In this document: piece by piece, positions 1 through 64,000 of the stretch
Numbering within the stretch: the stretch's first letter is position 1
How the letters are laid out: the number at the start of each line of letters is the position of its first letter
Source of the DNA: Alphaproteobacteria bacterium
Lineage (GTDB): Bacteria; Pseudomonadota; Alphaproteobacteria; UBA8366; GCA-2717185
NCBI GenBank assembly: GCA_040905865.1
Contig: JBBDQU010000005.1
Span: 105,368-169,367, forward strand
Length of the DNA stretch: 64,000 nucleotides
Reading direction: 5' to 3'
The notes under the pieces: generated by a model
Databases searched by the model: none
Told to the model about the DNA's origin: nothing
What the model saw: only the letters and a program-made list of their open reading frames with translations
Translations under genes and position numbers: made by a program

Positions 1-806
1 AGGTCAACCCGCTTGTTCTGGCGGCGGCGCGCCTTGCCGGGGTTACCGAGGTATATCGGATCGGCGGCGCACAGGCGATTGCCGCCCTGGCCTATGGCAC
101 GCAAAGCATTCCCGCGGTCAGCAAGATCGTCGGCCCCGGCAATGCCTATGTCGCCGCGGCGAAACGACAGGTCTTCGGCCATGTCGGCATCGACATGATC
201 GCGGGTCCATCGGAAATCCTCGTGGTTGCCGATCGGGAAAACGACCCGGACTGGATTGCCTCAGACCTGTTGTCACAGGCGGAACATGACGAAGCGGCGC
301 AGTCGATCCTGATCACCGATGACCGGGACTTTGCCGATGCGGTGACCGGGGCGGTTGAACGGCAGCTCACAACCATGGCGCGTGGCGTTATCGCGGCCGC
401 CAGCTGGCGCGATAACGGCGCTGTCATCGCCGTGGGCGCACTGGCGGACGCCATTCCGCTGGTGAACCGCATCGCGCCGGAGCATCTTGAACTGGCGGTT
501 GCGGATCCGGATGCACTGGCCGCACAGGTACGCAATGCGGGGGCGATCTTCCTGGGCCGTTATACGCCCGAAGCAATTGGCGATTATGTCGGTGGCCCCA
601 ACCATGTCCTGCCGACCGCACGGACCGCACGGTTTTCGTCCGGTTTGAGTGTGCTGGATTTCATGAAGCGGACGACCCTGATCGGCTGCGACGCGGCCAG
701 TCTGGCCGCAATCGGACCCGCTGCCGTATCGCTGGCGAATGCAGAGGGGCTGGCGGCGCATGCACGTTCGGTTTCAATCCGGTTGAATTCCTCCCGCAAC
801 GGATAG
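1..806 (+). CDS. hisD: histidinol dehydrogenase, C-terminal part (5' end lies outside the window; reading frame starts at base 3)
   Basis: Frame 3 is open from base 3. It reads ...[74 protein letters not shown], the conserved HisD core. Confidence 0.95.
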
Positions 807-819
807 GCGCGCCGTTGCG

Positions 820-1293
820 ATGTCGGATCAGCGCATCGTTCATATTGAACTCGACCGGAAGACGCTGGTCAGCCGCAGCGCCGAAGTCGAGCATGAACGC
901 GCGGCGGCAATCTACGACCTTCTCGAGGCGAACCATTTCGCGCCGGTTGGCGATTTTGACGGACCGTACCGGGTCCGCATGAGGGTCGAGGACGCCAACA
1001 GGCTGGTCATCGATATCAGCAATACCCTTGGTGTTGCGCTGGCCAGTATTTCGATGTCGCTGATGCCGTTCCGGCGTATCATCCGCGATTATTTCAAGAT
1101 CTGCGAAAGTTACTTCGATGCGATCAAACGATTGTCGCCGTCGCAGATCGAGACTATCGACATGGCCCGGCGCGGCCTGCACAACGAAGGTTCCGAGTTC
1201 CTGATGGAGCGGCTGGAAGGCAAGGCCGTCATGGACAGGGATACCGCGCGGCGTCTGTTCACGCTGCTTTGCGTGCTGCATTTCCGCGGCTGA
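820..1293 (+). CDS. UPF0262-family protein (conserved alphaproteobacterial protein usually found next to hisD)
   Basis: 157-aa ORF starting MSDQRIVHIELD...EHERAAAIYDLLE. Its position directly after hisD matches the usual synteny. Confidence 0.8.
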   Translation: MSDQRIVHIELDRKTLVSRSAEVEHERAAAIYDLLEANHFAPVGDFDGPYRVRMRVEDANRLVIDISNTLGVALASISMSLMPFRRIIRDYFKICESYFDAIKRLSPSQIETIDMARRGLHNEGSEFLMERLEGKAVMDRDTARRLFTLLCVLHFRG

Positions 1294-1297
1294 CCCG

Positions 1298-1741
1298 ATG
1301 ATTGAGATGCCGGATTCCGTTCTCTTCGCCTGTACCTGGAACGCGGTGCGTTCTCCGATGGCGGAAGCCATGATGAAGTACCTGCACGGGCACAGGGTAT
1401 ATGTCGATTCCGTCGGCGTGCGGGCCGGGGAACTGGACCAGTTCGCTGTCGGGGTTCTGGACGAGATCGGTATCGATCTGTCGCGCCATAAGCCGAAGAC
1501 ATTCGATGAACTGGAAGACACGTCCTATGATCTGATCATTACGCTCTCGCCCGAAGCCCAGCATCATGCGCTCGAAATGACCAGAACGATGGCCGTTGAG
1601 GTCGAGTTCTGGCATACACTGGATCCCAGCACGATTGACGGCAGCCGGGAACGGCGCCTGACGGTTTATCGGCAAATTCGCGATCAGTTGATGAACCGGC
1701 TTAAAGACCGCTTTCCCATTGCCCCGTCAATAGGCATATGA
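1298..1741 (+). CDS. low-molecular-weight phosphotyrosine phosphatase / ArsC-like protein
   Basis: N-terminal C-X5-R-S P-loop (LFACTWNAVRSPMAE). About 147 aa, the right size for this family. Confidence 0.85.
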   Translation: MIEMPDSVLFACTWNAVRSPMAEAMMKYLHGHRVYVDSVGVRAGELDQFAVGVLDEIGIDLSRHKPKTFDELEDTSYDLIITLSPEAQHHALEMTRTMAVEVEFWHTLDPSTIDGSRERRLTVYRQIRDQLMNRLKDRFPIAPSIGI

Positions 1742-1802
1742 TGGTCGCTACCGGACGGACTGGTTATAATAATACCGTGCATAGGCTTGATGAGAAGAAG
1801 GT

Positions 1803-2021
1803 ATGGCAAAAGAAGAGCTTCTGGAATTCGAAGGCACCGTGAATGAAGTGCTGCCCAATGCAATGTTCAAGGTAACACTGGAAAACGGTCATGAATTGCT
1901 TGCGCATACGGCTGGTAAAATGCGTCGTTTCCGTATCCGGGTCCTCGCGGGCGACAAGGTGACTGTGGAAATGACGCCTTACGACCTGTCCAAGGGGCGG
2001 ATCATATATCGCCACAAGTAA
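1803..2021 (+). CDS. infA: translation initiation factor IF-1
   Basis: 72 aa, [72 protein letters not shown]. This is a near-canonical IF-1. Confidence 0.97.
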
Positions 2022-2023
2022 CC

Positions 2024-2614
2024 ATGCCGCAGTGTAACCGCGCGCCGCGTCTGGTCCTGGCGTCGGCGTCGCCGCGCCGGCTTGAACTGCTGACGCAAAT
2101 CGGCCTGCCGCCAAATGCTGTCATTCCCGCAGACATCGACGAAACGCCCTTGCCCCGGGAACTGCCACGCCAATATGCTGCGCGAATCGCGGCGGCGAAA
2201 TGCGACGTCGTTGCAACGCAATACCCGGATTCGATCGTGCTCGCGGCGGATACCGTGGTGGCGCGTGGCCGGCGGATACTGCCGAAGGCGGATAATCTCC
2301 AGACTGCCCGGGACTGCCTGAACCTGCTGTCGGGAGAACGCCACCGGGTTTACGGTGGTATCGCGTTATGCGGGCCCGACGGTCGCCGATCGGCGCGGAT
2401 CGTCCTGACCGCCGTCGTCTTCAAGCGGCTGTCGCAGGATGAAATCGAATCCTATCTTTCCAGCGGGGAATGGAACGGCAAGGCGGGGGGCTATGCAATC
2501 CAGGGGCGGGCCGCCGCATTCGTGCGCCAGATCAACGGCTCCTATTCGAACGTCGTCGGCCTGCCGCTTTTCGAGACGGCGCAACTGCTGCAGGGTATGG
2601 GATTACGGGCATGA
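2024..2614 (+). CDS. maf: Maf-like nucleoside triphosphate pyrophosphatase (septum formation protein)
   Basis: N-terminal LVLASASPRRLELLTQIGL and C-terminal GGYAIQG motifs. Confidence 0.9.
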   Translation: MPQCNRAPRLVLASASPRRLELLTQIGLPPNAVIPADIDETPLPRELPRQYAARIAAAKCDVVATQYPDSIVLAADTVVARGRRILPKADNLQTARDCLNLLSGERHRVYGGIALCGPDGRRSARIVLTAVVFKRLSQDEIESYLSSGEWNGKAGGYAIQGRAAAFVRQINGSYSNVVGLPLFETAQLLQGMGLRA

Positions 2615-3999
2615 CGACGGATGCAATCGATCTTCTCGTCGAGGTTTCGCCGGGAGAAACCCGGATTGCGCTGGTCGACGGCAAGGGCAAGCTGGTGGAA
2701 CTGCGAATCGAAAGGATCGATCGGCCCTCAATGGTCGATGGTATCTATCGCGGGCGGGTGCGGCGCGTGGAACCCGGTCTCGATGGCGCCTTCGTCGATT
2801 TTGGCGCCGGGATCGAGGGCTTCCTGCGCCGGCACAAGGGGCTGCATGAGGGGCAGGCGATCACCGTTCAGGTCAGCCGGGATGGCAGCGGCTCAAAGGG
2901 ACCGGCGCTGGCCGACCGCATCGCGCTTCCGGGACGCTACCTCGTCTGGACGCCGTCGCGGCCCGGTATCGTGTATTCCGCGCGGCTCGGCAACGGCCGG
3001 GAACGGGCGCGGCTGGAGGCCGTTATGCCGGCAATCCTGCAGCAGGGAGAGGGGGTGGCTGTCCGGGCGGCGGCGGCCTGTGTCGACGATGCGGTTATCG
3101 CCATGGAAGCAGAACGCCTGCGAGCCGCCTGGCGGGCGCTCGGGGAATCCGCACCGGACGCTGCCGTGCCCGGTGTGCTGCTTGCCCCGCCGTCTTTGCT
3201 GGCCAGGACTTTGCGCGACATGGAAACCGGCGACACCGTGATCGACGACCGGCTGGTATTGCGGGAGGCCCTGACACTTGTCGATGAGAGGATGCCGGAC
3301 CGGCAGGGGCGCTTGCATCTGCATTCGGGCACGGTCCCCATTTTCGATGCGCACGGCATCGCCGACGCGATAGACGGTGTCTGCGACCGGGTTGTGTCCC
3401 TTCCGGGCGGCGCAAGGTTAATTTTCGATACCGCCGAGGCGCTGACGGCGATTGACGTCGACAGCGGCGCCGGCGGCCGCGGTTCTTCCGATAGCGCGAG
3501 CCTCAAGACCAATCTGGCCGTCCTGCCGGAAGTGGCCCGGCAGATTCGGTTGCGAAATATTTCCGGGTTGATCGTGGTGGATTTTATCTCCGTGAAGCGC
3601 AAGGATGCCCGTGCACAGTTCCTGCAGGCGGTCCGGCAGGCTTTCCGGCACGACCCGTTGCAGGTCGATGTTCTTGACCTGACGGTTGCGGGACTGGTGG
3701 AACTGACGCGCCGCCGGATGTCGCCGCCGCTGGACGATTTATTGCGCCGCCGCGCCACCGCCACGGCCTCGCCCGAGGCGACGGCCTGCGCCATTTTGCG
3801 GGCCGCACAGCGCCTGAAGGGATCGGGTGTTCCCTGTGCGACGGCGTCGCCCGAGGTGGCGGAATTGCTGGAAGACGGTCCGTTCGCCCCGGCGCTGGCG
3901 GCCGTAAACAGGCGGCTGGGCCAGCCATTGCGCTTTGACCGGTCGGAAGGCGCGGATGACTGGGAAATTGCCATGCGGCCGGGAAAGGAGACATCATGA
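2611..3999 (+). CDS. ribonuclease E/G family protein
   Basis: I place the start at ATG 2611, which overlaps the maf stop as ATGA. The 2470 start in the ORF track is an Arg/Gly-rich extension. Family-like stretches include EALTAIDVDSG and ISGLIVVDFI. Confidence 0.85.
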   Translation: MTTDAIDLLVEVSPGETRIALVDGKGKLVELRIERIDRPSMVDGIYRGRVRRVEPGLDGAFVDFGAGIEGFLRRHKGLHEGQAITVQVSRDGSGSKGPALADRIALPGRYLVWTPSRPGIVYSARLGNGRERARLEAVMPAILQQGEGVAVRAAAACVDDAVIAMEAERLRAAWRALGESAPDAAVPGVLLAPPSLLARTLRDMETGDTVIDDRLVLREALTLVDERMPDRQGRLHLHSGTVPIFDAHGIADAIDGVCDRVVSLPGGARLIFDTAEALTAIDVDSGAGGRGSSDSASLKTNLAVLPEVARQIRLRNISGLIVVDFISVKRKDARAQFLQAVRQAFRHDPLQVDVLDLTVAGLVELTRRRMSPPLDDLLRRRATATASPEATACAILRAAQRLKGSGVPCATASPEVAELLEDGPFAPALAAVNRRLGQPLRFDRSEGADDWEIAMRPGKETS

Positions 4000-4181
4000 G
4001 CGGCAAAAAATGCGTTATCTGCGGCGATGCGGTCGATCTGGCATTCAGGCAGTTTTGCTCAAAACGATGCGCGGATGTGGACCTGCAGCGATGGCTTACG
4101 GGCGGTTACCGCATCATGACGGACGAAGAACCCGATCCGGGCGAACCGATCCCCGTCGATCCTGAAGACAGCCGCCTATAG
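3996..4181 (+). CDS. yacG: DNA gyrase inhibitor YacG (zinc-ribbon protein)
   Basis: 61 aa with C-x2-C...C-x3-C (CVICGD...FCSKRCADVDLQRWL). The ATGA overlaps the upstream stop. Confidence 0.85.
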   Translation: MSGKKCVICGDAVDLAFRQFCSKRCADVDLQRWLTGGYRIMTDEEPDPGEPIPVDPEDSRL

Positions 4182-4244
4182 GTGCTGGACAGCCGCGCCG
4201 TAATTCATTATGTAATCCATCCGCTTCACGTTGAAAGCGGGGAT

Positions 4245-4320
4245 GCCCAGGTAGCTCAGCTGGTAGAGCAGTGGACTGAAAATCCGCGTGTCGGTCGTTC
4301 GAGTCGGCCCCTGGGCACCA
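4245..4320 (+). tRNA. tRNA-Phe (anticodon GAA)
   Basis: Hand-folded cloverleaf. Acceptor stem GCCCAGG/CCTGGGC, D stem GCTC/GAGC, anticodon stem GTGGA/TCCGC with loop CTGAAAA, T stem GGTCG/CGGCC with TTCGAGT loop, encoded CCA. Confidence 0.95.
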
Positions 4321-4330
4321 TTTTTCAAGT

Positions 4331-4381
4331 GTTTGGTTGGATCGCCAGAGGCGATTCCGGCCGAATACGATCTGATCTATG
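4331..4381 (+). repeat. short structured repeat, family 1, copy 1
   Basis: GTTTGGTTGGATCGCCAGAGGCGATTCCGGCCGAATACGATCTGATCTATG. The same architecture recurs at 17026-17080 and 22468-22520. Confidence 0.75.
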
Positions 4382-4398
4382 GGACAGGCAGGGGTAGC

Positions 4399-5427
4399 TC
4401 AAGGCAATTTGCCCTGACAGTGCCGCTCGCGTAACGTGGTCAGGTAGGCCTCCTCGATGGCCACGCCCTCACTCGGCGTTCGCTCGCGAGCGGCATAGCG
4501 CCGATCGGAGGGAAGACGCAAATCGCCGTCGCCCACGATGCGCGCGAACAGCCGTTCGGCCGTTTCGGTCGCGCTCGCCGGGCCGCTGCCGGCGAATGCC
4601 TCCGGATCGAAAGCCATGATGACGTTGCCGCCGTCAGGCGGGCCGCCGTCGCCATTGTCTTCCTCGGCGACCTGGACGCTCAGCTTGCCGCCGCCGAAAG
4701 CCGCCGCCATCAGTTCGACCATCAGCGCGATGTTGGCGCCCTTGTAGTCGCCGAATGGAAGCTGCGCGCCAGCCAGCCCTGCCGCCGCATCGGTTGTCGG
4801 TTCGCCGTCCGGATCGATTGCCCAGCCTTCCGGGATCGGCTTGCCCTCGCGCCGGTGGATCTCGATCTCGCCGCGCGCGATGGCAGCCGAGGCCATGTCC
4901 CAGACCAGCGGGTTCCGGCCCGGCCGTGGCCAGGCGAAGGCCATCGGGTTGGTGCCGTATATCCGCTCGCGCCCGCCCGGATGCACCACCGAGGATCTGG
5001 AGTTCACCAACATCAACCCGATCAGTCCGTCCTTCGCCAGCGGCTCCAGATCGTGCCAAAGGGCGTGGAAATGGTTGGCCGTCTGCAGGGTGGCGATGGC
5101 GACGCCGGTCGCCCGCGCCTTTTCCGCCAATGTGGGGCGGGCCCGTTTCACGGCCAACGCCGAAAAGCCGCGATCCGCATCGACCTTCAGCAGGCTCGGG
5201 CCGAGATCGTGCAGCTTTGGGTCGGCCTGGCCGTTTACCCGGCCGCTGCGCATCGAGCTGCAGTAGCCCGGAATGCGGTGCAGCCCGTGGCTGTGGCAGG
5301 CATCGCGCTCGGCAGCGACAACGATCTCCACCACCGCGTCGCGGTTCGCCTCGTTCATACCGGCGGCGGCCAGCGCCCTGTCCGCGATGTCGCGTACTTC
5401 TTCCAGCGTGATCATCACGACGCTCAA
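4399..5427 (-). CDS. Ldh2-family (malate/L-lactate dehydrogenase type 2) oxidoreductase, for example a cyclic-imine carboxylate reductase-like enzyme
   Basis: 342 aa with ...ERDACHSHGLHRIPGY... and YGTNPMAFAWP, typical of the Ldh_2 family. Confidence 0.8.
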   Translation of the reverse strand: MSVVMITLEEVRDIADRALAAAGMNEANRDAVVEIVVAAERDACHSHGLHRIPGYCSSMRSGRVNGQADPKLHDLGPSLLKVDADRGFSALAVKRARPTLAEKARATGVAIATLQTANHFHALWHDLEPLAKDGLIGLMLVNSRSSVVHPGGRERIYGTNPMAFAWPRPGRNPLVWDMASAAIARGEIEIHRREGKPIPEGWAIDPDGEPTTDAAAGLAGAQLPFGDYKGANIALMVELMAAAFGGGKLSVQVAEEDNGDGGPPDGGNVIMAFDPEAFAGSGPASATETAERLFARIVGDGDLRLPSDRRYAARERTPSEGVAIEEAYLTTLRERHCQGKLP

Positions 5428-5461
5428 CGATCATCCCTCCCGGTTCACGCCAGCAGGCGCC

Positions 5462-6637
5462 TCAGGCGGTGAGGCCGGCCTCCAGCAACGGTCTGTTCTC
5501 CCTGACCCGCCGATAGGAGAAGCGGGTGAGATCGATGGTCTGGTAGCCGCCGTCGATGACCAGTTCCTTGATTGCGCGCCCGATGGCGGGCGCCTTCTGC
5601 AACCCTGCCCCTGAAAACCCGGTGGCGGTGATGAAGTTCTCCATCTCCCCCTCCCAGGGGCCGATGATGACGTTGCCGTCCAGCCGGTTCTGCGCGTAAT
5701 GGCCGGGCCAGGATCGGCCGAGCCTGATCGCCGCGAACTTCGGAACGCGGTGAGCCAACGATTCCCAGATTACCCGCTCGAAGAAATCCGGCACCATCTC
5801 CCAGTTCCAGCCGCCGGGTTCGTTCTTGTCGGTGAAGCCGGAGATGAAGCCCTTGCCCTCGGGCCGCACGCTCACGCCGGAATCGTCCCGGGTGGTGGGC
5901 AGCACTTCGAGCTCCTCGCGGCATTCGAAGAAAAAGGTCATGCGCCGCATCGGCTCGACCGGAATCTTCATGCCCACCATGGCGCAGATCTCCGAGGCCC
6001 AGGCGCCGGTCAGGTTCACGACGAAATCGGCGGCCAGCGTTTCGCCCGATTCCAGGGTGACGCCGCGCGCGAGGCCGCCGCTGTGCCCGACGCCGACGAC
6101 CCGGTCCTTGCGGTATTCCACGCCCAGGCTGGTCGCCTTCTTGCGGAAGCCGGTCAGCGCCGCATAGGGGTCAAGCGAACCGTCGTCGATCGCGTTCGCC
6201 GCGTTGATAACGTCGTCGGTGTTGAGCGACGGGAAGCGCGCCTTCACGGCACCCGCATCCAGCAGGTCGACCCGTGCGCCCTCGCGGGTCTGGATCTTCC
6301 AGGCGGATTCCAGGATCTCAGCCGATTCCGGCTTGGTTGCGATGTTCAGGTAGCCATGTCGGCGGAATCCCAGATGCGGCACCTCCCCGTCAACGGCCAT
6401 GAGGGTATCGAAATCGCCGTAGACTTGCTGACTGTAGAGGGCGAGTTGGATGTTCTCCGGCAGGGAATGCAACGACCGCACACCGCCCGAGGATCGGGGC
6501 GTGGCTGCAAACTCATATGTCGGGTCGGGCTCGATGACCGTGACGTCGGCGGCGGCGCCCGCCATCGCCAGGTGATAGGCCGCGCTGGAGCCCATGACTC
6601 CGCCGCCAACGATAATGATCCTTGCCATAGCGCTCAT
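5462..6637 (-). CDS. FAD-dependent oxidoreductase (DAO / sarcosine-oxidase-beta-like)
   Basis: N-terminal dinucleotide-binding motif RIIIVGGGVMGSSAAYHLA. 391 aa. Confidence 0.85.
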   Translation of the reverse strand: MSAMARIIIVGGGVMGSSAAYHLAMAGAAADVTVIEPDPTYEFAATPRSSGGVRSLHSLPENIQLALYSQQVYGDFDTLMAVDGEVPHLGFRRHGYLNIATKPESAEILESAWKIQTREGARVDLLDAGAVKARFPSLNTDDVINAANAIDDGSLDPYAALTGFRKKATSLGVEYRKDRVVGVGHSGGLARGVTLESGETLAADFVVNLTGAWASEICAMVGMKIPVEPMRRMTFFFECREELEVLPTTRDDSGVSVRPEGKGFISGFTDKNEPGGWNWEMVPDFFERVIWESLAHRVPKFAAIRLGRSWPGHYAQNRLDGNVIIGPWEGEMENFITATGFSGAGLQKAPAIGRAIKELVIDGGYQTIDLTRFSYRRVRENRPLLEAGLTA

Positions 6638-6972
6638 ACTATCGCGACAAAAGCGTTGCGCCTAACCCAATCTGCGGGCTCCACGCCTCATTCCGTCGCA
6701 GCAGCCTCCCGCAAGGACTCAAGTCACCCAGGGACTCTGCTTTTGACTGTATGAAACCTGGCGTTTTGCCACGCCGACCTATCCTCCGCGCCGGGCAGGA
6801 TGAGGCGTCACTGTCTCCGAAGGGCGCTTCAAGAAGCACAAATTAATGGAATATCAGGAACCCGGCAGCGCGATATCGGTTAACTGAAAAAGGCGGTAAT
6901 GCAAAATTCGCCCTGACCGGCGGTGCGGAATGGAAGCCGGAATTTCAGAGGGCGGGAAATACGGAGGAAGGC

Positions 6973-7494
6973 ATGAATGGAAAATTTATTCGATCGATGC
7001 ATGCCGGCGCGGTGATAGGGGCCATGATCGCATCTGTCGGCTCTATCGCGGCGGCCGCGGAAGAGGCGAGCGCCAGCTTGAAAGACAGGGACGGCAAGCC
7101 CGTCGGCGAGGTCAGGTTTGTGGAAACGCCAAATGGAACGCTGCTGCACGCGACCCTCAGGGGACTACCCGAAGGAACCCATGCCTTCCACGTCCATGAG
7201 GTAGGCAAGTGTGAACCGCCTTTCGAATCGGCAGGAGGGCATGCGAATCCAGAGGATACGGCCCATGGCCTTAAATCCGGAAGCGGCCCGCATGCCGGCG
7301 ACATGCCGAATATTCACGTTCCGTCATCGGGTGAACTTGAGGTAGAGGTTTACAACGAGCGCCTCCAATTCGACAATGCGTTGTTCGATTCGGACGGTGC
7401 TGCCGTTGTGATCCATGCTGGCGCCGATGACTACGAAACCGACCCCGCCGGTGCGGCAGGAAATCGGATAGCCTGTGGCGTAATCGAGCGTTAA
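6973..7494 (+). CDS. sodC: Cu/Zn superoxide dismutase, periplasmic
   Basis: Signal-peptide-like N-terminus. HAFHVHEVGKC, GGHANP, GPHAGDMPN and VVIHAGADDYETDPAGAAGNRIACGVI motifs. Confidence 0.93.
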   Translation: MNGKFIRSMHAGAVIGAMIASVGSIAAAAEEASASLKDRDGKPVGEVRFVETPNGTLLHATLRGLPEGTHAFHVHEVGKCEPPFESAGGHANPEDTAHGLKSGSGPHAGDMPNIHVPSSGELEVEVYNERLQFDNALFDSDGAAVVIHAGADDYETDPAGAAGNRIACGVIER

Positions 7495-7611
7495 TGCCCC
7501 ATGCAGCCGGCGAACGGAATTCCTGATCGTCCCGCGACCTTTGTTTGGATAAAATACATGCCATAGGGAAAAGCGCAATCAGACCGTCGGGAAGGATGAA
7601 GGTAGTCGGGC

Positions 7612-8625
7612 ATGGATCCTGAAGCGGGGCGACAGACTCGATTGCTGAAACGGACCGACAATCTCGCCCGATTGCGTATCTGGCAGTCGCTGTTTGCGCT
7701 GGGCGCGATCGCAATCGCGGGGTATCTGCTTCACCGCGCGGTGGAACGCTACGGTATCGACGCCATTGTCGCATCCGTGCAGGGCTTCACCGCGGGGCAA
7801 CTCGTTCCGGTCGGGCTCTTCGCGGTGGCCAGCTATCTCTGCCTCACGGGCTTCGATGCCCTGGCGTTGCGCTATGTGCGGCAGGACGTTCCCTACCCAT
7901 ATGTTGCGATGACGTCTTTCACCAGTCTGTCGCTGGGTCATAATATCGGCTTCGCCGCCTTGAGCAGCGGTACGATCCGATTTCGCCTCTACTCGCGCTA
8001 CGGCCTGACGGCAGCGGATATCGCGCGGCTCATCGTTTTCTGCGGCGTTACCGTCGGCCTCGGCCTGATCACGCTGGCTGGTATCGTGCTGGCGGGCCGC
8101 GCGCAACTGGCGTCGGGGGCGCTTGGGGTGCCGACGGGGGTCGCGGTCCTGCTTGGCGCCGCCTGCATCTGCATCGCTGCTGGCTATGTCGCCGCGTGCC
8201 GTTTTATCCGGCGGCCGGTTTCCGTTCGCGGGTTTTCCCTGTCGCTGCCTTCGCCGGGTCTCGCGCTCGGCCAGATCCTCGTTGGAACGCTGAATTTCGC
8301 GCTGGTCGCCGGTTGCGTCCACCAGGCGATTGGTGTCGCGCACGACGTTCCCTATCTGGCGGTTGTGGCGGTGTATGTGCTTGCCAATCTCGTCGCCGTG
8401 ATCAGCCATGTGCCTGGCGGCCTGGGCGTCATCGAAAGCGTCGTGCTGACGCTGATACCCGGGGAGACGGTGCTTGGCGGTCTCATCGTCTTTCGGATCG
8501 CGTACTACTTCATTCCCCTGATTCTCGGGACAATAATTTTTGCCCTTTCGGAACTGGTGCGCTCGCGGCGCCGGAACGCGGTTAGAGCTGGCTCTCGTTC
8601 GGCAGGGTCGACAATAGGATCGTGA
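7612..8625 (+). CDS. YbhN/UPF0104-family integral membrane protein (lysylphosphatidylglycerol-synthase-type TM domain)
   Basis: 337 aa and highly hydrophobic with multiple predicted TM segments. It neighbours phospholipase-D and EEP-family genes, as in the E. coli ybhP-clsB-ybhN group. Confidence 0.7.
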   Translation: MDPEAGRQTRLLKRTDNLARLRIWQSLFALGAIAIAGYLLHRAVERYGIDAIVASVQGFTAGQLVPVGLFAVASYLCLTGFDALALRYVRQDVPYPYVAMTSFTSLSLGHNIGFAALSSGTIRFRLYSRYGLTAADIARLIVFCGVTVGLGLITLAGIVLAGRAQLASGALGVPTGVAVLLGAACICIAAGYVAACRFIRRPVSVRGFSLSLPSPGLALGQILVGTLNFALVAGCVHQAIGVAHDVPYLAVVAVYVLANLVAVISHVPGGLGVIESVVLTLIPGETVLGGLIVFRIAYYFIPLILGTIIFALSELVRSRRRNAVRAGSRSAGSTIGS

Positions 8626-10162
8626 TGAAGCCGCGCCACGAGGCAATGCCAGGCTCGGTCCTTTTCAGGCGCTTGCCGTCCTTCACTTCGCCGACCCAGA
8701 CGAGGTCGCCGTCCACCGCTTTCAACCGGTAGGCATTGTCCGGCTTCATGCCGTCCGTGATGAATTTTCGCACCTGTCCGGCGAGCCGCTCGTTGCGCAC
8801 GGCCAGCGCTATTTCCGTGTTAAGGCGGATCGAACGGGGGTCGAGGTTGAATGAGCCGATCAGGACAAGCTCGCCATCGATGACGGCGGCTTTGGTATGG
8901 AGGTTGGCGGCGGAGGTGGGCTTCAGCCAGTTCCAGTCTCGCTTCACGAACTCGGCATGCGGCCGCATCTCGAAAATTTCAACGCCGCAGGCCACGAGGT
9001 CCTCGCGGTATTTCCGATACCCGGCATAGGCAGTCAGCACATCGTTCGACAGGAACGAGTTGGTCAGGACTCGTACCTTGATACCCTCGTCGACCAACCC
9101 GCAAAGCCATTCCAGCCCCTTTTCGCCGGGGATAAGATAGGCCATCTCAAGCAGCAGTTCGTGCTGCAGGCTCACGTCGAGCATCGCTTCCATTTTCGTC
9201 AGGACATGGGATCGTTTCGTTTTCGCCTTGTTCGGCCTGTCGGCCAGCAGACGCGCGCTCTCGGTCCAGATCAGGCGCTCGAAGCGGGCGTCGACAAGAT
9301 CGCGCGCGGCGTCGATATCCTGCACCAGGTCATAGGGAGTGTCGCCGAACGCCACCGCTTCCCGCAGGGTCGCCTGCAGGGCGGAGACCGCGCCGTCGCC
9401 GTTCCCGTCCTCGTCGATATAGGCGATGGGAATGCTCCACTCGCTGTTCCAGAACCTGTCGAACGTCCGCGACGCCTCGCGCACGATCGGACCGGCGACA
9501 TACAGGTCGAGGTCGCGGTAGTTCGACTGATCGTCCACGGAGAAGTAGCGGTCGCCCACGTTGCGGCCGCCGATGACGGCGACGCTGTTGTCGGCGATGA
9601 AGGCCTTGTTGTGCATCCGGTGCGTGATGCGCTGGAAGTCGAACAGGATGTCCAGCAGGCCGGCATCGCGGTTCTCGAACGGGTTAAAGATGCATATTTC
9701 GATGTTCGGATGAGCGCTGAGTTTCCGGAGTTCGTCATCCTCCCAGGCGATGTCCATGTCGTCCAGCAACAGGCGGACGCGGACGCCGCGGTCGGCGGCG
9801 GCGATCACTTCCGCCATGAGGAGCCTGCCGGTGCGGTTGGCGCGCCAGATGTAGTATTGCAGATCAAGCGTCTTCCTGGACAGGCGGACCAGGGCGACGA
9901 TTGCCTGGAAGGCATCCCTTCCGGAGGTGAGCAACTCGAATCCCGACGCTCCCTGGTTCATCCCGGAGGCCCTCGCCACGGATTTGCCGAGCGGGGTCGA
10001 TTCCGGCTGCTCAAGCGCGAAACTCTTAACGCGGGGGCCCGTTTCGGGGACCTCGGCGCCAGAACAGCCCGGCAGGCTCGCCATAGCGAACATGCCCAGC
10101 GCCAAACAGACACCTGTGGCCAGACGGTGGGACGTCCTTACCCTGTGGCAACGCTTTTTCAT
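8582..10162 (-). CDS. phospholipase D family protein (cardiolipin-synthase-like), probable lipoprotein
   Basis: Two HKD motifs (HRMHNKAFIADNSVAVIGGRNVGDRY and LHTKAAVIDGELVLIGSFNLDPRS). I prefer the ATG at 10162, which has an AGGA 5 nt upstream and gives MKKRCH...ASLPGCSG with a lipobox. The ORF track start is 10252. Confidence 0.88.
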   Translation of the reverse strand: MKKRCHRVRTSHRLATGVCLALGMFAMASLPGCSGAEVPETGPRVKSFALEQPESTPLGKSVARASGMNQGASGFELLTSGRDAFQAIVALVRLSRKTLDLQYYIWRANRTGRLLMAEVIAAADRGVRVRLLLDDMDIAWEDDELRKLSAHPNIEICIFNPFENRDAGLLDILFDFQRITHRMHNKAFIADNSVAVIGGRNVGDRYFSVDDQSNYRDLDLYVAGPIVREASRTFDRFWNSEWSIPIAYIDEDGNGDGAVSALQATLREAVAFGDTPYDLVQDIDAARDLVDARFERLIWTESARLLADRPNKAKTKRSHVLTKMEAMLDVSLQHELLLEMAYLIPGEKGLEWLCGLVDEGIKVRVLTNSFLSNDVLTAYAGYRKYREDLVACGVEIFEMRPHAEFVKRDWNWLKPTSAANLHTKAAVIDGELVLIGSFNLDPRSIRLNTEIALAVRNERLAGQVRKFITDGMKPDNAYRLKAVDGDLVWVGEVKDGKRLKRTEPGIASWRGFITILLSTLPNESQL

Positions 10163-10381
10163 GGAGTCCTGTCGGTTGTTGCTCAGTAAAAGCGCTTGGC
10201 CAACACATGAACGGTAAAAAGGACTCATTTGTTCCGAAGGGGCCGAAATCAATCGTGGCGATGTGCACAGCCCTTATGGCGGGTAAACGGGTGCAGCTGG
10301 TGCTTTCGCTGACAAAAGTGCAGGATCGTGGCAGGGTGCGGCGGGTGTTCGACGCGTATTATGTAGGGGGATAGAGGGCCG

Positions 10382-11248
10382 ATGACGAATCTCGTCAGTT
10401 ACAATATTCAATACGGAACCGGTAGGGACCGGCGTGTCGATATCGATCGCATCGTCGGCGAAATCGGCGATGCCGACATCGTCGCGATGCAGGAAGTCGA
10501 CCGCTTCTGGACCCGGTCAGGAATGTGCGATCAGGCTCAGGCAATCGCCGAACGGATGCCGGAACATCACTGGGTTTATGGGCCCGGTATCGATCTGGAC
10601 GCGAGCATTCGCGACGCCGATGGCCGATTGCACAACCGCCGCCGTCAGTTTGGCAACATGCTGCTCTCGCGCTATCCGATACTGTCGTCCCGCAACCATC
10701 TGCTGCCGAAACACGGTCTGGTCACGCAGGTCAGCATGCAGCGGGCGGCATTGGACGCGGTGATTGCATGTCCGGGCGGTCCGGTCCGGATTGCGTCGGT
10801 ACATCTCGCGCATTCCTCGCCGGCAGAGCGGCTGGCCCAGGTGCAGCGGCTGCGCGAGCTGCAGCGGGAAGCGGCTTATGACGGCGGCGTCCTCTCCGGG
10901 ACGGGACCCAACTGGCGCGAGGCAGGATTGCCGACGCCCATGCCGCGCGATTCCATCCTGCTGGGCGATTTCAACATGACCCCGGACGACCCCGCCTATA
11001 CGGCGATGGCGGGACCTGACGATCCGAATTACGGCCGTGTCACGACGTTTGACGGCTATCTGGACGCCTGGTTGCACGCCGGCGGCGCGCCCGATGGCGG
11101 ACACACCAGGTTCGAGGAAACCCGGATCCGCCGCATCGACTATGCCTTTGTCAGCCCCGGCCTTGCGGACCGCGTCCGCGGCGTTCGCGTGGATGAGGTG
11201 GCGGACGGCTCAGACCATCAGCCGCTCTGGCTGGATATCGACCTTTGA
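10382..11248 (+). CDS. endonuclease/exonuclease/phosphatase (EEP) family protein, YbhP-like
   Basis: N-terminal SYNIQYG and MQEV motifs. C-terminal GSDHQPLWLDI is typical of the EEP fold. Confidence 0.85.
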   Translation: MTNLVSYNIQYGTGRDRRVDIDRIVGEIGDADIVAMQEVDRFWTRSGMCDQAQAIAERMPEHHWVYGPGIDLDASIRDADGRLHNRRRQFGNMLLSRYPILSSRNHLLPKHGLVTQVSMQRAALDAVIACPGGPVRIASVHLAHSSPAERLAQVQRLRELQREAAYDGGVLSGTGPNWREAGLPTPMPRDSILLGDFNMTPDDPAYTAMAGPDDPNYGRVTTFDGYLDAWLHAGGAPDGGHTRFEETRIRRIDYAFVSPGLADRVRGVRVDEVADGSDHQPLWLDIDL

Positions 11249-11303
11249 ACTGATGCAAATACGCGCGACGCGGCGCGGTATCGAATTCGACGCTGCGGAC
11301 GAT

Positions 11304-12881
11304 TTATCGCTTCCAGATATTCCGGACGTCGCACGTCGCCGGGCCCGCATAGTCCAGTGGACCCAGATCGGGCGAGGCCGTTTTTCGCTTCCTGGCGCAA
11401 AAGTCGACGCCCGGTTCTTTCAGGGGTATCCCGCGTCCGATGACCGCATCCTTCTCGATCAGGTCAAAATTCGCGTTGATGGGGTCGGCGAATAATGCGG
11501 AAATACCTGTGCTCCCGAAAATACCGCCGCCAGGCGTCAGGTTGTTCTCCGCCGTCGATTGGCCGCCGTCGCGCTCCCTGATGCGTCCATCGATAATGTT
11601 GTTGGCAAGATAGGCGGAGGAGGTAGGAAACCGGACATCCACGCCCACTGTGTTATAAATGCCGTTGTGGACGATTGTCGTGTCCTTGCTGCGGTTCAGG
11701 TAAATTCCGACATCCTTTGGACAATTCATGATGACATTGTTCCGAATGACGCCGCCGGTATGTTCGGTTTCGCAACTGAAGTCCCGGCAGTAATTTTTTC
11801 CGGTCCCGCCGCCGCCGAAGGACAGGCCAAGCCGGATCCCGTCCCAGCTCTCCAGGTTCATGTGGCAGATAACCGCGTTATTCTCAAAGACGCCGTTTTT
11901 CCCGTTTGCCTTCATGAAGGCGGCATAGCTGATCTGATCGCCGCGCCCCTTCTCAAAATCGGCGATCAGGTTTGCGCGAACCACCCAATCGTTGCCGCCG
12001 TTGATATTCAGCTTGGTGACCGGGTTTCCGGTTTCCCGGACGCCGCGATCGGCGACCGTGTTGCCTTCGACCAGTCCGAAATCGGGAAAATCGCTGTGGC
12101 GCTTCCCGTTCAGGCCATAGACAGGGCCGTTATTGACCTTTAACTGTGCATTGAAATCGTAGAGGCGGTTGTTGCGGATTACCACCGAATCCGCCTTGCC
12201 CACAACATGAAGCCCGTGTTCGCACCAGGTGTGCTGCGTACAGATGCCTTCGATCTGCAGGTTTTCGAATATCCAGTAAGGCGCCTCGACAATGAATCCT
12301 TCCGACATGTCGAAGCGCAGTGTAACGGTACCCAGCGTTTCGGCGCGGACGGCAATCGGCGCATCGGGTCTGCCCGGCGTTTTCGCGGGAATGCCGCGGC
12401 CTTTGAATGTGTATATACCAGGTTTCAGGGTTATGGCGTCTCCCGGTTGCGCATTACTGACCGCATTCAAAATTGATTCGGTCGTGTCGACGGAGACGAT
12501 ACGCTCCGGAAATCCGCCGGCGACAGTCGTGGGCTTTATGCCCAGGGCAATGTCCGCTTCGGAGACGGGTTTGCCTGACGCGCCGTATGCCGGTCGCCAG
12601 GCCGGGCGGTGAACCGACGCGCCGGGACCACGCCATTCTTCCAGGCCGGGCAGTTTTATGAGCGCAAAACTTTTCGGTGCCTCCTCTTTCACCAGGGATT
12701 CCGCCATGGAACCAAGCGAATGGTTCACGGATTTCAGCTTTCCGGCGGCTATCGCGAATATCTGGCGCGGCGACTTACCGATACGGTCATAAGCGATGAG
12801 TGCGCCCATGCCGACAACGATGTGGCCTGCAATGAACAGAAAAACCAGATACGCCCTGAACAACTGTTTCAGAATTTTCAT
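11304..12881 (-). CDS. membrane-anchored right-handed parallel beta-helix repeat protein (polysaccharide lyase/epimerase-like)
   Basis: N-terminal TM helix (AYLVFLFIAGHIVVGMGALIAY), then PGDAITLKPGIYTF and repeated N/G-rich beta-helix turns (IRNN, VEGN, IRNNVIMN, LANNIIDG). Confidence 0.75.
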   Translation of the reverse strand: MKILKQLFRAYLVFLFIAGHIVVGMGALIAYDRIGKSPRQIFAIAAGKLKSVNHSLGSMAESLVKEEAPKSFALIKLPGLEEWRGPGASVHRPAWRPAYGASGKPVSEADIALGIKPTTVAGGFPERIVSVDTTESILNAVSNAQPGDAITLKPGIYTFKGRGIPAKTPGRPDAPIAVRAETLGTVTLRFDMSEGFIVEAPYWIFENLQIEGICTQHTWCEHGLHVVGKADSVVIRNNRLYDFNAQLKVNNGPVYGLNGKRHSDFPDFGLVEGNTVADRGVRETGNPVTKLNINGGNDWVVRANLIADFEKGRGDQISYAAFMKANGKNGVFENNAVICHMNLESWDGIRLGLSFGGGGTGKNYCRDFSCETEHTGGVIRNNVIMNCPKDVGIYLNRSKDTTIVHNGIYNTVGVDVRFPTSSAYLANNIIDGRIRERDGGQSTAENNLTPGGGIFGSTGISALFADPINANFDLIEKDAVIGRGIPLKEPGVDFCARKRKTASPDLGPLDYAGPATCDVRNIWKR

Positions 12882-12968
12882 GTCATCGCGCCATTCCTGT
12901 TCCGGTCAATTTACACAAACTGTTGTGACAAAAACAGGTCGACCGCTAAAACCGGTACCGGTCGGAGT

Positions 12969-14141
12969 TCAGTTCTTGTTGCGGCGCAGGTCCTCCGGAT
13001 CGTCCCACATCAGAAATTCCGGCAACCGGTCAAGGCTGGTGCAACCCATCTGCCGCATATTTGTCTCGATCTCGTTGCGAAGGATTCCGATCACATGGCT
13101 GGCGCCTGCCTGGCCCGCGGCGGCGGCGCCGTACAGCGTGGGACGGCCCATGAAGATGAACTGAACGCCCAGCGCAAAGGCGGTCACGATATCCGCGCCG
13201 CGCCGGATGCCGCCATCCATCATCAGTGTCATGCGGTCGCCGACCTCGGCCTGTATCGCCGGCAGGACGTCCAGCGGGGCAGGGGCCCGGTCCAGCTGCC
13301 GTGCGCCGTGGTTGGAGATCATGATACCGTCGACGCCAAGCTCCGCCGCGCGCAACGCGTCCTGGGGATGCATGATGCCCTTGAGGACAAATTTTCGGGG
13401 CCAGAGCTTGCGAAAACGCTCGATATCGCTCCAGGTGAGCGTGGCTGCGGTCTGCTGGGTTACGAAAGTGGCGATATCGTCGGCTGTGGCGCCCTTGGGC
13501 GCGTATTTCGCCCAGTTGGATATCAGCGGCGTCCCGTTCTTCAGATACCGGATCAGCCAGCCAGGATGACATAATGCGTCAAGGCGCGTCGCCATGGTCA
13601 GCTTCAGGGGCCGGGTAAAACCGTTTCGGATGTTGCGTTCGCGCCGGGGACGTACCGGAACGTCAACCGTAATGACCAGCGTCGACAGGCCGGCCGCGTC
13701 CGCGCGCCGGATCATGTCCTCCGAGATCGATTTGTCCTTGGCGGTATACATCTGGTACCAGCCATGATCCGGCGCGACTTCCGCCAGTTCCTCGATGGAC
13801 GCCGTGCTGGCGCCGGACATGATGAAGGGGATATTCGCGTCCCGCGCGGCCGCGGCAAGCATCAGATCCGCGCCCGGGCGGAACAGGGCGGCGGCGCCGG
13901 TTGGCGAGATGCCGAAGGGGCTGTCATATTCCCGCCCGAACAGGGTGGTCTTCTGATCGATGTCGCTGACATCGACCATGTATCGCGGGACCAGATTATG
14001 CTGCCGGTAGGCGCTTTCATTCCGGTCCAGGCCATGTTCGTCCTCGACCCCGCCTTCGATGAAATCGAACGCGATCTTGGGCAGCCGCTTCTTGGCCAGT
14101 TGATGCATGTCTTCGACGTTTATGATCCGGTCAAGTCCCAT
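12969..14141 (-). CDS. FMN-dependent alpha-hydroxy acid dehydrogenase/oxidase (L-lactate/mandelate/glycolate oxidase family)
   Basis: 390 aa. N-terminus ...LAKKRLPKIAFDFIEGGVEDEHGLDRN... and C-terminal SNHGARQLD and DGGIRRGADI motifs. Confidence 0.9.
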   Translation of the reverse strand: MGLDRIINVEDMHQLAKKRLPKIAFDFIEGGVEDEHGLDRNESAYRQHNLVPRYMVDVSDIDQKTTLFGREYDSPFGISPTGAAALFRPGADLMLAAAARDANIPFIMSGASTASIEELAEVAPDHGWYQMYTAKDKSISEDMIRRADAAGLSTLVITVDVPVRPRRERNIRNGFTRPLKLTMATRLDALCHPGWLIRYLKNGTPLISNWAKYAPKGATADDIATFVTQQTAATLTWSDIERFRKLWPRKFVLKGIMHPQDALRAAELGVDGIMISNHGARQLDRAPAPLDVLPAIQAEVGDRMTLMMDGGIRRGADIVTAFALGVQFIFMGRPTLYGAAAAGQAGASHVIGILRNEIETNMRQMGCTSLDRLPEFLMWDDPEDLRRNKN

Positions 14142-14333
14142 TTTTTCTGCCTATTCCCCAAATTGCGCACTGCAGTATGCCGTCCGGTCACTGATCTCAT
14201 CCGGAACAGGGTCGTGATACGGTAACAGTCGGGTGCGATTGTCATGCCTGAAGTTGGACGGCAAGAGCCTATCCGCTGGAAAAATTGATGGCAAGCGGGC
14301 CAATTCAGGCCGCAAGCCGCGCCTCGTGACGGT

Positions 14334-14657
14334 TCACTGTGTCGTTGACAGCGAAGTCGGCAGGATGCGCTTCACGACGATCCCGGAACGGTCCATCAAG
14401 GTCGGGACCTGCGGAGAGATTTCAGTCTTCCAGTAGTCGCTTTCGTAAACGGCGGCATACAGCCGGACCCGCTCTTCTTCGCTTTCGAAGCGGCGCATCC
14501 AGATATAGACGGTCTCGTCTTCCTCGTGGCGGAAGCTGCCGGTGATCACCATGCCCTTGGATACCTGAAAGGGAATTATTTTCCCCTCCATGAGCTTTAG
14601 CCAGTCATCCATCTTCCCGGGCAGGATCTTGTATTGCCGTAATTCGTAGAAAGCCAT
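14334..14657 (-). CDS. NIPSNAP family protein
   Basis: MAFYELRQYKILPGKMDDWLKLME... (107 aa). The start ATG at 14657 was verified on the sequence. The 242-aa ORF in the track is a non-protein-like 5' extension. Confidence 0.8.
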   Translation of the reverse strand: MAFYELRQYKILPGKMDDWLKLMEGKIIPFQVSKGMVITGSFRHEEDETVYIWMRRFESEEERVRLYAAVYESDYWKTEISPQVPTLMDRSGIVVKRILPTSLSTTQ

Positions 14658-14712
14658 GCTGTTGTTCCCCCTTTGGCAATCGTTCTCGGTGTAGGCGGAG
14701 TATAACGGGCTC

Positions 14713-15136
14713 TCAGCGATAGAAATGCAATGTTTTCCTCCGGATCGGTTCGAAATTGAATTTCGTGCCGAGACCGGGGCCTGCGGATAATCCATCAGTC
14801 CCGACGGTGATCGTCTCGACCTTACCGCCACGCTTTGCAGGCTCGACGTCGGTCGAACGGGACGAAACAAAAGGTTTTCGCCAGGTTGATCGGCGTCTGG
14901 ACCAGCGGCATGATGGTAGAAGGGATCCCTATGGGAAATGCCAGGGGAAAGGACATGCCGTGCCGAACCGGATTCGCATCGAAGATCATATCGCCTTGCG
15001 CCCGATGGGCGGTATTGAGAACGCCGGTGTGGTAGCTGCCGGCACCCGGGCTGGCGCTGCATGGAAAAAGCGCTGGTATGCGGTCATCGGATTTTGGGGC
15101 AGCCGTCCCGGAAAAACATCCTGAGCGCCATATCAT
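14713..15136 (-). pseudogene. possible frameshifted remnant of an unknown gene
   Basis: ORF 14822-15136 has G/C-dominated third codon positions by eye (..GSYHTGVLNTAHRAQGDMIFDANPVRHGMSFPLAFPIGIPSTIMPLVQTPINLAKTF). A second frame continues with coding-like bias (..GGKVETITVGTDGLSAGPGLGTKFNFEPIRRK..) to a TGA at 14713-14715. I recognise no family. Confidence 0.3.
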
Positions 15137-15345
15137 CTATCTTCATTGAGAAAATTTTTCCGATCCAACTGTAACGGAATAAGGAGTGGTGAAAAATAAG
15201 GAACGGGATGGAGTTGTCAGAAAAAAGATGCGGATTTTTGAATTTTTTACTTGATCTACTTTGCCTGCTTCGATTCTACTCTTATATAAATGTAGTCGGA
15301 TGAGTTATTGATGAACCTGATAACTGAAACTTGAGGGGCAGTGAA

Positions 15346-15489
15346 ATGCACCACGGCGCATCCGTCCTCGACAATGCCAGGGAAAGCGGCGATCGCTGGT
15401 CGATATTTCGGTCCTCCCTATTCGTAATATTATGCGCTGCTGTCTGCTGGGTCCTTATCGGCGCCATATTTTACGCGGTCATTTACTGA
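15346..15489 (+). CDS. candidate 47-aa small membrane protein
   Basis: ATG preceded by GAGGGG. Product MHHGASVLDNARESGDRWSIFRSSLFVILCAAVCWVLIGAIFYAVIY has one clear hydrophobic helix. It lies at the edge of an AT-rich island and is below the ORF-track length cutoff. Confidence 0.3.
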   Translation: MHHGASVLDNARESGDRWSIFRSSLFVILCAAVCWVLIGAIFYAVIY

Positions 15490-15528
15490 TCAACCCGGTT
15501 TCCGAAATTATTCTGATCGCGGGTTCGG

Positions 15529-15957
15529 TCATGCGCCTTGTGGCGAACCCGGGTCGAGTTTGTAACTGACGATCCCGTGCGCTATCGCCGTTGCGTTCGA
15601 GTCGGTGACGCTGATTTCCAGGAAAACCATGCTTCGGCCGCGCCGTGTCACGCGCGCGGCGGCGCGCAACATGTCTCCCTGCGGACTGGCCTGATAATTG
15701 ATGCTGATCGACACGGTGGTGCCGCGCGCGTTGGGGCCGAGTTCGGGACAGGCCCAGGCGGCGCCGGTGGCGGCGGTATCGATCAGGGCGGCAATCGCAC
15801 CGCCATGCACGCGCTGGCGGGCGTTGAGCGCCGTGCCATCGGTAGGCATTTGCAGGATACACCGGTCATCCCCGGCGTCTTCCAGCACCATACGAAGGCT
15901 GGCGCCCAGGTTGCCGCCGATAATGTGGCGGATTTTCGTCAGAACTGATTCGTCCAT
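15529..15957 (-). CDS. PaaI-family (hotdog fold) thioesterase
   Basis: 142 aa with ...NARQRVHGGAIAALIDTAATGAAWA..., characteristic of PaaI/4HBT thioesterases. Confidence 0.85.
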   Translation of the reverse strand: MDESVLTKIRHIIGGNLGASLRMVLEDAGDDRCILQMPTDGTALNARQRVHGGAIAALIDTAATGAAWACPELGPNARGTTVSISINYQASPQGDMLRAAARVTRRGRSMVFLEISVTDSNATAIAHGIVSYKLDPGSPQGA

Positions 15958-16005
15958 CGGGTCTCGTCTTTCTGTCTGTGTTTCGGTGAAACGGCGGTAA
16001 GTGCC

Positions 16006-16917
16006 TCAGGGGGTGAGAGCGGATTGTGCAACCAGCCAGTTCTGGCCAACCCGGATGATCCGCGCAATATAGTCCTCCCGGCTATCCGTTCCGCGCATCA
16101 CGTTGGCAATCGTCATTGGTTCGGGTAGCAGCGTTTCCAGCGCGGATCGCGTGGTTACGGGGATCGCTGTGTCGTTATCGGTGTTGATGACCAGGAAAGG
16201 GCCGGAGATTTCGGGCAGATGCGTTGCCGGGTTGAGGGGGCGGAGCACCTGTCCCGCCAGCCAGGCCATTCCGCCGCCGAGATCCGCGCTGGCGAGCGCT
16301 TCGATATCCGCGCCGCCGTTGATGAAGATCGAAGCCTTCACCGGTTGCCCGGTGGCGGCGGCGCGTCGCCGGATCGCGGGCAGTATGGCCGCACCCAGGC
16401 CGTATCCCGCCAGGTTGATGCGCTTTCTGTCCGCCCATTCCTGACGTCCAATCCAGGCCAGGAGGGCGGAAACCTCCTCCGGCATACGGTATATCACGCG
16501 ACGGGTCTGCCAGAGATTGAACAGGGAAAGCGTTTCGAGCCGCATCTCCGGATCGAAGGGGGGATGGTAGGAGACGATGACATTCTGCCCGGGATGCGTG
16601 ATATGCTGAATTGGATCCGGCGCACCGGGAAATCCCGTCACGACGACCAGGACCGGCAACGGGTTGAGGGGCAGTTTCGTTGGCTGACTGACCCGGAAAG
16701 AGATGGTTTCGCCGTCTGGACCTACCAACCGGATAGCGCGGACCGTGCGGTCGCCGGTAATTTCCGGGCTGGACGTTGCCGCGCCCTGACGGTACAGCGG
16801 CAGCGGATCGCGCAACAGCGCATCGGGACTCCAGATCGCGAGCCAGATAGAAACGGCGACGCCCGCCAGGACGGCGCCCAGCAGGAACAGGATTTCGAAA
16901 GGTCGGACGAGGCGCAT
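16006..16917 (-). CDS. membrane-anchored alpha/beta-fold-like hypothetical protein
   Basis: I prefer the start at ATG 16917 (MRLVRPFEILFLLGAVLAGVAVSIWLAIW, an N-terminal TM helix). The nucleophile-elbow position reads GYGLG, with Gly where Ser is expected, so hydrolase activity is doubtful. Confidence 0.6.
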   Translation of the reverse strand: MRLVRPFEILFLLGAVLAGVAVSIWLAIWSPDALLRDPLPLYRQGAATSSPEITGDRTVRAIRLVGPDGETISFRVSQPTKLPLNPLPVLVVVTGFPGAPDPIQHITHPGQNVIVSYHPPFDPEMRLETLSLFNLWQTRRVIYRMPEEVSALLAWIGRQEWADRKRINLAGYGLGAAILPAIRRRAAATGQPVKASIFINGGADIEALASADLGGGMAWLAGQVLRPLNPATHLPEISGPFLVINTDNDTAIPVTTRSALETLLPEPMTIANVMRGTDSREDYIARIIRVGQNWLVAQSALTP

Positions 16918-16938
16918 GGTTGGCGAGTATATCAGGTT

Positions 16939-17017
16939 ATAGCACATCAGGTTTAAAGGGAACTGCACCAGGTTCCCTTTAAACCTGTGAAGGTGCTATG
17001 TCTTCAATTAGATAGAT
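16939..17017 (+). repeat. long hairpin repeat, family 2, copy A
   Basis: Outer stem ATAGCAC/GTGCTAT. Perfect 15-bp inner stem AGGTTTAAAGGGAAC/GTTCCCTTTAAACCT with 8-nt loop, then tail ..AGATAGAT. A second copy lies at 54814-54890. Confidence 0.8.
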
Positions 17018-17025
17018 CAGATTCA

Positions 17026-17080
17026 CATGGTTTTCTGGATCGCCAAAGGCGATTCCAGCAACCCATGATCTGATCTATGC
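17026..17080 (+). repeat. short structured repeat, family 1, copy 2
   Basis: CATGGTTTTCTGGATCGCCAAAGGCGATTCCAGCAACCCATGATCTGATCTATGC. It directly follows family 2 copy A and ends 18 nt before the next ATG. Confidence 0.75.
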
Positions 17081-17098
17081 GGGCTGCGGAGTAGCGGG

Positions 17099-17854
17099 AT
17101 GTCGGGAACGGATAGAACTATCGTGCCGGGAACCGGTGGACCCTCGGTCATTCTGGTCGAATCCCAGCTTGGCGAGAATATCGGCATGTGCGCGCGGGCC
17201 ATGCTGAACAACGGATTGGGCGACTTGCGGCTGGTCCAGCCGCGCGACGGCTGGCCCAACCCGCGCGCCAAAAGCGCGGCATCGGGCGCCGACATGGTGC
17301 TGGAATCGGCCCGCGTTTATGAGACGACTCCGGCCGCCATCGCGGACCTGACCCATGTCTACGCCGCCTCGGCACGGCCGCGCGACATGATCAAGCCGGT
17401 CCTGACGCCGCGCCGCGCCGTTGCCGATATGCGCCGCATCCTGGCCGAGGGCGGTACGGTGGGCATCATGTATGGCGGCGAACGGGCAGGGCTCAGCAAT
17501 GACGATATCGCCTGCGCCGACACGGTCGTGCAGATTCCGCTCAATCCGGGCTTCAGTTCGCTCAATCTCAGTCATGCGGTCGCGGTGATTTCCTATGAAT
17601 GGTTCCAGTCCGCCGATGAAACCACGCCCGCCGTCCTGCCCGCCGGGCGCACGCAGCCCGCGACCAAGGGAGAACTGATCAATTTTTTCACTCGTCTCGA
17701 AGCCGCGCTGGATGAGTGCGGATTTTTTCATGTGGCGGAAAAGCGGGCGATAATGGTGCGCCAGATTCGCAATATCTTCCAGCGCGCGGGTTTGATGGAA
17801 CAGGAGGTCAAGACACTGCATGGCATCCTGTCCTGCCTGATCCGGCGCCCGTAA
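17099..17854 (+). CDS. TrmH/SpoU-family RNA 2'-O-methyltransferase (TrmJ-like)
   Basis: VILVESQLGENIGMCARAMLNNGLGDLRLVQP and ..IPLNPGFSSLNLSHAVAVISYEW (SpoU motifs). Confidence 0.85.
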   Translation: MSGTDRTIVPGTGGPSVILVESQLGENIGMCARAMLNNGLGDLRLVQPRDGWPNPRAKSAASGADMVLESARVYETTPAAIADLTHVYAASARPRDMIKPVLTPRRAVADMRRILAEGGTVGIMYGGERAGLSNDDIACADTVVQIPLNPGFSSLNLSHAVAVISYEWFQSADETTPAVLPAGRTQPATKGELINFFTRLEAALDECGFFHVAEKRAIMVRQIRNIFQRAGLMEQEVKTLHGILSCLIRRP

Positions 17855-17898
17855 AGGTAAAAGCCGCGCAAACCGGCCGTTTTCGCGCCATTTGGCGT

Positions 17899-17926
17899 TT
17901 GACATCGGGTCGCGAAACCATATACT
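17899..17926 (+). promoter_or_regulatory. sigma70-type promoter candidate for rpsD
   Basis: TTGACA (17899-17904), a 16-nt spacer, then TATACT (17921-17926), about 95 nt upstream of the rpsD ATG. Confidence 0.55.
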
Positions 17927-18019
17927 CCCGCCCGCTTCTGGGATTGCGGGCGCGGTGCGTCCCTCCGTTCGACGGGTACCGGAACAACAACAACACCGTA
18001 AACAACGGGATATATGGAA

Positions 18020-18634
18020 ATGTCAAAGAGACAGAGTTCGAAGTACAAGATCGACCGGCGCCTTGGCGTCAATCTCTGGGGCCGTGCGAAAAGCCCCAGC
18101 AATTCCCGCGACTACCCGCCGGGCCAGCATGGCCAGCGCCGCCGCAAGGCTTCTGACTTCGGCACCCAGCTGATGGGCAAGCAGAAGCTGAAGGGCTATT
18201 ACGGCAATATCGGCGAAAAGAAATTCCATTCCTATTACAAGGAAGCCGTCCGCCGCCCCGGCGATACGGGCGAGAATCTGATCGGGCTGCTGGAACGCCG
18301 CCTTGACGCAGTGGTCTATCGCGCCCGCTTCGTGCCGACGGTGTTTGCCGCGCGCCAGTTCGTGAACCATGGTCATGTGAAGGTCAATGGCAAGCGCGTC
18401 AACATCCCGTCCTACGAAGTAAAGGACGGAGACGTGATCGAAGTCCGGAACAAGAGCCGCGAATTGCCGATGGTGCTGGAAGCGATCGCCTCCACCGAAC
18501 GCGACCTGCCGGATTACATCACCGTCGATTACAGCAAGATGGCCGCAACCTTCATGCGCGCGCCGGGCCTTTCCGATGTGCCGTATCCGGTGCAGATGGA
18601 ACCGAACCTCGTTATCGAGTTCTATTCGCGCTGA
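18020..18634 (+). CDS. rpsD: 30S ribosomal protein S4
   Basis: [22 protein letters not shown]...[15 protein letters not shown]...[21 protein letters not shown] prefer the start at 18020; the track start 18014 adds ME. Confidence 0.96.
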
Positions 18635-18682
18635 TACCTGTTACCCGATATGCCGTCCAACGCGGCGGGTTGTGTCAAAAGG

Positions 18683-18714
18683 GCCGCTCAACGTAGTGTT
18701 GGGCGGCTTTTTTT
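18683..18714 (+). terminator. rho-independent terminator after rpsD
   Basis: 10-bp stem GCCGCTCAAC/GTTGGGCGGC (one G-U pair), 5-nt loop, followed by seven T residues. Confidence 0.8.
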
Positions 18715-18789
18715 GTTGTTTCCGGGTCGCGCGATTGCGCTGGCGAACCTGTCCGGGAACCGGGTTGGCGATAATGTGAAAGTTGAAGC

Positions 18790-19398
18790 GTGAAGCCATT
18801 CGTCATTCTGATCGCGGGCATGCCGCGCTCCGGCAGTACCTGGCAGTACAATGCCGCCAGGCTGATCTTGAACCGGAAGTACCCGGCGATTTATTCGGGA
18901 TGGTGCGCGGATTATGATCCGGCGACGAAAGAACCCGTTCACCTGGTGAAAGTCCATACGCCCGAGCAGGTTCGATTCGATTACTCGCTGGTTCTAACGA
19001 CGAAGCGGGACCTGCTGGAATGTATCGAATCCTCAAAAAGAATGGGTTGGCTGACAGACGATAATTTCTTCATCCAGATACTGATGCAAATGCATCTATA
19101 TAACTACTGGCATGCGCGCTCGGCCGTGGAAACAGACTACCTGACCATTCAGAACAATCCGGAAAAAGCCATTCTCGATATTGCGAACATACTGGAAATC
19201 ACGCTCTCCATCGACGATGCGGGACAAATATCCGAACAGATAAATGCAATGAGCCCACCGGACCCTGACGACATCGGGCCGCACCGGTATGACAGGGTGA
19301 CGCTGCTTCACCCGAAACATATTTCGAATAACGAGCCCGCCCGGTTAACCGAAGAACAAAGACGGTTTTTTGCCGAACAGTTCTCATACTGGAAATAA
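18790..19398 (+). CDS. sulfotransferase family protein (orphan, lower-GC gene)
   Basis: PAPS 5'-phosphosulfate loop-like GMPRSGSTW at the N-terminus and a TKRDLLECIESS stretch resembling the 3'-phosphate motif. GTG start. Composition is visibly more AT-rich than the neighbours. Confidence 0.7.
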   Translation: MKPFVILIAGMPRSGSTWQYNAARLILNRKYPAIYSGWCADYDPATKEPVHLVKVHTPEQVRFDYSLVLTTKRDLLECIESSKRMGWLTDDNFFIQILMQMHLYNYWHARSAVETDYLTIQNNPEKAILDIANILEITLSIDDAGQISEQINAMSPPDPDDIGPHRYDRVTLLHPKHISNNEPARLTEEQRRFFAEQFSYWK

Positions 19399-19453
19399 GC
19401 TGTCCTCTTAACCTTCTTGCATTGCAGAATTATACAGTGGCAAGGAGGACATC

Positions 19454-19615
19454 ATGTCTGGACAAACAACGTCGAAGTCGAAGGTATCGGGCAGTGAGCG
19501 ACGGGATGCATCGACGAAACTGCCGGCGCATCTCCTGAGCGTGCCGGAACAGGCGGTTTTCTCCCGTATTGACGACAGCACGAATATGGACCGTGCGCGG
19601 GTTAGGCGGCGCTGA
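19454..19615 (+). CDS. candidate 53-aa small protein
   Basis: The ATG is preceded by a strong AAGGAGG 6 nt upstream. Product [53 protein letters not shown]. It overlaps the convergent otnI-like 3' end by 14 nt and is below the ORF-track cutoff. Confidence 0.35.
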
Positions 19616-20390
19616 TCCCGTAAGGCGCGGCCCAGCCAAGTCCGGCGCGGGTTTCGCCTCTTGGCCGGTATTCGCAGCCGATCCAGCCGGTGTAACCGAG
19701 TTCGTCGATGACATCGAACAGGTAGGGATAGTTCACTTCGCCGATATCGGGTTCGTGGCGTTCCGGTACGCCGGCGATCTGGAAGTGCCCCACATGGCCG
19801 AAATTGGCGCGGATTTTCATCGCCACGTCGCCCTCGACGATCTGGCAGTGATACAGGTCCATCTGGACCTTCGCGTTTTCCGCGCCGATGGCGGCGAGCA
19901 CCGCCAGCGCCTGGTCCTGGCGGTTCAGGTGGAAACCGGGAATATCGCGCTGGTTGATCGGCTCGATCAGCGCCGTGATGCCATGCGGCGCCAGCCTGGC
20001 GGCGGCGTGTCTGATATTGCGGATATAGACCGCGTCGCATTCCGCGCGGTCCGCGTCTTCCGGCGGAATCCCGGCCATGACGTGCAGGCGGTCGCAGCCG
20101 ATGATCCTGGCATAGTCCAGCGCCTGTTCGATCAGCCCGTCGAAATCGGCCTCGCGGCCGGGCAGGGCGGCGAGTCCGCGGTCGCCGCGGGTCCAGTCCC
20201 CCGGCGGCAGGTTGAACAGGGCATTGACCAGCCCGCTTTCCTTCAGGGCGGCGGCGATGTCCTCGGCAGGATGATCGTAGGGGAACAGATATTCCACCGC
20301 CCTGAACCCGGCGGCAGCCGCCGCGGCGAAGCGGTCCATGAAGGGCACTTCGGTGAACATCATCGAAATATTGGCGGCGAGATTTGGCAT
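19602..20390 (-). CDS. otnI: hydroxypyruvate-isomerase-family protein, probable 2-oxo-tetronate isomerase
   Basis: Hyi-like TIM barrel ([38 protein letters not shown]). Clustered with a DUF1537-type kinase and a class II aldolase. Confidence 0.7.
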
Positions 20391-20409
20391 GGCGGAATCC
20401 TGGTTCGGG

Positions 20410-21045
20410 TTAATCGGGCGGGAAAAACCGGTGCAGTTCTTCGATCTGTTCCTCGGTCAGAATCCGGGGGTTATGCGCCTGCAGCAACAGGTGCAGTTTG
20501 GCGGTTTCCTCAAGCTCCTCGGTCGCGTAAACGGCGGCTTCCAGCGTCTTGCCGGCAACCACAGGGCCGTGATTGGCCAGCAGCACGGCGGTATGGTCGC
20601 GCGCCTTGCCCCGGATCGCGTCCGCCAGCGCCGTGTCGCCGGGTCGATAGTAGGGGATCAGCGGCAGCCTGCCGATTTTCATCACGTAATAGGCGGTGAT
20701 GGGCGGCAGGACGTTGTCCGGATCGACATTGGGCAGGCAGGACACCGCGACCGAATGGGTCGAATGCAGATGCACGATGGCGCCGGCTTTCGGGCGCTCC
20801 TCGTACATTGCCTGATGCAGGAAGACCTCCTTGGTCGGTGCGTCGCCGGACATCAGCCTGCCGGTCCGGTCCAGTCTGGAAATCCGCGCCGGGTCCAGAT
20901 TGCCGAGAGACGAGCCCGTCGGCGTCATCAACCAGCCATCGTCGAGTTGCACACTGATATTGCCGGAACTGCCGCCGCTCAATCCCCGGTCGAACAGGGA
21001 TTTGCCGAAGGCCGCAATTTCTTCACGCAAACGGGATTCGCTCAT
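20410..21045 (-). CDS. otnC: class II aldolase/adducin family protein, probable 3-oxo-tetronate 4-phosphate decarboxylase
   Basis: [28 protein letters not shown] and [11 protein letters not shown] motifs. Its 4-nt overlap with the upstream kinase gene suggests translational coupling. Confidence 0.7.
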
Positions 21046-22319
21046 TTCAGCACTCCGAAGGCCTTGGTGAAGAAGTCCGGGGCGCCGAAATTGCCGGATT
21101 TCAGCGCCAGCAACAACGCCGGGTCGCCAAGGCTGGCGGTCCAGGGAACGCCGGGGTCGATTTCCGGCCCGATGCGCAGGCCGGGCACGTCCAGCGCGCC
21201 GACGACCGCGCCGGAGGTTTCGCCGCCCGCGACGATCAGCCGGCGAACGCCGGCATCGACCAGGCCGCGTGCGATAGCCGCCATGGCCTCTTCGACCAGC
21301 GCGCCCGCCCTGTCGGCGCCGAGTTCCGACTGGATGTTACGCACGTCATCCGGCGCGGCGGTTGCGTAGATCAGGACCGGGCCATTGGCGAGCTGTGGCG
21401 TCGCCCAGTCGATTGCTGCCCGTGCGACCGGTTCGCCCCGGGCGAGCGCCAGGGGATCGACCTGGAAGGCCGGGTGATCTTTCGCCATCAGCGCGACCTG
21501 CTGGTTTGTTGCGCGCGAGCAGCTTCCGGACAGGACGGCGGCATATCCGTCAATCGACGGCAGCGTGTCTGCGGCAATGCCGGATGGCAGCAGCCCCGCG
21601 CGGCGGAAATTCTCCGGAAGGCCGATGGCCACGCCGGACCCCCCGGTGATCAGGGGGAAATCGGCGCAGGCCTCGCCGATTACCGTCAGGTCGTTTTCGT
21701 CCAATGCATCGGTAATGGCGAAGCGGTCGCCTTTCTGCCGCGCGGCTTCGAAGGCGGCTCCGGTTGCCGCCGCGCCGCGCCTGATCGTGTCATAGGCTAC
21801 CAGCCCGACGGCGCCTTTGGTCTGACGATCCAGCACCCGGACCAGATTGGGGTCGCGCATCGGCGTGAGGGGATGGTCCTGCATGCCGCTTTCGTTCAGC
21901 AGCACATCGCCCGCGAACAGGTAACCCTTGCAGATCGTCCTGTTGTTGCGCGGAAAGGCGGGGCAGGCGATGGTGAAATCCGAATTCAGCGCATCCAGCA
22001 GCGCTTCGGCGACAGGGCCGATATTGCCCTCGTCGGTCGAATCGAACGTCGAACAGTATTTGAAGAAATACTGTCTGCAGCCATGCCCGCGCAGCCATTC
22101 CAGCGCGGCCAGGGATTGCGCAATGGCGTCGGCGGGCGCGATGGTTCGGGATTTGAGCGCGATGACGACCGCGTCCACATCGGGTAGCGGCGTTCCCGGC
22201 GCCGGGACGCCGATCATCTGTACCGTACGCATACCCTCGCGGACCAGCGTTCCCGCCAGGTCGGTGGCGCCGGTAAAATCGTCGGCAATACATCCCAGCA
22301 GAAGGCCCATGCGATTCAA
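21042..22319 (-). CDS. otnK: four-carbon acid sugar kinase (DUF1537 family), probable 3-oxo-tetronate kinase
   Basis: N-terminal GCIADDFTGATDLAGTLV is typical of DUF1537 kinases. 425 aa. Confidence 0.7.
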   Translation of the reverse strand: MNRMGLLLGCIADDFTGATDLAGTLVREGMRTVQMIGVPAPGTPLPDVDAVVIALKSRTIAPADAIAQSLAALEWLRGHGCRQYFFKYCSTFDSTDEGNIGPVAEALLDALNSDFTIACPAFPRNNRTICKGYLFAGDVLLNESGMQDHPLTPMRDPNLVRVLDRQTKGAVGLVAYDTIRRGAAATGAAFEAARQKGDRFAITDALDENDLTVIGEACADFPLITGGSGVAIGLPENFRRAGLLPSGIAADTLPSIDGYAAVLSGSCSRATNQQVALMAKDHPAFQVDPLALARGEPVARAAIDWATPQLANGPVLIYATAAPDDVRNIQSELGADRAGALVEEAMAAIARGLVDAGVRRLIVAGGETSGAVVGALDVPGLRIGPEIDPGVPWTASLGDPALLLALKSGNFGAPDFFTKAFGVLK

Positions 22320-22467
22320 CCCGTTTCAACGATGAAAGCAGGCGTCTCCTGCTTGCGGTTCCGCATTGTAACGGGTCAGGTCCATGACGGGGATCGAAAA
22401 ATGCCGGACCATCGCGAAGATGCCCGGCATGTCGTTCGCTGTAGAATCGTCCGCGAAAGTCTCGTCA

Positions 22468-22520
22468 CATGGCTTGTTGGATCGCCAGAGGCATCTCCAA
22501 CAAACCATAACCTGATCTAC
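22468..22520 (+). repeat. short structured repeat, family 1, copy 3
   Basis: CATGGCTTGTTGGATCGCCAGAGGCATCTCCAACAAACCATAACCTGATCTAC. Its 3' end supplies the complement of the grxD stop codon. Confidence 0.7.
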
Positions 22521-22858
22521 GCAGCGGTTTCTGTCGCGATGCCCTTGGTCGCCATCAGTTCGGCCAGTTCACCGGTTTCGTACATTTCCCGCACGATATC
22601 GCAGCCGCCGATGAATTCACCCTTGACGTAAAGCTGCGGCACGGTCGGCCAGCTGGAGTACTGTTTGATACCCTCGCGCAGGCCGGGGTCCTGCAGGACG
22701 TCGACACCCTTGAACTTGACGCCGAGCAGGGTCAGCGCCTGCACTGTCGCGGCGGAAAAGCCGCATTGCGGGAACACCGGTGTCCCCTTCATGAAGAGTA
22801 CGATGTCATTGCCGTCCACATCCTCCTGGATGCGGGCGAATACCGGATTGTCATCCAT
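22517..22858 (-). CDS. grxD: monothiol (Grx4-type) glutaredoxin
   Basis: CGFS active site (GTPVFPQCGFSAATVQ) and WPTVPQLYVKGEFIGGCDI. Confidence 0.93.
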   Translation of the reverse strand: MDDNPVFARIQEDVDGNDIVLFMKGTPVFPQCGFSAATVQALTLLGVKFKGVDVLQDPGLREGIKQYSSWPTVPQLYVKGEFIGGCDIVREMYETGELAELMATKGIATETAA

Positions 22859-22881
22859 GGTTCGATCCTTTCCCTCTGGCC

Positions 22882-23121
22882 CTAGCTGTCTTCCAGCGTG
22901 GCTGTCTGTAATGCAAGCGCATGCAACTCATTGCCCATGCGTCCCTGAAGCGCCTTGTACACCATCTGGTGCTGCTGTACGCGACTTTTTCCCTCGAAAC
23001 TGGCCGAGCGCACATAGGCGGCATAATGATCGCCATCGCCGCGCAAATCCTCGATCTGCACCTGCGCGTCGGGGATAGCCTGCTTGATCATCTGTTCAAT
23101 TTCCGCCTGGCTCATCGCCAT
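22882..23121 (-). CDS. BolA family protein
   Basis: 79 aa, ..DGDHYAAYVRSASFEGKSRVQQHQMVYKAL.. (BolA signature region). Adjacent to grxD, which is the usual arrangement. Confidence 0.85.
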   Translation of the reverse strand: MAMSQAEIEQMIKQAIPDAQVQIEDLRGDGDHYAAYVRSASFEGKSRVQQHQMVYKALQGRMGNELHALALQTATLEDS

Positions 23122-23148
23122 GGTCCACCCTCCCTAATGCGCCTGCCG

Positions 23149-25344
23149 TCAGGACATCGTCATGTAGCCCGGCAACCATGCCTCATGCGCGGTCCGCAAC
23201 TCTTCAATGGATATGGTATACGCTGATTGCACTGTCAATGAAGCGCCGCCGGTTCGCCCTATCACGGTCGCGGGAACCGCCGCTTTATTCGCCGATTCCA
23301 GTATTTTATCTGGATTTTCTGTTGTAATAACGTAGCGCGCCTGGTCCTCGCCGAACAACCATGCATGCAGCGGTGTCGAACCCTCCGGCATGGCAATGGC
23401 GGCGCCGATATTCCCGGCCATCGCCATTTCTGCGATGGCGACGAGCAGGCCGCCATCGGAAACGTCATGGCAGGCTGTTGCACTGCCGTCATGAATGCAG
23501 CCGCGTACGAAATCGCCATTGCGGCGCTCCTGGGCCAGATCGACCGGCGGCGGCGCCCCGTCGTCGCGCTGCTCGATTTCGGCGAGATAGGCGGAACAAC
23601 CCAACCAACCGGCGGTGTCCCCGATGACGACGATGCTCTGGCCGGCGGCGGTGAAGGCGAGGCCGGTGATGCGGTCCATATTTTCAACCAGGCCCAGCCC
23701 GCCGATCACCGGAGTTGGCAGAATCCCGACGCCGTTGGTTTCGTTGTACAGCGAGACATTGCCGGAAACGACCGGGAAATCGAAGGCGCGGGAGGCATCG
23801 CCGATGCCCGTCACGCAGCCGACAAACTGCCCCATGATGTTTTCGCGCTGCGGGTTGCCGAAATTGAGGTTATTGGTCAGTGCCAGTGGCTGTGCGCCGA
23901 CCGCGGTCAGGTTCCGCCAGGCTTCCGCCACGGCCTGCCTGCCGCCGGTTTCCGGTTCGGCCAGGCAGTAGCGGGGCGTGCAATCGGTGGTGATCGCCAG
24001 GCCCCGCGTGGTGCCGTGGATGCGGACAATCGCGGCATCGCCGCCCGGGCCGCGCGTGGTATCGCCCATGACCATGTGGTCGTACTGTTCCCAGATCCAG
24101 CGCCGTGAGCAGAAATTCGCCGTTCCGAGCAGCCGGTGCAGCGCATCTAGCGGATCGTTGGGGGCGGCCACGCCGGTTGCGGCCAGCACACCGCGTTTCG
24201 GCGTCGCCTTCCAGGGACGGTCGTAAAGAGGCGATTCATTGACCAGCGGCGCGACAGGGATGTCGGCGACCAGTTCATCATGCAGTTTCAGGACGAATCG
24301 CCCGGTATCCGTGACATGGCCGACAATGGCGAAATCCAGCTCCCATTTCTCGAAGATCGCCCGGGCGGCATCTTCGCGGCCGGGCTTGAGTACCATGAGC
24401 ATGCGCTCCTGACTTTCCGAAAGCATTATTTCGTACGGAGTCATGCCTTCTTCGCGTACCGGCACGTTTTCAAGGTTCAACTCAATGCCGACGCCGCCCT
24501 TGTCCGCCATTTCCACGGTCGAACTGGTCAGTCCGGCGGCGCCCATGTCCTGTATCGCGACAATAGCGTCCGTGGCCATGAGTTCGAGACACGCTTCAAG
24601 CAGCAGTTTTTCGGTAAACGGATCGCCGACCTGCACCGTGGGACGCTTTTCGTCCGAATCGTCGTCGAATTCAGCCGATGCCATGGTCGCCCCATGGATG
24701 CCGTCGCGGCCCGTCCTGGAGCCGATATAAACGACCGGATTACCGATACCGGCGGCGGCCGAATAGAAAATCCTGTCAGCCTCGGCGATCCCGACGGTCA
24801 TGGCGTTGACCAGGATATTGCCATTATAGGCCGGGTCAAAATTGGTTTCGCCGCCCACGGTCGGCACGCCCATGCAGTTGCCATAGCCGCCGATCCCCGC
24901 GACGACGCCGGAAACAAGGTGCCGAGTCTTGTGATGGTCGGGGCTGCCGAACCGCAGGGCATTCAAGTTGGCGACGGGGCGCGCGCCCATGGTGAAAACA
25001 TCGCGCATGATGCCGCCGACGCCGGTCGCGGCCCCCTGGTAAGGTTCGATGAAGCTCGGATGGTTATGGCTTTCCATCTTGAATACGGCGGCCAGCCCGC
25101 CGCCGATATCGACAACGCCGGCGTTCTCGCCGGGACCGCAGATGACCTGCGGTCCTTCCGTCGGCAGGGTCTTCAGCCATTTCCGGGAGGATTTGTAGGA
25201 ACAGTGTTCCGACCACATGACGGAAAAAATACCGAGTTCGGTCAGGTTCGGTTCGCGGCCCAGGATCGACAGCAGCGTCCTGTATTCGTCGGCGCTCAGC
25301 CCGTGTTCGGCAACGATTGCTTCGGTGATGGCGGTGTTTTTCAT
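23149..25344 (-). CDS. purL: phosphoribosylformylglycinamidine synthase subunit PurL
   Basis: 731 aa, ..[27 protein letters not shown]... Overlaps purQ by 4 nt. Confidence 0.96.
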
Positions 25345-26033
25345 CGTGCCAGCGCCGCCACAAGGCCATCGAACAGGCGCGCGCCGTCGGTGCCGCCGAG
25401 ATACGGGTCAGCCGCCCGTTCCGGATGCGGCATCAGGCCAAGGATGCTGCGCGTTTCATTGAAGATTCCGGCAATATTGCGGGCGGAACCGTTCGGGTTG
25501 CCGGCATCGTTTGCGGCGCCTTCCGGCGTGGTATAGCGGAAGGCGATCAGGTTCTCGCCTTCCAGCCGGTCCAGCGTCGATTCCTGGGCGCGGTAATTGC
25601 CTTCGTTATGCGCAACGGGAATACGCAGCACCTGATTGATCGTATAACCGCGCGTGAATGCGGAATCGGTATTGGCGACGGTCACATGCACGTTCCGGCA
25701 GATGAATTTCAGCCCGGCATTACGCATCAGCACGCCGGGCAGCAACCCGCACTCCGTGAGTATCTGGAACCCGTTGCAGATGCCCAGAATAGGCACGCCC
25801 TGCGCCGCCCTGGCGACAACGTCGCGCATGATCGGCGAACGGGCCGCAATCGCGCCGCCGCGCAGATAATCGCCATAGGAAAACCCGCCGGGCAACACGA
25901 TCAGGTCGGTCGCGGGCAGTTTTGTATCCCGGTGCCATACCATGTCGGCGGGGCTGCCGCAGGCCCGTCCCAGCGCCACGGCGGCATCGCGATCGCAATT
26001 CGACCCCGGAAAGACGATGACCGATGACTTCAT
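25341..26033 (-). CDS. purQ: phosphoribosylformylglycinamidine synthase subunit PurQ (glutaminase)
   Basis: [41 protein letters not shown] motifs. Confidence 0.95.
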
Positions 26034-26272
26034 GACTGCAATTCTATGTCGTAATTTTCAATTACCGTATTGGCCAGCAGCCTCGCGCACATGTCCTCGA
26101 CCTGCGCGCGGGCCGCTCCGGGGTCGTTTTCGGCGATATCGAGTTCGATGAACTTCCCCTGGCGCACGTCGCCAACGCCCTTGAATCCAAGCGATTCCAG
26201 CGCATGCCCTATGGCCTTGCCCTGGGGGTCCAGAACGCCTGGTTTGAGAGTTATATGAACCTTAACCTTCAC
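26030..26272 (-). CDS. purS: phosphoribosylformylglycinamidine synthase subunit PurS
   Basis: 80 aa, [30 protein letters not shown]... Overlaps purQ by 4 nt. Confidence 0.93.
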
Positions 26273-26299
26273 GTTTCCTCCATACCTGCCCGAATCGGG

Positions 26300-27061
26300 T
26301 CACTGAACCATGCGGGGTCCGTTGAGTTCGCCGCCGTCGGGCAGTACGCCGAGCCGCCGCGCCACTTCCTGATAGGCCTCGGCGGCCTCGCCCAGATCCT
26401 CCCGGAAACGGTCCTTGTCCAGCTTTTCGCTTGTCGTGCTATCCCACAGACGGCAATTATCCGGTGAAATTTCATCGGCCAGGATGACGCGCATATCGCC
26501 ATTCTCATCGTAATAGCGGCCGAATTCCAGCTTGAAGTCGATCAATCGCATGCCGACGCCGAGAAAAAGGCCGGTCAGGAAATCGTTGATCCGCAGGGAC
26601 AGCGACAGCATGTCGTCAATGTCCTGCGGCATCGCCCAACCGAACGCCGTGATATGCTCCTCGGAGACCAGCGGATTCCCGAGTTCCTGGTTTTTCCAGT
26701 AATATTCGGCGATCGAACGGGGCAGTTGCGTCCCTTCCTTGATGCCGAGTCGTTTTGCCATCGAACCGGCCACCACGTTGCGGATCACGACGCCGATGGG
26801 GATGATTTCGACTTCGCGGACGAGTTGTTCGCGCATGTTCAACCGTCGTATGAAATGATTCGGGACGCCGATTTCCTGCAGGCGGGACATCAGAAATTCC
26901 GAAATCCGGTTGTTGATCACGCCTTTTCCGGTAATCGTACCGTGTTTCGTATTGTTGAAGGCGCTTGCATCATCCTTGAAATGCTGCACCAGCGTACCGG
27001 GTTCGGGACCTTCATACATGTCCTTGGCCCTGCCTTCATAAACACGTCTGCGTTTGGCCAT
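26300..27061 (-). CDS. purC: phosphoribosylaminoimidazole-succinocarboxamide synthase
   Basis: 253 aa, ..[36 protein letters not shown]..., a canonical PurC. Confidence 0.95.
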
Positions 27062-27185
27062 ATTATTGTGCCCAGGGGGAATGCGGACGCTGCATCGCGT
27101 CAGGAAGCGTCATATAGCAATTGCACCGCCCCGGTACAACGAATCCCGATCCGAACACTTTGTCCGGATTTTGCCGCAGAACGCA

Positions 27186-27947
27186 TCATTCCGGCTTTTC
27201 AGGCAGAATGGTTTCGAAAGGGGTGATGTCCGGGCGGCCGGCGGCAAACCGCCATATGGTCCTTGCGCCGGGTGCGTGGCGGGGCAGGGCGATCAGCGAA
27301 CTGGATACGGTCCCGTAGCCCCGGTCGGTGACGATGCACATGGTGTCGTCGAAAGGCGGGGGCGCGTCCTCCTGGCAGGTGGCCATCAGGGCTTCCCAGG
27401 CTGCCCAGTCTCCCGAATCCGGTTCGGGGGCCGGCGCCTGGCGAAATTTCGGCAAAAACGTGCGGGTTCTGGGCGCATTCGGTTCGTTCATATCCTGTGA
27501 CGTAATGATCGAAGTGCCTTCAGGGACCGGGTGCAGTTCGACAGAAAGGGCGCCGTTGCGCGCGGACAGCCAGTAGGCTTCCCGGTCGTCGGCGATGACG
27601 AGGTTGAAGCTGCGATAGGCATGCGGGTCGATTTCGCCCAGCGCTTCGGCGGCCTCGCGGGCATCGGCATGGTCCAGCGCCTCGAGCACCAGTTCGCCGC
27701 GGCTGCGTTTTCCGGCCTGCGGGCCGAGCGAGCCGGTGCGGTTCAGAACCGCGGCGACGACGCCGTGATCGTTGACGCCCAGCCAGCTGCCGCCTGACAG
27801 CTGGTCCTGTCCGGCAACGGTTTCCGGTCGGTCAGGCCAGTGCCTTCCGGGCGGAAGCCAGGGCCGGCCGGTCATTTCGTCCCGGTTTGCGGCAAGAACA
27901 AGCGGCCAGGCATGACCTGGCCGCCGGAGAATGACGACGGTACACAT
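27186..27947 (-). CDS. NRDE family protein (TANGO2/DUF833-like)
   Basis: MCTVVILRRPGHAWPLVLAANRDE, an N-terminal Cys with the literal NRDE motif. Confidence 0.85.
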   Translation of the reverse strand: MCTVVILRRPGHAWPLVLAANRDEMTGRPWLPPGRHWPDRPETVAGQDQLSGGSWLGVNDHGVVAAVLNRTGSLGPQAGKRSRGELVLEALDHADAREAAEALGEIDPHAYRSFNLVIADDREAYWLSARNGALSVELHPVPEGTSIITSQDMNEPNAPRTRTFLPKFRQAPAPEPDSGDWAAWEALMATCQEDAPPPFDDTMCIVTDRGYGTVSSSLIALPRHAPGARTIWRFAAGRPDITPFETILPEKPE

Positions 27948-28091
27948 GGATGACCCGATAGCACGGCCCGCTCGATGGCGCCATTGCCGGGTGACGATTT
28001 TGCAAATTCATCATTCAAGAACCGATCCCGAGGAACTATATAAGGGGCTGAATTTTGGCGCTCCGCGCGGGCAGGAAAAGGAAGTTTCTTT

Positions 28092-28418
28092 ATGACGCAG
28101 TTCAATGATCGCGAAAAGGCTTTTGAAAACAAACTGAAGCTCGACAAGGAGCTGGATTTCAAGGTCCAGGCGCGGCGCAATAAACTGCTGGGTCAGTGGG
28201 CGGCGACACAGCTTGGACTCGATGCGGCCAGTTCGGAGGTTTATGCGAAGGAAGTGGTCATGTCGGATTTCGATGAACCCGGCGACGCGGATGTCCTGCG
28301 TAAGGTCCAGCAGGATCTCGCGGGCAAGGGCGTGGACGTGTCGGAGCAACTGATCCGCAAGGAAATGGACCGCCTTATGCGGGTGGCGCGCGACCAGATC
28401 ATGGCGGAGACGAAATAG
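28092..28418 (+). CDS. DUF1476 protein (family of the alphaproteobacterial F1-ATPase inhibitor zeta subunit)
   Basis: 108 aa, MTQFNDREKAFENKLKLDKELDFKVQARRNKLLGQWAA..., as I remember the DUF1476/zeta N-terminus. Confidence 0.75.
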   Translation: MTQFNDREKAFENKLKLDKELDFKVQARRNKLLGQWAATQLGLDAASSEVYAKEVVMSDFDEPGDADVLRKVQQDLAGKGVDVSEQLIRKEMDRLMRVARDQIMAETK

Positions 28419-28475
28419 CCGCCCCGCGGCGGAATTGTCGCTGTTTGTGAGAAATACGACGGAACTACCGTTGCA

Positions 28476-30263
28476 TTAGGAGGGCGAAATACCGATGGCG
28501 ACCGCGCCCAGCGCGGCCGCGCGGGAAGCGGGATCCCGTATCTTTCGGGCGGCCCGAATTGCCAGTTCCACCTTGCCGATTCGGGCCGCCTCCTGCGCGA
28601 CCAGCGTGAGCGACCGGTTGCGCGGCGTCTGGCTCAGGCGCGCCTCGGCAACAACATCCGTATCGGGAATGCGCGACGCCGTGTTAAAGGCCTCCAGCAG
28701 CCTGTCGGAAGCCAGCAGCGCCTCGACGATCCGGGCGACTGAGCGCGGATAATCCGGATCGCCGGATTTTCCCCAGGTGATCCGCGATGCCGCGTCGATA
28801 ACCTGGGTTGCCTTCTCCTTGTCGGCGCTTTGCGCATGCGCCCGCGCCAGTAGCGTGAGCAGGCGTACCCGGCCCAGCCCTTCGGGCAGCGAGTCGATCA
28901 GGTTCCGCGCCCGTTCGAACAGGGCCTGCGAGGTTTCGGGATCGCCAACGAGTATCTGCGTATCCAAAACCTCGTTGAGCGCCTGTTCCTGCAGGTCCGG
29001 ATCGGACGGTTCCCGCACGGATTCCAGCGCACGGGCCAGCAGGGCGCTGGCTTCCGTATGTTCACCGCGTTTGCCCGTGGCGAGCGCCACCTGTGCGAAT
29101 ATAATTCCGCGCAGACCCAGATAGGGGATGTAATCGGTCAGTTTAAGGGCTTCGGAATATTTTTCCTGTTCCAGGAGCACATGGCCCATCTGGGCCAGCG
29201 CCTCCGCCTGTTCCCGTTTCTTGCGGATCAGGCCGGCTGTCTTGAACGCGTCCGCGAGTCGGCCGGTGCGGGCCTGTTCCACGACAAGGTGGGTCAGCAG
29301 GCTGTACCGCAACGTTTCTTCCTCGATCCCGGTTGCGGTTTCCACGGCAAAGGTGAACAGCGTGACAGCGGCATCCATATTGCCCTTTTCGCCGATGGCG
29401 CGGGCGACGGAACCGAGCGCCCGGACCCGGCGCTCGGGATCGGCGATGGAGCGGACCAGCACCATGGCGCGGGTCTGGTCACCGGCCTCGGTCTCCGCGG
29501 CAGCCAGTTCAGCCAGCGCCTGTTCGCGGCCTGTGAATTCGCTCTGCAGGATTATGCGGCGGGCTTCGCCCAGAGTCTTGTCCGACTGCTTGGCGTCGCC
29601 GAGTCGGGTCTGCGCTTCGCCGATGATCAACAGCAGCCGGGCGACTTCGGCCTCGTCGTCCTTGATCGCCCTTGTCTGTCGCGATGCTTCGATCAAAGCG
29701 GCCTTGTTGCCTTTCGAGTTCTTGTCATGCGGCGACGGACGACCGATTTCGAGCAGGGTTTCAATACGCAGCTTCCTGTCGCGGATCAGTTTTGTCGCCG
29801 CGACGGCCCCGGCTTCATCGCCCAGGGCATTGCGGCGCACTGCAATTTCGCGGATGAGCTTTTCCGTTTCGGGATTGTCCCGTGCCTTGCCGGCGGCGCG
29901 CATGGCGTCGTCCAGCGCGCTCAGCGCCGGCGCCGCGCGTTTCTTTTCGCTCTCGTAATCGGCAAGCTTGATGAGCGACGCCGCCCGCCAGTACCCGTCG
30001 GTAATCCGCCCGAGTTCCCTGGTGGCTTCCTGGGGATCGCCACGGGCGAGTTCGGCCTGAACCAGCCCGGACAGCGCTTCGCCCTGTTCTTCCGGCGTTT
30101 CCAGCGACAGTGCCGCCAGGCGGATCAGGATGAAGGGGTCCTTGCGCGCCTCCTCGCTGATTGCGTCAAGCTGCGCCACCGCCGGGAGGGCGGTTGCAAT
30201 CAGGCACAGCGCGACCGCGGCGCTACGCAGTATCGAAAACGCGGCTGAAGATCGTATCGACAT
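28476..30263 (-). CDS. secreted TPR/HEAT-like helical repeat protein, unknown function
   Basis: ATG at 30263 gives the signal peptide MSIRSSAAFSILRSAAVALCLIATALPAVAQ. The rest is Ala/Leu/Arg/Glu-rich helical repeats. It overlaps the purB 3' end by 41 nt. Confidence 0.7.
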   Translation of the reverse strand: MSIRSSAAFSILRSAAVALCLIATALPAVAQLDAISEEARKDPFILIRLAALSLETPEEQGEALSGLVQAELARGDPQEATRELGRITDGYWRAASLIKLADYESEKKRAAPALSALDDAMRAAGKARDNPETEKLIREIAVRRNALGDEAGAVAATKLIRDRKLRIETLLEIGRPSPHDKNSKGNKAALIEASRQTRAIKDDEAEVARLLLIIGEAQTRLGDAKQSDKTLGEARRIILQSEFTGREQALAELAAAETEAGDQTRAMVLVRSIADPERRVRALGSVARAIGEKGNMDAAVTLFTFAVETATGIEEETLRYSLLTHLVVEQARTGRLADAFKTAGLIRKKREQAEALAQMGHVLLEQEKYSEALKLTDYIPYLGLRGIIFAQVALATGKRGEHTEASALLARALESVREPSDPDLQEQALNEVLDTQILVGDPETSQALFERARNLIDSLPEGLGRVRLLTLLARAHAQSADKEKATQVIDAASRITWGKSGDPDYPRSVARIVEALLASDRLLEAFNTASRIPDTDVVAEARLSQTPRNRSLTLVAQEAARIGKVELAIRAARKIRDPASRAAALGAVAIGISPS

Positions 30264-31521
30264 GTCTGGTGTGATATTCAAGGTCGAACAGGGATTCCAG
30301 GGTTTCGGCTGTCAGGTAATTGCCGATTTCGCTATCTGCCTTGAGCTGGTCGAGGAACGACAGGTGTTCTTTCCAGGCTTCCATGGCATTGCGCTGAACG
30401 ACCCGGTAGGCGTCCTCGCGGCTCATGCCGGCCTGGGTCAGTTCCAGCAGGACGCGCTGCGAATTGTGCAGGCCGCCCATCTGGTTGAGGTTGCGCTCCA
30501 TCTGCTCGGGGTAGACGACCATATTGTCGATCATTCCGGTAAGCCGGGCGAGGGCGAAATCGAGCGTTACCGTCGCGTCGGGGCCGATCATGCGTTCGAC
30601 CGAGGAATGGGAGATATCACGCTCGTGCCACAGCGCGACATTTTCCAGTGCCGGTGTCACCGCCGAACGAACGATCCGCGCCAGCCCGGTCAGGTTTTCC
30701 GACAGGACCGGATTGCGCTTGTGCGGCATGGCGGAAGAGCCCTTCTGCCCGGGCGAGAAAAATTCCTCGGCTTCGCGCAACTCGCTGCGCTGCAGGTGGC
30801 GGATTTCGACGGCGATGTTTTCGATCGAAGAGGCAATCACGCCGAGTACGGCGAAGAACATGGCGTGACGGTCGCGCGGGATGACCTGGGTCGATATCGG
30901 CTCCACGGCGAGGCCCATCTTGTCGGCGACATGGGCTTCAACCGAGGGGTCGATATTGGCGAAGGTGCCGACGGCGCCGGATATGGCGCAGGTGGCAATT
31001 TCCGCCCGCGCCGCGACCAGCCGGTCCCGGCCGCGCTTGAAGGCCGCGTAATGCCCCGCCAGTTTCAGGCCGAAGGTCGTCGGTTCCGCATGGATCGCGT
31101 GGCTTCGGCCGATGGTGACCGTGTACTTGTGCTCCTCGGCCCGGCGTTTCAGCGCGGCCAGCAGGGCGTCCATGTCGGCCAGTAGAATATCGCTGGCGCG
31201 GGCCAGTTGCACCGCAAGGCAGGTATCCAGCACGTCGGAAGACGTCATGCCCTGATGCAGGAAGCGGGCTTCCTCGCCGACATGTTCCGCGACATTGGTC
31301 AGGAAAGCGATAACGTCATGCCTGGTTTCGCGCTCGATCTCGTCGATGCGGTCGATCTCGAAGGCGCCGCGCTTCCATACCGCCTTTGCGGCGGCTTCGG
31401 GAACGACTCCCAGTTTCGCCTGTGCATCGCAGGCATGCGCCTCGATTTCCAGCCATATCCGGAATTTACTCTCGGGCTCCCAGATGGCCACCATATCGGG
31501 CCGGCTGTAACGAGGAATCAT
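30223..31521 (-). CDS. purB: adenylosuccinate lyase
   Basis: I prefer the start at ATG 31521 (MIPRYSRPDMVAIWEPESKFRIWLEIEAHA...). Contains the GSSAMPHKRNP fumarate-lyase signature. Confidence 0.95.
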   Translation of the reverse strand: MIPRYSRPDMVAIWEPESKFRIWLEIEAHACDAQAKLGVVPEAAAKAVWKRGAFEIDRIDEIERETRHDVIAFLTNVAEHVGEEARFLHQGMTSSDVLDTCLAVQLARASDILLADMDALLAALKRRAEEHKYTVTIGRSHAIHAEPTTFGLKLAGHYAAFKRGRDRLVAARAEIATCAISGAVGTFANIDPSVEAHVADKMGLAVEPISTQVIPRDRHAMFFAVLGVIASSIENIAVEIRHLQRSELREAEEFFSPGQKGSSAMPHKRNPVLSENLTGLARIVRSAVTPALENVALWHERDISHSSVERMIGPDATVTLDFALARLTGMIDNMVVYPEQMERNLNQMGGLHNSQRVLLELTQAGMSREDAYRVVQRNAMEAWKEHLSFLDQLKADSEIGNYLTAETLESLFDLEYHTRHVDTIFSRVFDTA

Positions 31522-31625
31522 GAATACGCTACTCCAGACTTCAGGTTTGCGACGACGCTGCCCTTGCGGGGGCAATTTTCGCCGGACTATAACATAGACG
31601 AAACAGGCATTCGAAAGGCGCAGCA

Positions 31626-32363
31626 ATGGCTACACTGACCGCGGAAGAACTGCAACAGGCGCGAATCGACATGGCGGCGGCGTTCCGCTGGGCGGTTCGC
31701 CACGGGTTGCACGAAGGCATCTGCAATCATTTCAGCCTCGCGGTCGGCGACGACCAGTTCCTGATCAACGGCTATGGCTGGCACTGGTCGGAAATTACCG
31801 CCTCCAGAATTGTCCTGGCGCATTACGATGGCGAAATCATCGAAGGGGACGGCGAGGTCGAGGCGACCGCGTTCTATATCCACAGCCGCATCCACCGCGC
31901 CTGTCCGCAGGCCACCTGCGTCATGCACACGCATATGCCCTACGCAACGGCGCTGACCCTCGTCGAAGGCGGCCGGATCGAACCGATCGAGCAGGGGGCG
32001 CTGCGGTTCCAGAACCACGTCGCCTATGACGATGAATATAACGGTCTGGCGCTGGATTTCGCCGAAGGCGACCGGATCGCGAAAAAGATGGGCAACAAAC
32101 GCGTGATGTTCATGGGCGCGCACGGGGTGACGGTTACGGGTTCGACCATCGCGCGGACCTATGACTGGCTCTATTACCTGGAACGCGCCTGCAAGGCGCA
32201 GGTGCTGGCCCGCTCAACGGGGTTGCCGCTGCGGCGCCTGCCGGACGAGGTGATCCAGGCCACCGTCGACCAGTTCGAAGGCTCGAATACCGACAGCGCG
32301 CCGCTGCATTTCGAGGCGCTGAAACGGGTGCTGGACCGGGACGAGCCCGACTACAGGGATTAG
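31626..32363 (+). CDS. class II aldolase/adducin family protein
   Basis: 245 aa, ..HGLHEGICNHFS..CVMHTHMPYATAL..MGAHGVTVTG... Second of three members of this family in the window. Confidence 0.8.
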   Translation: MATLTAEELQQARIDMAAAFRWAVRHGLHEGICNHFSLAVGDDQFLINGYGWHWSEITASRIVLAHYDGEIIEGDGEVEATAFYIHSRIHRACPQATCVMHTHMPYATALTLVEGGRIEPIEQGALRFQNHVAYDDEYNGLALDFAEGDRIAKKMGNKRVMFMGAHGVTVTGSTIARTYDWLYYLERACKAQVLARSTGLPLRRLPDEVIQATVDQFEGSNTDSAPLHFEALKRVLDRDEPDYRD

Positions 32364-34294
32364 AGGATACCGCGGCTGTAGGAAGGCCGATCCGGCTTCG
32401 GGCCGGGCTGTCCGGTTTGCCCGGCGAAATATTCCGTGCAACTGTCGTTGATGCCCAGGGCATCGAAGCGCATGCGCCAGTATTCCGACGCCGCAAGGCC
32501 GCGGCTGACAATTTCATGGCGTCTTTCCGCTAATTCCGGATGACCCAGTTTTCGCTCGCAGATGCCGAGGAACAGTGCGGCCAGCGGATGTTCGGTGCCC
32601 ATCCGCTGCACCAGTTCATCCAGCATCGCCTTTTTCTTGCGCAATTTGTGCGGCCGCGTTTCGGCGATGATCGGACGGTAGTTGATGAGGTAATCCACCG
32701 TGAACCACACATCGACCATCTGGTCGCGCCGCGGGATGTAGTCGGGGGTCTCTGAAAAAGGGTTGAAGAACGGGGCGGCTTTTTTCTTTTCCGCCAGTTC
32801 GCGCTGGCGCACGGAACCGGTCACGCCGACGGAAAAACTGCCCGCCTTGTTTGGATTTTTACCGTTTGCGGCTTTGGTGACCGTTTCGCCATACTGATCC
32901 TGTTGCAGCATCATCTGCTCCACCGGCGTGCCACCCATCGGCATGACGATCTGGCTTGGATACCAGTCCAGATCCATCTTGCCGGCGAGATCGACCGTAT
33001 CGGCAAGCGCTGCGACAGTTTCCGACGGATAGCCGACCAGCAGGAAGCCCTTGGTGAAGATGGTCGGAAATTCCGTCAGCAGATTGGCGGCGCGCAGATA
33101 GGTCCGGATATTGCCGGGCTTGTTCATGTTGCGCAGGATTTCGGCGTTGCCCGATTCGACGCCGATATTGAAGCCGATGCATCCGGAAGCAACCGCCGCC
33201 TCCAGCAATTCATGGGTCATGGCGGCGGCGATCACGCCGTTGGAGGCATCCCAGGTGACGGGAAGCTTGCGGTCCGCGATTTCCCGGAACATGGCAATCG
33301 TCGCGCTGATATCGAAGAACAGGTCATCGTCCAGCCACATGATGTGGCGGACGCCGTAATTCTCATGGAGGCGCTGAATTTCATCGACGACGGACTGTCC
33401 CGACCGGACCCGCACGCCTTTGCCGGAGACCGTGCGCACGCTGCAGAAGGTGCAGGCGGCCCGGCAGCCACGACGGCTGATAGCGGTTGCCGACGGGGTG
33501 CCGGCGTCGCGCAGGAAGGTATAGGCGCCGATAGTGCCGTATTTGGCGTAATCGGCGATGGGCAAATCCTTGTAGTCGGGCGCGATGTCGAGCGCCGGCG
33601 GAATCGCGGCCGGGGTGGCGACGGGGCCGCTGGCGGGGTCGAGCGTCGCGACGCCTTTCAGGCCGATACCGGCGTCCCTGCCATTGGCGGCGTCGAGGAA
33701 ATGAACCAGGGTCTGTTCCGCCTCGTTGAACAGGACAAAATCGATTTCAGGAAGTTCGTTCAGGACCTTGTCAACCATCAGCGATGCATAGACGCCGCCG
33801 GAAATGATCGGAATATCCGGATGGATGCATTTCAGATGCCGCGCGATGGCGGAAAATTCGGCGGCGCAGTTTTCGAACATGCCGCTCAACCCGATCACAT
33901 CGGGCCGGAATTCCTCTATCTTCGCTTCCAGGGGGACCTTCCATACATCGAAGTCGAATGCGCCGCCCGCCTGTTCCGACGCCTTGCGCAGGACTTCGAA
34001 CTGCAGGTCGATGATATCGGCGGTATATCCGGCGGCTTCGACGCAGCGAACCAGGACACCTGGCCCATAAGGGGGAAAGCACGGATATCGGCCCTGGACA
34101 GCCACATCAATGGAGAAATGGTTACGGTCGATTTCGGGAACGGCGATCATCAGCAGGCGCTGCACCGGTTTCCCAAAGACGCCGGCCATGCGCTGCCGGA
34201 CGAACGGTTCATCTTTTTTCAGAATCGAAACGGGGCTTATGTGTTCTGATTTTGCCGCAACAGCCATGGAAAGCGCCTTTCGGAAAACGGGCAT
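32360..34294 (-). CDS. cobalamin-binding-domain radical SAM protein (class B), 644 aa with about 160-aa C-terminal extension
   Basis: N-terminal B12-domain-like RLLMIAVPE...PPYGPGVLVRCVEAAGYTADIIDLQ. CxxxCxxC cluster motif GCRAACTFCSV. The start is uncertain (M1 34294, M10 34267 or M36 34189). Confidence 0.85.
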   Translation of the reverse strand: MPVFRKALSMAVAAKSEHISPVSILKKDEPFVRQRMAGVFGKPVQRLLMIAVPEIDRNHFSIDVAVQGRYPCFPPYGPGVLVRCVEAAGYTADIIDLQFEVLRKASEQAGGAFDFDVWKVPLEAKIEEFRPDVIGLSGMFENCAAEFSAIARHLKCIHPDIPIISGGVYASLMVDKVLNELPEIDFVLFNEAEQTLVHFLDAANGRDAGIGLKGVATLDPASGPVATPAAIPPALDIAPDYKDLPIADYAKYGTIGAYTFLRDAGTPSATAISRRGCRAACTFCSVRTVSGKGVRVRSGQSVVDEIQRLHENYGVRHIMWLDDDLFFDISATIAMFREIADRKLPVTWDASNGVIAAAMTHELLEAAVASGCIGFNIGVESGNAEILRNMNKPGNIRTYLRAANLLTEFPTIFTKGFLLVGYPSETVAALADTVDLAGKMDLDWYPSQIVMPMGGTPVEQMMLQQDQYGETVTKAANGKNPNKAGSFSVGVTGSVRQRELAEKKKAAPFFNPFSETPDYIPRRDQMVDVWFTVDYLINYRPIIAETRPHKLRKKKAMLDELVQRMGTEHPLAALFLGICERKLGHPELAERRHEIVSRGLAASEYWRMRFDALGINDSCTEYFAGQTGQPGPKPDRPSYSRGIL

Positions 34295-34445
34295 GCCGTA
34301 TCAGCCGCACTTCAACATATCAGATTCGTGGTAACCAAACCATTAAGTCCCGGTTTCCAGGAGCAGCGCCAATTGCTTTCCCCGGCGGGGCAAACACGGT
34401 AACTTCAGTCTCAATCGGGATGCTCATCAGGAATATCGGATCGAC

Positions 34446-35378
34446 ATGGCCGCTCAGAATTCATTTCTCATAAATTCCTGGAACCATGGCAGAAACCCTA
34501 ATTCCGCCACTGATGTTTTCCGCTATCTGCGCAACGGTCTTTCGCTCGCGGGACAGACTGTCGGAGTCAGTCCGACGCTTTTCCACAATGCTGACCTCGT
34601 CAATATTCTGGTGGAGAATTTCAATATAAAGACGGCGGAAAACATTATTTCGATCAAGAAAAATGCCGGCATTCGCTTTGTGCTTGTGGCGACGGAACTG
34701 TTGACCGGTTCCAGCTTCAACGATGTTGGCAGCGATCAGTCCAATACGACCTATGCGGACCTGAACTACTGGCAGGAACGCTATACCGCTTTTGCAATGC
34801 TGGCGGAGTATGCGGAAGCAATCTGGCTGATGTCGGAATACCAGCGGCCCGGCTACGCCAAAAATTTTCCGAACACACAAATTCTGACGCTCCCGATGTG
34901 TTTCGATTCGATTGAAGCGGCGAATGGCGGCACCTTCCGCGCGCCGAAACTTTACGACGCGGTTTTCATGGGAACGCACACGAGTATTCGCATCGAAATG
35001 CTGGAGGAACTGAAAAAGCGCGTCCAGTTGTATACGCCTCATAATGTTCCTCCCTTCATGGTCAGTTCTGTCATCCAGTCGGCGCAGGTCTTCCTGCACC
35101 TGCATTTGAAGGAGGGGTGGCCCTTTACATCGATGATGCGGCACCATGTGGCGCTGACCTATGGCGCATACGTTATCAGCGAAAAATCGGAACTGCCCGG
35201 CGAACTGGATGGCTTCGTTGAAATCGTCCCGCGCGGTTCGTTTGCCGACGTCGTTCAGGAACGCGTCCTGGACAAATCGATTGTCCCCAGAGCCAGGGAG
35301 ATGCAGCGGCAATACGCCGCCAAGGGCGATCTCGGCGCGGAATTCCGGGTTCTCGTCGACGCGATGCCGTCGCCGTGA
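34446..35378 (+). CDS. hypothetical protein with glycosyltransferase-like (GT1_2/CgeB-type) C-terminal region
   Basis: 310 aa, lower GC. C-terminal ..DAVFMGTHTSIRIEMLEELKK...FLHLHLKEGWPFTSMMRHHVALTYGAYVISEKS..GFVEIVP.. resembles the C-terminal half of CgeB-like glycosyltransferases. This is a weak by-eye call. Confidence 0.55.
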   Translation: MAAQNSFLINSWNHGRNPNSATDVFRYLRNGLSLAGQTVGVSPTLFHNADLVNILVENFNIKTAENIISIKKNAGIRFVLVATELLTGSSFNDVGSDQSNTTYADLNYWQERYTAFAMLAEYAEAIWLMSEYQRPGYAKNFPNTQILTLPMCFDSIEAANGGTFRAPKLYDAVFMGTHTSIRIEMLEELKKRVQLYTPHNVPPFMVSSVIQSAQVFLHLHLKEGWPFTSMMRHHVALTYGAYVISEKSELPGELDGFVEIVPRGSFADVVQERVLDKSIVPRAREMQRQYAAKGDLGAEFRVLVDAMPSP

Positions 35379-35525
35379 TAGCGATTTACCGTTGCTGGAC
35401 ACGGCGGGCGATTGTCGGTCATCCTCTCGACAACTGTCGCCGATGCCTTGGTAAAATAGCGTGACAGTGTGTTTATCTGTATAGTGACAGAATGATTTCA
35501 GCCAGAGTCTGAGCCATTCGATAAT

Positions 35526-36458
35526 ATGAAAAACCCCGAGCTGTCATCACTAACGCCTCGCACTGCGACGTTAGGGCAAATTGAGGGTCTGGCGAATCAA
35601 TCATCCCCTGAATTGTCCTGTGAACTGTTCAGACTTATTTGCTTTTCGCGCGCATTCGAATGGCGTGTGAAGGCCGAAGCGGAACGGGGCAATGTCAATT
35701 GTTTGGTATACTTATCGCTGGGGCAGGAGAGTATCGCCGCCGGCGTCGCCGCCGCCCTGCGCGCTCAAAAGCCCTGGATCCTGGGCCAGCACCGGGCGCA
35801 TGCAACCTATCTCAGTTTCGGCGGCGCGCGGGTGCCGCTCGTCGATGAATTGCTGGGCCTGCCCGGCGGATGCTGCGGCGGCATGGCCGGGTCCCCGCCC
35901 ATCCACGATATCGCCAATCGAATCATCGGCCATGTGGGGCTGATCGGCGACCAGGTTCCGGTCGCCGCCGGCGTGGCGCTGACCAATCCCGGTGACCAGG
36001 TGATCTGTTTTTTCGGCGATGGCGCGGCGGAAGAGGACTATGTGCTTGCCGCTCTCGGATTCGCGGCCACCCGGCGGCTGAATATCCTGTTCGTCTGCGA
36101 GGATAACGACCTTTCGGTGCTGACGCCGACTTCTGTCCGGCGCAACTGGAATATTGCCGATGTCGCAACGTCGTTCGGGCTCGAATCCGTCGAGATCGCG
36201 GACGATCCCTGGCTGGTTTCATACTGGGCGGATCGGCTGAAGGGCCGGCCGGCGCTGATGAATGTCAAGACCTGCCGCGAAATCTGGCATGTCGGTACCG
36301 GCAATGACGGTCCGCCGGAATGGGACAGGTTTCAGCTGACGAGGGAAACCATGGCGCATATCGGGCTTGGCCGCAATGCGCGGAGCATTGAAGACAGAGC
36401 TACCGCAGAAATCGAGGAATTATGGGCGAAACGGTTGCAGATACAATCCGTGAGCTGA
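35526..36458 (+). CDS. thiamine-diphosphate-dependent E1 component, alpha-subunit-like
   Basis: TPP-binding motif FFGDGAAEEDYVLAALGFAATRRLNILFVCEDND (GDG...(E)DN). Confidence 0.85.
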   Translation: MKNPELSSLTPRTATLGQIEGLANQSSPELSCELFRLICFSRAFEWRVKAEAERGNVNCLVYLSLGQESIAAGVAAALRAQKPWILGQHRAHATYLSFGGARVPLVDELLGLPGGCCGGMAGSPPIHDIANRIIGHVGLIGDQVPVAAGVALTNPGDQVICFFGDGAAEEDYVLAALGFAATRRLNILFVCEDNDLSVLTPTSVRRNWNIADVATSFGLESVEIADDPWLVSYWADRLKGRPALMNVKTCREIWHVGTGNDGPPEWDRFQLTRETMAHIGLGRNARSIEDRATAEIEELWAKRLQIQSVS

Positions 36459-37327
36459 CGCGACGGCATATCGCTGAAAATAACGGTCTTGTCCTCGGTC
36501 AGTGCCTGTCGGCGGTCGGCTGGGTTCAGAATACCGTGCCGGAACAGGAAGCGGGTATCGAGGAACTGCCGATGACCGATACCGCCGGCGCGGGGATCGC
36601 GGTGGGAGCCGCGTTGACCGGGCGCAGGCCGATTTTCATCCTCCGGTTCCAGAGTCTGGTATGGCTGAACGCCAGTCCGCTCGTGAATCATGCCGCCCGT
36701 GTGAAAGCCATTTTCGGCTATGGTTGCCCGCTGTTCATCAGGGCTTCCGGCGATGAGGGGCATTCCATGGGCCCGGTGCATTCGGGCGCCCACCACGCGC
36801 CATTCATGTATGTTCCCGGATTGACCGTTGTCGCGCCCATGACTCCGGGAGAATACCGGGATATCTGGGCGCATTTCATGGCCCATGACGATCCCCTGTT
36901 CGTCAGCGAACACCGGCTCAGCTACAACAATACCGAGGAACTGCCGGACCGGATCGAGGATGGCGCCGATATCACCCTGTTTGCCGCCTCCGCGAGCCGG
37001 TTTTCCCTCGCGGAAGCGGCGGCGCGGCTGCGGGAGGATGGCATTCGGGTCAACATCGTCCATCTGGTCTGGCTGAAGCCGCTGAACGTGCCGGAAGCCG
37101 CCCTTGCCGCGCTGCGCGCCAGCGGCAATGGTCTGGTCCTCGATTCCGGGTTCGAAATCTGCGGTGCATCGCGCTCCATCGCCTATGAACTGACCCATCT
37201 GACAGGCGTCAGGGTCCACGCCCTCGCATTGGAAGACCGCCCGTCCGGGGTTGCAAAAAGGCTGGAGAACCTGTCGCCCCAGCCGGAACGAATTGTAAAG
37301 GAAGTCAGGAATATACTCGCTGAATGA
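36422..37327 (+). CDS. E1 component beta-subunit-like (transketolase pyrimidine-binding and C-terminal domains)
   Basis: ..IEELPMTDTAGAGIAVGAALTGRRPIFILRFQS.. GAGGAA lies upstream of the ATG. Overlaps the alpha-like gene by 37 nt. Confidence 0.8.
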   Translation: MGETVADTIRELTRRHIAENNGLVLGQCLSAVGWVQNTVPEQEAGIEELPMTDTAGAGIAVGAALTGRRPIFILRFQSLVWLNASPLVNHAARVKAIFGYGCPLFIRASGDEGHSMGPVHSGAHHAPFMYVPGLTVVAPMTPGEYRDIWAHFMAHDDPLFVSEHRLSYNNTEELPDRIEDGADITLFAASASRFSLAEAAARLREDGIRVNIVHLVWLKPLNVPEAALAALRASGNGLVLDSGFEICGASRSIAYELTHLTGVRVHALALEDRPSGVAKRLENLSPQPERIVKEVRNILAE

Positions 37328-38829
37328 ATGTATTGACTGACATCGATGTCGTCATGGTGACGCCGCCCAGCAGGCTCGCGGTGTATCAGGGCCTGTCGAA
37401 CGACCTGGCGGCCATCGAGCCGCCGGTCTGGTCGGGCTTGATCGCGGCGTACCTGCAACAGAGGAATTACAAGGTCGTCATGCTGGATGCGGAAGCCAGG
37501 GGGCTGAACCATGCGGACACGGCGGCAGAGATCGCCGCGTTGAAACCAGGGCTGGCGGTGTTCTGCATCTACGGGCAGCAGCCCTCGGCATCGACCCAGT
37601 GCATGCCGGGCGGCTCCATCACCTGCGCGCGCCTCAATGAAATTGCCGGCATCCCGAGCCTTGCGTTGGGAACCCATCCATCGGCGCTGCCGCGGCGTAC
37701 GTTGGAGGAGGAACCGTTTTCCTTCGTCTGTCAGGGCGAGGGGCCGCGCACGGTGGAGGCCCTGATCCGGGTGCTCCGGGACGGCGGCGACCTCGCGAAC
37801 GTGCCGGGTCTGTGGTACCGGGATGAAGCGGGGGCCATACACGGCAACAGGCCGGCGGCGAATATCGCGGATCTGGACAGTGAACTGCCGCGCCAGGCTT
37901 GGGACCTGCTGGATATGACGCAGTACCGGGCGCACAACTGGCATTGCTTCCATGACCTGGGCAGCCGCGGCAGCTACGCGTCGATCCAGACGAGCCTTGG
38001 ATGCCCCTTTCGCTGCGAATTCTGTTGTATCAACACGCCGTTTGGCGGCAACGGCGTCCGGAACTGGAGTCCCGAAAACGTCGTCGCGCAGATCGACGAA
38101 CTGGTCACCCGCTACGGGGTAAGGAACATCAAGATTCCCGACGAAATGTTCATCCTGAACCGGCGGCATGTGGCGGGAATCTGCGATGTCCTGATCGAAC
38201 GCGATTACGGCCTCAATATCTGGGCCTATGCGCGGATCGACACGTTGCGGGAATCGATGCTGGCGAAGCTGAAAGCGGCGGGCTTCAACTGGCTGGGGCT
38301 GGGCATCGAGTCCGCCAGTTCCTCCGTCCGTGACGGCATGGCCAAGGGAAGTTTTACCGATGACAATATCCGCGACGTTGTCCGCATGGTCCGCGATCAC
38401 GGAATCGCGGTCGGCGCGAATTACATCTTCGGCCTGCCCGACGATACAATGGACAGCATGAACGAAACGCTGGCGCTGGCGATCGAGCTGAATACGGAAT
38501 GGGCCAATTTCTATTGCGCGATGGCGTATCCGGGCTCCCCGCTTTACGAGGAAGCGAGGGCGAATAAATGGCCGCTTCCCGACGATCCGGGTGGGCCGGG
38601 CTGGATCGGTTATTCGCAGCTCGGTTACGACGCGATGCCGTTGCCGACCATGGCGCTAAGCGCCCGTCAGGTTCTTGAATTCCGCGACCATGCCTTCGAC
38701 CGGTACTTCACCAACCCGGCCTATCTGGCCATGCTGGAAGACAAATTCGGCTCCGAGGCGGTCGGCCACGTCAAACAGATGACGGCGCATCGGCTGAAAC
38801 GGCGCCTGCTCGAGACGCCGGCTGCCTGA
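37324..38829 (+). CDS. cobalamin-binding-domain radical SAM protein (class B), 501 aa
   Basis: B12-domain-like N-terminus (VVMVTPPS..PPVWSGLIAAYLQQRNYKVVMLDAE). CxxxCxxC motif GCPFRCEFCCIN. The ATGA overlaps the E1-beta-like stop. Confidence 0.88.
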   Translation: MNVLTDIDVVMVTPPSRLAVYQGLSNDLAAIEPPVWSGLIAAYLQQRNYKVVMLDAEARGLNHADTAAEIAALKPGLAVFCIYGQQPSASTQCMPGGSITCARLNEIAGIPSLALGTHPSALPRRTLEEEPFSFVCQGEGPRTVEALIRVLRDGGDLANVPGLWYRDEAGAIHGNRPAANIADLDSELPRQAWDLLDMTQYRAHNWHCFHDLGSRGSYASIQTSLGCPFRCEFCCINTPFGGNGVRNWSPENVVAQIDELVTRYGVRNIKIPDEMFILNRRHVAGICDVLIERDYGLNIWAYARIDTLRESMLAKLKAAGFNWLGLGIESASSSVRDGMAKGSFTDDNIRDVVRMVRDHGIAVGANYIFGLPDDTMDSMNETLALAIELNTEWANFYCAMAYPGSPLYEEARANKWPLPDDPGGPGWIGYSQLGYDAMPLPTMALSARQVLEFRDHAFDRYFTNPAYLAMLEDKFGSEAVGHVKQMTAHRLKRRLLETPAA

Positions 38830-38831
38830 TA

Positions 38832-39842
38832 TCAGTCCGCTGCCGCGGCGTCCGTTTCCGCCGAAATCCGCGCCCAGGTTTCCCGCAACCAGGTCGCACA
38901 GGCGACAGAGTGTTCGAACAGCGAGTATTTCGCGCCCATGCCGTAATCCGGCCCGGGAATGAATTCGGTGGAAATCTGGCCGAGCGGGCTGGTTTCGGCG
39001 GTGGCGTGATGGCGCATCAACTTGCGCATCACCTCTTTCCAGGGTTCCAGCTTTTCTTCGGACCAGTCGCTGTGCCACTCGCCGGGGGCGGGCCGGAAGA
39101 AGGGGTACTGGATGCCGCGGCCGATGCGGCCGTCCTCATGCTTGCCCCAGATGTTCTTCGGATTGTTCGGCACGGCGGCGCGGGCGTGGCAGTGCCAGAC
39201 ATAGCCGCGGCTGATCCATTCGTCGCAGACATTGCCGGGCTTGCCAGGATCGAGCACCACCTTGCCGGATTCCACATCGGGGCGCATATCGAGCATGTCC
39301 TGTTCGCCCGGATTGTCGATCTTGAAGATCACATGCGAATGATCCAGCGTCATGCGGTAGGGAATGCCCCGCGCCTCGACCAGTGCGGCGACTTCGCTGA
39401 CCCGTCCGTAATGCTCCGACCACATGTTTACATGCACTTCGAAGCACGGCAGGCAGCCGGCTTTCTCGCCGGTTTCATAGGCGCGCAGATAGGCCTCGGC
39501 AACTTCCTCGTTGCTGATCAGGTGTCCGTCCGCGTGGCGCATGGTGATCTGGGTGTTGTGGACCCGGCTGCCGAGTCGTGCGCCGAGCGCAATATTGGCG
39601 TCGAGCAGGGCTTCGTCCCGGCCCAGCGTATAGAACCAGCCGCCGGCACGGATCGGCAGGTCGTATTTCTCGCTCGCACGACGGTAATCGGCTTCTTCAG
39701 CGGCGGGCGGCGTCTTGTCGTAGTAATCGTAGACGCCGGATTCCTTGACCATGCGGAACCGTGTGTCGAGGTCGAATTCGAACTCGCCGCCCCGGTGGTT
39801 CACGCCCTTTTCGGTGATCCCGAATGCCAGTTTCCGCGCCAT
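38832..39842 (-). CDS. xylose-isomerase-like TIM-barrel protein (sugar phosphate isomerase/epimerase family)
   Basis: 336 aa. The family call is by overall resemblance (..FEVHVNMWSEHYGRVSEV..MTLDHSHVIF..) and is moderate only. Confidence 0.65.
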   Translation of the reverse strand: MARKLAFGITEKGVNHRGGEFEFDLDTRFRMVKESGVYDYYDKTPPAAEEADYRRASEKYDLPIRAGGWFYTLGRDEALLDANIALGARLGSRVHNTQITMRHADGHLISNEEVAEAYLRAYETGEKAGCLPCFEVHVNMWSEHYGRVSEVAALVEARGIPYRMTLDHSHVIFKIDNPGEQDMLDMRPDVESGKVVLDPGKPGNVCDEWISRGYVWHCHARAAVPNNPKNIWGKHEDGRIGRGIQYPFFRPAPGEWHSDWSEEKLEPWKEVMRKLMRHHATAETSPLGQISTEFIPGPDYGMGAKYSLFEHSVACATWLRETWARISAETDAAAAD

Positions 39843-40068
39843 AGCCTGTCTCCCCGTCTGTGTCCGGGGATAAGCCTAGCAGAATGCGGCGGCGGCAGGG
39901 TAGGGTCGACGGATCATTGTGGCGGTCGGGAACAGGTGTTTCAAATGGAACGGCGCAAAATCGGGTTGTGCGGTTCTGCCGCGCCCGTTACGGTTCCCAG
40001 TCTGTCGGCGAAGGTGCATGCAATGGTCCGATAAATATTTGAATATCAATGACGTAGGGGACATTTTC

Positions 40069-41868
40069 ATGACGGACAGCAATGAGCTCAATGGCGGCCA
40101 GGTTATCATCGATTATCTGATCCGCGAGGATGTGCCCTATGTCTTCGGGCTTTGCGGGCACGGCAATATCGGGCTGATTGATGCGATGTACGAGCGGTCG
40201 GACGATATCAAGACTATCTCCGTCCATCATGAAAGCGTCTCCGGCTTCATGGCCGATGTCTATTACCGCGTCTCCGGCCAGGCGACCGCGACCTTCACCT
40301 CCTGCGGTCCCGGCTCGGCGAATATGCCGATCTGCCTCGCCAATGCCTTCTTCGATTCCGTGCCGTTCCTGGCGATCACCGGCAATGTGCCGACCAGCCA
40401 GTTCAACCGGGGCGCCTTCCAGGAAACCTACCGCCATTATCAGGCCGATTTTCCGTCCACCGTGCAGGCCTATTGCAAACGCGTCTACCAGCCGACCCGC
40501 GGCGAACAGGTGCCGCTGATGGTGCGGCAGGCCTGGAAGACGATGGTCACGGGCCGGCCCGGCCCGGTGGTGCTGGACGTGCCTTTCGATATCTTCAAGG
40601 AATCCGCCGCGGAAACCCCGGATCCGAAGGAATGGAGCGCGAATATCTCCTGCCGCTGCGGCGCCGATCCCGAAGGCGTCGAGAAAGCGGTCGATATGCT
40701 GCTGTCCGCCGAGAAGCCGGTGATCGTCGTGGGGCAGGGGGTGCGCTATGGCGGCGCCGCCGAGGAACTGAAGGCGCTGGCCGAACGGCTGCAGATTCCG
40801 GTGGCGTCCTCGGCGAGCGGCCTTGGCGCCCTGCCGGTCGAGCACCCGCTGTCGCTGGGCCTCGTACAGCGCGGCGGCACCTATCAGGCGAACCATTCCT
40901 GCCGTCAGGCCGATGTGCTGCTGGCGCTTGGCGTGCGCTTCGATGACCGGACGTCCAGTTCGTGGATACCGGGCTATTCCTTCACAATCCCGCCCTCCAA
41001 ACTGATCCATGTGGATATCGATCCGGAGGAAATCGGCCGCAACTATCCGGTCACCCTGGGGCTGATGGCGGATGTGCGCACCTTCCTGCGCCAGATTCTG
41101 GGCGAACTCGATCGGCGCGGATATTCCGGGGGACCGACTCCGGTGAGCCGGAAATGGCTGGCGGAGATCGATACCTACCGCGCCAAATGGGACGCCTTTA
41201 TTGCGCCGGGCTTCACCGATGATTCATCGCCCATCAATCCGCAGCGCGCGGCCGTGGAAATCGACAAGGCGCTGCCGGAAGACGCGATCCTGGTCAGCGA
41301 TATCGGTGTGCATCACAACTGGCTGCTGCAGTTCTGCAAACCGACCCGGCCGGATTCGCTGATCGGCTCCATGGGCTTTGGCCCGATGGGATTTGGCGTC
41401 GCCGGCGTGCTGGGCGCCAAACTGGCCGCGCCCGACCGGCCCGCCGTTTCGGTCTGTGGCGATGGCGCGTTCTTCATGCATGCGAACGTGCTCGGCACGG
41501 CGGTTGAGTACAATATCCCGGCCGTCTGGGTGGTCTGGAACAATTACGCCTATGGGTCGATCCGGGGGCTGCAGCGCGGCTATCTGGAAAGCCGCGAACT
41601 GGCGACCGATTTCCACCACCCGGAAACCGGCAAGCCCTACAATCCGGACTTTGCCGCCATGGCGCGGTCGGCGGGGGTCGAGGGCGTCAGCATCGACCGG
41701 GCGGGCGATCTGGGCGATGCGATCCAGGCCGCGATTGCCGCCAACAAACCCTTTCTGATCGACGCCAATATTAGCGGCGACCTGAATCCGCCGGGCGCGG
41801 GTGTGTGGGAACTGCCGGGGCTGGGCGTCAACAGGCCGGCGATCGGCGAGCGCTTCGTGCCGAAATAG
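40069..41868 (+). CDS. thiamine-diphosphate-binding enzyme of the acetolactate-synthase/IolD-like superfamily
   Basis: I prefer the start at ATG 40069 (MTDSNELNGGQVIIDYLIREDVPYVFGLCGHGNIG..). C-terminal TPP motif VCGDGAFFMHANVLGTAVEYNIPAVWVVWNN. Confidence 0.85.
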   Translation: MTDSNELNGGQVIIDYLIREDVPYVFGLCGHGNIGLIDAMYERSDDIKTISVHHESVSGFMADVYYRVSGQATATFTSCGPGSANMPICLANAFFDSVPFLAITGNVPTSQFNRGAFQETYRHYQADFPSTVQAYCKRVYQPTRGEQVPLMVRQAWKTMVTGRPGPVVLDVPFDIFKESAAETPDPKEWSANISCRCGADPEGVEKAVDMLLSAEKPVIVVGQGVRYGGAAEELKALAERLQIPVASSASGLGALPVEHPLSLGLVQRGGTYQANHSCRQADVLLALGVRFDDRTSSSWIPGYSFTIPPSKLIHVDIDPEEIGRNYPVTLGLMADVRTFLRQILGELDRRGYSGGPTPVSRKWLAEIDTYRAKWDAFIAPGFTDDSSPINPQRAAVEIDKALPEDAILVSDIGVHHNWLLQFCKPTRPDSLIGSMGFGPMGFGVAGVLGAKLAAPDRPAVSVCGDGAFFMHANVLGTAVEYNIPAVWVVWNNYAYGSIRGLQRGYLESRELATDFHHPETGKPYNPDFAAMARSAGVEGVSIDRAGDLGDAIQAAIAANKPFLIDANISGDLNPPGAGVWELPGLGVNRPAIGERFVPK

Positions 41869-41962
41869 CGCCGCTCCTGGTGCAAGCCGGCCGGATAATT
41901 TGACATCGGGACGGTGCGGGTTTTCTATTCGGATCACCGCAGTCGGCGAGGAAGAAGAGGCC

Positions 41963-42745
41963 ATGACCGTTCATCTGGTAACCAGGGGAAAATCCGTTCG
42001 CGATCAGGTCAGTCCGGAAGAATGGCAGGCGCGCGTAGAGCTGGCCGCCGGGCACCGGGTGCTGGCGCATTACGGCGTCAACGACATGACCTACAACCAT
42101 TTCGGACTGCGCGTGCCGGGCGAACCGGATCATATGCTGATCAAGCGCACGGACTGGATGTTTGCCGAAATCACCGCCTCGTCCTTCCTGAAGGTCGATT
42201 TCGCCGGCAATGTCATCCTCGATACCGATGTGAAACAGATCAAGGGCGGGGCGCTGATCATCCACGCGGGTCTGTTGAAGGCGCGACCGGACCTGAACGC
42301 GACTCTGCACACCCACACCATTGCCGGGATGGGCGTGGCCGCGCATAAATTCGGTCTGCTGCCGATCAACCAGCATGCGATGCGGTTCTGGGGTGAGTTG
42401 AAATACCACGAATTCGAAGGCTTCGAGTTCGACCACGACATGACGCCGAAACTGCTGCGCGATCTGGAAGGCGGCAGCCTGATGATGCTGCGCAACCACG
42501 GTGTGCTGGTCTGCGGCGAAAGCGTCGCCGAATGCGTCGTCAACCATCACTGGCTGGAAATGGCATGTCAGGGGCAGATCGCGGCCCTGTCGGCGGGCGA
42601 GGGCAATTACCTGGTGCCGGACAAGGCTGCCTGCGACTACGCCCACAGCCAGTTCAGGGACGGCGGCAATTTTCTGAAGGGGGGCAAGGACTGGGCCGCC
42701 TGCCTGCGGCTCGCCGAGCGCCTCGACCCCTCGTTCAAGGACTGA
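41963..42745 (+). CDS. class II aldolase/adducin family protein
   Basis: Start at ATG 41963 (MTVHLVTRGK..). ..ATLHTHTIAGMGVAA..LRNHGVLVCGESV... Confidence 0.8.
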   Translation: MTVHLVTRGKSVRDQVSPEEWQARVELAAGHRVLAHYGVNDMTYNHFGLRVPGEPDHMLIKRTDWMFAEITASSFLKVDFAGNVILDTDVKQIKGGALIIHAGLLKARPDLNATLHTHTIAGMGVAAHKFGLLPINQHAMRFWGELKYHEFEGFEFDHDMTPKLLRDLEGGSLMMLRNHGVLVCGESVAECVVNHHWLEMACQGQIAALSAGEGNYLVPDKAACDYAHSQFRDGGNFLKGGKDWAACLRLAERLDPSFKD

Positions 42746-42760
42746 CCCGGAGCGAACGCC

Positions 42761-44101
42761 ATGCGATTTGACGATGCCGCGCGGTATGTCATCGACGATC
42801 CGGACAGCGGGACCTTCAAGGTCCATCGGGACGTTTTCGGCGACGCGGCCCTGTTCGATCTGGAAATACGCCGGATATTCGAGGGCGGCTGGGTCTATGT
42901 CTGCCTGGAAAACCAGATCCCGGAACCGAACGATTTTTTCTGCACGAAAATCGGGCGCCGCTCCATCATCGTGTCCCGCGACGAGGATGGCGTGCTGCAC
43001 TGTTTCTACAATACCTGCCGCCACCGGGGCGCCGCGATCTGCCATGTGGAGCGCGGCAACAAGAAGTACCATGTCTGCGACTATCACGGCTGGGCCTATG
43101 ATTCCTCTGGGAAGAACTTCGACATCAAGGACCGCAAGGCGGGCGGCTATGCCAAATCTTTCGACGCCTGCGACCATGACCTGTTGCCCGTGGCGCGGTT
43201 CGACAGCTATGCGGGACTGCTGTTCGTCAGCCTGAATCCGAACGTGCCGTCACTGTCCGACTATCTGGGCGAGGCAAAACAGTTCCTTGATCTGGTCATG
43301 GACCAGGGTCGCGACGGGATGGAACTGGTGCCCGGCCGCACCAACTACACCTATGCCGGAAACTGGAAGCTGCAGCTCGACAACAGCCTCGATTTCTATC
43401 ACCTGACGTCGACCCATCGCAGCTTCGTCAATATCGTGAACCAGCGTGAAGCGGGCAAAAGCGCCAACCGGCAGGTGACCTCGCCGAATTTCCAGCGCCG
43501 TTTCGCCATGCCGGCCGGCATGTTCAACCTGGGCAACGGCCATGCGGTGATGTGGGCGGACCAGCCCAACCCGGAGACCCAGCCGCTCTGGGGCGAGATC
43601 GAGGAAGTGACGGCACGGGTCGGGGAGGTCCGGGCGAAATGGATGGTGCGGGCGCGCAATCTGACGATTTTCCCGAACCTGCAGATCGCGGATTCGACCT
43701 CGCTGGTGCTGCGCACGATCACCCCGCTCGCCGTCGACAAGACCGAGATGGTGATGTACAGCCTCGCGCCCGTCGGGGAGGCGGATGACCTGCGTTACAC
43801 CCGGATCCGGCAGCACGAGGATTTCTTCAATGTCTCCGGACTGGCGACGCCGGACGACACGATCGTGTATGAGGACTGTCAGGCCGGGTTTGTCAGCGCC
43901 GATGACGACTGGCTGCAATGCTTCGAACGCGGCATCACCGCCCTGCAACCCGGCGCCAACGAACACGCGCGGGAACTGGGCATTTCGCCGGTCGCCAGCA
44001 TGGTGGGTAAATACGCCATGCAGAACGAGGTGAGTTACCATTCCGCCTATCAGGAATGGGTGAAGCGGCTGTCCGGCGCCTTGCCGCTCGCCGCGGAGTG
44101 A
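42761..44101 (+). CDS. Rieske non-haem-iron oxygenase, alpha subunit
   Basis: Rieske motif CRHRGAAICH...CDYHGWAY. Mononuclear-iron motif DNSLDFYHLTSTH. Confidence 0.9.
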   Translation: MRFDDAARYVIDDPDSGTFKVHRDVFGDAALFDLEIRRIFEGGWVYVCLENQIPEPNDFFCTKIGRRSIIVSRDEDGVLHCFYNTCRHRGAAICHVERGNKKYHVCDYHGWAYDSSGKNFDIKDRKAGGYAKSFDACDHDLLPVARFDSYAGLLFVSLNPNVPSLSDYLGEAKQFLDLVMDQGRDGMELVPGRTNYTYAGNWKLQLDNSLDFYHLTSTHRSFVNIVNQREAGKSANRQVTSPNFQRRFAMPAGMFNLGNGHAVMWADQPNPETQPLWGEIEEVTARVGEVRAKWMVRARNLTIFPNLQIADSTSLVLRTITPLAVDKTEMVMYSLAPVGEADDLRYTRIRQHEDFFNVSGLATPDDTIVYEDCQAGFVSADDDWLQCFERGITALQPGANEHARELGISPVASMVGKYAMQNEVSYHSAYQEWVKRLSGALPLAAE

Positions 44102-44115
44102 CGGTTTTGGACCAG

Positions 44116-44610
44116 ATGGACCTGCTGCGCGCGGGCGCGGACCTGCTGGCGCGCGAGGCGCTGTATCTCGATGAGCGGCGCTGGGATGAATGGATCGCGC
44201 TGTACTGCGAGGATTGCGAGTTCTGGGCGCCAAGCTGGCTTAGCGAGGATACGCTTTCCGCCGACCCGGACCGGGAAATCTCGATGTTCTATTTCAGGGC
44301 CCGCGGCGGGCTGGAGGACCGGGTCTGGCGTATCCGGTCGGGGCAGGCGGCGGCGCTGACCCCGATGCCGCGCACATCGCACCAGGTCAGCAACATGGTT
44401 CTGGACGGTGCAGCGACCGGGTGCGCGATGACGGTAAAATCCGCCTTCGCCTGCCATGTCTATATGATCCGCAACAAGACCCAGCATGTCTTCTTCGGAC
44501 GCTACGAGCATGGCCTGGTAAGAATTGACGATGAATGGCGCATCAGGCGCAAGAAGATCACGCTGATGAACGATTTCGTGCCGTCGCTGCTGGATGTTTT
44601 CTGCGTCTGA
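44116..44610 (+). CDS. aromatic-ring-hydroxylating oxygenase beta subunit (SnoaL/NTF2-like)
   Basis: ..LLAREALYLDERRWDEWIALYCEDCEFWAP.. is typical of beta subunits. The alternative GTG start at 44098 would overlap the alpha stop as GTGA. Confidence 0.85.
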   Translation: MDLLRAGADLLAREALYLDERRWDEWIALYCEDCEFWAPSWLSEDTLSADPDREISMFYFRARGGLEDRVWRIRSGQAAALTPMPRTSHQVSNMVLDGAATGCAMTVKSAFACHVYMIRNKTQHVFFGRYEHGLVRIDDEWRIRRKKITLMNDFVPSLLDVFCV

Positions 44611-44638
44611 TACTTCTGTTATATGAACGTTATGGAAT

Positions 44639-45613
44639 ATGTTGTTGAAAGGATTCCGCATGACCGCATTGGATGATGCGCTGGATTTTGCCGCCGAGCA
44701 TGATACGCCGATCCCCTATCGGCAGCGGATCAGGGACTATTACCTGGCGCTGGGTTACGAAAAACCATACCGCTGGGCGAACTATGTCGATGTGCCGTTC
44801 ACGCCGCTGAAGAAGCCGCTGTCGGAATCGACCGTGGCCCTGGTGACGACGTCAGCGCCGTACCAGCCGGACAAGGGCGATCAGGGACCGGGCGCGGCCT
44901 ACAATTCCGCCGCCAAGTTCTATCGGGTCTATACCGACACGACGGATCATGTGCCGGATCAGCGGATTTCCCATATCGGCTATGACCGACTGCACACCAC
45001 TGCAGAAGACATGAACAGCTGGTTTCCGTTGGCGGCGCTGCACGATGCGGCGGCGGCCGGACGGATCGGCGCGGTGTCGAAGCGCTTCTACGGGGCGCCG
45101 ACCAACCGCAGCCAGAAGACAACGGTCGAACAGGACTGCGTCGAACTGCTGGAACGGATACGCGAGGACGGGGCCGATACGGCCGTCATTGTCGCTACCT
45201 GACCGGTGTGCCACCAGACCGTGAGTCTGGTTGCCCGCTACCTCGAAGAACACGGCATTCCCACCGTCATCATGGGCTGCGCCAAGGATATCGTCGAATT
45301 TGTCGGCGTGCCGCGTTTTCTGTTCAGCGACTTTCCGCTGGGCAATGCGGCGGGCAAGCCGAACGATCCGGCATCGCAGGCCGCGACGCTGGAACTGGCG
45401 CTGAAGGTGCTGGAGACCGCGCCCGGGCCGCGTACGACGGTTCAGTCGCCGCAGCGCTGGAGCAACGATCCGGACTGGAAGCTGGATTTCAGTAATCTGG
45501 AACGGATATCGCCCGAGGAACTTGAAAAGCGCCGCCGGGCGTTCGACGAACAGAAGGAAATCGCCCGCAGGAAACGGGAAGCCGAAGGCATCGGGAGCAA
45601 CGCAGCGGAGTAA
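44639..45613 (+). CDS. GrdB-family (glycine/sarcosine/betaine reductase component B-like) protein, probable selenoprotein with Sec encoded by TGA 45200-45202
   Basis: Track ORFs 44639-45202 and 45206-45613 are in the same frame and are separated only by TGA plus CCG. Read-through gives a 324-aa protein with ..GADTAVIVAT-U-PVCHQTVSLVARYLEEHGIPTVIMGC... There is no SD before the GTG at 45206. A hairpin follows the TGA (next feature). Confidence 0.7.
45210..45234 (+). other. putative bacterial SECIS-like hairpin
   Basis: It starts 8 nt after the UGA. Pairs 45213-45219 (ACCAGAC) with 45225-45231 (GTCTGGT), plus two outer pairs across one mismatch. The 5-nt apical loop CGUGA contains G-U and lies 18-22 nt after the UGA. 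Confidence 0.55.
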
Positions 45614-45623
45614 CCGGGTACCC

Positions 45624-46817
45624 ATGAGCAAACCATTCTCGGGCGTGAGGATCCTGGATTTTACCCAGGTCTTCGCCGGCCCGTTCAGCAGTTTCCAGCT
45701 TGCCCTGTTGGGGGCGGATGTCATCAAGGTCGAACGCCCGGAAGGCGAGGATTCCCGCTTTACCCCGCTCAGCAGGGAATGGGCGGATATGGGCATGGCG
45801 CCATCCTGGATGGCGGTCAACGCCAACAAGCGCAACCTGACCCTCGATCTGAAGCACCCGACAGCGGTGGAAATCGTCAAGCGGCTGGTCGCGGATGCCG
45901 ATGTGGTGATGGAAAATTTCCGCCCCGGCGTCATGGACCGGCTCGGTATCGGCTATGACGACCTGTCGAAGATCAATCCGCGGCTGATCTATTGCGGCGT
46001 CTCCGGATTTGGACGGGAAGGGCCGCAGAAAAACGCGCCCTCCTATGACGGCAAGATTCAGGCGCTCAGCGGCGTCATGTCGATTACCGGGCATGAAGGG
46101 GACGGGCCGCTGCGCGCGGGCTTCGCGGTCTGCGATGCGCTGACGGGCATGACGGCGGCCTTTGCCGTTTCCAGCGCGATCTACCAGCGCACCCACACGG
46201 GCAAGGGGCAGCTGGTCGATGTGGCGATGTTCGATTCAACGCTCAGCTTCCTGTCGCCGACGGTGGTCGATTACACGGTCGCGGGGCACCGGCAGCGCCA
46301 GTTCGGCAATCAGGCGATCAGCCGCAAGCCCACGGCCAACCTGTTCCGGGTGAAAAACGGGTACCTGCTGCTGGCTGTGAACAATGAGGGCCAGTACATC
46401 AAACTGGCCAACACCCTGAAACGGCCGGAACTTTATGAGGACGCGCGCTTCCGGGACTGGCCGTCACGGATCGAGAACGAGCCGGCCATGCGGGAAATCA
46501 TCGAGGACGCGCTGAGCGAGAACGACGCCCAGACCTGGGAGAAAATCCTGGAGGAGGGCGGCGCCCCCTGCGCCAGCGTCCGCACCATCGACGAAGCCGT
46601 CGCGCATCCGCAACTGGAATACCGCGACGTGCTCCAGACGGTCGACGGGCCGAAGGGGCCGATGACGATGATCGGGTCGGGCTTCAAGATGGCGCATGGC
46701 GGCGGCAGCATCGACCGCCCGCCGCCGACCATCGGCCAGCACACGGATGAAATTCTCGCCGACGCCGGCTACAGCGCCGAAGAGATCGCGAAGTTCCGCG
46801 CGGACAAGGTGCTGTAG
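45624..46817 (+). CDS. family III CoA-transferase (CaiB/BaiF)
   Basis: Start at ATG 45624. MSKPFSGVRILDFTQVFAGPFSSFQLALLGADVIKVERP is the classic N-terminus of this family. Confidence 0.9.
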   Translation: MSKPFSGVRILDFTQVFAGPFSSFQLALLGADVIKVERPEGEDSRFTPLSREWADMGMAPSWMAVNANKRNLTLDLKHPTAVEIVKRLVADADVVMENFRPGVMDRLGIGYDDLSKINPRLIYCGVSGFGREGPQKNAPSYDGKIQALSGVMSITGHEGDGPLRAGFAVCDALTGMTAAFAVSSAIYQRTHTGKGQLVDVAMFDSTLSFLSPTVVDYTVAGHRQRQFGNQAISRKPTANLFRVKNGYLLLAVNNEGQYIKLANTLKRPELYEDARFRDWPSRIENEPAMREIIEDALSENDAQTWEKILEEGGAPCASVRTIDEAVAHPQLEYRDVLQTVDGPKGPMTMIGSGFKMAHGGGSIDRPPPTIGQHTDEILADAGYSAEEIAKFRADKVL

Positions 46818-46882
46818 GGCTCGGGGCGGAAATTGTTGGCAAATTTTGTCAAATGGTATTCTCCGGTCAAGGAGATGGTATT

Positions 46883-47116
46883 ATGGCCACGATGAATGTT
46901 TCCCTGCCCGACCCGATGAAGCTGTGGGTGGAAGCGCAGGCGCAGACCGGACGCTACAGCAATGCGAGCGACTATGTCCGCGATCTGATCCGCCGGGACC
47001 AGGAACGCGCGGCGCAGATAGCACAGCTACAGTCCCTGATTACCGAAGGGCTGGAAAGTGGCGTCGCGGAGGATTTCAGCATGGAGGCGATCCAGGCGGA
47101 ACTCGATAGCGTCTAA
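46883..47116 (+). CDS. parD: type II antitoxin, ParD family
   Basis: The ATG at 46883 has AAGGAGA upstream. MATMNVSLPDPMKLWVEAQAQTGRYSNASDYVRDLIRRDQER (RHH/ParD pattern). Confidence 0.85.
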   Translation: MATMNVSLPDPMKLWVEAQAQTGRYSNASDYVRDLIRRDQERAAQIAQLQSLITEGLESGVAEDFSMEAIQAELDSV

Positions 47117-47413
47117 TGTCCGAGTTTCGTGTCAGCAGGCAGGCGCGAGACGATATCCGCGAAATCGGTCGTTATACGCAGGCGCTGTGGGGACGCGTGC
47201 AGCGCCGTATTTATCTATCCAACATGGAAATGCTGTTCCGGAATCTGGCCGGGAATCCGGAGATCGCCCCGGAGCGCCATGAGTTCGATCCACCTGTCCG
47301 GCTATGTCGGTATGGCAACCACCTGATCGTATATCGCTCAGAAAATGACCCGAATTCTGATCGTCAGGGTCCTGCACGAGCGGATGGATATTTCAGCGAT
47401 TCTTGGTGGCTAA
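47116..47413 (+). pseudogene. parE: ParE-family toxin gene with a +1 frameshift in a CCC run (47349-47351)
   Basis: The N-terminal 78 codons look like ParE (..RQARDDIREIGRYTQALWG...GNHLIVYRSEND). The expected C-terminus RILIVRVLHERMDISAILGG* is encoded in the +1 frame from 47351 to TAA 47411-47413. The frame in the track runs on to an unrelated tail. Confidence 0.75.
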
Positions 47414-47455
47414 GCGCGCCTTGGAAGATTTGAACCGGTCTGATCGTCCAGACCG

Positions 47456-48304
47456 TTACGGTTCGAACCGCCGGTTCAGTTCCGCGTTTGAAAAACTGTC
47501 CTTCGCATACCCGAATGTGCCGCCATCGCGCAGTTCTGCCGCCGCGTGCTGCACCAGTTTCAGGCAGGCGCGGGCGAGGCTGCCGCCGATGGAGACGCGG
47601 GCGACGCCGAGTTCCTGCAGTCGGGCCGTCGGCGGCGTAGTCGCCCCGGCGAGGATGTTGAGCGGCCCCTCGACCGCCTGCGCCAGCCGCCCGATCAGAT
47701 CCGCATCCGCGATGCCGGGGATATAGACACTGCGCGCGCCGGCGGCATAGCAGGCATTGCAGCGGGCGACGGCGTCTTCGAACATCGCACCTGTCCGTTC
47801 GCCGCCGGCGATCAGGTAGACGTCGACCCGGGCATTGATGACGAAGGGGATGTCCAGCGCATCCGCGACCTCGCGCCCCGCCCGGATGCGGTCCACGCAA
47901 AGCGCCGGATCCAGCAGGTGCGGTTTCGCGGTACCCACGTCATAGACGCCGTCCTCGATATTCGCGCCGATTGCGCCGGCGGCGATGGCCTGGCGCACGG
48001 TTTCGGCCACGTCGTCCGGCGTCTGCCCGTATCCGCCCTCCATATCCGCCGAAACGGGAATGGAAACCGCATCGGCGCATCGCTTTACCTCGGCGGCCAT
48101 TTCCGCGCGGCTGATCCGGTGCCCATCGGCGAAACCGCGTGAAAAGGCAATCCCGGCGCTGGTGGTGGCGATGGCGGGAAAGCCCGCTTCCGCCAGGATC
48201 AGCGCGCTGCCCGCATCCCAGCAATTGGGCAGGACGAGGATCTCCGGCGCGTGATGCAGGGTCAGGAAGGCCTCGGCTTTCGCTTTTTGCGCGATTTTGT
48301 CCAT
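47456..48304 (-). CDS. isocitrate lyase/PEP mutase superfamily protein (methylisocitrate-lyase/oxaloacetate-decarboxylase-like)
   Basis: Start at ATG 48304 with AGAGGGA upstream. ..LVLPNCWDAGSALILAEAGFPAIATTSAGIAFS.. and ..GANIEDG... Confidence 0.8.
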   Translation of the reverse strand: MDKIAQKAKAEAFLTLHHAPEILVLPNCWDAGSALILAEAGFPAIATTSAGIAFSRGFADGHRISRAEMAAEVKRCADAVSIPVSADMEGGYGQTPDDVAETVRQAIAAGAIGANIEDGVYDVGTAKPHLLDPALCVDRIRAGREVADALDIPFVINARVDVYLIAGGERTGAMFEDAVARCNACYAAGARSVYIPGIADADLIGRLAQAVEGPLNILAGATTPPTARLQELGVARVSIGGSLARACLKLVQHAAAELRDGGTFGYAKDSFSNAELNRRFEP

Positions 48305-48513
48305 GGGTTTCCCTCTTTGCTCCCTGTTTCGCAATACGGATCGGTTTGCCATAGTAACGGATCGGATACATGCCGCGAAAATGGAAACCGGATACAGCCC
48401 GTAACACTGGCTACAGGCAAAAGGATGGGCGTTGCTAAGACGGCGGCCGAAGCATTCGCGGCGCGGCACCGTTAAAGGATATATCCAGGAAACAAGGCAG
48501 AAAGGCGATTTTG

Positions 48514-48969
48514 ATGGCAGGCCTGTATTACGAAGAGTTCGAGATCGGGCATGTTTTCGAACATGCGATCACGCGAACGGTATCGGAGTACGATAATGTC
48601 CTGTTCAGCGCGCTGACGCACAACCCGCAACCGCTGCACCTGGATGAAGAGTTCGCGAAGAAAACCGAATTCGGGCAGCGGCTGGTCAACAGTCTGTATA
48701 CGCTGGGACTGATGATCGGCGTCTCGGTGGACGATACGACCCTGGGCACGACCATCGCCAATCTGGGTATGACCGATGTGAAATTTCCCAAGCCGGTATT
48801 TCACGGCGATACCCTGCGCGCCACCACCACGGTGATCGACAAGCGCGACAGTAAATCCCGGCCCAATGCCGGCGTCGTCGTCTTCGAACACCGGTCCTTC
48901 AACCAGCGTGACGAGGAAGTCGCTTTCTGCGTGCGCTCCGCCTTCATGAAGAAAAAGGAAGCCGCATGA
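48514..48969 (+). CDS. MaoC-like (R)-specific enoyl-CoA hydratase/dehydratase
   Basis: [44 protein letters not shown].. hotdog hydratase pattern. Confidence 0.85.
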
Positions 48970-49847
48970 CCCTGCGTTCAATGCTTTTCGTTCCCGGCGA
49001 CAGCGAACGGAAAATGGAAAAGGCGATCACCAACGAAGCCGATGCCCTGATCCTGGACCTGGAGGATTCGGTCTCGCCGGACCGTACGGCGGTGGCCCGG
49101 GGCATGGTGGCGGAGTACCTGTCCGCGCGCGCCGACCGGACGAAACAGCAGCTCTGGGTGCGGATCAATCCGCTGGACACGGACAAGGCAATGCCGGACC
49201 TCGCGGCGGTGATGACCGGCGCGCCGGACGGAATCGTCCTGCCGAAAACCTATTCGGCGAAGGATGCCGTGGCCCTGGCGAACGCCCTGTCGGCGCTGGA
49301 AGCCCGGGACGGTCTGGTGATCGGGTCGACGAGAATTCTGGCGGTAGCGACGGAAACCGCGAAATCGCTGTTCACGCTGAACACCTTTATCGGCGCGACC
49401 GACCGGCTGTATGGCATGACCTGGGGCGCGGAAGACCTGGCGGCGGCGCTCGGCGCCAGCAACAACCGGCTACCCGACGGCAGTTATGACGGCCCCTATC
49501 TGCTGGCCCGGACATTGTGCCTCGCCGCCTGCCGCGCGGCCGAGGTGATGCCGGTGGATACGGTCTTTACCGATTTCCGAAATATCGAGGGGCTGGAGGA
49601 AGAAGCGGGGCAGGCGCGGCGGTCCGGCTTCTTCGGCAAGATGGCGATCCATCCCGACCAGTCGGCGCCGATCAACCGGGCGTTTACGCCGACGGCGGAA
49701 GAAATCGCCCATGCGCAGCGTATCGTCGATGCCTTCGACCGGAACCCCGGGGCCGGTACGATCGGGATCGACGGCATGATGATCGATATGCCGCACCTGA
49801 AGCAGGCGCGCGCGGTGCTGGCGCTTGTGGCGTCGCTGAAGACCTGA
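48966..49847 (+). CDS. HpcH/HpaI aldolase / citrate-lyase-beta-like acyl-CoA lyase (CitE family)
   Basis: [33 protein letters not shown]... The ATGA overlaps the MaoC-like gene. Confidence 0.88.
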
Positions 49848-49862
49848 TCGACGAGAAAGCGA

Positions 49863-50345
49863 TCAGGATTTGAAGAATGGCCGGGCGGATTTGATCGTTC
49901 GGTTGTGGTTGCGGAATACGAGGCGTCGTCGCGGAAGCATGGCGCCGGATTGACCGCGCGGACGCGTGTTCGCCGCCGGCGCGCGGGCCTCGCAGAGGGC
50001 AGCGGCGCGCGGCCGCAAATCGACGACGCCGTCGGGACAGATCTTTTCGAGGTACCGGGCGCTGATCGGCCGGTTCAGTTCGAACACGGCATGGATATTC
50101 TCAATGCCGAAGGTGGCGGCGCATTTGACCGCCCATTTCAGCGTATTTTCAAAACGTTGCGAGTCGCTTTCCATATTGCGCCGAAAGCTGACCAGTTGCT
50201 CGCCCACGCGATAGCTGCAACTCGCGACGGTAATGATGCCTTCGGGTTCTCCGTCTGGGTCGAACGCGCGGCCCGTAAAGACAAAAACATGATCCCCCAG
50301 GTCCGCAGGAAGGCAATTCATATGATTGTACAAGGTTACGATCAT
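49863..50345 (-). CDS. hypothetical small protein, paralogue 1 of a divergent pair
   Basis: The ATG at 50345 has GAGGAA upstream. The core ..GIITVASCSYRVGEQLVSFRRNMESDSQRFENTLKWAVKCAATFGIENIHAVF.. is homologous to ORF 50702-50971. The extra Arg/Ala/Pro-rich tail of about 65 aa may not be genuine. Confidence 0.6.
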   Translation of the reverse strand: MIVTLYNHMNCLPADLGDHVFVFTGRAFDPDGEPEGIITVASCSYRVGEQLVSFRRNMESDSQRFENTLKWAVKCAATFGIENIHAVFELNRPISARYLEKICPDGVVDLRPRAAALCEARAPAANTRPRGQSGAMLPRRRLVFRNHNRTIKSARPFFKS

Positions 50346-50701
50346 GTTGCAATTTTCCTCTGGTATATACCAAGCAATAACCAAAACTTATCTAAGTAAC
50401 AAATATTTTTTATTAATTTAAAATAAGTTAATAGGTATATTTATTTCATTTAAATTAATGAAAAATATTAAATCGAATTTCAACTAAATATACTGAAAAT
50501 TTCGTGGCACATGTCGGAAGATCGTGCCCATTTCTGGTCGGGCGGCGGATGTACGGCGTACCGAACGGCACCGGTCTGAGAGGCCCGCAAGAGGCGCCTG
50601 CCGGGTTTACCGTTAACAGTCGGTTAACGCTTTTTAGCGATCTTCCGGCTTGTGTCGGCTGCGTCCCGACACTGCTGTGTCAATGATCTGTGAGGGGTGG
50701 A

Positions 50702-50971
50702 ATGGAAATACATCTGGTCGATCCAGCCACCGGATTTCCCGGCGATTCAGGGAACCATATCCGGGTACTGACGGTGCCGCATCCTGTCGATCCCAGGAAA
50801 ATCGTCACCAATGTCATTTGCCGTTACCGGCTGGCGGGCGGCGAGATATCGTTTCAGAAGAACCCGTTCGATTCCGACGAAAGCTTCGAGGACGCACTGA
50901 ATTGGGCGAAGTCCTTCGCGCGCGTATACGGCATCGGCGATATTTACGCGGCAAATTTCGCCCGCCGCTGA
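50702..50971 (+). CDS. hypothetical small protein, paralogue 2 of a divergent pair
   Basis: The ATG at 50702 has GAGGGGTGG upstream. ..KIVTNVICRYRLAGGEISFQKNPFDSDESFEDALNWAKSFARVYGIGDIYAANF... Confidence 0.6.
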   Translation: MEIHLVDPATGFPGDSGNHIRVLTVPHPVDPRKIVTNVICRYRLAGGEISFQKNPFDSDESFEDALNWAKSFARVYGIGDIYAANFARR

Positions 50972-50978
50972 GCGGAGT

Positions 50979-52247
50979 TCAGGCGAAGACGGCCTGCTGC
51001 CTCGTTCGCAGAATAAGGCTTCCGATAATCGCCAGGTTCCCGACATTGAAAGCCGCGCCAATCAGGAATGCCGTATCGTACGAACCGGTCAGGTCGAAAA
51101 CATAACCGCCGACCCAGGCGCCCAGCGCCATGCCGCCGCCGGCGCACAGGATGACAATCCCGGTCCGCCTTCCGGCTTCCGATGCCGGCAGGAATTCGCG
51201 GATGATAACGGGATAAAGGGGTAAGATGCCGCCATACCCCAGTCCGAACAGCGCCGCGATAATATAGATGGCGGTGAGGCTGTCCACGAATGCCAGCGTG
51301 GCGAGGAACAACGCCTGCGCGGAGGAAAATATGAAAATCGCCCGTAAACCGCCGAGCCGGCGGCCCAGGAAACCGACGCCGAAGAAGCTGCTCACTGCCG
51401 CACATGCCAGCATGATCGACAGGACTTCCGCGCCGCGCGCCGGAGAATAGCCGAGGTCGCTGACATGCGATACCACGTGGCCCAGGGGCAGCGACATGGC
51501 GATGCAACACCCGATCGACGCAATGGACAATGTCACCTGCATTGCGCGCGGTGACAGGGGCGCACGCGGCGCCGGGGCGGTGTGTCCTGGTTCGGCGGGG
51601 CCGGAAGCCCTCGGTGCGGCAGGCGCCAGTGCCGCCAGCGCCGCCGGCGGTTTCTGGCGCAGCACGAGAACCAGCGGCAGCATCGTGCCCAGCGCGAACA
51701 CGCCGTACCAGAATGAGGTCTGCCGCCAGCCGATTGTGTCATTGAAGTACTGGAATATCGGCGGCCAGATGGCGCCGGACAACGCCTGTCCCGAGCCCAG
51801 CATGCCGGCGGCCATGCTCTTGTTGTGCTCAAACCAGCGGGTAATATTGGCCATCAGCGGTGAGAACAGCGCGGAGCGGCCGAGGAAGCCCATCAGCACG
51901 CCGTAGATAAAGTAAAGTTCCCATTCATTCGTCACGATACTGGTCAGCATGGCGCCGATGCCGATCATTACGGCGCCGGTTACCGCCGGCATGGTCATGC
52001 CGGTCCGGTCCAGCCAGTACCCCATGAAGACGCCGCCGATGCCCGCGCCGAAATACTGCAGGGAATAGGCAAGCGACGGCACGGCGCGCGGCCAGTCGAA
52101 TTCGGCACTGATCAGTTTGAGGGCGACGACCAGGAAATAAACGCTGCCGGTACCGATGAGCATGAATAGCAGCGACGCCCCCAGGACGACGTTTCGTTTC
52201 ATGGCGGCGCGTTTCAATGCGGCGCGTTCTGATGACGAATCTGGCAT
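50979..52247 (-). CDS. MFS transporter
   Basis: About 12 hydrophobic segments. I prefer the ATG at 52247 (AGGAAAG 6 nt upstream) over the TTG at 52277. Confidence 0.85.
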   Translation of the reverse strand: MPDSSSERAALKRAAMKRNVVLGASLLFMLIGTGSVYFLVVALKLISAEFDWPRAVPSLAYSLQYFGAGIGGVFMGYWLDRTGMTMPAVTGAVMIGIGAMLTSIVTNEWELYFIYGVLMGFLGRSALFSPLMANITRWFEHNKSMAAGMLGSGQALSGAIWPPIFQYFNDTIGWRQTSFWYGVFALGTMLPLVLVLRQKPPAALAALAPAAPRASGPAEPGHTAPAPRAPLSPRAMQVTLSIASIGCCIAMSLPLGHVVSHVSDLGYSPARGAEVLSIMLACAAVSSFFGVGFLGRRLGGLRAIFIFSSAQALFLATLAFVDSLTAIYIIAALFGLGYGGILPLYPVIIREFLPASEAGRRTGIVILCAGGGMALGAWVGGYVFDLTGSYDTAFLIGAAFNVGNLAIIGSLILRTRQQAVFA

Positions 52248-52404
52248 TCGGCTTTCCTGTTCCTTAACCGAATACAACTTAAATCATGCCGCGTTTGACC
52301 GGGTGTGGGTGACGGTGGCCGCAACTGCGATTTGAAGCTTGAATGCGGGTGCAATTTATGACTAGTAATCATACTGTTACAGGGTAGGCAAGGGCCAGTT
52401 TAAA

Positions 52405-53583
52405 GTGGCGTTGGAGATTTCACGACAATATCTGAGGTTTGTCGATGACGAACTGATTCGTTTGTGGCGTCTCGGTCGCAACGCCATTGTCGCGTGGAGT
52501 CCCACGGATGAAGGCTTGGATGTTCTGGCGGTGCCGCAATACCTGCTGCCCAACCTTTTCAATAACCATGAGGAAATACTGGTCGGTGCGATGCAGCGCA
52601 GCAGCAAGGAACTGGCGCTGATTTCGGATATCTGTGAAATCGAACCGTACCGGATCGTCATTCCGCCGGCCATCCGCAGCAACAGCATCGGCACGCGGGC
52701 GCTGGAATACCTGACCCGGCGTTTTGGCATTACCAAGCTTGCGAACAAGGCGGTCGTCCTTTTCGATATCGTGGGGTTTTCGCGGTATTCGCCGCTCGAA
52801 CAGGTTACGGCGCTGAACAGTCTGTCCTATTCCATCAACGTCGCCTATCAGCGGACGGTCGAGAACAAGCTGGATGTATCGCTGTGCCATTCGACGACAG
52901 GCGACGGTTTCTATGTCTGGAACCGGGCCGAGGGAGTCGATGCGAATATCGACCTATTCTGTTTTCTGATGCTCGTGCTCGCCGACAACTCGTTGGGGCA
53001 GCGCAAGGGGATTGCGACGACGGTCCCGGTATTGCGGACGGGATTTCATGTCGGTGACTGCTTTGAATATTTTCTGGCGGAAGGCGCCCGACCGGGCACC
53101 GGCAGCTATATCGTCGGTAACGCGACGATCCAACTGGCCCGGATGGTTGAAATTGCGCTGCAGAACCAGATTCTGATCGGTGACTTCAAAGTCACCTCAG
53201 GAGCCGGGGCAGGCGTGAATACGGACATGGAAAATTATGACGCGGTAGCCTTTCTGGAAAAGGCGCAGAAACGCCTGATTGAATTCAAGGATGTAAACCT
53301 GTCCCGGGAAAAAGTGTCCGGAATAAAGTGCTACCTGACCGGTCATGCCGAAGCCGGCGGGAAATTCAATATCTGCCGCTACCGGTTCAGCGACAAACAT
53401 AATTTTCAGCATTCCGTCTTCAATGCCAAGGTCAATGTCTATCGCGCGAATAACGAGCAGATCTTCCTCGGTCGGTTGACCAAGGATCTGACCGAATTTT
53501 CCGCCGATGAAATAATTCTTCGACCGGATGCCGTCGCCGGGCCGAGTGAGGTCGCGGTGCCGGTGCCGGGAACCGCGGAATAG
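52405..53583 (+). CDS. divergent class III nucleotidyl-cyclase-homology-domain protein with an unknown N-terminal domain of about 110 aa
   Basis: The by-eye alignment to cyclase motifs is AVVLFDIVGFS (metal Asp), TTGDGFYVWN (second Asp), LRTGFHVGDCFEY, and GNATIQLARMVEIA (Arg present; Asn position reads Gln). GTG start. GC is lower than in neighbours. Confidence 0.65.
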   Translation: MALEISRQYLRFVDDELIRLWRLGRNAIVAWSPTDEGLDVLAVPQYLLPNLFNNHEEILVGAMQRSSKELALISDICEIEPYRIVIPPAIRSNSIGTRALEYLTRRFGITKLANKAVVLFDIVGFSRYSPLEQVTALNSLSYSINVAYQRTVENKLDVSLCHSTTGDGFYVWNRAEGVDANIDLFCFLMLVLADNSLGQRKGIATTVPVLRTGFHVGDCFEYFLAEGARPGTGSYIVGNATIQLARMVEIALQNQILIGDFKVTSGAGAGVNTDMENYDAVAFLEKAQKRLIEFKDVNLSREKVSGIKCYLTGHAEAGGKFNICRYRFSDKHNFQHSVFNAKVNVYRANNEQIFLGRLTKDLTEFSADEIILRPDAVAGPSEVAVPVPGTAE

Positions 53584-53646
53584 GACGCGACGGTTGGCGC
53601 GTTCGACCTGTCCTCCGTTTTTGCCCCCACCGGTCGGGTATTAGGT

Positions 53647-54282
53647 GTGCGCCGGGTGGGGCCCTTCGCGCCGCTGACGGCGCAGGTACGGCGGCAGAGT
53701 CTCGATGCGATACTGGCAAGGGGGGAGGACGAAATCCGCGTATTCGTTTACGGCTCCCTCATGTGGGATGCGGCATACCGGAATTTTGACCGATCAAATG
53801 CATTATTGCCGGGGTACCGGCGCTCATTCTGCGTCTGGACAGCGCATGCCCGCGGGACTCCGGAATTACCGGGACTCGGTCTCGGGCTGCGCCGCGACGC
53901 GGGGGCGCGATGCGGTGGCGTTCTGATCCGGCTGTCGGCAGTCGCGCATCGCGAGATTCTGGAGGCGTTGTGGGAGCGTGAAATGTGGACCGGCGTCTAC
54001 GATCCCGAACGGGTCGCCATAATCACGGATGACGGCCCCGCGACCGCGCTGGCCTTCATTGTCAACCGGCGACACCCGCAATTTGCCGGCGACCTGGCGC
54101 CGGCGGAAGCCGCGCGCCATATTGCCCTGGCAGAGGGGGTATTCGGCACCTGCCGGGAGTATTTTTACGCGACGGAACGCGCCCTCCGGGATATCCCCGG
54201 GACGACCAAGGAATTTGCACTCCTGGGAAGGCTGGTGCGCCGGGAGGCTGCCCGAGCAGCGGGCGATGCGCCGTCAGGCTGA
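53647..54282 (+). CDS. ChaC-family gamma-glutamylcyclotransferase
   Basis: VFVYGSLMWD motif and about 210 aa, the typical ChaC size. Confidence 0.8.
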   Translation: MRRVGPFAPLTAQVRRQSLDAILARGEDEIRVFVYGSLMWDAAYRNFDRSNALLPGYRRSFCVWTAHARGTPELPGLGLGLRRDAGARCGGVLIRLSAVAHREILEALWEREMWTGVYDPERVAIITDDGPATALAFIVNRRHPQFAGDLAPAEAARHIALAEGVFGTCREYFYATERALRDIPGTTKEFALLGRLVRREAARAAGDAPSG

Positions 54283-54744
54283 CCGCTTGCGTCTTTGATC
54301 CGGACTTTTCGGCGTGCTATCCGCCAAAGGCGTGTCCTTGGCCAGCGCCTTGGCGAGATTGAACATCGATTTGCGGGTTTGCGGGTCATCGATTGAGCTG
54401 TAGGCGCGCAGAAGATCCACCGATACCGGTTCGAACAGCGCGTCTTCCGTTAATGTGCCAAGGTCGCCCGTCTCCCTGGCGTCGGGACTCGTCGCCTGCG
54501 CAATGTCGGCCGGGAGGTCGTCGAAAAAATAGGAAACAGGCACATCCAGAACTTCGCTCAGTTCGAAGAGCCGGCTGGCGCCGATCCGGTTGGCGCCGCG
54601 CTCGTACTTCTGGATCTGCTGAAACGTGAGTCCAATGGATTCGCCGAGCATCGTCTGGCTCAGCGACAGCATCTTGCGCCGGATGCGAAGGCGTTTGCCA
54701 ACATGTGTGTCAATGGGATGGAAAGACTTTCTGGAGGTGGTCAT
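54274..54744 (-). CDS. XRE-family helix-turn-helix transcriptional regulator
   Basis: ..HVGKRLRIRRKMLSLSQTMLGESIGLTFQQIQKYERGANRIGASRLFELSEVLDVPVSYFF.. (HTH_3). Confidence 0.88.
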   Translation of the reverse strand: MTTSRKSFHPIDTHVGKRLRIRRKMLSLSQTMLGESIGLTFQQIQKYERGANRIGASRLFELSEVLDVPVSYFFDDLPADIAQATSPDARETGDLGTLTEDALFEPVSVDLLRAYSSIDDPQTRKSMFNLAKALAKDTPLADSTPKSPDQRRKRSA

Positions 54745-54813
54745 GTTTCCCGTTCCGGTTTTTCTGCATTATTTGTTTACAGCCGTTCAACTAAGCGAAG
54801 CATCCTATTCTAC

Positions 54814-54890
54814 AGCACATCCGGTTTGAAGGGAACCGCGACAGGTTCCCTTCACACCTGTGACGGTGCTTTACTTTCTGTAAGATAGAT
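54814..54890 (+). repeat. long hairpin repeat, family 2, copy B
   Basis: AGCAC..GGTTTGAAGGGAACC-gcgaca-GGTTCCCTTCACACC..GTGCT then ..AGATAGAT. Same architecture as 16939-17017. Confidence 0.75.
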
Positions 54891-55413
54891 ACGGTTGTGG
54901 CGGATCATGACAGTTGGTTAATTTTGTTAATTAATCTGGTTAATTAGAAAAATCTGCTATTTCTGTGATGAAAGTTTGCATTTTAATAAAAAATATCTGG
55001 CGCTTGTTCTGCAAGCCGGACACTGTGCCGGAAAGGTGTCGGCGTTATTCCCTACTATCCCTGTAGCGACAATTACTTTATTGTCGAAGGATTAAATTCC
55101 AATTTAGAATTTGCATATAAATTCTGCAATAACTATATGAAATTAAATATAAAATTTTTCATTTGGCCGTGCCGCGCCGACGTCCGATAACTACATCGGC
55201 GAAGGTGGTGGCCGCAGGTTCCCGGCATCGGAAACGCGGCTCGCCGATGGTCCGGAAAATGGCGCAAGGAGTAGCAGCTTCGATCCTCAATTACCCTGCA
55301 ACGGCAGTTCATCCATTTGGGCGACGCGGAAAACCGCGCGTCAAATAAGGTGTCGCCCGGAATTCGTTCCGCCATGCGAAACGAGTGATCGAGTTGATGG
55401 GATACGAAATAGA

Positions 55414-56676
55414 GTGGCTGAGCGAAAACAACCCGGGCAGGCCTCGACCGGCATGCATCGCCTCTTGGATGAGGCGATGCAGCTCAGTAAGGCGCTGGAC
55501 GTCATCGTTGCCTCTCAGGGTAGCAGTTCGTCAGCCGTGGGGCCGCTTGTTCGGGAACTGTCGGCCATCCACCGTCTTCTCGCCGCCGGATACCGCGACG
55601 CCGACGAGACCGGCGCGGAATCGCCGCCGGGGGCCGGCCGTCCGGTCAACCCTGAAGTGGAGGAACTGAGCGGGCGGATCGCGCGCACTGATGAACGCCT
55701 CGACGCCATCAAGTCATCGGTGTTCCAGCTTATGGAACTGATCGAAAACAGGTCGCGTAACACGCCCCGGCCGAAAGCGGCATCGGCAACCCCGGAAACC
55801 ACCGGCGCGGGGAGATCCGCCACCGCCAAAAGCGACGCTGAGAAAACGGTGACGCGCGCGCAACTGAATCAGCTGAAAAGCCGCAACACCGAACTGGAAC
55901 GCGAAGTATCGCGCCATCGCGATGTGGAGGTCAGCCTGCTCACGACGATGCGGGATATCCGCGCGGCAAGCCAGGCGAAAAGCGAGTTCCTGGCGAATAT
56001 GAGCCACGAGTTGCGGACGCCGCTGAACGCGATCATTGGTTTCGCGGAAATCATGGAGTCGCAGCTGGTCGGGCCGCTGGGTTCCGAACAGTATGTCGGC
56101 TACGCCAAGGATGTGCGGGAAAGCGGCCAGTACCTACTGGAACTGATCAACGATATCCTCGACCTGTCCAAGATTGAATCGGGGCAGCTTGAATTCGTCG
56201 AGGACGTCGTCGACCTGCGCGATTCCGTCGAAGTCTGCATGCGAATGATCGCGGATCAGGCGGAAGAAGCCGGGCTGAAAACGAGCCTCGATATTGCAGC
56301 GGATATTCCGAACATGCGCGCAAATACGCGGATGATCCGCCAGATCTTGCTGAACCTGCTGTCCAATGCGGTCAAGTTCACGCCCTCCGGCGGTGAAATC
56401 GGCATTTCGCTTTTCCGGGAGGACAGAACCGGCGACATCATGGTCGTGGTCAAGGACAATGGAATCGGCATCGCCCAGCGGAACATCGCACGTGTCATGC
56501 GGCCTTTTGAACAGGTGGAAGGTACCGCACGCGATACGACCCATCGCGGCACCGGACTTGGCCTGCCCATGGCGAAGTCCCTCGTCGAACTGCATGGCGG
56601 CACCTTCACGCTGGATAGCGTCGTCGACGAGGGCACGACGATCACATTGCGCTTCCCCGCAAAGCGCGCCGCATGA
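55414..56676 (+). CDS. soluble sensor histidine kinase (coiled coil, HisKA, HATPase_c)
   Basis: H-box SEFLANMSHELRTPLNAIIGF. N, G1 and G2 boxes (LLNLLSNAVKFT, DNGIGI, GTGLGL). No TM segments. The start may be GTG 55414 or ATG 55453. Confidence 0.88.
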   Translation: MAERKQPGQASTGMHRLLDEAMQLSKALDVIVASQGSSSSAVGPLVRELSAIHRLLAAGYRDADETGAESPPGAGRPVNPEVEELSGRIARTDERLDAIKSSVFQLMELIENRSRNTPRPKAASATPETTGAGRSATAKSDAEKTVTRAQLNQLKSRNTELEREVSRHRDVEVSLLTTMRDIRAASQAKSEFLANMSHELRTPLNAIIGFAEIMESQLVGPLGSEQYVGYAKDVRESGQYLLELINDILDLSKIESGQLEFVEDVVDLRDSVEVCMRMIADQAEEAGLKTSLDIAADIPNMRANTRMIRQILLNLLSNAVKFTPSGGEIGISLFREDRTGDIMVVVKDNGIGIAQRNIARVMRPFEQVEGTARDTTHRGTGLGLPMAKSLVELHGGTFTLDSVVDEGTTITLRFPAKRAA

Positions 56677-56761
56677 TCCCCTTGTAGCCACTTCCCCGCC
56701 GGCTGCGGTATGCTGCCCGTTTGAACGGTAAACCCGCAGGCATAAAAGGGGAGCATTATCC

Positions 56762-58153
56762 ATGACCATCAGGACAGTGGCGATTTTGAGCCCGGGCGAT
56801 ATGGGGCATAATGTCGGCATCGCGCTCCGCAAGCACGGGCTGCGCGTGATCACTTGCCTCGCCGGTCGCAGCGACCGTACTCGAAAATTATCCGAAATCG
56901 CCGGGATCGAGGACATGCCGTCGCTCGAATCCCTGGTGACGGAGGCGGACTTGATCCTTTCCATCATGCCGCCCGCCGCGGCCATCGCCACGGCGGAGCT
57001 GGTTGGCGCCGCGATGAAGACCGCGGGCAGCAAACCGTATTACGCGGACTGCAATGCGGTTTCCACCGGCACGACACTGAAAACCGCGGAAATCATCACG
57101 GCGGCGGGCGCGTCCTTTATCGATGCGGGCATCGTCGGTTCACCGCCCGGGCGGACGGCGCTTGCGACCCGTTTTTATGTCAGCGGCCCCGATGCCGAAG
57201 TCATGGACGTGCTGGCCAGCGAGCACATCGCAGTGCGGCCGCTCGGTCCCGAAATCGGCCGTGCATCGGTCCTGAAAATGTGCTTCGCCGCGACCACCAA
57301 AGGGGCGTGGACGCTCTATACCGCTGCCCTGGTCACGGGCGAAGTCATGGGGCTCTCCGATGTCCTGCTGGCGGAACTGAAGAGCAGCCGTCCGGATGTC
57401 GAGGCGGAGATGCGCCGCTGGGTGCCGCGATTGCCCGTCGATGCGGGACGGTGGATCGGTGAAATGGCTGAAATCGCCGCGACCTTCGGTCGTGCCGGGC
57501 TGCCGACGGGATTTCACCAGGCGGCGGGCGAGGTCTTCACGCTGCTGGATCAGACGCCGATTGCCCGGGAAACCCGGGAAACCATAGACCCGAACCGGAC
57601 GCTTGAGGAGGCGCTGGCCATGTATGCCGCGGCGCTGCCGAATCGCAAATTCACCGCACCGCCCAGCGGCGCGCAGACGCTGACGGCGCAGCCGCTGACG
57701 CCGGAAGCCTTCGCGCCATACGGCCATGTCTTCCCCGCCGGCAAAGGCGGCTCCCCGGGCACCCGCGACAGCCTTGTCGCCCGGATGGAAAATCGCCGGA
57801 ACAATGCGCAGATGAACGCCTGCATGTCGTATTTCGCGCCGTCACCCATGCCCTTTACGGTCAAGGCGCTGGAAATTCACCGGTATTCGTCGCAGACCTT
57901 CGTACCCTTCAATATGGGACGCTATCTGGTGCTGGTCGCGCCGTCGGATAAAAACGGCGAGCCGGTCACGGGTGAATTGCTGGCCTTCCACGGCGATGTA
58001 AATCAGGGGATTACCTATAATCCCGATGTCTGGCATCATCCGTTCACGGCGCTGGACGAACAGGCGGAATGCCTGATGCTGCGCTTCGATGACGGCTCGA
58101 AGGTGGATACCGAATGGCACAAGGTTGCGAACGGTCCCGTGGTGACCGCATGA
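56762..58153 (+). CDS. fusion protein: NAD(P)-binding 6-phosphogluconate-dehydrogenase-like/DUF1932 domain plus ureidoglycolate-lyase-like domain
   Basis: N-terminal Rossmann motif VAILSPGDMGHNVG. The C-terminal about 160 aa (..LTPEAFAPYGHV...LEIHRYSSQTFVPF..ITYNPDVWHHP..) resembles ureidoglycolate lyase (AllA). Confidence 0.75.
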   Translation: MTIRTVAILSPGDMGHNVGIALRKHGLRVITCLAGRSDRTRKLSEIAGIEDMPSLESLVTEADLILSIMPPAAAIATAELVGAAMKTAGSKPYYADCNAVSTGTTLKTAEIITAAGASFIDAGIVGSPPGRTALATRFYVSGPDAEVMDVLASEHIAVRPLGPEIGRASVLKMCFAATTKGAWTLYTAALVTGEVMGLSDVLLAELKSSRPDVEAEMRRWVPRLPVDAGRWIGEMAEIAATFGRAGLPTGFHQAAGEVFTLLDQTPIARETRETIDPNRTLEEALAMYAAALPNRKFTAPPSGAQTLTAQPLTPEAFAPYGHVFPAGKGGSPGTRDSLVARMENRRNNAQMNACMSYFAPSPMPFTVKALEIHRYSSQTFVPFNMGRYLVLVAPSDKNGEPVTGELLAFHGDVNQGITYNPDVWHHPFTALDEQAECLMLRFDDGSKVDTEWHKVANGPVVTA

Positions 58154-58165
58154 CGGCATGACCGA

Positions 58166-59380
58166 ATGACAGTCGTGGCGGAGGGGCGCAGCCGGCGCCG
58201 CCGGATTCTCGTCACCTGCAACCTGGCCCATAGCCAGCATGACGGCATGGTGGACATGCTGTACCCGCTGCTGCCGCTGCTGGCGCAGACCTTCGGCCTG
58301 TCCTTTGCCGAAGTCGGTATGATCCGGGCGGCCAACAAGGCGGCGATGTCGATTTTCCAGCTGCCGGCGGGAATCCTGTCCGAACGGCTTGGCGAGCGCA
58401 GCATGCTGGCGCTTGGCACCATCTGCAGCGGCGTCGCCTTCCTGCTGCTCGGCCTGTCCTCCGGGTTTCTGACCCTGCTGACGTTCCTGTTCCTGGCCGG
58501 ATGTGGCAATGCGGTACAGCATCCGCTCTGTTCGTCGCTGATTTCCGGCGCCTATGACGGCGGCGGCCGCCGCGGCGCGCTGGGCACGTATAATTTCTTT
58601 GGCGATGTCGGCAAGATCGCCTTTGCCGGTTTCACCAGCCTGATGATCGGCGCCGGATTCGCCTGGAACGTGCCCGTACTTGTCGCGGGCGGTACGGGAA
58701 TAGCGGTTGGCCTGGCCGTCTTTGTATCGCTCGGTGCGCTCGGCGCCGCCGGCGCGCCCGCCCGGCGACATGATCATGAGGCGTTGCCGGTGCGGCAGGG
58801 CTGGGGCATCCGGGACCGCAGCGGGTTTTCCGCATTATGCGGTATCGCGGTGCTGGACAGCGTGACGCGCAGCGGATTCCTGACCTTTCTCGCCTTCCTG
58901 ATGATCGCCCGCGACGTGCCGGAAGGATGGGCGGCGATGGCGGTGGTCATGGTCTTCGCGGGCGGCATGGTCGGTAAGCTGGCCTGCGGTTACCTGGCCG
59001 ACCGGATCGGCGTCATCCGCACGGTCGTCGTGACGGAAATCGCCACGGGCGTGGGCATCCTGCTGACGCTGGTCCTGCCCAGCCCCTGGTCCTTCTTCCT
59101 GCTGCCGTTTATCGGAGTCGCCTTGAACGGCACCTCGTCGGTGCTGTATGGAACCATAGGCGATCTGGTGGAAGGCGACCGGCAGTCGCGGGCCTTTGGT
59201 CTGTTCTACACGCTGGGATCCGCCTGCGGAATCCTGGCGCCGCTGGGTTATGGCCTGCTTGGCGATATCATCGGTATACCGGCGACGATTGCGGTTGTCG
59301 GTTGCGTTATCTTTTTGACGATACCGCTTTGCTTCCTGCTGCGCCCGGCCATCGGCGCGGCGCGGGTCAGTCCAGTCTGA
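58166..59380 (+). CDS. MFS transporter
   Basis: 404 aa and highly hydrophobic, with about 12 predicted TM segments. Confidence 0.8.
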   Translation: MTVVAEGRSRRRRILVTCNLAHSQHDGMVDMLYPLLPLLAQTFGLSFAEVGMIRAANKAAMSIFQLPAGILSERLGERSMLALGTICSGVAFLLLGLSSGFLTLLTFLFLAGCGNAVQHPLCSSLISGAYDGGGRRGALGTYNFFGDVGKIAFAGFTSLMIGAGFAWNVPVLVAGGTGIAVGLAVFVSLGALGAAGAPARRHDHEALPVRQGWGIRDRSGFSALCGIAVLDSVTRSGFLTFLAFLMIARDVPEGWAAMAVVMVFAGGMVGKLACGYLADRIGVIRTVVVTEIATGVGILLTLVLPSPWSFFLLPFIGVALNGTSSVLYGTIGDLVEGDRQSRAFGLFYTLGSACGILAPLGYGLLGDIIGIPATIAVVGCVIFLTIPLCFLLRPAIGAARVSPV

Positions 59381-60182
59381 AACCGTGTGAATTCAAAAAA
59401 GCCTTGAAGCCCGCGCGTTCCGGCAGGGACAACTGACGGGTGGCATTCTCCGACCAGCCGCAGAAGTCGAGCGCGCCGTATTTGTCCGTGTGGCGCTGCT
59501 TTTCCGGCGGAATGGCGTAGATGGCGTGGCGCCGCCTGTCATAGGCGTCGGTTTCCGCCTCCAGGCTGGAATCGTCGTATTTGTCGCGGTGTACGACACT
59601 GGCCGGCGGCAGACGCATCGATATAAATCCTGGCACCGCGGGCCAGCCGACGGTGAGCCCGCAGATCGGGAAGACGCCGTCCGGCAGCGCCAGCAATTCG
59701 CACATCAGTTCGATCCGGTTGCGGACCCCGCTGATCGGGCAGCAGCCGAGCCCGACCGATTCCGCGGCGTTGATGAAGCACTGCATGGCGAGCGCCGCAT
59801 CGATGCAGCCGTTCATGAAGGTATCGATATTGTCGTTCTGGTAATCGTGCCCCCGGATTTCGGCCAGCCGCCGGATCCGGCGGTTATCGGCGCAGAACAT
59901 CAAAAAGACCGGCGCCTTGCCCTCCCAGTCGCCGATGACCTCGCGGGATTTCGGGTCGGTCACGACGATGATGGAATATTGCTGCAGGTCGGACTTCGCC
60001 GGGGCGGACTGCGCGCAGGCCAGCAGGACATCCAGCAGGTCGTCGGAAACAGGCTCGTCGGTATAGCGGCGGATCGAGCGCCGATTGAGGATCCCGGCGA
60101 CGGCGCCTTCCGCCTTCATGTCCCTGCCGATATCCCGCTCGATGCCGAACCGGGCCTTGTACAGTTCCGCGATTGTTTTCAT
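59367..60182 (-). CDS. nitroreductase family protein
   Basis: The ATG at 60182 has GGGAGAG upstream. ..ILNRRSIRRYTDEPVSDDLLDVLLACAQSAPAKSDLQ... Confidence 0.85.
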   Translation of the reverse strand: MKTIAELYKARFGIERDIGRDMKAEGAVAGILNRRSIRRYTDEPVSDDLLDVLLACAQSAPAKSDLQQYSIIVVTDPKSREVIGDWEGKAPVFLMFCADNRRIRRLAEIRGHDYQNDNIDTFMNGCIDAALAMQCFINAAESVGLGCCPISGVRNRIELMCELLALPDGVFPICGLTVGWPAVPGFISMRLPPASVVHRDKYDDSSLEAETDAYDRRRHAIYAIPPEKQRHTDKYGALDFCGWSENATRQLSLPERAGFKAFLNSHGFRLD

Positions 60183-60302
60183 TTCACTTCTCTCCCATGC
60201 CGCTATCTGACGAGTGTCCGGACAGGTCATAGCATCCGAGGGGCCGATTGCGCGAGGCCGGAGGCGTGGCTAGTCTGCCGTCTTCAAACAGGGAGAGCCG
60301 TC

Positions 60303-61472
60303 ATGAAAATCAAATCCGTCACCGCGACCTGGCTGCATGTGCCGATACCGCCCGAACGGCAGCATGTTACCGATTTCGGCCGGATTTCCTCATTCGATAC
60401 GACCCTGGTGCGAGTCGAGACGGAATGCGGCCTGGTCGGTCATGGCGAGGCGAAGGCGGCGGTGGGCAGCGCCAGCACGAATCATGCACTCGGCACCATT
60501 ATCGAAAAGGAACTGGGTCCCCAGATCATTGGCGAGGACCCGCGCGATATCTCGCGGCTGTGGGACGTGATGTATAACGGCAGCCGCGCCCATTTCGCGC
60601 TGGACCGCGGCCATGTCTTCCCGGTGCTGGGGCGCCAGGGGCTGAATATCTGCGGCATTGCCGGCATCGACATGGCGCTGTGGGATATCCTGGGCAAGTC
60701 GCTCAACGCGCCGGTCTGGCGGCTGCTGGGCGGGCGGCGCCACGAACGGATGCCGGCCTATGCATCGGGCGGCTGGGCGCCGGCGGACCGGATCGCCGCC
60801 GAACTTCAGGGCTTCATCGACAGCGGCAATTTCAAGGCGGTGAAGATGCGCGTCGGGGCGGGGGATGGCGAGGTGAAGAATTCCATCGCCCGTGTCCGCG
60901 CCGCGCGGGCCGGGCTGGGCGACGATATCGATATCATGTGCGACGCGCATGGCACGATGAATGTCGCCGAGGCGAAGCGGTTCTGTCGGGGCGTCGCCGA
61001 TTGCGATATCGCCTGGTTCGAAGAACCGGTGACGGCGGACGACAAGATCGGCCTGGCGGAAATCCGCGCCGGCACCGACATCCCCATTGCGACGGGCGAG
61101 AGCGAATTTACCCGCTTCGATTTTCGCGACCTGGCGCTGTTACGGGCGGCGGATATATTTCAGCCCGACCTCGCTATCGCGGGCGGGATCACCGAGGCGA
61201 TGCGGATCGAGGCCATCGCCAGCGCGCATCAGATCCGCTTCGCGGCGCATCTTTGGGGCGGGGCGCTGGCCTTCGCGGCCGGATTGCAGGTATCGGCGGT
61301 CGCATCCACCGCATTCATTCTGGAGTATTCGCTGGGGGCGAACCCGATCCTTCGCGAACTTGCGGTCGAGGACTTCATCGCCGTGGACGGCTATATCGAG
61401 ATTCCGGACCGGCCGGGGCTGGGCGTGACGGTCGATTACGACTTCGTGAATCGCGTGGCGGTCAGGTCATGA
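60303..61472 (+). CDS. enolase-superfamily enzyme (mandelate racemase/muconate lactonizing enzyme family)
   Basis: Start at ATG 60303 (MKIKSVTATWLHVPI..). Contains ..KMRVG.., ..IMCDAHG.., ..WFEEP.., ..IATGES... The 660-aa ORF in the track is a 5' extension across the antisense nitroreductase gene. Confidence 0.88.
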   Translation: MKIKSVTATWLHVPIPPERQHVTDFGRISSFDTTLVRVETECGLVGHGEAKAAVGSASTNHALGTIIEKELGPQIIGEDPRDISRLWDVMYNGSRAHFALDRGHVFPVLGRQGLNICGIAGIDMALWDILGKSLNAPVWRLLGGRRHERMPAYASGGWAPADRIAAELQGFIDSGNFKAVKMRVGAGDGEVKNSIARVRAARAGLGDDIDIMCDAHGTMNVAEAKRFCRGVADCDIAWFEEPVTADDKIGLAEIRAGTDIPIATGESEFTRFDFRDLALLRAADIFQPDLAIAGGITEAMRIEAIASAHQIRFAAHLWGGALAFAAGLQVSAVASTAFILEYSLGANPILRELAVEDFIAVDGYIEIPDRPGLGVTVDYDFVNRVAVRS

Positions 61473-62342
61473 CTTCCTGCGCCGGGTTTCCCGGTGCAGG
61501 ATATAGAGCCCGCTGGCGATCACGAAGCTGCCGCCGACCAGAATGAACTGGTCCGGAACCGTGCCCCAGATGAAGTAGCCCAGGGCCACGGCCCAGATCA
61601 CGGCGGAATACTTGAACGGGGAGACCAGCGCCGCTTCCGCGACCCGGAACGCTTCGACCATCAGGATATGGGCGACGCCGCCGAGGATTCCGGCAAGCGC
61701 CAGCAGGGAAAGATCGACCCAGCCGACCGCGACCCAGCCGAAGGGAATCGTCAGCAGCCCGACGATGACCAGCCCCAGGGTCGACCACACCATGATGGCG
61801 TTGGTGCTTTCGGTGGCGCTGATCCGGCGGGTGGCGATGTCGCGAAATGTGGAAAACAGCGCCGCGACGATCGGCACCAGGGCCAGGGGCTGCATGGCCT
61901 CCGGCGTTGGCCGCATCATGATGACGACGCCGACAAAGCCGACCAGCACCGCCACCCAGCGCCGCCAGCCGATATGCTCGCCCAGCATCGGTTTGGCCAG
62001 GGCGGTCACGAACAGGGGCCCGGCGAACAGCAGCGTTGCCGCATCGGCAAGCGGCAGCAGGATCATGGAGGTCGCGATCAGGGTTGTGGAGCCGATATAG
62101 AAGAAGGCCCTGATCGACATACCCCGCCGGTCATGGACCCGCAGGCTGGCAAGCCCGCCGGTGCGCGCCGCCAGAATGCCGACCGGGATGAAAATGAACA
62201 TGGCGCGCAGGCAGACGATCTGCCAGACAGGGAAAGTATCGCCCAGCCATTTGGTTGCCGCGTCTGCGAGCGTCAGCAAAAGCAGCGCTAGCACCATGTA
62301 GGCAATGCCGCGCAACGACGATTGCGGTCCCCGCTGCGTCAT
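61467..62342 (-). CDS. DMT-superfamily (EamA-like) transporter
   Basis: 291 aa with about 10 hydrophobic helices in a two-EamA-repeat layout. Confidence 0.8.
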   Translation of the reverse strand: MTQRGPQSSLRGIAYMVLALLLLTLADAATKWLGDTFPVWQIVCLRAMFIFIPVGILAARTGGLASLRVHDRRGMSIRAFFYIGSTTLIATSMILLPLADAATLLFAGPLFVTALAKPMLGEHIGWRRWVAVLVGFVGVVIMMRPTPEAMQPLALVPIVAALFSTFRDIATRRISATESTNAIMVWSTLGLVIVGLLTIPFGWVAVGWVDLSLLALAGILGGVAHILMVEAFRVAEAALVSPFKYSAVIWAVALGYFIWGTVPDQFILVGGSFVIASGLYILHRETRRRKS

Positions 62343-62445
62343 CGAATTTTGGTGCGCCGTGGGCGAAAGGACAAAAATTTGTCGAACATATGGGGTATCC
62401 CTGAAACTAGCTCTTGATCTGTGGAAACTGGCGTATTAAGTCCCC

Positions 62446-62472
62446 TTAGCACTCTGGCTCAAAGAGTGCTAA
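62446..62472 (+). promoter_or_regulatory. CIRCE operator (HrcA binding site)
   Basis: TTAGCACTC-TGGCTCAAA-GAGTGCTAA, a perfect match to the TTAGCACTC-N9-GAGTGCTAA consensus, 45 nt upstream of groES. Confidence 0.93.
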
Positions 62473-62516
62473 ACGATTATTGCATCAAGACAAGATATCA
62501 CCGGAGGGAAGACCAA

Positions 62517-62804
62517 ATGAATTTCAGACCATTGCACGATCGTGTGCTGGTGCGCCGCGTGGAAGAGGAAACGAAATCCGCAGGCGGCATCATCATCCCC
62601 GATACGGCGAAAGAAAAGCCGATGCAGGGCAAAATTGTCGCGGTCGGTTCTGGCGCTCGCAATGAAAAGGGCGAAATCGTGCCGTTGGACGTGAAGTCCG
62701 GCGATCTCATTCTGTTCGGCAAATGGTCCGGCACTGAAATCAAGCTGGACGGCGAAGAACTGCTGATTATGAAAGAATCCGATGTCATGGGCGTACTGAA
62801 CTAA
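62517..62804 (+). CDS. groES: co-chaperonin GroES
   Basis: [46 protein letters not shown]... Confidence 0.97.
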
Positions 62805-62842
62805 TTCAGTACGACGGACATCAAGTGAAAAGGATAAGGTAA

Positions 62843-64000
<1,158 letters not shown>

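What the first reader, a model, noticed from the sequence alone, without database searches (positions are those of the whole stretch)
32360..39842. Unassigned cluster: two class-B (cobalamin-type) radical SAM enzymes flanking a GT-like protein and an E1 alpha/beta TPP enzyme with no E2/E3
A 644-aa B12-domain radical SAM gene (minus strand) diverges from a plus-strand operon. That operon encodes a lower-GC glycosyltransferase-like hypothetical, an E1-alpha-like and an E1-beta-like protein, and a 501-aa B12-domain radical SAM enzyme. The last three genes overlap, which suggests translational coupling. A xylose-isomerase-fold gene abuts convergently. No lipoyl-E2, E3, precursor peptide, or PqqD/RRE-like gene is present. 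It is therefore neither a 2-oxoacid dehydrogenase complex nor an obvious RiPP locus. From memory, PDH-E1-like alpha/beta pairs attach two-carbon branches to deoxysugars (AviB1/AviB2 in avilamycin), and class-B radical SAM enzymes C-methylate sugars and lipids. My working hypothesis is a tailoring pathway for an unusual branched or methylated sugar or glycolipid. This is the best candidate in the window for an undescribed biosynthetic system.
Basis: partly seen in the sequence, partly recalled or inferred. Interest (0 to 1): 0.62.

Follow-up and report, generated by a model that had tools for sequence, protein, structure and literature searches.

The report
Orphan sugar-tailoring radical SAM/thiamine cassette
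This is a self-contained five-gene cassette (two B12-type radical SAM enzymes, a thiamine-dependent E1-like pair and a small glycosyltransferase-like protein) whose core belongs to an uncharacterised module found in cell-surface sugar gene clusters of Nitrospira, Nitrospina, SAR11 and many other bacteria, so it probably builds or decorates an unusual branched sugar that nobody has yet described.

Summary
Every observation was confirmed: the ORFs, domains, overlaps, low-GC GT-like gene, xylose-isomerase-family neighbour and absence of E2/E3.

The real unit is five genes, 32360-38829: rSAM644(-), a GT-B-like 310-aa protein, E1alpha, E1beta and rSAM501. It recurs intact at 76-83% identity in other contigs with different flanks. 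The 336-aa gene is not part of it.

The core is rSAM501 plus a ThDP enzyme. In 65 genome loci with full flanks, 57 have a ThDP enzyme within 6 kb. That enzyme is an E1 pair, a single-chain ALS/YerE-like protein or, in other loci, a split transketolase. Also, 57 of 65 lie in GDP-sugar clusters carrying a ColD-type 3-dehydratase (His for Lys in 56 of 59), an Fcl/ColC-like reductase, an HddA-like kinase and an HddC-like guanylyltransferase, often with glycosyltransferases and export genes nearby.

Neither radical SAM protein reaches any curated family cut-off (BchE, HpnJ, HpnR, P-methyltransferases, RiPP). No true PEP mutase, precursor peptide or riboswitch is present.

Best reading: a tailoring module for a C-branched, possibly C-methylated, surface sugar, analogous to yersiniose/avilamycin branching but with added radical SAM chemistry. 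The chemistry is inferred, not shown. The window copy is an orphan with no sugar-nucleotide genes in 64 kb.

The parts
32360..34294 (-). rSAM644: radical SAM enzyme with an N-terminal B12-binding domain. It is the divergently transcribed arm of the cassette. The likely true start is M36 (about 34189), giving 609 aa.
   Evidence: It hits PF02310 (51.8 bits) and PF04055 (64.4 bits). The CX3CX2C motif is at C277, and it carries 'GLSGM' (135), 'SGGVYAS' (165) and 'NEAE' (190) cobalamin-type motifs (motif definitions from PMC9204698). Its best NCBIfam hits are P-methyltransferase Sden_1168 (121 vs 575) and ApyD (115 vs 750), all far below cut-off. Homologues at 78% identity in L085 and 40-49% in L087 and L088 lie in glycan clusters with the same module.
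34295..34445 (.). Divergent intergenic region between rSAM644 and the plus-strand operon (151 nt, or 256 nt if rSAM644 starts at M36).
   Evidence: This follows from the coordinates. No sigma-70-like site, terminator or riboswitch was detected.
34446..35378 (+). hyp310: small GT-B-fold, glycosyltransferase-like protein from a tiny family, with lower GC than its neighbours.
   Evidence: It has no Pfam, NCBIfam or PDB sequence hit. Only 11 protein clusters were found among 5.8 billion sequences. The AF2 model (pLDDT 69) matches SenB, GlgM, WaaG, BshA and PimA. GC is 0.537. It is present in one to three copies in the same cassette in L085 and the JGI contig. Elsewhere it sits with TylF/Methyltransf_24 methyltransferases and PhyH dioxygenases.
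35526..36458 (+). E1alpha-like ThDP-binding subunit, with ThDP/Mg motif G164-D-G ... C191-E-D-N-D.
   Evidence: It hits PF00676 (65.7 bits) and PF02775. It scores 103.9 bits on TIGR03182 against a cut-off of 393.85. Its best PDB match is human PDH E1alpha at 1.7e-16. The motif is conserved in the family.
36422..37327 (+). E1beta-like subunit. It overlaps E1alpha by 37 nt and rSAM501 by 4 nt. It has Asp53 where PDH E1beta has the ThDP-activating Glu.
   Evidence: It hits PF02779 and PF02780. It scores 90 bits on NF006667 against a cut-off of 321. The alignment to 3duf_B and 1ik6 places D53 opposite the Glu of 'TPLAE/TPLNE'. Asp is conserved in 17 of 26 cassette-type E1beta proteins.
37324..38829 (+). 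rSAM501: radical SAM enzyme with a B12-type N-terminal domain. It is the anchor of a large, highly conserved and uncharacterised family.
   Evidence: It hits PF02310 (34.0 bits) and PF04055 (64.1 bits). The CX3CX2C motif is at C227. Invariant G116 and G138-E139 align with the beta4 Gly and alpha5 Gly-Glu cobalamin contacts of TokK, QCMT, OxsB and TsrM. All NCBIfam hits are far below cut-off: BchE 133 vs 481, HpnJ 123 vs 578. At least 533 genome stretches encode a relative, and the 80 loci retained are 54-83% identical. It is ThDP-linked in 57 of 65 loci.

Best explanation
The locus is a portable five-gene cassette that tailors a sugar destined for a cell-surface glycan.

Proposed mechanism (inferred):
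1. The E1alpha/E1beta-like heterodimer works alone, without E2 or E3, as a ThDP-dependent decarboxylase/carboligase. It decarboxylates a 2-oxoacid, with pyruvate as the default assumption, to a ThDP-bound hydroxyalkyl carbanion. It then adds this two-carbon unit to the carbonyl of a keto-sugar nucleotide, most plausibly a GDP-4-keto-3,6-dideoxyhexose type. The result is a C-branched sugar, as YerE does in yersiniose and AviB1/AviB2 are proposed to do in avilamycin.
2. rSAM501 is translationally coupled to E1beta. Together with the divergently transcribed rSAM644, it carries out radical C-H functionalisation of the same sugar or its new branch. C-methylation is the most likely reaction. A non-methylating dehydration or rearrangement by rSAM501 is a live alternative.
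3. The small GT-B-like protein hyp310 transfers the finished sugar, or a sugar onto it.

What is shown: gene structure, domains, catalytic motifs, conservation of the five-gene unit, coupling of rSAM501 to three interchangeable ThDP-enzyme architectures, and embedding of both radical SAM families in GDP-sugar and polysaccharide clusters.

What is inferred: the substrates, the order of steps, cobalamin use, and the identity of the product.
For: Unit and boundaries. The same five genes occur at 76-83% identity in L085 and again in a JGI contig, with unrelated flanking genes.

Core coupling. Of 65 loci with at least 4 kb on both sides, 57 have a ThDP enzyme within 6 kb of the rSAM501 homologue: 25 with an E1 pair and 32 with an ALS-like protein. 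A split transketolase follows the rSAM in L004, L052 and L068. This is non-orthologous displacement around a constant partner.

Glycan context. 57 of 65 loci carry at least 3 of 5 sugar-nucleotide genes within 10 kb. These genes are an HddA-like GHMP kinase, an HddC/ManC-like guanylyltransferase, two SDRs (one Fcl/ColC-like at 425 bits) and a DegT-family enzyme. GT1, GT2 and GT9 enzymes, Wza/Wzc, Bac_transf and Wzm/Wzt lie nearby.

Substrate clue. 56 of 59 DegT neighbours have His at the PLP-Lys position. Their best solved relative is ColD (1.2e-47), with the His aligned to ColD H188. Lys-to-His is the hallmark of 3-dehydratases that yield NDP-4-keto-3,6-dideoxyhexoses (PMC8987622).

Precedent. 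YerE (single ThDP flavoprotein) and AviB1/AviB2 or Pau11/Pau12 (E1-like pairs) install C-4 acetyl branches from pyruvate (PMC4753412). These are two of the three ThDP architectures that alternate here.

No E2/E3. No signature motif occurs in the window, and no E2 or E3 gene lies in any related locus.

hyp310 has a GT-B fold. Cobalamin-contact motifs are retained in both radical SAM proteins.
Against: The window has no sugar-nucleotide, glycosyltransferase (other than hyp310) or export gene in 64 kb. Its flanks are purine-synthesis and catabolic genes. The two other contigs with the intact unit, the window's closest known relatives, are also orphans, so the sugar link for this sub-clade is by homology only.

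No member of either radical SAM family or of this E1 subtype has been characterised, and all curated-model scores are far below cut-off.

rSAM501's best solved relative is AprD4, a non-methylating enzyme that does not bind cobalamin. Its best NCBIfam hits, BchE and HpnJ, are also non-methylases.

E1beta has Asp in place of the canonical ThDP-activating Glu, so its catalytic competence is unproven.

The AviB1/AviB2 activity is itself only proposed.

The hyp310 model is of moderate confidence, and the other four AF2 models had pLDDT of 43-49.

The presence of aminotransferase and homocitrate-synthase-like genes in some loci suggests the donor may not be pyruvate.
Confidence: 0.55

Rival explanations
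1. The process is still sugar synthesis, but the chemistry differs. The ThDP enzyme acts like transketolase or DXS on a sugar phosphate and extends the chain by a C2 unit to give an unusual ketose phosphate. That product is then isomerised, dephosphorylated, 1-phosphorylated and GDP-activated, in parallel with the GDP-glycero-manno-heptose route. The radical SAM enzyme modifies this precursor.
For: A split transketolase replaces the E1 or ALS-like enzyme in L004, L052 and L068. HddA-like kinase and HddC-like guanylyltransferase genes are among the most frequent neighbours. A mannose-6-P-isomerase-like cupin, a HAD phosphatase and an enolase-family acid-sugar dehydratase sit directly next to the E1 pair in the Bdellovibrionota and SAR11 loci.
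Against: The ColD-type 3-dehydratase and the Fcl/ColC-like SDR act on nucleotide-linked 4-keto sugars. That points to modification at the NDP-sugar level. The kinase and guanylyltransferase could simply supply the base sugar. None of these genes is in the window.
Confidence: 0.2
2. rSAM501 is not a methyltransferase. It would be a radical dehydratase or rearrangement enzyme of the AprD4, HpnJ or BchE type. It would generate the keto (deoxy-keto) acceptor on the sugar, or remodel the ring, for the adjacent ThDP enzyme. Only rSAM644 would methylate.
For: The best solved relative is AprD4, a diol dehydratase that yields a 3'-deoxy-4'-keto aminoglycoside sugar: 1.3e-19 with the single sequence and 3.9e-25 with the family profile (the AprD4 chemistry is from my own knowledge). 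The top NCBIfam hits, BchE and HpnJ, are non-methylating, whereas rSAM644's top hits are methyltransferases. Tight, often translational, coupling to the ThDP enzyme would suit a labile keto intermediate.
Against: All similarities are remote and far below family cut-offs. AprD4 aligns only with the radical SAM core, while the N-terminal domain aligns with true cobalamin binders and keeps their Gly and Gly-Glu contacts. Most loci already encode a ColD-type 3-dehydratase for the deoxygenation.
Confidence: 0.2
3. In this orphan sub-clade the cassette has left glycan synthesis. It would make or modify a small soluble metabolite, for example an acyloin or branched 2-oxoacid-derived compound, possibly glycosylated by hyp310.
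For: There are no sugar-nucleotide genes in the 64-kb window or around L085 and the JGI contig. Flanks in all three are catabolic or redox enzymes. In L006 an aminotransferase and a homocitrate-synthase-like enzyme are interleaved with the module. HMGL-like genes also accompany hyp310 relatives.
Against: The flanks differ between copies, so they do not define a shared pathway. The cassette proteins are clear orthologues (54-66% identity for rSAM501) of those in glycan clusters. The cassette keeps a GT-B-like gene.
Confidence: 0.12
4. The pair is the E1 component of a conventional 2-oxoacid or acetoin dehydrogenase complex that uses E2 and E3 encoded elsewhere. The radical SAM genes would be unrelated neighbours.
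For: The Pfam domains and best PDB hits are PDH or BCKDH E1alpha and E1beta.
Against: Scores are a quarter to a third of the curated cut-offs. Asp replaces the activating Glu. There is no E2 or E3 in the window or in any locus examined with such a pair. The pair is interchangeable with ALS-like and transketolase-like enzymes next to the same radical SAM gene. E1beta overlaps rSAM501 by 4 nt.
Confidence: 0.03
5. The locus is a RiPP, phosphonate or hopanoid/lipid tailoring locus, which are the usual homes of B12-radical SAM enzymes.
For: There are weak NCBIfam similarities to ApyD, to P-methyltransferases (Sden_1168, PhpK), and to HpnJ, HpnR and ladderane-lipid radical SAM proteins. A PEP_mutase-superfamily gene lies at 47456-48469.
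Against: All scores are far below cut-off. The PEP_mutase-superfamily protein scores 40 bits against 319.55 on TIGR02320, lacks the EDK-X5-NS motif (own knowledge), and sits with a CoA-transferase and a CitE-like lyase. No precursor peptide, RRE or PqqD was found, and the 72-aa ORFs seen near relatives are unrelated fragments absent from the window. No hopanoid or lipid genes occur in any context.
Confidence: 0.03

Closest known systems
YerE / yersiniose pathway (CDP-3,6-dideoxy-4-keto-hexose plus pyruvate gives a C-4 acetyl-branched sugar)
   Same: A ThDP enzyme without E2/E3 sits in an O-antigen-type sugar cluster. In Nitrospira, AMB-1 and Patescibacteria loci, the partner of the radical SAM enzyme is a single-chain ALS-like protein with N, M and C domains, like YerE. 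A 3-dehydratase upstream supplies a 4-keto-3,6-dideoxy sugar.
   Different: The window uses an E1alpha/beta pair, not a single chain. The nucleotide is probably GDP (ColD, Fcl and HddC-like relatives), not CDP. One or two B12-type radical SAM enzymes are obligatory partners, which the yersiniose pathway lacks.
AviB1/AviB2 (avilamycin) and Pau11/Pau12 (paulomycin) E1alpha/beta-like pairs
   Same: These are PDH-E1-like alpha/beta pairs with no E2/E3, located in deoxysugar clusters. They are proposed to attach a two-carbon branch from pyruvate to C-4 of a sugar (PMC4753412).
   Different: Those are actinomycete antibiotic pathways whose activity is proposed but not demonstrated. No sequences were available for comparison. 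The pair here carries Asp in place of the E1beta Glu and is fused operonically to a radical SAM gene.
GDP-L-colitose pathway (Gmd, ColD, ColC)
   Same: Family loci encode a ColD-type His-containing 3-dehydratase (best PDB hit ColD at 1.2e-47) and an Fcl/ColC-like SDR (425 bits on the GDP-fucose synthase model).
   Different: These genes are absent from the window. In the family loci, additional ThDP and radical SAM steps are inserted. The Fcl model cut-off (500 bits) is not reached.
Class B (cobalamin-dependent) radical SAM sugar C-methyltransferases such as GenK, GenD1 and Fms7
   Same: They share the N-terminal B12-type Rossmann domain plus radical SAM core. They act on unactivated carbons of sugars in biosynthetic clusters and are listed among the characterised methylases in PMC12931638.
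   Different: No detectable family-level relationship was found. The best curated hits are other subfamilies, all far below cut-off. The substrate here is likely a nucleotide sugar of a primary cell-envelope glycan, not an aminoglycoside.
AprD4 (radical SAM diol dehydratase of apramycin biosynthesis)
   Same: It is the best solved-structure relative of rSAM501, and it acts on a sugar.
   Different: The similarity is confined to the radical SAM core (positions 211-414). AprD4 does not bind cobalamin (PMC12931638), whereas rSAM501 keeps the cobalamin-contact Gly and Gly-Glu motifs. The NCBIfam AprD4 score is 92 bits against a cut-off of 500.
Pyruvate / branched-chain 2-oxoacid dehydrogenase E1 heterotetramer
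   Same: The fold, domain order and ThDP/Mg motif in the alpha subunit are shared.
   Different: There is no E2/E3. The curated cut-offs are missed by a wide margin. Asp replaces the ThDP-activating Glu. Both subunits are shorter (310 and 301 aa).

Membership tests
2-oxoacid dehydrogenase complex E1 (PDH/BCKDH/acetoin) | Sequence reaches the curated equivalog models for E1alpha and E1beta | tested here: not met
   E1alpha scores 103.9 bits against 393.85 (TIGR03182). E1beta scores 90.1 bits against 321 (NF006667).
2-oxoacid dehydrogenase complex E1 (PDH/BCKDH/acetoin) | Lipoyl-E2 and E3 partners are encoded with the E1 genes | tested here: not met
   No E2 or E3 signature motif occurs in six frames of the 64 kb. 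None is annotated in L082, L084, L085, the JGI contig, L087 or L088. Partners elsewhere in the genome cannot be excluded.
2-oxoacid dehydrogenase complex E1 (PDH/BCKDH/acetoin) | Conserved E1beta glutamate that activates ThDP | tested here: not met
   D53 aligns with the Glu of 3duf_B and 1ik6. Asp is present in 17 of 26 cassette-type E1beta proteins, and Glu is retained only in the Nitrospina subtype.
ThDP-dependent enzyme (general) | GDG-X(25-30)-N(N) ThDP/Mg2+ binding motif | tested here: met
   E1alpha carries G164-D-G followed by C191-E-D-N-D, and this is conserved across the family.
AviB1/AviB2-type sugar C-branching E1-like pair | E1alpha/beta-like pair without E2/E3 inside a deoxysugar or glycan cluster | tested here: inconclusive
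   The feature is met for relatives in Nitrospina, SAR11, Bdellovibrionota and Nitrospira loci. It is not met for the window copy, which has no sugar genes in 64 kb.
AviB1/AviB2-type sugar C-branching E1-like pair | Sequence relationship to AviB1/AviB2, and C-4 acetyl transfer from pyruvate | not testable with these tools
   No AviB or Pau sequences were available. The activity is only proposed in the literature.
Class B (cobalamin-dependent) radical SAM | CX3CX2C cluster motif plus an N-terminal B12-binding Rossmann domain | tested here: met
   C277 and C227 motifs are present. PF02310 scores 51.8 and 34.0 bits against a cut-off of 32.1.
Class B (cobalamin-dependent) radical SAM | Cobalamin-contact motifs (Ser motif after beta3, Gly-Gly on beta4, Gly-Glu at alpha5; PMC9204698) | tested here: met
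   In rSAM501, invariant G116 and G138-E139 align with TokK, QCMT, OxsB and TsrM. In rSAM644, GLSGM and SGGVYAS are present, but NEAE replaces GEGE. This is sequence-level evidence only.
Class B (cobalamin-dependent) radical SAM | Actual cobalamin binding and methyl transfer | not testable with these tools
   AprD4 shows that such domains can lack cobalamin.
   rSAM501 scores BchE 132.7 vs 481, HpnJ 123.4 vs 578 and HpnR 52.7 vs 650. rSAM644 scores BchE 95.5, HpnJ 88.8 and HpnR 61.8. No HpnP-specific hit was listed.
RiPP maturation radical SAM locus | Precursor peptide and RRE/PqqD-like element, with a curated model | tested here: not met
   ApyD scores 115 and 109 bits against 750, and rSAM_ocin_1 scores 78 and 82 against 282. 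No RRE or PqqD domain is in the neighbours. The candidate 72-aa ORFs are unrelated fragments.
Phosphonate biosynthesis (P-methyltransferase type) | PEP mutase with the EDK-X5-NS motif in the locus | tested here: not met
   The only PEP_mutase-superfamily gene (47456-48469) scores 40 bits against 319.55 and reads 'IEDGVYD'. The P-methyltransferase models score 121 vs 575 and 92 vs 600.
GT-B glycosyltransferase (hyp310) | Two-Rossmann GT-B fold | tested here: met
   Foldseek top hits are all GT-B/GT4 enzymes at E 2e-7 to 1e-5 and TM 0.5-0.58. The model is of moderate quality (pLDDT 69).
GT-B glycosyltransferase (hyp310) | Match to a curated GT sequence family | tested here: not met
   There is no Pfam or NCBIfam hit. 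A 22%-identical relative in L006 has a sub-threshold Glyco_trans_1_2 hit (22.4 vs 25 bits).
Xylose-isomerase-like TIM barrel (hyp336, neighbour only) | PF01261 match | tested here: inconclusive
   The window protein has no hit at E<=5. However, 8 of 13 full-length relatives match, with a best E-value of 1.5e-7. The AF2 single-sequence model is unusable.

The most novel reading that the evidence does not exclude
The rSAM501 family and its interchangeable ThDP partner form a previously unrecognised two-enzyme unit. It would couple ThDP carbanion chemistry with radical SAM (possibly cobalamin) chemistry to build a new class of C-branched and/or C-alkylated higher sugar. That sugar would be a common but overlooked component of the cell envelopes of globally abundant bacteria (SAR11, Nitrospira, Nitrospina, Bdellovibrionota). 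The window carries a mobile, stripped-down version that edits a glycan made elsewhere in the genome.
Probability: 0.3. Interest if true: 0.8.

Novelty: new variant of a known kind. Interest (0 to 1): 0.64.

Why it matters
The anchor enzyme is unusually conserved, at 54-83% identity across several phyla. At least 533 of the genome stretches scanned, from a collection of about 186,000 species genomes, encode a relative. These include the main nitrite oxidisers (Nitrospira, Nitrospina) and SAR11, the most abundant marine heterotroph. Yet no curated model, structure or paper covers it.

If the module makes a branched or alkylated surface sugar, it would define a new monosaccharide pathway. That would bear on phage and grazer recognition in these organisms. 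It would add a sugar-nucleotide substrate class to B12-radical SAM chemistry. It would also give the first widely distributed, primary-metabolism counterpart to the YerE/AviB branching enzymes.

The Asp-for-Glu E1beta variant is of separate interest for ThDP enzymology. Cultured, partly tractable hosts exist, including M. magneticum AMB-1, P. kuznetsovii, Azospirillum sp. OGB3 and Hwanghaeella grinnelliae. The hypothesis is therefore directly testable.

Tried and rejected
(1) Phosphonate locus. This was prompted by rSAM644's best hit being a P-methyltransferase and by a PEP_mutase-superfamily gene at 47456-48469. I rejected it because that protein scores 40 bits against 319.55 on the PepM model, lacks the EDK-X5-NS motif, and is grouped with a CoA-transferase and a CitE/RipC-like lyase.

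(2) Hidden precursor peptide. 72-aa ORFs lie next to the cassette or to hyp310 relatives in L085, the JGI contig and L086. The two that could be read (L085, L086) are unrelated to each other, look like fragments of larger genes, and are absent from the window.

(3) The ALS-like 649-aa gene (39919-41868) and hyp336 as members of the unit. Both are absent from L085, the JGI contig and L002. The ALS-like gene is only 26-27% identical to the Nitrospira partner enzyme.

(4) Riboswitch or regulatory RNA. The Rfam gathering scan found only a tRNA at 4245-4317. The promoter and terminator scans were uninformative.

(5) Structure of hyp336 from a single sequence. The model had pLDDT 37 and was unusable, so I did not submit it to fold search.

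(7) Literature searches for a radical SAM plus ThDP module in GDP-heptose, O-antigen or SAR11 hypervariable-region contexts found nothing relevant.

(8) The metagenome scan for more window-type cassettes with the hyp310 alignment returned only one locus (L090), and it lacked the cassette.

(9) Using AprD4 similarity to argue that rSAM501 lacks cobalamin. AprD4 aligns only with the radical SAM core, while the N-terminal domain aligns with true cobalamin binders.

Full report
OBSERVATION

They were called independently on a metagenome contig that carries the identical genes.

Pfam gives B12-binding plus Radical_SAM for the 644-aa and 501-aa proteins. It gives E1_dh/TPP_enzyme_C for the first 310-aa plus-strand enzyme and Transket_pyr/Transketolase_C for the 301-aa protein.
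- The radical SAM cluster motifs are C277-X3-C-X2-C in rSAM644 and C227-X3-C-X2-C in rSAM501.
- E1alpha and E1beta overlap by 37 nt, and E1beta and rSAM501 by 4 nt.
- The 336-aa gene ends 2 nt beyond the rSAM501 stop on the other strand.
- The 310-aa hypothetical has a GC content of 0.537, against 0.611 for the window.
- NCBI's own call of the 644-aa ORF starts at M36, giving 609 aa.

The two proteins without Pfam matches were tested separately.
- hyp310 has no sequence relative in Pfam, NCBIfam or the PDB, and only 11 protein clusters were found among 5.8 billion sequences. An AlphaFold model built from that small alignment is of moderate quality (pLDDT 69, pTM 0.67). Its Foldseek matches are uniformly GT-B/GT4 glycosyltransferases, including SenB, GlgM, WaaG, BshA and PimA (E 2e-7 to 1e-5, TM 0.5-0.58, 10-14% identity). 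'GT-like' is therefore supported at fold level only.
- hyp336 has no Pfam hit even at E<=5, and its single-sequence model is unusable (pLDDT 37). However, 8 of 13 full-length relatives found by exhaustive HMMER match PF01261, the xylose-isomerase-like TIM barrel.

No E2 or E3 signature motif occurs in any reading frame of the window. No lipoyl, E3, RRE or PqqD domain was seen in any scanned neighbour.

WHAT THE UNIT IS

The same five genes recur in contig L085 and again in a JGI contig. Their order is: rSAM644-like on the minus strand, one to three hyp310 paralogues, E1alpha, E1beta, then rSAM501. In L085 the five proteins are 78%, 76%, 78%, 83% and 83% identical to the window's.

The flanking genes differ completely.
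- In the window they are a class II aldolase and purB on one side, and hyp336, an ALS-like gene and a Rieske oxygenase on the other.
- In the other two contigs they are ApbA, SnoaL and Ldh_2 on one side, and Amidohydro_2 and FMO on the other.

The unit therefore runs from 32360 to 38829. hyp336 and the ALS-like gene at 39919-41868 are neighbours, not members.

The rest of the window consists of housekeeping and catabolic genes, with no glycan genes. These include purL, purC, purB, rpsD, a 3-oxo-tetronate kinase, a benzoate-type dioxygenase, a CoA-transferase and a CitE-like lyase.

THE CONSERVED CORE

rSAM501 belongs to a very large and strikingly conserved family.
- The 120 best protein clusters are 62-83% identical to it.
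- The lineages include Nitrospira (including Ca. N. defluvii), Nitrospina, Pelagibacteraceae, Bdellovibrionota, Rhodospirillales, Flavobacteriaceae and others.

I called ORFs in the 83 loci then held, which included the 80 from that scan, and clustered them. I then measured linkage by tblastn. Of 65 loci with at least 4 kb on both sides:
- 57 have a ThDP enzyme within 6 kb of the radical SAM gene;
- 25 of those have an E1alpha/beta pair, and 32 have a single-chain ALS-like protein with N, M and C domains.

In three further loci (L004, L052, L068), the genes following the radical SAM gene are the two halves of a split transketolase. One radical SAM family is therefore tied to three different ThDP architectures. 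This pattern of non-orthologous displacement argues that what the partner supplies is generic ThDP chemistry, a C2 carbanion equivalent.

By contrast, hyp310, hyp336 and rSAM644 are not generally co-conserved with it. rSAM644-like genes at 33-49% identity do recur next to the module in L006, L012, L080, L081, L087 and L088.

CONTEXT IN OTHER GENOMES

57 of the 65 loci carry at least three of five sugar-nucleotide gene clusters within 10 kb. Those five clusters are:
- an HddA-like GHMP kinase;
- an HddC/ManC-like guanylyltransferase;
- an SDR epimerase/dehydratase;
- an Fcl/ColC-like SDR, scoring 425 bits on the GDP-fucose synthase model against a cut-off of 500;
- a DegT-family enzyme.

Some lineages add a DJ-1 protein, a mannose-6-P-isomerase-like cupin, an enolase-family acid-sugar dehydratase, a HAD phosphatase or a class I/II aminotransferase.

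Annotated neighbourhoods show the glycan machinery around the module.
- In M. magneticum AMB-1 and Nitrospira there are GT1, GT2 and GT9 enzymes and giant methyltransferase/glycosyltransferase fusions.
- Around an rSAM644 relative (L087) there are Wza/Wzc, an initiating transferase and Wzm/Wzt.
- In a Patescibacteria contig (L089), an O-antigen-like ABC-transporter cluster holds an rSAM644 relative, an ALS-like ThDP enzyme and an aminotransferase.

The DegT neighbour is informative.
- 56 of 59 members have His where aminotransferases have the PLP-binding Lys.
- The best solved relative is ColD (1.2e-47), with the His aligned to ColD His188.
- A review states that Lys-to-His is the key difference of the nucleotide-sugar 3-dehydratases E1, ColD and SpnQ, and that E1 and ColD yield NDP-4-keto-3,6-dideoxyhexoses (PMC8987622).
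- That product is the type of acceptor that YerE uses.

WHAT IT IS NOT

- Neither radical SAM protein reaches any curated NCBIfam cut-off. rSAM501 scores BchE 133 vs 481 and HpnJ 123 vs 578. rSAM644 scores Sden_1168 P-methyltransferase 121 vs 575 and ApyD 115 vs 750.
- The E1 subunits score about a quarter of the PDH cut-offs.
- The only PEP_mutase-superfamily gene in the window is not a PEP mutase.
- No riboswitch is present.
- No precursor peptide was found. The small ORFs near relatives are unrelated fragments.
- Literature searches found no description of this module.

MECHANISM

Shown: the domain architecture, an intact ThDP/Mg motif in E1alpha (GDG...CEDND), intact radical SAM motifs, operon structure, and the comparative pattern described above.

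Inferred steps:
1. The E1-like pair acts as a stand-alone ThDP decarboxylase/carboligase. It adds a 2-oxoacid-derived C2 unit to a keto-sugar nucleotide. This follows the documented YerE reaction and the proposed AviB1/AviB2 and Pau11/Pau12 reactions (PMC4753412).
2. The radical SAM enzymes functionalise unactivated C-H bonds of that sugar or of the branch.
3. hyp310 is the cognate transferase.

On the cofactor question:
- rSAM501's invariant G116 and G138-E139 align with the beta4 Gly and alpha5 Gly-Glu cobalamin contacts of TokK, QCMT, OxsB and TsrM.
- AprD4, which does not bind cobalamin (PMC12931638), aligns only with the radical SAM core.
- rSAM644 has GLSGM and SGG motifs of the classical type.
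- Cobalamin binding is therefore plausible for both proteins but unproven.

Whether rSAM501 methylates is open. Its nearest characterised relatives (BchE, HpnJ, AprD4) are not methylases, whereas those of rSAM644 are.

A serious alternative for the ThDP step is transketolase- or DXS-like chain extension at the sugar-phosphate level. It is suggested by the split-transketolase variant and by the heptose-pathway-like kinase, phosphatase, isomerase and guanylyltransferase set.

In some loci an aminotransferase, and in P. kuznetsovii a homocitrate-synthase-like enzyme, lie inside the module. The donor may therefore be a tailored 2-oxoacid and not pyruvate.

CAVEATS SPECIFIC TO THE WINDOW

- The window's copy and the two other contigs with the intact unit (L085 and the JGI contig) are orphans. 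No sugar-nucleotide gene lies within the window or around those copies.
- The sugar assignment for this sub-clade rests on orthology (54-66% identity for rSAM501) and on the GT-B-like gene.
- Outside the cassette, hyp310 relatives sit with TylF-type and Methyltransf_24 methyltransferases and PhyH dioxygenases. This is compatible with glycan decoration but is not proof.
- E1beta carries Asp in place of the canonical ThDP-activating Glu. The Asp is conserved in 17 of 26 family members, so it is a trait and not decay. Its catalytic consequence is unknown.

VERDICT

The finding is best described as a new variant of a known kind: ThDP-mediated sugar branching combined with uncharacterised B12-type radical SAM chemistry. 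Its core is widespread in environmentally dominant bacteria and has no characterised member.

I put confidence in the general reading (surface-sugar tailoring) at about 0.75. Confidence in the specific mechanism given is about 0.55, or lower for individual steps.

Noticed in passing
window 36422-37327 (E1beta residue D53); family in L002, L006, L013, L047-L057, L064, L069-L074, L081: E1beta has Asp at the position of the invariant ThDP-activating Glu of PDH E1beta. The Asp is conserved in 17 of 26 module-associated E1beta proteins. The Nitrospina subtype keeps Glu and a canonical CENN metal motif.
   Followed up: partly
L004 (about 14-16 kb), L052 9159-10019, L068 (about 11.5-15 kb): In some genomes the rSAM501 homologue is followed by a split transketolase (a Transketolase_N subunit plus a Transket_pyr/Transketolase_C subunit) in place of an E1 pair or ALS-like enzyme. 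This is a third ThDP architecture for the same partner.
   Followed up: partly
L084 3806-5002, L071 16461-17768 and 54 other loci: The DegT-family neighbour of the module is a ColD-type sugar 3-dehydratase (His replaces the PLP Lys), not an aminotransferase. A few SAR11 loci carry an additional true aminotransferase copy with Lys.
   Followed up: yes
L006 6677-7858 (P. kuznetsovii LBB-42); L090 11975-12958: A homocitrate-synthase/HMGL-like gene lies between the rSAM501 homologue and E1alpha in P. kuznetsovii. Another HMGL-like gene lies near a stand-alone hyp310 relative. This hints that a tailored 2-oxoacid is involved.
   Followed up: no
L049, L063, L066, L069 (cluster c27, e.g. L069 12351-13775): A HemN-like radical SAM gene (Radical_SAM plus HemN_C, about 470 aa) accompanies the module in SAR11 and Flavobacteriaceae-type loci. 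It is a third kind of radical SAM enzyme in these clusters.
   Followed up: no
L084 13380-18656; L088 12155-18682: Giant proteins of 1758-2175 aa lie immediately downstream of the module in Nitrospira. They fuse several methyltransferase and glycosyltransferase domains.
   Followed up: no
window 45522-49847: A family III CoA-transferase, a divergent PEP_mutase/isocitrate-lyase-superfamily protein (not a true PepM) and a CitE/RipC-like C-C lyase form what looks like an organic-acid catabolic cluster (itaconate or methylisocitrate type).
   Followed up: partly
window 21042-22319: There is a clear 3-oxo-tetronate kinase (NF043035, 642 bits against a cut-off of 350). Two class II aldolase/decarboxylase-family genes lie at 31626-32363 and 41801-42745, which suggests acid-sugar (tetronate) catabolism in this genome.
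   Followed up: no
window 42761-45202: Benzoate/anthranilate-type Rieske dioxygenase alpha and beta subunits are followed by a short ORF with a partial GRDB (glycine reductase B) match. This is an odd combination and remains unexplained.
   Followed up: no
Pelagibacteraceae loci L047, L049, L054, L057, L069: A radical SAM enzyme with retained cobalamin-contact motifs is encoded in streamlined SAR11 genomes. From my own knowledge, SAR11 is thought to have little or no B12 metabolism. Either cobalamin is scavenged for this enzyme or the domain is used without it.
   Followed up: no

Follow-up and report, generated by a model that had tools for sequence, protein, structure and literature searches.

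The locus described here raises the question of what a selenoprotein related to the Stickland proteins PrdB and GrdB does beside genes for a Rieske oxygenase and a CoA-transferase in an alphaproteobacterium, and which of its neighbours belong with it. We analyzed a window of 64,000 nucleotides, in which six intact plus-strand genes lie between 40069 and 46817, where the initial annotation had put them. They encode, in order, a thiamine-diphosphate (TPP) enzyme (40069..41868, 599 aa), a class II aldolase/adducin-family protein (41963..42745, 260 aa; PF00596, NF005451), the alpha subunit (42761..44101, 446 aa; Rieske and Ring_hydroxyl_A domains; BenA/AntA group) and the beta subunit (44107..44610; Ring_hydroxyl_B, 131 bits) of a Rieske oxygenase, a PrdB/GrdB-family selenoprotein (44660..45616, 318 aa from ATG 44660; PF07355, TIGR04483) and a family III (CaiB/Frc-type) CoA-transferase (45624..46817, 397 aa; PF02515, 397 bits). 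The successive gaps are 94, 15, -4 to 14, 28 or 49, and 7 nt, near the 95, 15, about 0-14, 28 and 10 nt claimed before. By the sequence of the alpha/beta junction, the start of the beta subunit is ambiguous (GTG 44098, TTG 44107 or ATG 44116), and for the selenoprotein ATG 44660 is likelier than ATG 44639, as a Shine-Dalgarno sequence, GAAAGGA, lies upstream and homologue alignments begin there. Pfam and NCBIfam matches confirmed the family of each of the six genes, with refinements to the PrdB and TPP labels; a promoter and terminator scan gave a result at chance level. Scanning about 45 ORFs of the window (a few short ones were left out) revealed neither GrdA, GrdE, GrdC/D or PrdA, nor a ferredoxin, a reductase or selA/B/D, consistent with the earlier observation that the GrdB-like protein lacks its Stickland partners and the Rieske oxygenase a linked electron-transfer partner.

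The in-frame UGA (45200..45202) falls in the motif T-U-P-V-C-H-Q and aligns with the invariant Cys of N-C-P-V-C-H-Q in homologues, giving Sec181-Pro-Val-Cys184 (numbering from ATG 44660). Among the 87 loci first fetched, this codon is TGA in 48 and TGC/TGT in 39; in a non-redundant set of 83 loci (the first-fetched loci minus duplicates, plus Rieske-derived loci) we counted 50 Sec and 33 Cys, and every locus examined keeps both the U/C and the second Cys of the U/C-x-x-C pair. Fold, conservation and covariation point to a SECIS-type hairpin inside the coding sequence (45210..45234), for which single-sequence folding predicts an apical stem of 6-7 bp (45213/45214-45219 with 45225-45230/45231) and a CGUGA loop (45220-45224). 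Hairpin positions +15 to +29 are invariant across 47 distinct TGA loci and variable across the 33 Cys loci, and the alifold consensus has a sole compensatory pair, 14-30 (C-G, 33; U-A, 12). Codons 3' of the TGA are under purifying selection, with 27 synonymous and 9 non-synonymous changes with respect to L008. Taken together, the TGA at an invariant Cys, its recurrence across loci, the hairpin that is invariant in TGA loci only and the constrained downstream codons identify this as a genuine selenoprotein gene, as had been proposed.

The best NCBIfam match of the selenoprotein is PrdB (TIGR04483, 103 bits), whereas the GrdB Pfam model PF07355 gives 34.9 bits, with the C-terminal half of the model alone being covered, and all equivalog cut-offs are widely missed (103 versus 300 bits; 50 versus 602). 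More than 8000 homologue clusters were found, with Cys at the Sec position; about 40% of PrdB-like family members carry Cys naturally, and the hosts are mainly Alphaproteobacteria, mostly aerobes. An AlphaFold model (pLDDT 77) yielded no informative structural relative and lent no structural support to a CoA-binding site. Homology to PrdB and GrdB, as well as the names given in databases, would fit a true B subunit of D-proline, glycine or betaine reductase whose PrdA/GrdE and GrdA partners are encoded at another locus, and gene callers do break the gene at the TGA, as they would if it were a real stop in a pseudogene or between two ORFs. We regard this as highly improbable, given the low scores, the mostly aerobic hosts, the TGA in 50 loci with its hairpin and downstream selection, and the annotated neighbourhoods of PrdB-like genes, which, where annotated, contain no PrdA, GrdE or GrdA family and no conserved neighbour cluster other than the partner described below.

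That partner is a family III CoA-transferase. In 55 of the 81 loci with room it is encoded directly downstream of the PrdB-like gene (same strand, start at most 600 nt 3'), with fewer than about 15 nt between the two in about a dozen of the 55 by tblastn coordinates; in 23 of the 81 no transferase is adjacent. After antisense shadow ORFs, the next commonest neighbour cluster, SDRs, was present in 16 loci only. The reciprocal test agreed, as 16 of 17 transferase orthologues with at least 59% identity (metagenomic, with room upstream) had a PrdB-like gene upstream, with L096 as an exception carrying the orthologous transferase and no selenoprotein gene, compared with none of about 60 loci whose transferases are at most 48% identical. 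An AMP-ligase is present in three loci that have no transferase (L007, L024 and L057), together with an enoyl-CoA hydratase in the first two, and three independent proteins are fusions of an AMP-binding acyl-CoA ligase with a PrdB-like part that retains NCPVCHQ. The selenoprotein-transferase pair is widespread in Alphaproteobacteria and occurs in a few other phyla, in Sec and Cys forms alike. The conserved core is, in other words, a two-gene module of a PrdB-like selenoprotein and a dedicated CoA-transferase, the latter being the key partner and not, as initially listed, one member among equals. Because this conserved partner adjoins it, the selenoprotein is probably an uncharacterised enzyme with CoA-activated acids as its substrates, and not a proline or glycine reductase. 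The searchable literature contained no description of this linkage and no functional study of the "PrdB" family that has been counted among ocean selenoproteomes since 2005 (PMC1088965, PMC2398784).

Our best explanation, to which we assign a probability of about 0.5, is that the selenoprotein-transferase module, here inside a clade-specific operon, acts on an acyl-CoA by reductive or nucleophilic U-x-x-C catalysis, a chemistry that we infer. The CoA-transferase would convert a carboxylic acid into its activated CoA thioester, a step that in some relatives would fall to a fused or nearby acyl-CoA ligase. The selenolate would attack the alpha carbon of the thioester, displacing a substituent, and Cys184 would in turn attack the selenium, so that the thioester-stabilised enolate is released and a Se-S bond remains, which general thiol reductants of the thioredoxin or glutaredoxin type would re-reduce. 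The thioester would take the activating role held by the pyruvoyl group of PrdA/GrdE in Stickland reductases; in PrdB, the Sec attacks the C-alpha of the pyruvoyl-bound substrate (PMC11229817), and other C-alpha-X cleavages, such as C-F, have been proposed for GrdB-family proteins (PMC10838667). Since Cys is common in the family while the U151C variant of PrdB has no activity (PMC11229817), the reaction may be a less demanding one than Stickland-type cleavage, or a different one. The Rieske dioxygenase, the aldolase-fold protein and, elsewhere, an SDR would work at an earlier stage, with an aromatic or alicyclic carboxylate as substrate, as in the Ben and Pht pathways, and in the marine clade the product would pass through an itaconate-type hydratase and lyase to central metabolites.

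These last two enzymes are encoded downstream of the CoA-transferase. A ParD-antitoxin-like small ORF (46853..47116; PF03693) comes first and, because the synteny comparison showed it to be absent at the matching position in L089 and L090, is a strain-specific insert. It is followed on the minus strand by a PEP-mutase/isocitrate-lyase superfamily gene (47456..48304; PF13714, 264 bits), whose open frame continues to 48469, which is called as 282 aa in L088 and which has the same position in L090 and L094. Then come, on the plus strand, a MaoC-type (R)-enoyl-CoA hydratase (48511..48969), closest to the itaconyl-CoA hydratase RipB/Ich (NF038241, 137 bits versus a cut-off of 340), and an HpcH/CitE-type acyl-CoA C-C lyase (48966..49847), closest to the citramalyl-CoA lyase RipC/Ccl (NF038242, 184 bits versus 375), both also recognized by Pfam. 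The MaoC gene follows immediately after the CoA-transferase in L089, and the CitE-like gene is contiguous with it in L089, L090 and L094. With Ich- and Ccl-like enzymes so close, the selenoprotein could instead be a non-reductive Sec/Cys nucleophile, that is, a cis-trans or double-bond-shifting isomerase like the maleate and maleylpyruvate isomerases, which would ready an unsaturated dicarboxyl-CoA (itaconyl-, mesaconyl-, citraconyl- or maleyl-CoA) for the hydratase and lyase. The recurrence of enoyl-CoA hydratases near other family members, the common Cys forms, which fit a less demanding chemistry, and the finding that no reductant gene is encoded near the selenoprotein all agree with such an isomerase. 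However, an invariant U/C-x-x-C pair is expected of a redox couple and is unneeded for a single-nucleophile isomerisation, selenocysteine is almost always used at redox sites (PMC1794560), and conservation of the MaoC and CitE genes beside the selenoprotein-transferase pair does not extend beyond the marine clade, so that we hold the isomerase to be an unlikely alternative to catalysis by a U-x-x-C redox pair.

The order aldolase, Rieske alpha, Rieske beta, selenoprotein and CoA-transferase is shared by six other contigs (L008, L016, L089, L090, L094 and L109), and no Rieske-containing operon with a PrdB-like gene was found described in the searchable literature. The Rieske alpha/beta and aldolase genes are linked to the selenoprotein-transferase pair only in one marine alphaproteobacterial clade, whose operon can be written as a divergent SDR gene, the five genes above and, in part, the MaoC hydratase and CitE-like lyase. 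L008, L016, L089, L090, L091 and L094 all have the SDR gene; these are the six other contigs that extend past the aldolase gene on its 5' side, and all but L091 carry the full operon. The present strain lacks the SDR gene, and its pathway may therefore be incomplete. Of the 76 non-redundant loci found with the selenoprotein itself as query, just 2 had Rieske or TPP genes near the PrdB-like gene, so the conserved linkage on which the initial annotation depended largely failed to appear, although an undescribed aerobic function of the GrdB-like protein is still plausible. The Rieske/aldolase and selenoprotein/CoA-transferase genes might be functionally independent modules packed in one transcription unit, sharing no pathway. 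L091 indeed has the SDR, aldolase and Rieske alpha/beta genes and L092 Rieske alpha/beta alone, each without the selenoprotein; more than 70 loci have the selenoprotein-transferase pair but no Rieske genes, and the region is prone to rearrangement (the deletion described below, an IS element, the ParD and PEP-mutase inserts). We nevertheless judge this doubtful, as the five-gene order and short gaps are kept in the six contigs even where protein identity falls to about 71-76%, which one would not expect unless co-expression were under selection.

The TPP gene has a different history. All three Pfam TPP domains match the protein, which is under every NCBIfam cut-off (best, ALS, 398 bits versus 538) and has BbmA as its top PDB match (270 bits); it scores higher with ALS/BbmA than with cyclohexanedione hydrolase, so that it is acetolactate-synthase/BbmA-like and not specifically IolD-like. 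Compared with L008 by blastn and MAFFT, the intergenic region 41869..41962 lacks 1.23 kb at 41869-41878, containing a cupin gene and the divergent SDR gene, while its remainder matches the L008 sequence upstream of the aldolase gene. It is this strain-specific deletion that put the TPP gene directly upstream and created the six-gene appearance. According to the initial annotation, the six genes, an IolD-like TPP hydrolase among them, and a neighbouring "TIM-barrel" gene would form an ancestral cyclitol or carbocycle operon with GrdB-type reductive C-X cleavage. The co-directional, tightly spaced genes in the window are in line with this, and so is the recurrence of the TPP orthologue at most 10 kb from related Rieske genes (L008, L089 and L092). 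Yet the TPP and aldolase genes are separated by a minus-strand SDR gene in L008 and by five genes in L089; orthologues at 90-93% identity lie 6 kb off in L089 and, in L092, as part of a different cluster; and none was found upstream of the operon in L090 (about 10 kb) or L094 (about 3 kb). The supposed TIM-barrel gene, a minus-strand ORF of 336 aa (38832-39842), matches nothing in Pfam, in NCBIfam or among PDB sequences, and the downstream partners are itaconate-type enzymes, leaving the cyclitol reading without support; we consider an ancestral six-gene operon decidedly improbable. The TPP gene is an unrelated but recurrent neighbour and not a core member, whereas the single-operon proposal is supported for the tightly spaced, conserved stretch from the aldolase to the CoA-transferase.

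Among known systems, PrdB and GrdB/GrdF/GrdH of Stickland anaerobes are homologues of the selenoprotein, with homology spanning all of PrdB (TIGR04483 20-224; PF07355 C-terminal half). They too have Sec in a U-x-x-C motif at the corresponding site, encoded by a UGA with a hairpin after it inside the reading frame. The selenoprotein differs in its N-terminal (~50 aa) and C-terminal helical (~55 aa) extensions, and its family differs in its natural Cys forms, low equivalog scores and mainly aerobic alphaproteobacterial hosts, and in having a CoA-transferase or acyl-CoA ligase as conserved partner in place of a pyruvoyl proprotein (PrdA/GrdE), GrdA, GrdC/D and PrdC. By description (pfam07355, UxxC motif) rather than direct sequence comparison, this family is very likely the ocean "proline reductase PrdB" family of Zhang and Gladyshev, abundant in oxic surface water (42 Sargasso Sea genes; in GOS, 235 forms with Sec and 110 with Cys), whose papers counted and named it by homology, with no partner, operon or function beyond "proline reductase" (PMC1088965, PMC2398784). 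The proposed fluoroacetate reductase FarB/FarE of Cloacibacillus is likewise a GrdB-family selenoprotein recruited for a non-C-N C-alpha-X cleavage, but FarB keeps a GrdE-type partner and feeds GrdA/GrdC/D in an anaerobe (PMC10838667), none of which the present family has.

The Rieske oxygenase, with CxH...CxxH and DxxHxxxxH motifs visible in its alpha subunit, is closest to BenA/AntA, as in BenAB/AntAB with BenD, and together with the aldolase-fold protein and the adjoining SDR of relatives it recalls the Pht trio of dioxygenase (PhtAaAb), dehydrogenase (PhtB) and decarboxylase (PhtC). The proteins nevertheless fall under the equivalog cut-offs (BenA 418.7 bits versus 781; PhtC 38.6 versus 200), and the aldolase-family protein (PF00596, 117 bits; NF005451, 241 bits, above the 207-bit cut-off) has as its closest structure 3ocr, of unknown function. 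The cluster also differs from Ben and Pht in having no linked reductase/ferredoxin or ring-cleavage dioxygenase, no SDR gene in the present strain, and Rieske genes that share an operon with the selenoprotein module. Finally, the locus resembles the itaconate module Ict-Ich-Ccl (RipABC) in clustering the genes for a CoA-transferase, a MaoC-type hydratase and a CitE/HpcH-type lyase, with RipB/Ich and RipC/Ccl as best NCBIfam matches of the latter two; it differs in scores that are all under equivalog cut-offs, in a hydratase and lyase conserved beside the pair only within the marine clade, and in the selenoprotein gene directly 5' of the transferase.

Six open reading frames (ORFs) on the plus strand lie between 40069 and 46817 of the window, at the positions given in the initial annotation, and all of their families were confirmed by Pfam and NCBIfam. 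They encode a TPP enzyme (40069-41868), a class II aldolase/adducin-family protein (41963-42745), a Rieske alpha subunit (42761-44101; PF00355 and PF00848, with the motifs seen in the translation), a Rieske beta subunit (start at 44098, 44107 or 44116, end at 44610; PF00866), a PrdB/GrdB-like protein (44639 or 44660 to 45616; PF07355), here named the selenoprotein, and a family III CoA-transferase (45624-46817; PF02515), here named the transferase. The observation of a six-gene cluster is confirmed, and its interpretation, an aerobic route combining an IolD-like TPP enzyme with reductive C-X cleavage by a GrdB-like protein, is supported in part. The window is chromosomal and carries RNase G, purL, purB, rpsD and groEL; among public sequences, its nearest relatives are MAGs of marine Alphaproteobacteria. 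A scan of the region for promoters and terminators gave about as many hits as expected by chance; a single convincing terminator-like hairpin (47181-47206) follows a ParD-antitoxin-like ORF (46853-47116), which is inserted after the transferase and lacks an obvious toxin partner. Three class II aldolase/adducin-fold paralogues are found within 22 kb (20410-21045, 31626-32363 and 41963-42745), and the second adjoins purB both here and in the related contig L090, which has the purB-aldolase synteny in common with the window.

Two further clusters were observed in the window. The first, at 32360-39842, is bounded by the purB-aldolase genes and the TPP gene and comprises two B12-binding radical SAM genes (32360-34294, minus; 37324-38829, plus), a split E1/transketolase-like TPP pair (35526-36458 and 36422-37327) and two proteins that matched no family (34446-35378, plus; 38832-39842, minus), the latter of which had been labelled a TIM barrel, a label that we could not confirm. 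L090 has other genes at this position, so that the segment has the appearance of an insertion coding for biosynthesis or modification. At 19602-22319, three consecutive minus-strand genes encode a xylose-isomerase-like TIM barrel, a class II aldolase-fold protein and a DUF1537-type (SBD_N/NBD_C) kinase, a trio which we take to resemble the known four-carbon acid sugar (threonate/erythronate) catabolic set.

The reading frame of the selenoprotein contains an in-frame TGA (45200-45202), which is predicted to encode selenocysteine. This codon aligns with the invariant first Cys of N-C-P-V-C-H-Q in homologues, the nearest full-length of which (65-75% identity) carry Cys at this position, and its translation yields T-U-P-V-C-H-Q, containing a U-x-x-C active-site motif. 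Codons were counted in loci from species-representative genomes, retrieved by family motifs that do not involve the Sec codon. The first 87 loci had TGA in 48 cases and TGC/TGT in 39, and after de-duplication and inclusion of the contigs retrieved through the Rieske genes (L089-L091) the count was 50 Sec versus 33 Cys. The 15-nt stretch from +15 to +29, CAGACCGTGAGTCTG, shows no variation among 47 distinct TGA loci, four third-codon positions included, and the same interval is variable in the 33 Cys loci, with entropy up to 1.8 bits. Folding placed a hairpin 13-14 nt past the UGA, with a 6-7 bp stem and a CGUGA loop, whose closing pair (14-30) covaries (C-G in 33 sequences, U-A in 12). An Rfam scan of the window returned no match to a SECIS family, tRNA-Phe being the sole hit, and selA, selB, selC and selD were not found within the 64 kb, either among the scanned ORFs or in the RNA scan. 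The reading frame past the UGA is under purifying selection: the ratio of synonymous to non-synonymous changes 3' of the TGA is 27:9 against L008 and 44:25 against L089, two contigs with the same gene order from the same marine clade, with similar values upstream of the TGA.

The TPP gene, judged from its position in related contigs, is not a core member of the cluster. The match between the window and L008 runs as far as the stop codon of the TPP gene and resumes some 85 nt before the aldolase gene; in the interval, L008 carries 1.23 kb (437-1666) that includes a 128-aa cupin gene and a minus-strand SDR gene, and the corresponding interval of the window is 10 nt (41869-41878). A strain-specific deletion of 1.23 kb has removed the cupin and the divergent SDR genes in the window, and the SDR gene is present in all six other contigs with sequence upstream of the aldolase gene. 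The orthologue of the TPP gene is 6 kb upstream in L089 (93% identity), on the far side of a protease and a two-component system, and in L092 (90% identity) it is part of another cluster, which has a paralogous Rieske pair and lacks a selenoprotein. Taken together, these comparisons indicate that the six-gene appearance is a recent, strain-specific juxtaposition. The TPP enzyme itself is ALS/BbmA-like by NCBIfam and PDB scores rather than IolD-like, as IolD is not among its top 25 NCBIfam matches and cyclohexane-1,2-dione hydrolase scores 184 bits versus 246-270 for ALS and BbmA. An oxalate pair (Oxc and Frc) was also considered for the TPP enzyme and the transferase, and was rejected because the former is ALS-like and not core.

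The link to the Rieske oxygenase is likewise restricted. A conserved linkage of the GrdB-like gene to Rieske or TPP genes is not seen across the family, as Rieske and aldolase genes accompany it in only 2 of the 76 loci found via the selenoprotein (L008 and L016). Four further contigs (L089, L090, L094 and L109) came from searches that used the Rieske alpha subunit and the transferase as queries, and the order in this clade is a divergent SDR gene, then aldolase-fold, Rieske alpha, Rieske beta, selenoprotein (with Sec in every case) and transferase. In L089, a MaoC hydratase and a CitE/HpcH lyase follow the transferase directly; in L090, L094 and the window, a minus-strand PEP-mutase-family gene lies between, with an additional insert in L090 (an IS element) and in the window (the ParD-like ORF). 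At about 65% Rieske identity, alpha/beta pairs are found with no selenoprotein, accompanied by SDR and aldolase genes in L091, and the Rieske and selenoprotein modules are therefore separable. The Rieske linkage is clade-specific, and the oxygenase-containing operon of this clade appears to be described here for the first time. Paralogous BenA-like Rieske alpha/beta pairs (56-66% identity) were also observed in L092 (1-11829) and L093 (2421-18287), beside PEP-mutase-family, MmgE/PrpD, TauD, ComA, citrate-synthase-like and TPP-enzyme genes, suggesting a wider, uncharacterised group of Rieske oxygenases tied to organic-acid and possibly organosulfur metabolism.

The partner that does recur is the transferase. 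PF02515 matches it with 397 bits over positions 2-366 of 366, making it a full-length CoA_transf_3 protein; its closest structures are SUGCT, Frc-like proteins and YfdE, and it reaches no NCBIfam equivalog cut-off. Among 83 non-redundant loci, 81 had room downstream of the selenoprotein, and 55 of these carry a family III CoA-transferase within 600 nt on the same strand, 40 orthologous to that of the window (at least 50% identity) and 15 of a second subtype (about 33% identity). The second subtype is found in L009-L013, L020, L023, L026, L027, L029, L034, L037, L038, L086 and L087; in L009-L012, tandem arrays of two to four TauD-family genes also lie 6-10 kb upstream. When neighbouring ORFs were clustered all against all, no other broadly conserved neighbour emerged, the next commonest being SDRs (16 loci) and TauD-family genes (13 loci), both at variable positions. 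An organosulfonate or quaternary-amine substrate, hinted at by TauD-family, sulfatase, ComA and SsuA-type transporter genes near some loci, was not adopted because this linkage is loose and the families are common in such genomes.

In the reciprocal test, with the transferase as probe against metagenome contigs, a PrdB-like gene was immediately upstream in 16 of 17 orthologues with room upstream (at least 59% identity), and in none of about 60 loci whose transferase was at most 48% identical. The one orthologue that lacks it (L096, 4051-5241; 75% identity) has an enoyl-CoA hydratase gene just downstream on the opposite strand and no recognisable domain in the upstream 4 kb; a long ORF seemingly fused to it has no N-terminal domain and is probably an open-frame artefact. 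The family comprises more than 8000 clusters at 90% identity, and an exhaustive profile search shows that it reduces to essentially one at 50%. Three homologues recovered by this search (P0242, P0243 and P0244) are natural fusions of an AMP-binding acyl-CoA ligase with a PrdB-like domain in which NCPVCHQ is kept; P0244 has 805 aa, and P0242 and P0243 appear N-terminally truncated, each with only the C-terminal part of the ligase. Three loci with no transferase (L007, L024 and L057) have an acyl-CoA ligase nearby, together with an enoyl-CoA hydratase in L007 and L024. The transferase linkage, the ligase fusions and the nearby ligases together tie the selenoprotein to CoA-thioester formation. 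Gene context suggests that this partnership with a transferase or ligase is near-obligate, which would be new here; a full-text literature search returned no publication that connects PrdB/GrdB-like proteins with CoA-transferases or with Rieske oxygenases.

By membership, the family would fall outside the Stickland reductases, a recognition that also appears to be new. The selenoprotein misses the equivalog level of TIGR04483 (103 bits versus a cut-off of 300), TIGR01917 (50 versus 602) and TIGR01918 (52.8 versus 65.45), and passes only the broad PF07355 model (34.9 versus 22); the family behind the earlier GrdB-like label is correct, with the TIGR04483 score placing the protein closer to PrdB than to GrdB. 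No pyruvoyl partner (PrdA/GrdE) and no GrdA, GrdC/D or PrdC was detected in the scanned window ORFs or in the Pfam-annotated related loci, in agreement with the absence of Stickland partners claimed at first reading. The ocean family annotated as 'Proline reductase PrdB', very likely the present one given pfam07355 and UxxC, was reported as the third most abundant known selenoprotein family of the Sargasso Sea, and in GOS as having 235 members with Sec and 110 with Cys (PMC1088965, PMC2398784); the selenoprotein status is therefore not new. Recent reviews place PrdB and GrdB in the Stickland context only (PMC9312934, PMC13188914).

In D-proline reductase, the substrate D-proline sits on the PrdA pyruvoyl group while the Sec of PrdB attacks its C-alpha, and a U151C variant of PrdB is inactive (PMC11229817); C-F cleavage has also been proposed for GrdB-family proteins (PMC10838667). 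In the present family both residues of U/C-x-x-C are invariant, no pyruvoyl partner is present and the genes are linked to enzymes that form thioesters. The most parsimonious model has four steps. The carboxylate would be activated to a CoA thioester; the selenolate or thiolate would attack C-alpha and displace the substituent; the second Cys would resolve the adduct, releasing a thioester-stabilised enolate; and the Se-S bond would be reduced by cellular thiol systems. A serious rival is that the protein isomerises unsaturated dicarboxyl-CoA esters by nucleophilic, non-reductive catalysis, a reading that gains from the Ich/Ccl-like partners and from the frequency of Cys forms. A bolder reading, to which we give a probability of roughly 0.3, is that the abundant 'PrdB' of oxic oceans and soils would be the catalytic subunit of a new thioester-dependent class of seleno- or thiol-enzymes and not a proline reductase, a CoA-transferase or fused acyl-CoA ligase replacing the pyruvoyl subunit. 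Aerobes would then cleave acyl-CoA reductively at C-alpha in a two-electron reaction, which in the present clade would form part of an oxygenase-initiated catabolic operon.

Since 2005 the 'PrdB' family has counted as one of the most abundant surface-ocean selenoproteins, and its database name is still proline or glycine reductase, a misannotation that is probably widespread. The link to a transferase or ligase with no Stickland partners provides a first concrete, testable functional hypothesis for it and suggests one reason for aerobic marine bacteria to invest in selenocysteine. Among cultured bacteria, Bradyrhizobium, Belnapia, Variovorax and Pelagibius have Cys-form pairs, and a functional test is therefore feasible without selenoprotein expression.

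In comparison with known systems, the Rieske alpha subunit resembles the BenA/AntA group in its Rieske and catalytic domains and in having a beta subunit, but differs in its equivalog scores (BenA, 418.7 versus a cut-off of 780.95; AntA, 330 versus 672) and in the linked reductase: neither reductase nor ferredoxin was found in the scanned window ORFs, as the initial annotation had noted, or within 10 kb in L089-L092. The hydratase and the lyase are closest to the itaconyl-CoA hydratase and citramalyl-CoA lyase of itaconate degradation, yet stay below the equivalog cut-offs (137 versus 340 for RipB/Ich; 184 versus 375 for RipC/Ccl). The selenoprotein family differs from the PrdB and GrdB of Stickland reductases in the pyruvoyl partner and the equivalog score, but has the U-x-x-C motif in common with them.

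Follow-up and report, generated by a model that had tools for sequence, protein, structure and literature searches.

The family named 'Proline reductase PrdB' (pfam07355, with a UxxC motif) has been known as an abundant selenoprotein family since 2005 (PMC1088965). In the Sargasso Sea it ranks third in abundance among selenoprotein families, with 42 selenocysteine (Sec) forms and a single Cys form (PMC1088965); the GOS data, where 235 Sec and 110 Cys forms were counted, also place it among the most abundant families (PMC2398784), and it has been named as one of the most widespread selenoprotein families of bacteria (PMC9312934). The Sargasso and GOS papers name the family after its clostridial relative and leave its function, its gene partners, and a family-specific SECIS unaddressed (PMC1088965, PMC2398784). 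The bacterial SECIS (bSECIS) model describes a hairpin with an apical loop of 3–9 nt on a stem of 4–16 bp, located 16–37 nt from the UGA and folding with a minimum free energy of -7.5 kcal/mol or below; the loop carries a G within its first two positions, with G or U usually coming next (PMC13188914). Here we describe a locus of this kind in the window, that is, the whole 64-kb stretch of DNA analyzed, which comes from an aerobic-type alphaproteobacterial MAG.

Gene boundaries and family of the product

Two open reading frames on the forward strand, 44639..45202 and 45206..45613, share one frame; the upstream one ends with TGA at 45200–45202, the downstream one starts with GTG, and the gap between them is TGA-CCG alone. 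The original prediction took them for parts of a single gene interrupted by a Sec codon, and its description of the junction is exact by coordinates and translation: the fused context ...VIVAT-U-PVCHQTVSLVARYLEEHGIPTVIMGC... is recovered by translating across the TGA and, with TGA decoded as U, reads ...GADTAVIVAT-U-PVCHQTVSLVARYLEEHGIPTVIMGCAKD... at greater length. The fusion stands but the proposed length of 324 aa probably does not. Direct reading of the sequence reveals a Shine-Dalgarno-like AAAGGA (44648..44653) 6 nt 5' of an ATG at 44660, a start shared by homologues and close relatives; the gene thus most likely spans 44660–45613 on the forward strand, with 317 codons, the candidate Sec codon at position 181, and a TAA stop at 45611–45613. 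The GTG at 45206 has no Shine-Dalgarno-like sequence 5' of it, as had been noted, and, because the matches to TIGR04483 (residues 47–257) and TIGR01917 (residues 51–254) run continuously across the TGA, neither half is a complete domain. The expectation that automated annotation would yield two fragments is borne out as well: gene callers split the locus into products of 180 and 135 aa. As a side observation, the step in GenBank accessions from MEX2614781 to 783 suggests that one protein is annotated there, which is not a fragment of 180, 187, or 135 aa.

To which family does the read-through product belong? With Cys substituted for the TGA-encoded residue, it scores 35 bits against the PF07355 (GRDB) model (cut-off 22, E = 1.3e-8) and is therefore a member; this match stops at residue 180, one residue 5' of the TGA position. 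Among curated models, TIGR04483 (PrdB) scores best (E = 1.3e-29, 103.3 bits, residues 47–257, profile positions 20–224 of 238), short of its equivalog cut-off of 300 bits. The GrdB/GrdF/GrdH models (TIGR01917, NF040794, NF040795) give 44–53 bits against cut-offs of 602–800 over residues 41–254 or so, a match that covers about positions 212–426 of a 431-position profile, the window protein having 317 aa compared with ~430 aa at full length; the cut-off of the TIGR01918 subfamily, 65.45, is likewise missed (52.9). The UxxC active-site motif given for PrdB in PMC2398784 and PMC13188914 is present as U-P-V-C. The 'GrdB-family' label originally given to the gene is thus correct at the level of the superfamily and wrong if taken to mean a GrdB orthologue, all scores being far below the orthologue cut-offs: the window gene is a member of the GrdB/PrdB superfamily, but no true PrdB or GrdB orthologue.

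The column that holds the TGA is occupied by Cys in all 120 full-length homologues compared (the best 120 of thousands; 307–329 aa, 66–75% identity), which carry the motif N-C-P-V-C-H-Q at this place; the U of the predicted protein (45200..45202, first residue of U-P-V-C) therefore falls on an invariant Cys, as anticipated. Of 97 columns conserved in at least 118 of these best 120 homologues (at least 98%), the window protein retains 95. Its two deviations, P161V and N180T, are both present in other TGA forms, and the second of them lies in a position where the two kinds of protein differ: among the matches listed, the residue preceding the Sec/Cys column is Asn in 112 of 120 Cys forms but in only 12 of 121 TGA forms, the others having Leu, Val, Thr, or Ser before the Sec. 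This contrast suggests that the TGA-encoded residue is chemically unlike Cys.

Recurrence of the TGA and the hairpin downstream of it

The TGA is not peculiar to this locus. A degenerate DNA pattern for U-P-[VI]-C-H-Q...A-R..L-E..G, for which ~0.02 chance matches are estimated, was scanned over species-representative genomes and finds the TGA form with U-P-[VI]-C-H-Q at at least 120 loci, spanning Alpha-, Beta-, Gamma-, and Deltaproteobacteria, Acidimicrobiia, Binatia, Dehalococcoidia, Rokubacteria, Methylomirabilia, and others. Some of these loci belong to marine MAGs and single-cell genomes in which the motif is identically U-P-V-C-H-Q, and one TGA form (L011) lies on the complete Reyranella chromosome NZ_OZ257251.1. 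In every locus among the matches listed (at least 120), the TGA is flanked on either side by an open homologous frame, with a median of 130 codons 3' of it. A closer relative, P0144, occurs on 21 contigs from independent samples (ENA, JGI, and Logan) with the TGA retained; on the six contigs of this lineage that were displayed, the gene is called as 180 + 130–135 aa within the same operon, and the N-terminal fragment of the window protein belongs to a 90%-identity cluster of 12 sequences, each 157–197 aa long. Homologues thus do not terminate or split at this point, an outcome that the original prediction had considered: Cys forms read through it, and TGA forms are open on both sides (at least 120 loci, 21 contigs). 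A quick NJ tree of 193 sequences mixes Sec with Cys forms and implies at least 15 changes of state, in keeping with the repeated exchange of Sec and Cys that is already known.

Is the part beyond the TGA used? Between the window and the P0144 lineage, dS is 0.73–0.89, and dN/dS is 0.06 5' of the TGA and 0.175 3' of it; comparison with close relatives reveals no frameshift and no second stop in the downstream half. As judged from these substitutions, the region 3' of the TGA is under purifying selection, that is, apparently translated.

A candidate bacterial SECIS hairpin lies within the coding sequence immediately after the TGA (45205..45239, forward strand) and is recognized by its fold, its conservation, its covariation, and its scarcity among Cys forms. 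The fold has a core stem of 7 bp (45213–45219/45225–45231), extended by two middle pairs (45210–45211/45233–45234) and four outer pairs (45205–45208/45236–45239). The apical loop, CGUGA (45220..45224), displays a conserved G-U, which is supplied by a Val codon (GUN) at position +7 and would be the expected SelB contact. The 7-bp stem, the two additional pairs, and the loop lie exactly where the original prediction placed them, the loop following the UGA after a spacer of 17 nt, and the geometry, which it had judged typical of bacterial SECIS elements, falls within every constraint of the bSECIS model (a 5-nt loop CGUGA, 7 bp, 17 nt, and -17.5 kcal/mol; criteria from PMC13188914). The 41-nt element 45200–45240 folds with -17.5 kcal/mol (z = -3.09), and none of 200 shuffled sequences is equally stable. 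In the looser segment proposed for a fold check, 45195–45260, the stability of the 66 nt is unexceptional (z = -0.46); single-sequence folding is thus weak evidence, and the argument depends on comparative data.

In the 121 TGA forms among the matches listed, the stem always lies between +13 and +31, counted from the T of the TGA. Within this set, 95.5% of the cells are paired on the alignment, compared with 22–32% when the 3' partners are slid, and the three covarying pairs are CG (58) with UA (48), GC (105) with AU (8), and AU (83) with UA (25); cells in which both partners have changed number 83 among the matches listed, compared with 33 ± 7 in shuffles, none of 500 of which reaches 83, all these covariation counts being inflated by the common ancestry of the 120 sequences. 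For this reason a control with Cys forms was added, in which a metagenome scan using the same pattern with TGY in place of TGA yielded 120 Cys forms. The contrast, drawn between TGA forms from genomes and Cys forms from metagenomes, is marked: among the matches listed, a perfect 7-bp stem is present in 85 of 121 TGA forms and in 2 of 120 Cys forms, and the mean number of stem pairs, out of seven, is 6.6 and 4.7, respectively (Mann-Whitney p = 6e-32). Codon choice differs too. The Ser codon at position +8 is AGT in 74 TGA forms and AGC in none, as against AGC in 57 and AGT in 11 Cys forms, and codon +7 is GUN, which supplies the G-U of the loop, in 120 of 121 TGA forms (again among the matches listed); in Cys forms, codon +7 varies among Val, Ile, Leu, Met, Cys, Ser, Thr, and others. 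Relative to the window, the hairpin of the P0144 lineage carries a compensatory change from C-G to U-A that is coupled to a Val-to-Ile replacement. The hairpin is thus conserved, with compensatory changes, in orthologues that keep the TGA, the outcome on which the original prediction depended, and is largely missing from Cys forms. A gathering search of the whole window and a permissive search of 45150–45300 against Rfam give no match to a SECIS family; Rfam seems to be without a model for this hairpin.

Decoding of the TGA and rival explanations

The sequence evidence makes it very probable that the TGA at 45200–45202 is a Sec codon inside one gene (44660–45613) that encodes a 317-residue UxxC selenoprotein. 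By analogy with the established bacterial pathway, and assuming that the genome provides the Sec machinery, decoding would depend on SelB. As the ribosome nears the UGA, the mRNA hairpin (core 45213–45231, loop CGUGA with its conserved GU) would bind the SelB-GTP-Sec-tRNA(Sec) complex; SelB would compete with release factor 2 and deliver Sec to the A site, after which 136 further codons would be translated. Were selenium or the machinery limiting, a truncated product of 180 residues would result instead. Genes for selA, selB, selD, and tRNA-Sec are absent from the 64-kb window (by ARAGORN, Rfam, and Pfam, the latter on 20 size-matched ORFs), and ARAGORN finds no tRNA-Sec in any of the 254 loci fetched; the literature search returned no experimental selenium incorporation for the window gene or for any aerobic 'PrdB-like' member. 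In Alphaproteobacteria, selB can harbor selC within it (PMC8124441).

What else could place a TGA here? A TGC-to-TGA nonsense mutation, or an error of assembly or sequencing, might have killed a Cys-type gene: one base change suffices, the nearest full-length database matches are Cys forms, and gene callers do split the locus into 180 + 135 aa. Yet the same TGA is shared by 21 contigs of independent samples, at a dS of ~0.8 from the window, and by at least 120 species; the downstream half evolves with a dN/dS of 0.175 free of frameshifts and second stops, the window protein keeps 95 of 97 near-invariant columns, and a dead gene would not maintain a TGA-specific hairpin with codon choices opposed to those of Cys forms. 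The recurrent TGA, the dN/dS, and the compensatory change in the hairpin together rule out a recent nonsense mutation or assembly error, and we regard the death of a Cys-type gene by any of these routes as highly improbable. It is scarcely credible that the gene is truly split, with translation stopping at the TGA and restarting at GTG 45206 to make two polypeptides that assemble. The GTG is only 3 nt past the stop and translational coupling that dispenses with a ribosome-binding site exists in bacteria, but the GTG indeed has no such site, the profile match is unbroken at the junction, and an AF2 model puts the junction between strand 174–178 and the helix bearing the CxxC motif; a restart at V183 would drop the first redox residue of this invariant motif. 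In addition, codon +2, which the scan pattern confines to GTN or ATN (R as first base), is often GTC, GTT, GTA, or ATC instead of GTG in TGA forms among the matches listed, so a start codon is not conserved there.

If translation does run through the UGA, the inserted residue might be one other than Sec: the codon might be reassigned (to Trp or Gly), it might be read through by a near-cognate tRNA, or a tRNA resembling tRNA(Sec) might supply Cys. UGA-C is generally known as a leaky termination context, and a SelB-dependent hairpin could equally serve a Cys-charged variant of tRNA(Sec). TGA is, however, the commonest stop in the window, where it ends 41 of 63 predicted genes, and UGA is thus not reassigned; homologues have an invariant redox Cys in this column, where Trp or Gly would leave the site inactive, and the rarity of the preceding Asn in TGA forms (12 of 121, compared with 112 of 120 Cys forms, among the matches listed) suggests a residue unlike Cys. 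A non-Sec reading has, in our estimate, a very slim chance of being right. The hairpin, for its part, might be a by-product of the conserved peptide HQTVSLV and no functional RNA at all, given that HQ[TS]V[SG]L[VI]AR is conserved, in part because the search pattern forces it, and that GC-rich coding sequence folds readily. But Cys forms with the same or a similar peptide seldom form the stem (2 of 120 perfectly; on average 4.7 of 7 pairs, compared with 6.6 of 7), prefer AGC over AGT for Ser, and are unconstrained at codon +7. The covarying stem positions are N in the search pattern, and amino acids switch in pairs that keep the stem paired (T...S with S...G; a C at the His wobble position with V, a U with I), which makes it exceedingly unlikely that the peptide alone accounts for the hairpin. 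Decoding of the TGA as Sec in a single gene is therefore the explanation that we adopt in what follows.

Gene neighborhood, function, and known systems

The gene belongs to a tight row on the forward strand. Directly upstream are genes for the alpha (42761–44101) and beta (44056–44610) subunits of a Rieske-type ring-hydroxylating oxygenase, both identified by profile matches, the latter adjoining the selenoprotein gene on its 5' side. A gene for a family III CoA-transferase (45624..46817; PF02515, E = 1e-118) begins 10 nt 3' of the selenoprotein stop and is followed by a ParD-like gene; a terminator-like hairpin (47181–47206) closes the row. Other neighbors include an Aldolase_II gene (assigned by its position in relatives) and PEP-mutase-like, MaoC-like, and HpcH-like genes.

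Which of these neighbors travel with the family? The survey relied on targeted tblastn, since de novo clustering of six-frame ORFs is swamped by the shadow ORFs of a GC-rich gene. The Rieske oxygenase genes are kept in the close relatives (L242–L247) but were rejected as a family-wide partner because tblastn with the window neighbors finds them at none of 240 more distant loci; the alpha and beta genes probably form one operon with the selenoprotein gene in this lineage only. An orthologue of the CoA-transferase gene, mostly with 53–66% identity, lies directly downstream at 16 of 108 TGA loci and 27 of 87 Cys loci, and also adjoins the gene in P0001 and P0035, whose surroundings otherwise differ; no other gene recurs as a partner of this protein family. 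Near the window gene, searches for prdA, prdC, other prd genes, and GrdE/PrdA- or GrdA-family genes found none. With no gene for a PrdA/GrdE proprotein, GrdA, or PrdC nearby, the window protein is no demonstrable subunit of a D-proline or glycine reductase.

What, then, might the protein do? The AF2 model of a Cys form that is 75% identical (P0001; pLDDT 82, pTM 0.84) shows C181-x-x-C184 opening a helix (182–197) that follows strand 174–178; in this model, the pair corresponding to Sec181 and Cys184 is predicted to sit at the N-terminal end of a helix preceded by a β-strand, the usual geometry of a redox-active pair. Neither sequence comparison nor Foldseek finds a solved structure that resembles the protein. 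Its redox chemistry we infer by analogy with GrdB and PrdB: the selenol would either attack a carbon of the substrate or resolve an intermediate, an Se-S bond with Cys184 would form, and an external thiol system would then reduce it. The conserved, co-transcribed CoA-transferase suggests a functional link between the two proteins and points to a carboxylic acid or acyl-CoA, not D-proline or glycine, as substrate or product. We suggest, tentatively and with somewhat more doubt than conviction, that the window protein and its many relatives in aerobic Proteobacteria, Acidimicrobiia, Binatia, and other groups are not subunits of proline or glycine reductases but stand-alone UxxC/CxxC enzymes that work without a pyruvoyl partner (PrdA or GrdE), are paired with a family III CoA-transferase, and act reductively on a carboxylate or acyl-CoA substrate in oxic habitats. 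If this stand-alone reading is true, the preference for Asn before Cys as opposed to Leu, Val, Thr, or Ser before Sec would reflect differing activation of the thiol and the selenol. A search of the literature for what PrdB-like or GrdB-like proteins do in aerobes returned nothing relevant, and the Mukai 2021 paper does not mention a PrdB-like family.

How does the locus compare with better described ones? Its hairpin resembles the bacterial SECIS consensus, as represented by E. coli fdhF and fdnG, in lying within the coding sequence right after the UGA and in having a small apical loop with G-U on a stable stem; its sequence, in contrast, is family-specific. A bulged U like that of the E. coli fdhF element is not found in the hairpin described here. 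Counting linearly, U181 maps near position 150 of the TIGR04483 profile, presumably the site of the PrdB Sec. With clostridial PrdB (TIGR04483; Kabisch et al. 1999, as cited in PMC13188914), the protein shares the UxxC motif and its best curated model. Unlike clostridial PrdB, it has ~45 extra residues at the N-terminus and ~60 at the C-terminus, and its host is an aerobic-type alphaproteobacterium, no Stickland fermenter. The homology with GrdB/GrdF/GrdH extends over their C-terminal half (profile positions 218–423 of 431), and the Sec would open a UxxC at the equivalent place. By contrast with GrdB, the window protein is without the N-terminal 200 residues, its motif is U-P-V-C-H-Q, whereas UxxCxxC is reported for GrdB (PMC13188914), and, unlike in glycine reductase loci, no grdA, grdE, grdC, or thioredoxin gene is adjacent.

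The closest counterpart is the environmental 'PrdB' family (Zhang, Fomenko & Gladyshev 2005, PMC1088965; Zhang & Gladyshev 2008, PMC2398784), which likewise belongs to pfam07355, carries UxxC, and comprises Sec and Cys forms. That family is abundant in aerobic marine communities, and the TGA loci found here include marine MAGs; the window protein would fall in the same subfamily as the published Sargasso and GOS sequences. Prodigal-type callers split the gene into 180 + 135 aa in every public assembly examined, so the full-length protein is missing from databases unless the Sec codon is recognized. Three details were not found in the literature searched: the different codon usage of the SECIS region in Sec and in Cys forms, the bias for Asn before the Cys, and the partnership with a CoA-transferase. 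With the window gene, a widespread selenoprotein family whose occurrence in ocean and soil bacteria was established before gains a further member, from one alphaproteobacterial MAG, which will not surprise a specialist, while the pairing with a CoA-transferase and the Sec/Cys contrast in the SECIS provide concrete experimental handles on the orphan 'PrdB-like' proteins of aerobes.

The residue preceding the Sec/Cys site

The residue immediately before the Sec/Cys site (position -1, residue 180) differs sharply between the two forms of the protein: across the 240 fetched homologous loci (L002-L241) and the window, Asn occupies this position in 112/120 Cys forms vs 12/121 TGA forms, in raw counts that ignore kinship and compare samples of different origin, the Cys forms coming from metagenomes and the TGA forms from genomes. 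Leu (38) and Val (37) predominate among the remaining TGA forms; Thr occurs in 13 of them, Ser in 10, Ala in 6, and Met in 5. In the window, codon 45197-45199 encodes Thr. Why would Asn be favored before Cys? The bias could reflect a thiol activation that only Cys requires; alternatively, it could arise from codon context acting on UGA decoding.

A contig break at the hairpin and an upstream start codon

In one Logan sample, SRR27977661, the selenoprotein locus is split into two contigs (L001 and L254): the first stops at ~45230 in window coordinates and the second begins at 45208, and the ~23 nt that they share (45208-45230) fall exactly within the SECIS hairpin. This break could be an inverted-repeat assembly artefact or could stem from low coverage or strain variation. 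Upstream, the beta subunit ORF of the Rieske oxygenase, taken at its longest (44056-44610), encodes 184 aa and shares 46 nt with the alpha subunit gene; because GenBank (MEX2614781, from the source MAG) and most relatives call a protein of 164-167 aa, the real start is probably ~17-20 codons inside this ORF.

The window is chromosomal

The window harbors housekeeping genes for purine synthesis, PurL (23149-25344, minus strand) and adenylosuccinate lyase (30223-31626, minus strand), and an RNase E/G gene (2470-3999); their presence shows that it is chromosomal, neither a plasmid nor a mobile island. Plasmid matches are only two, both short. Two B12-binding radical SAM genes (32360-34294, minus strand; 37324-38829, plus strand) lie ~3 kb apart; genes for a class II aldolase (31626-32363) and, at 39919-41868, for a TPP-dependent enzyme are close by.

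Genes downstream of the selenoprotein gene

The family III CoA-transferase gene that begins at 45624 has succinate-glutarate and succinyl-CoA:mesaconate CoA-transferases as its best NCBIfam matches. It is followed by a ParD-antitoxin-like gene (46853-47116; PF03693, as called on L001), ~80% identical in DNA to Leisingera plasmid ParD genes, for which no obvious toxin partner was identified. Further on, 47456-48469 on the minus strand encodes a member of the PEP-mutase/isocitrate-lyase family, 48511-48969 a protein similar to MaoC/mesaconyl-CoA hydratase, and 48966-49847 one similar to HpcH/HpaI citramalyl-CoA lyase. Together with the CoA-transferase gene, these three form a set (within 45624-49847), also kept in the close-relative contigs L242-L247, that resembles an itaconate/mesaconate-type module for C5-dicarboxylate degradation.
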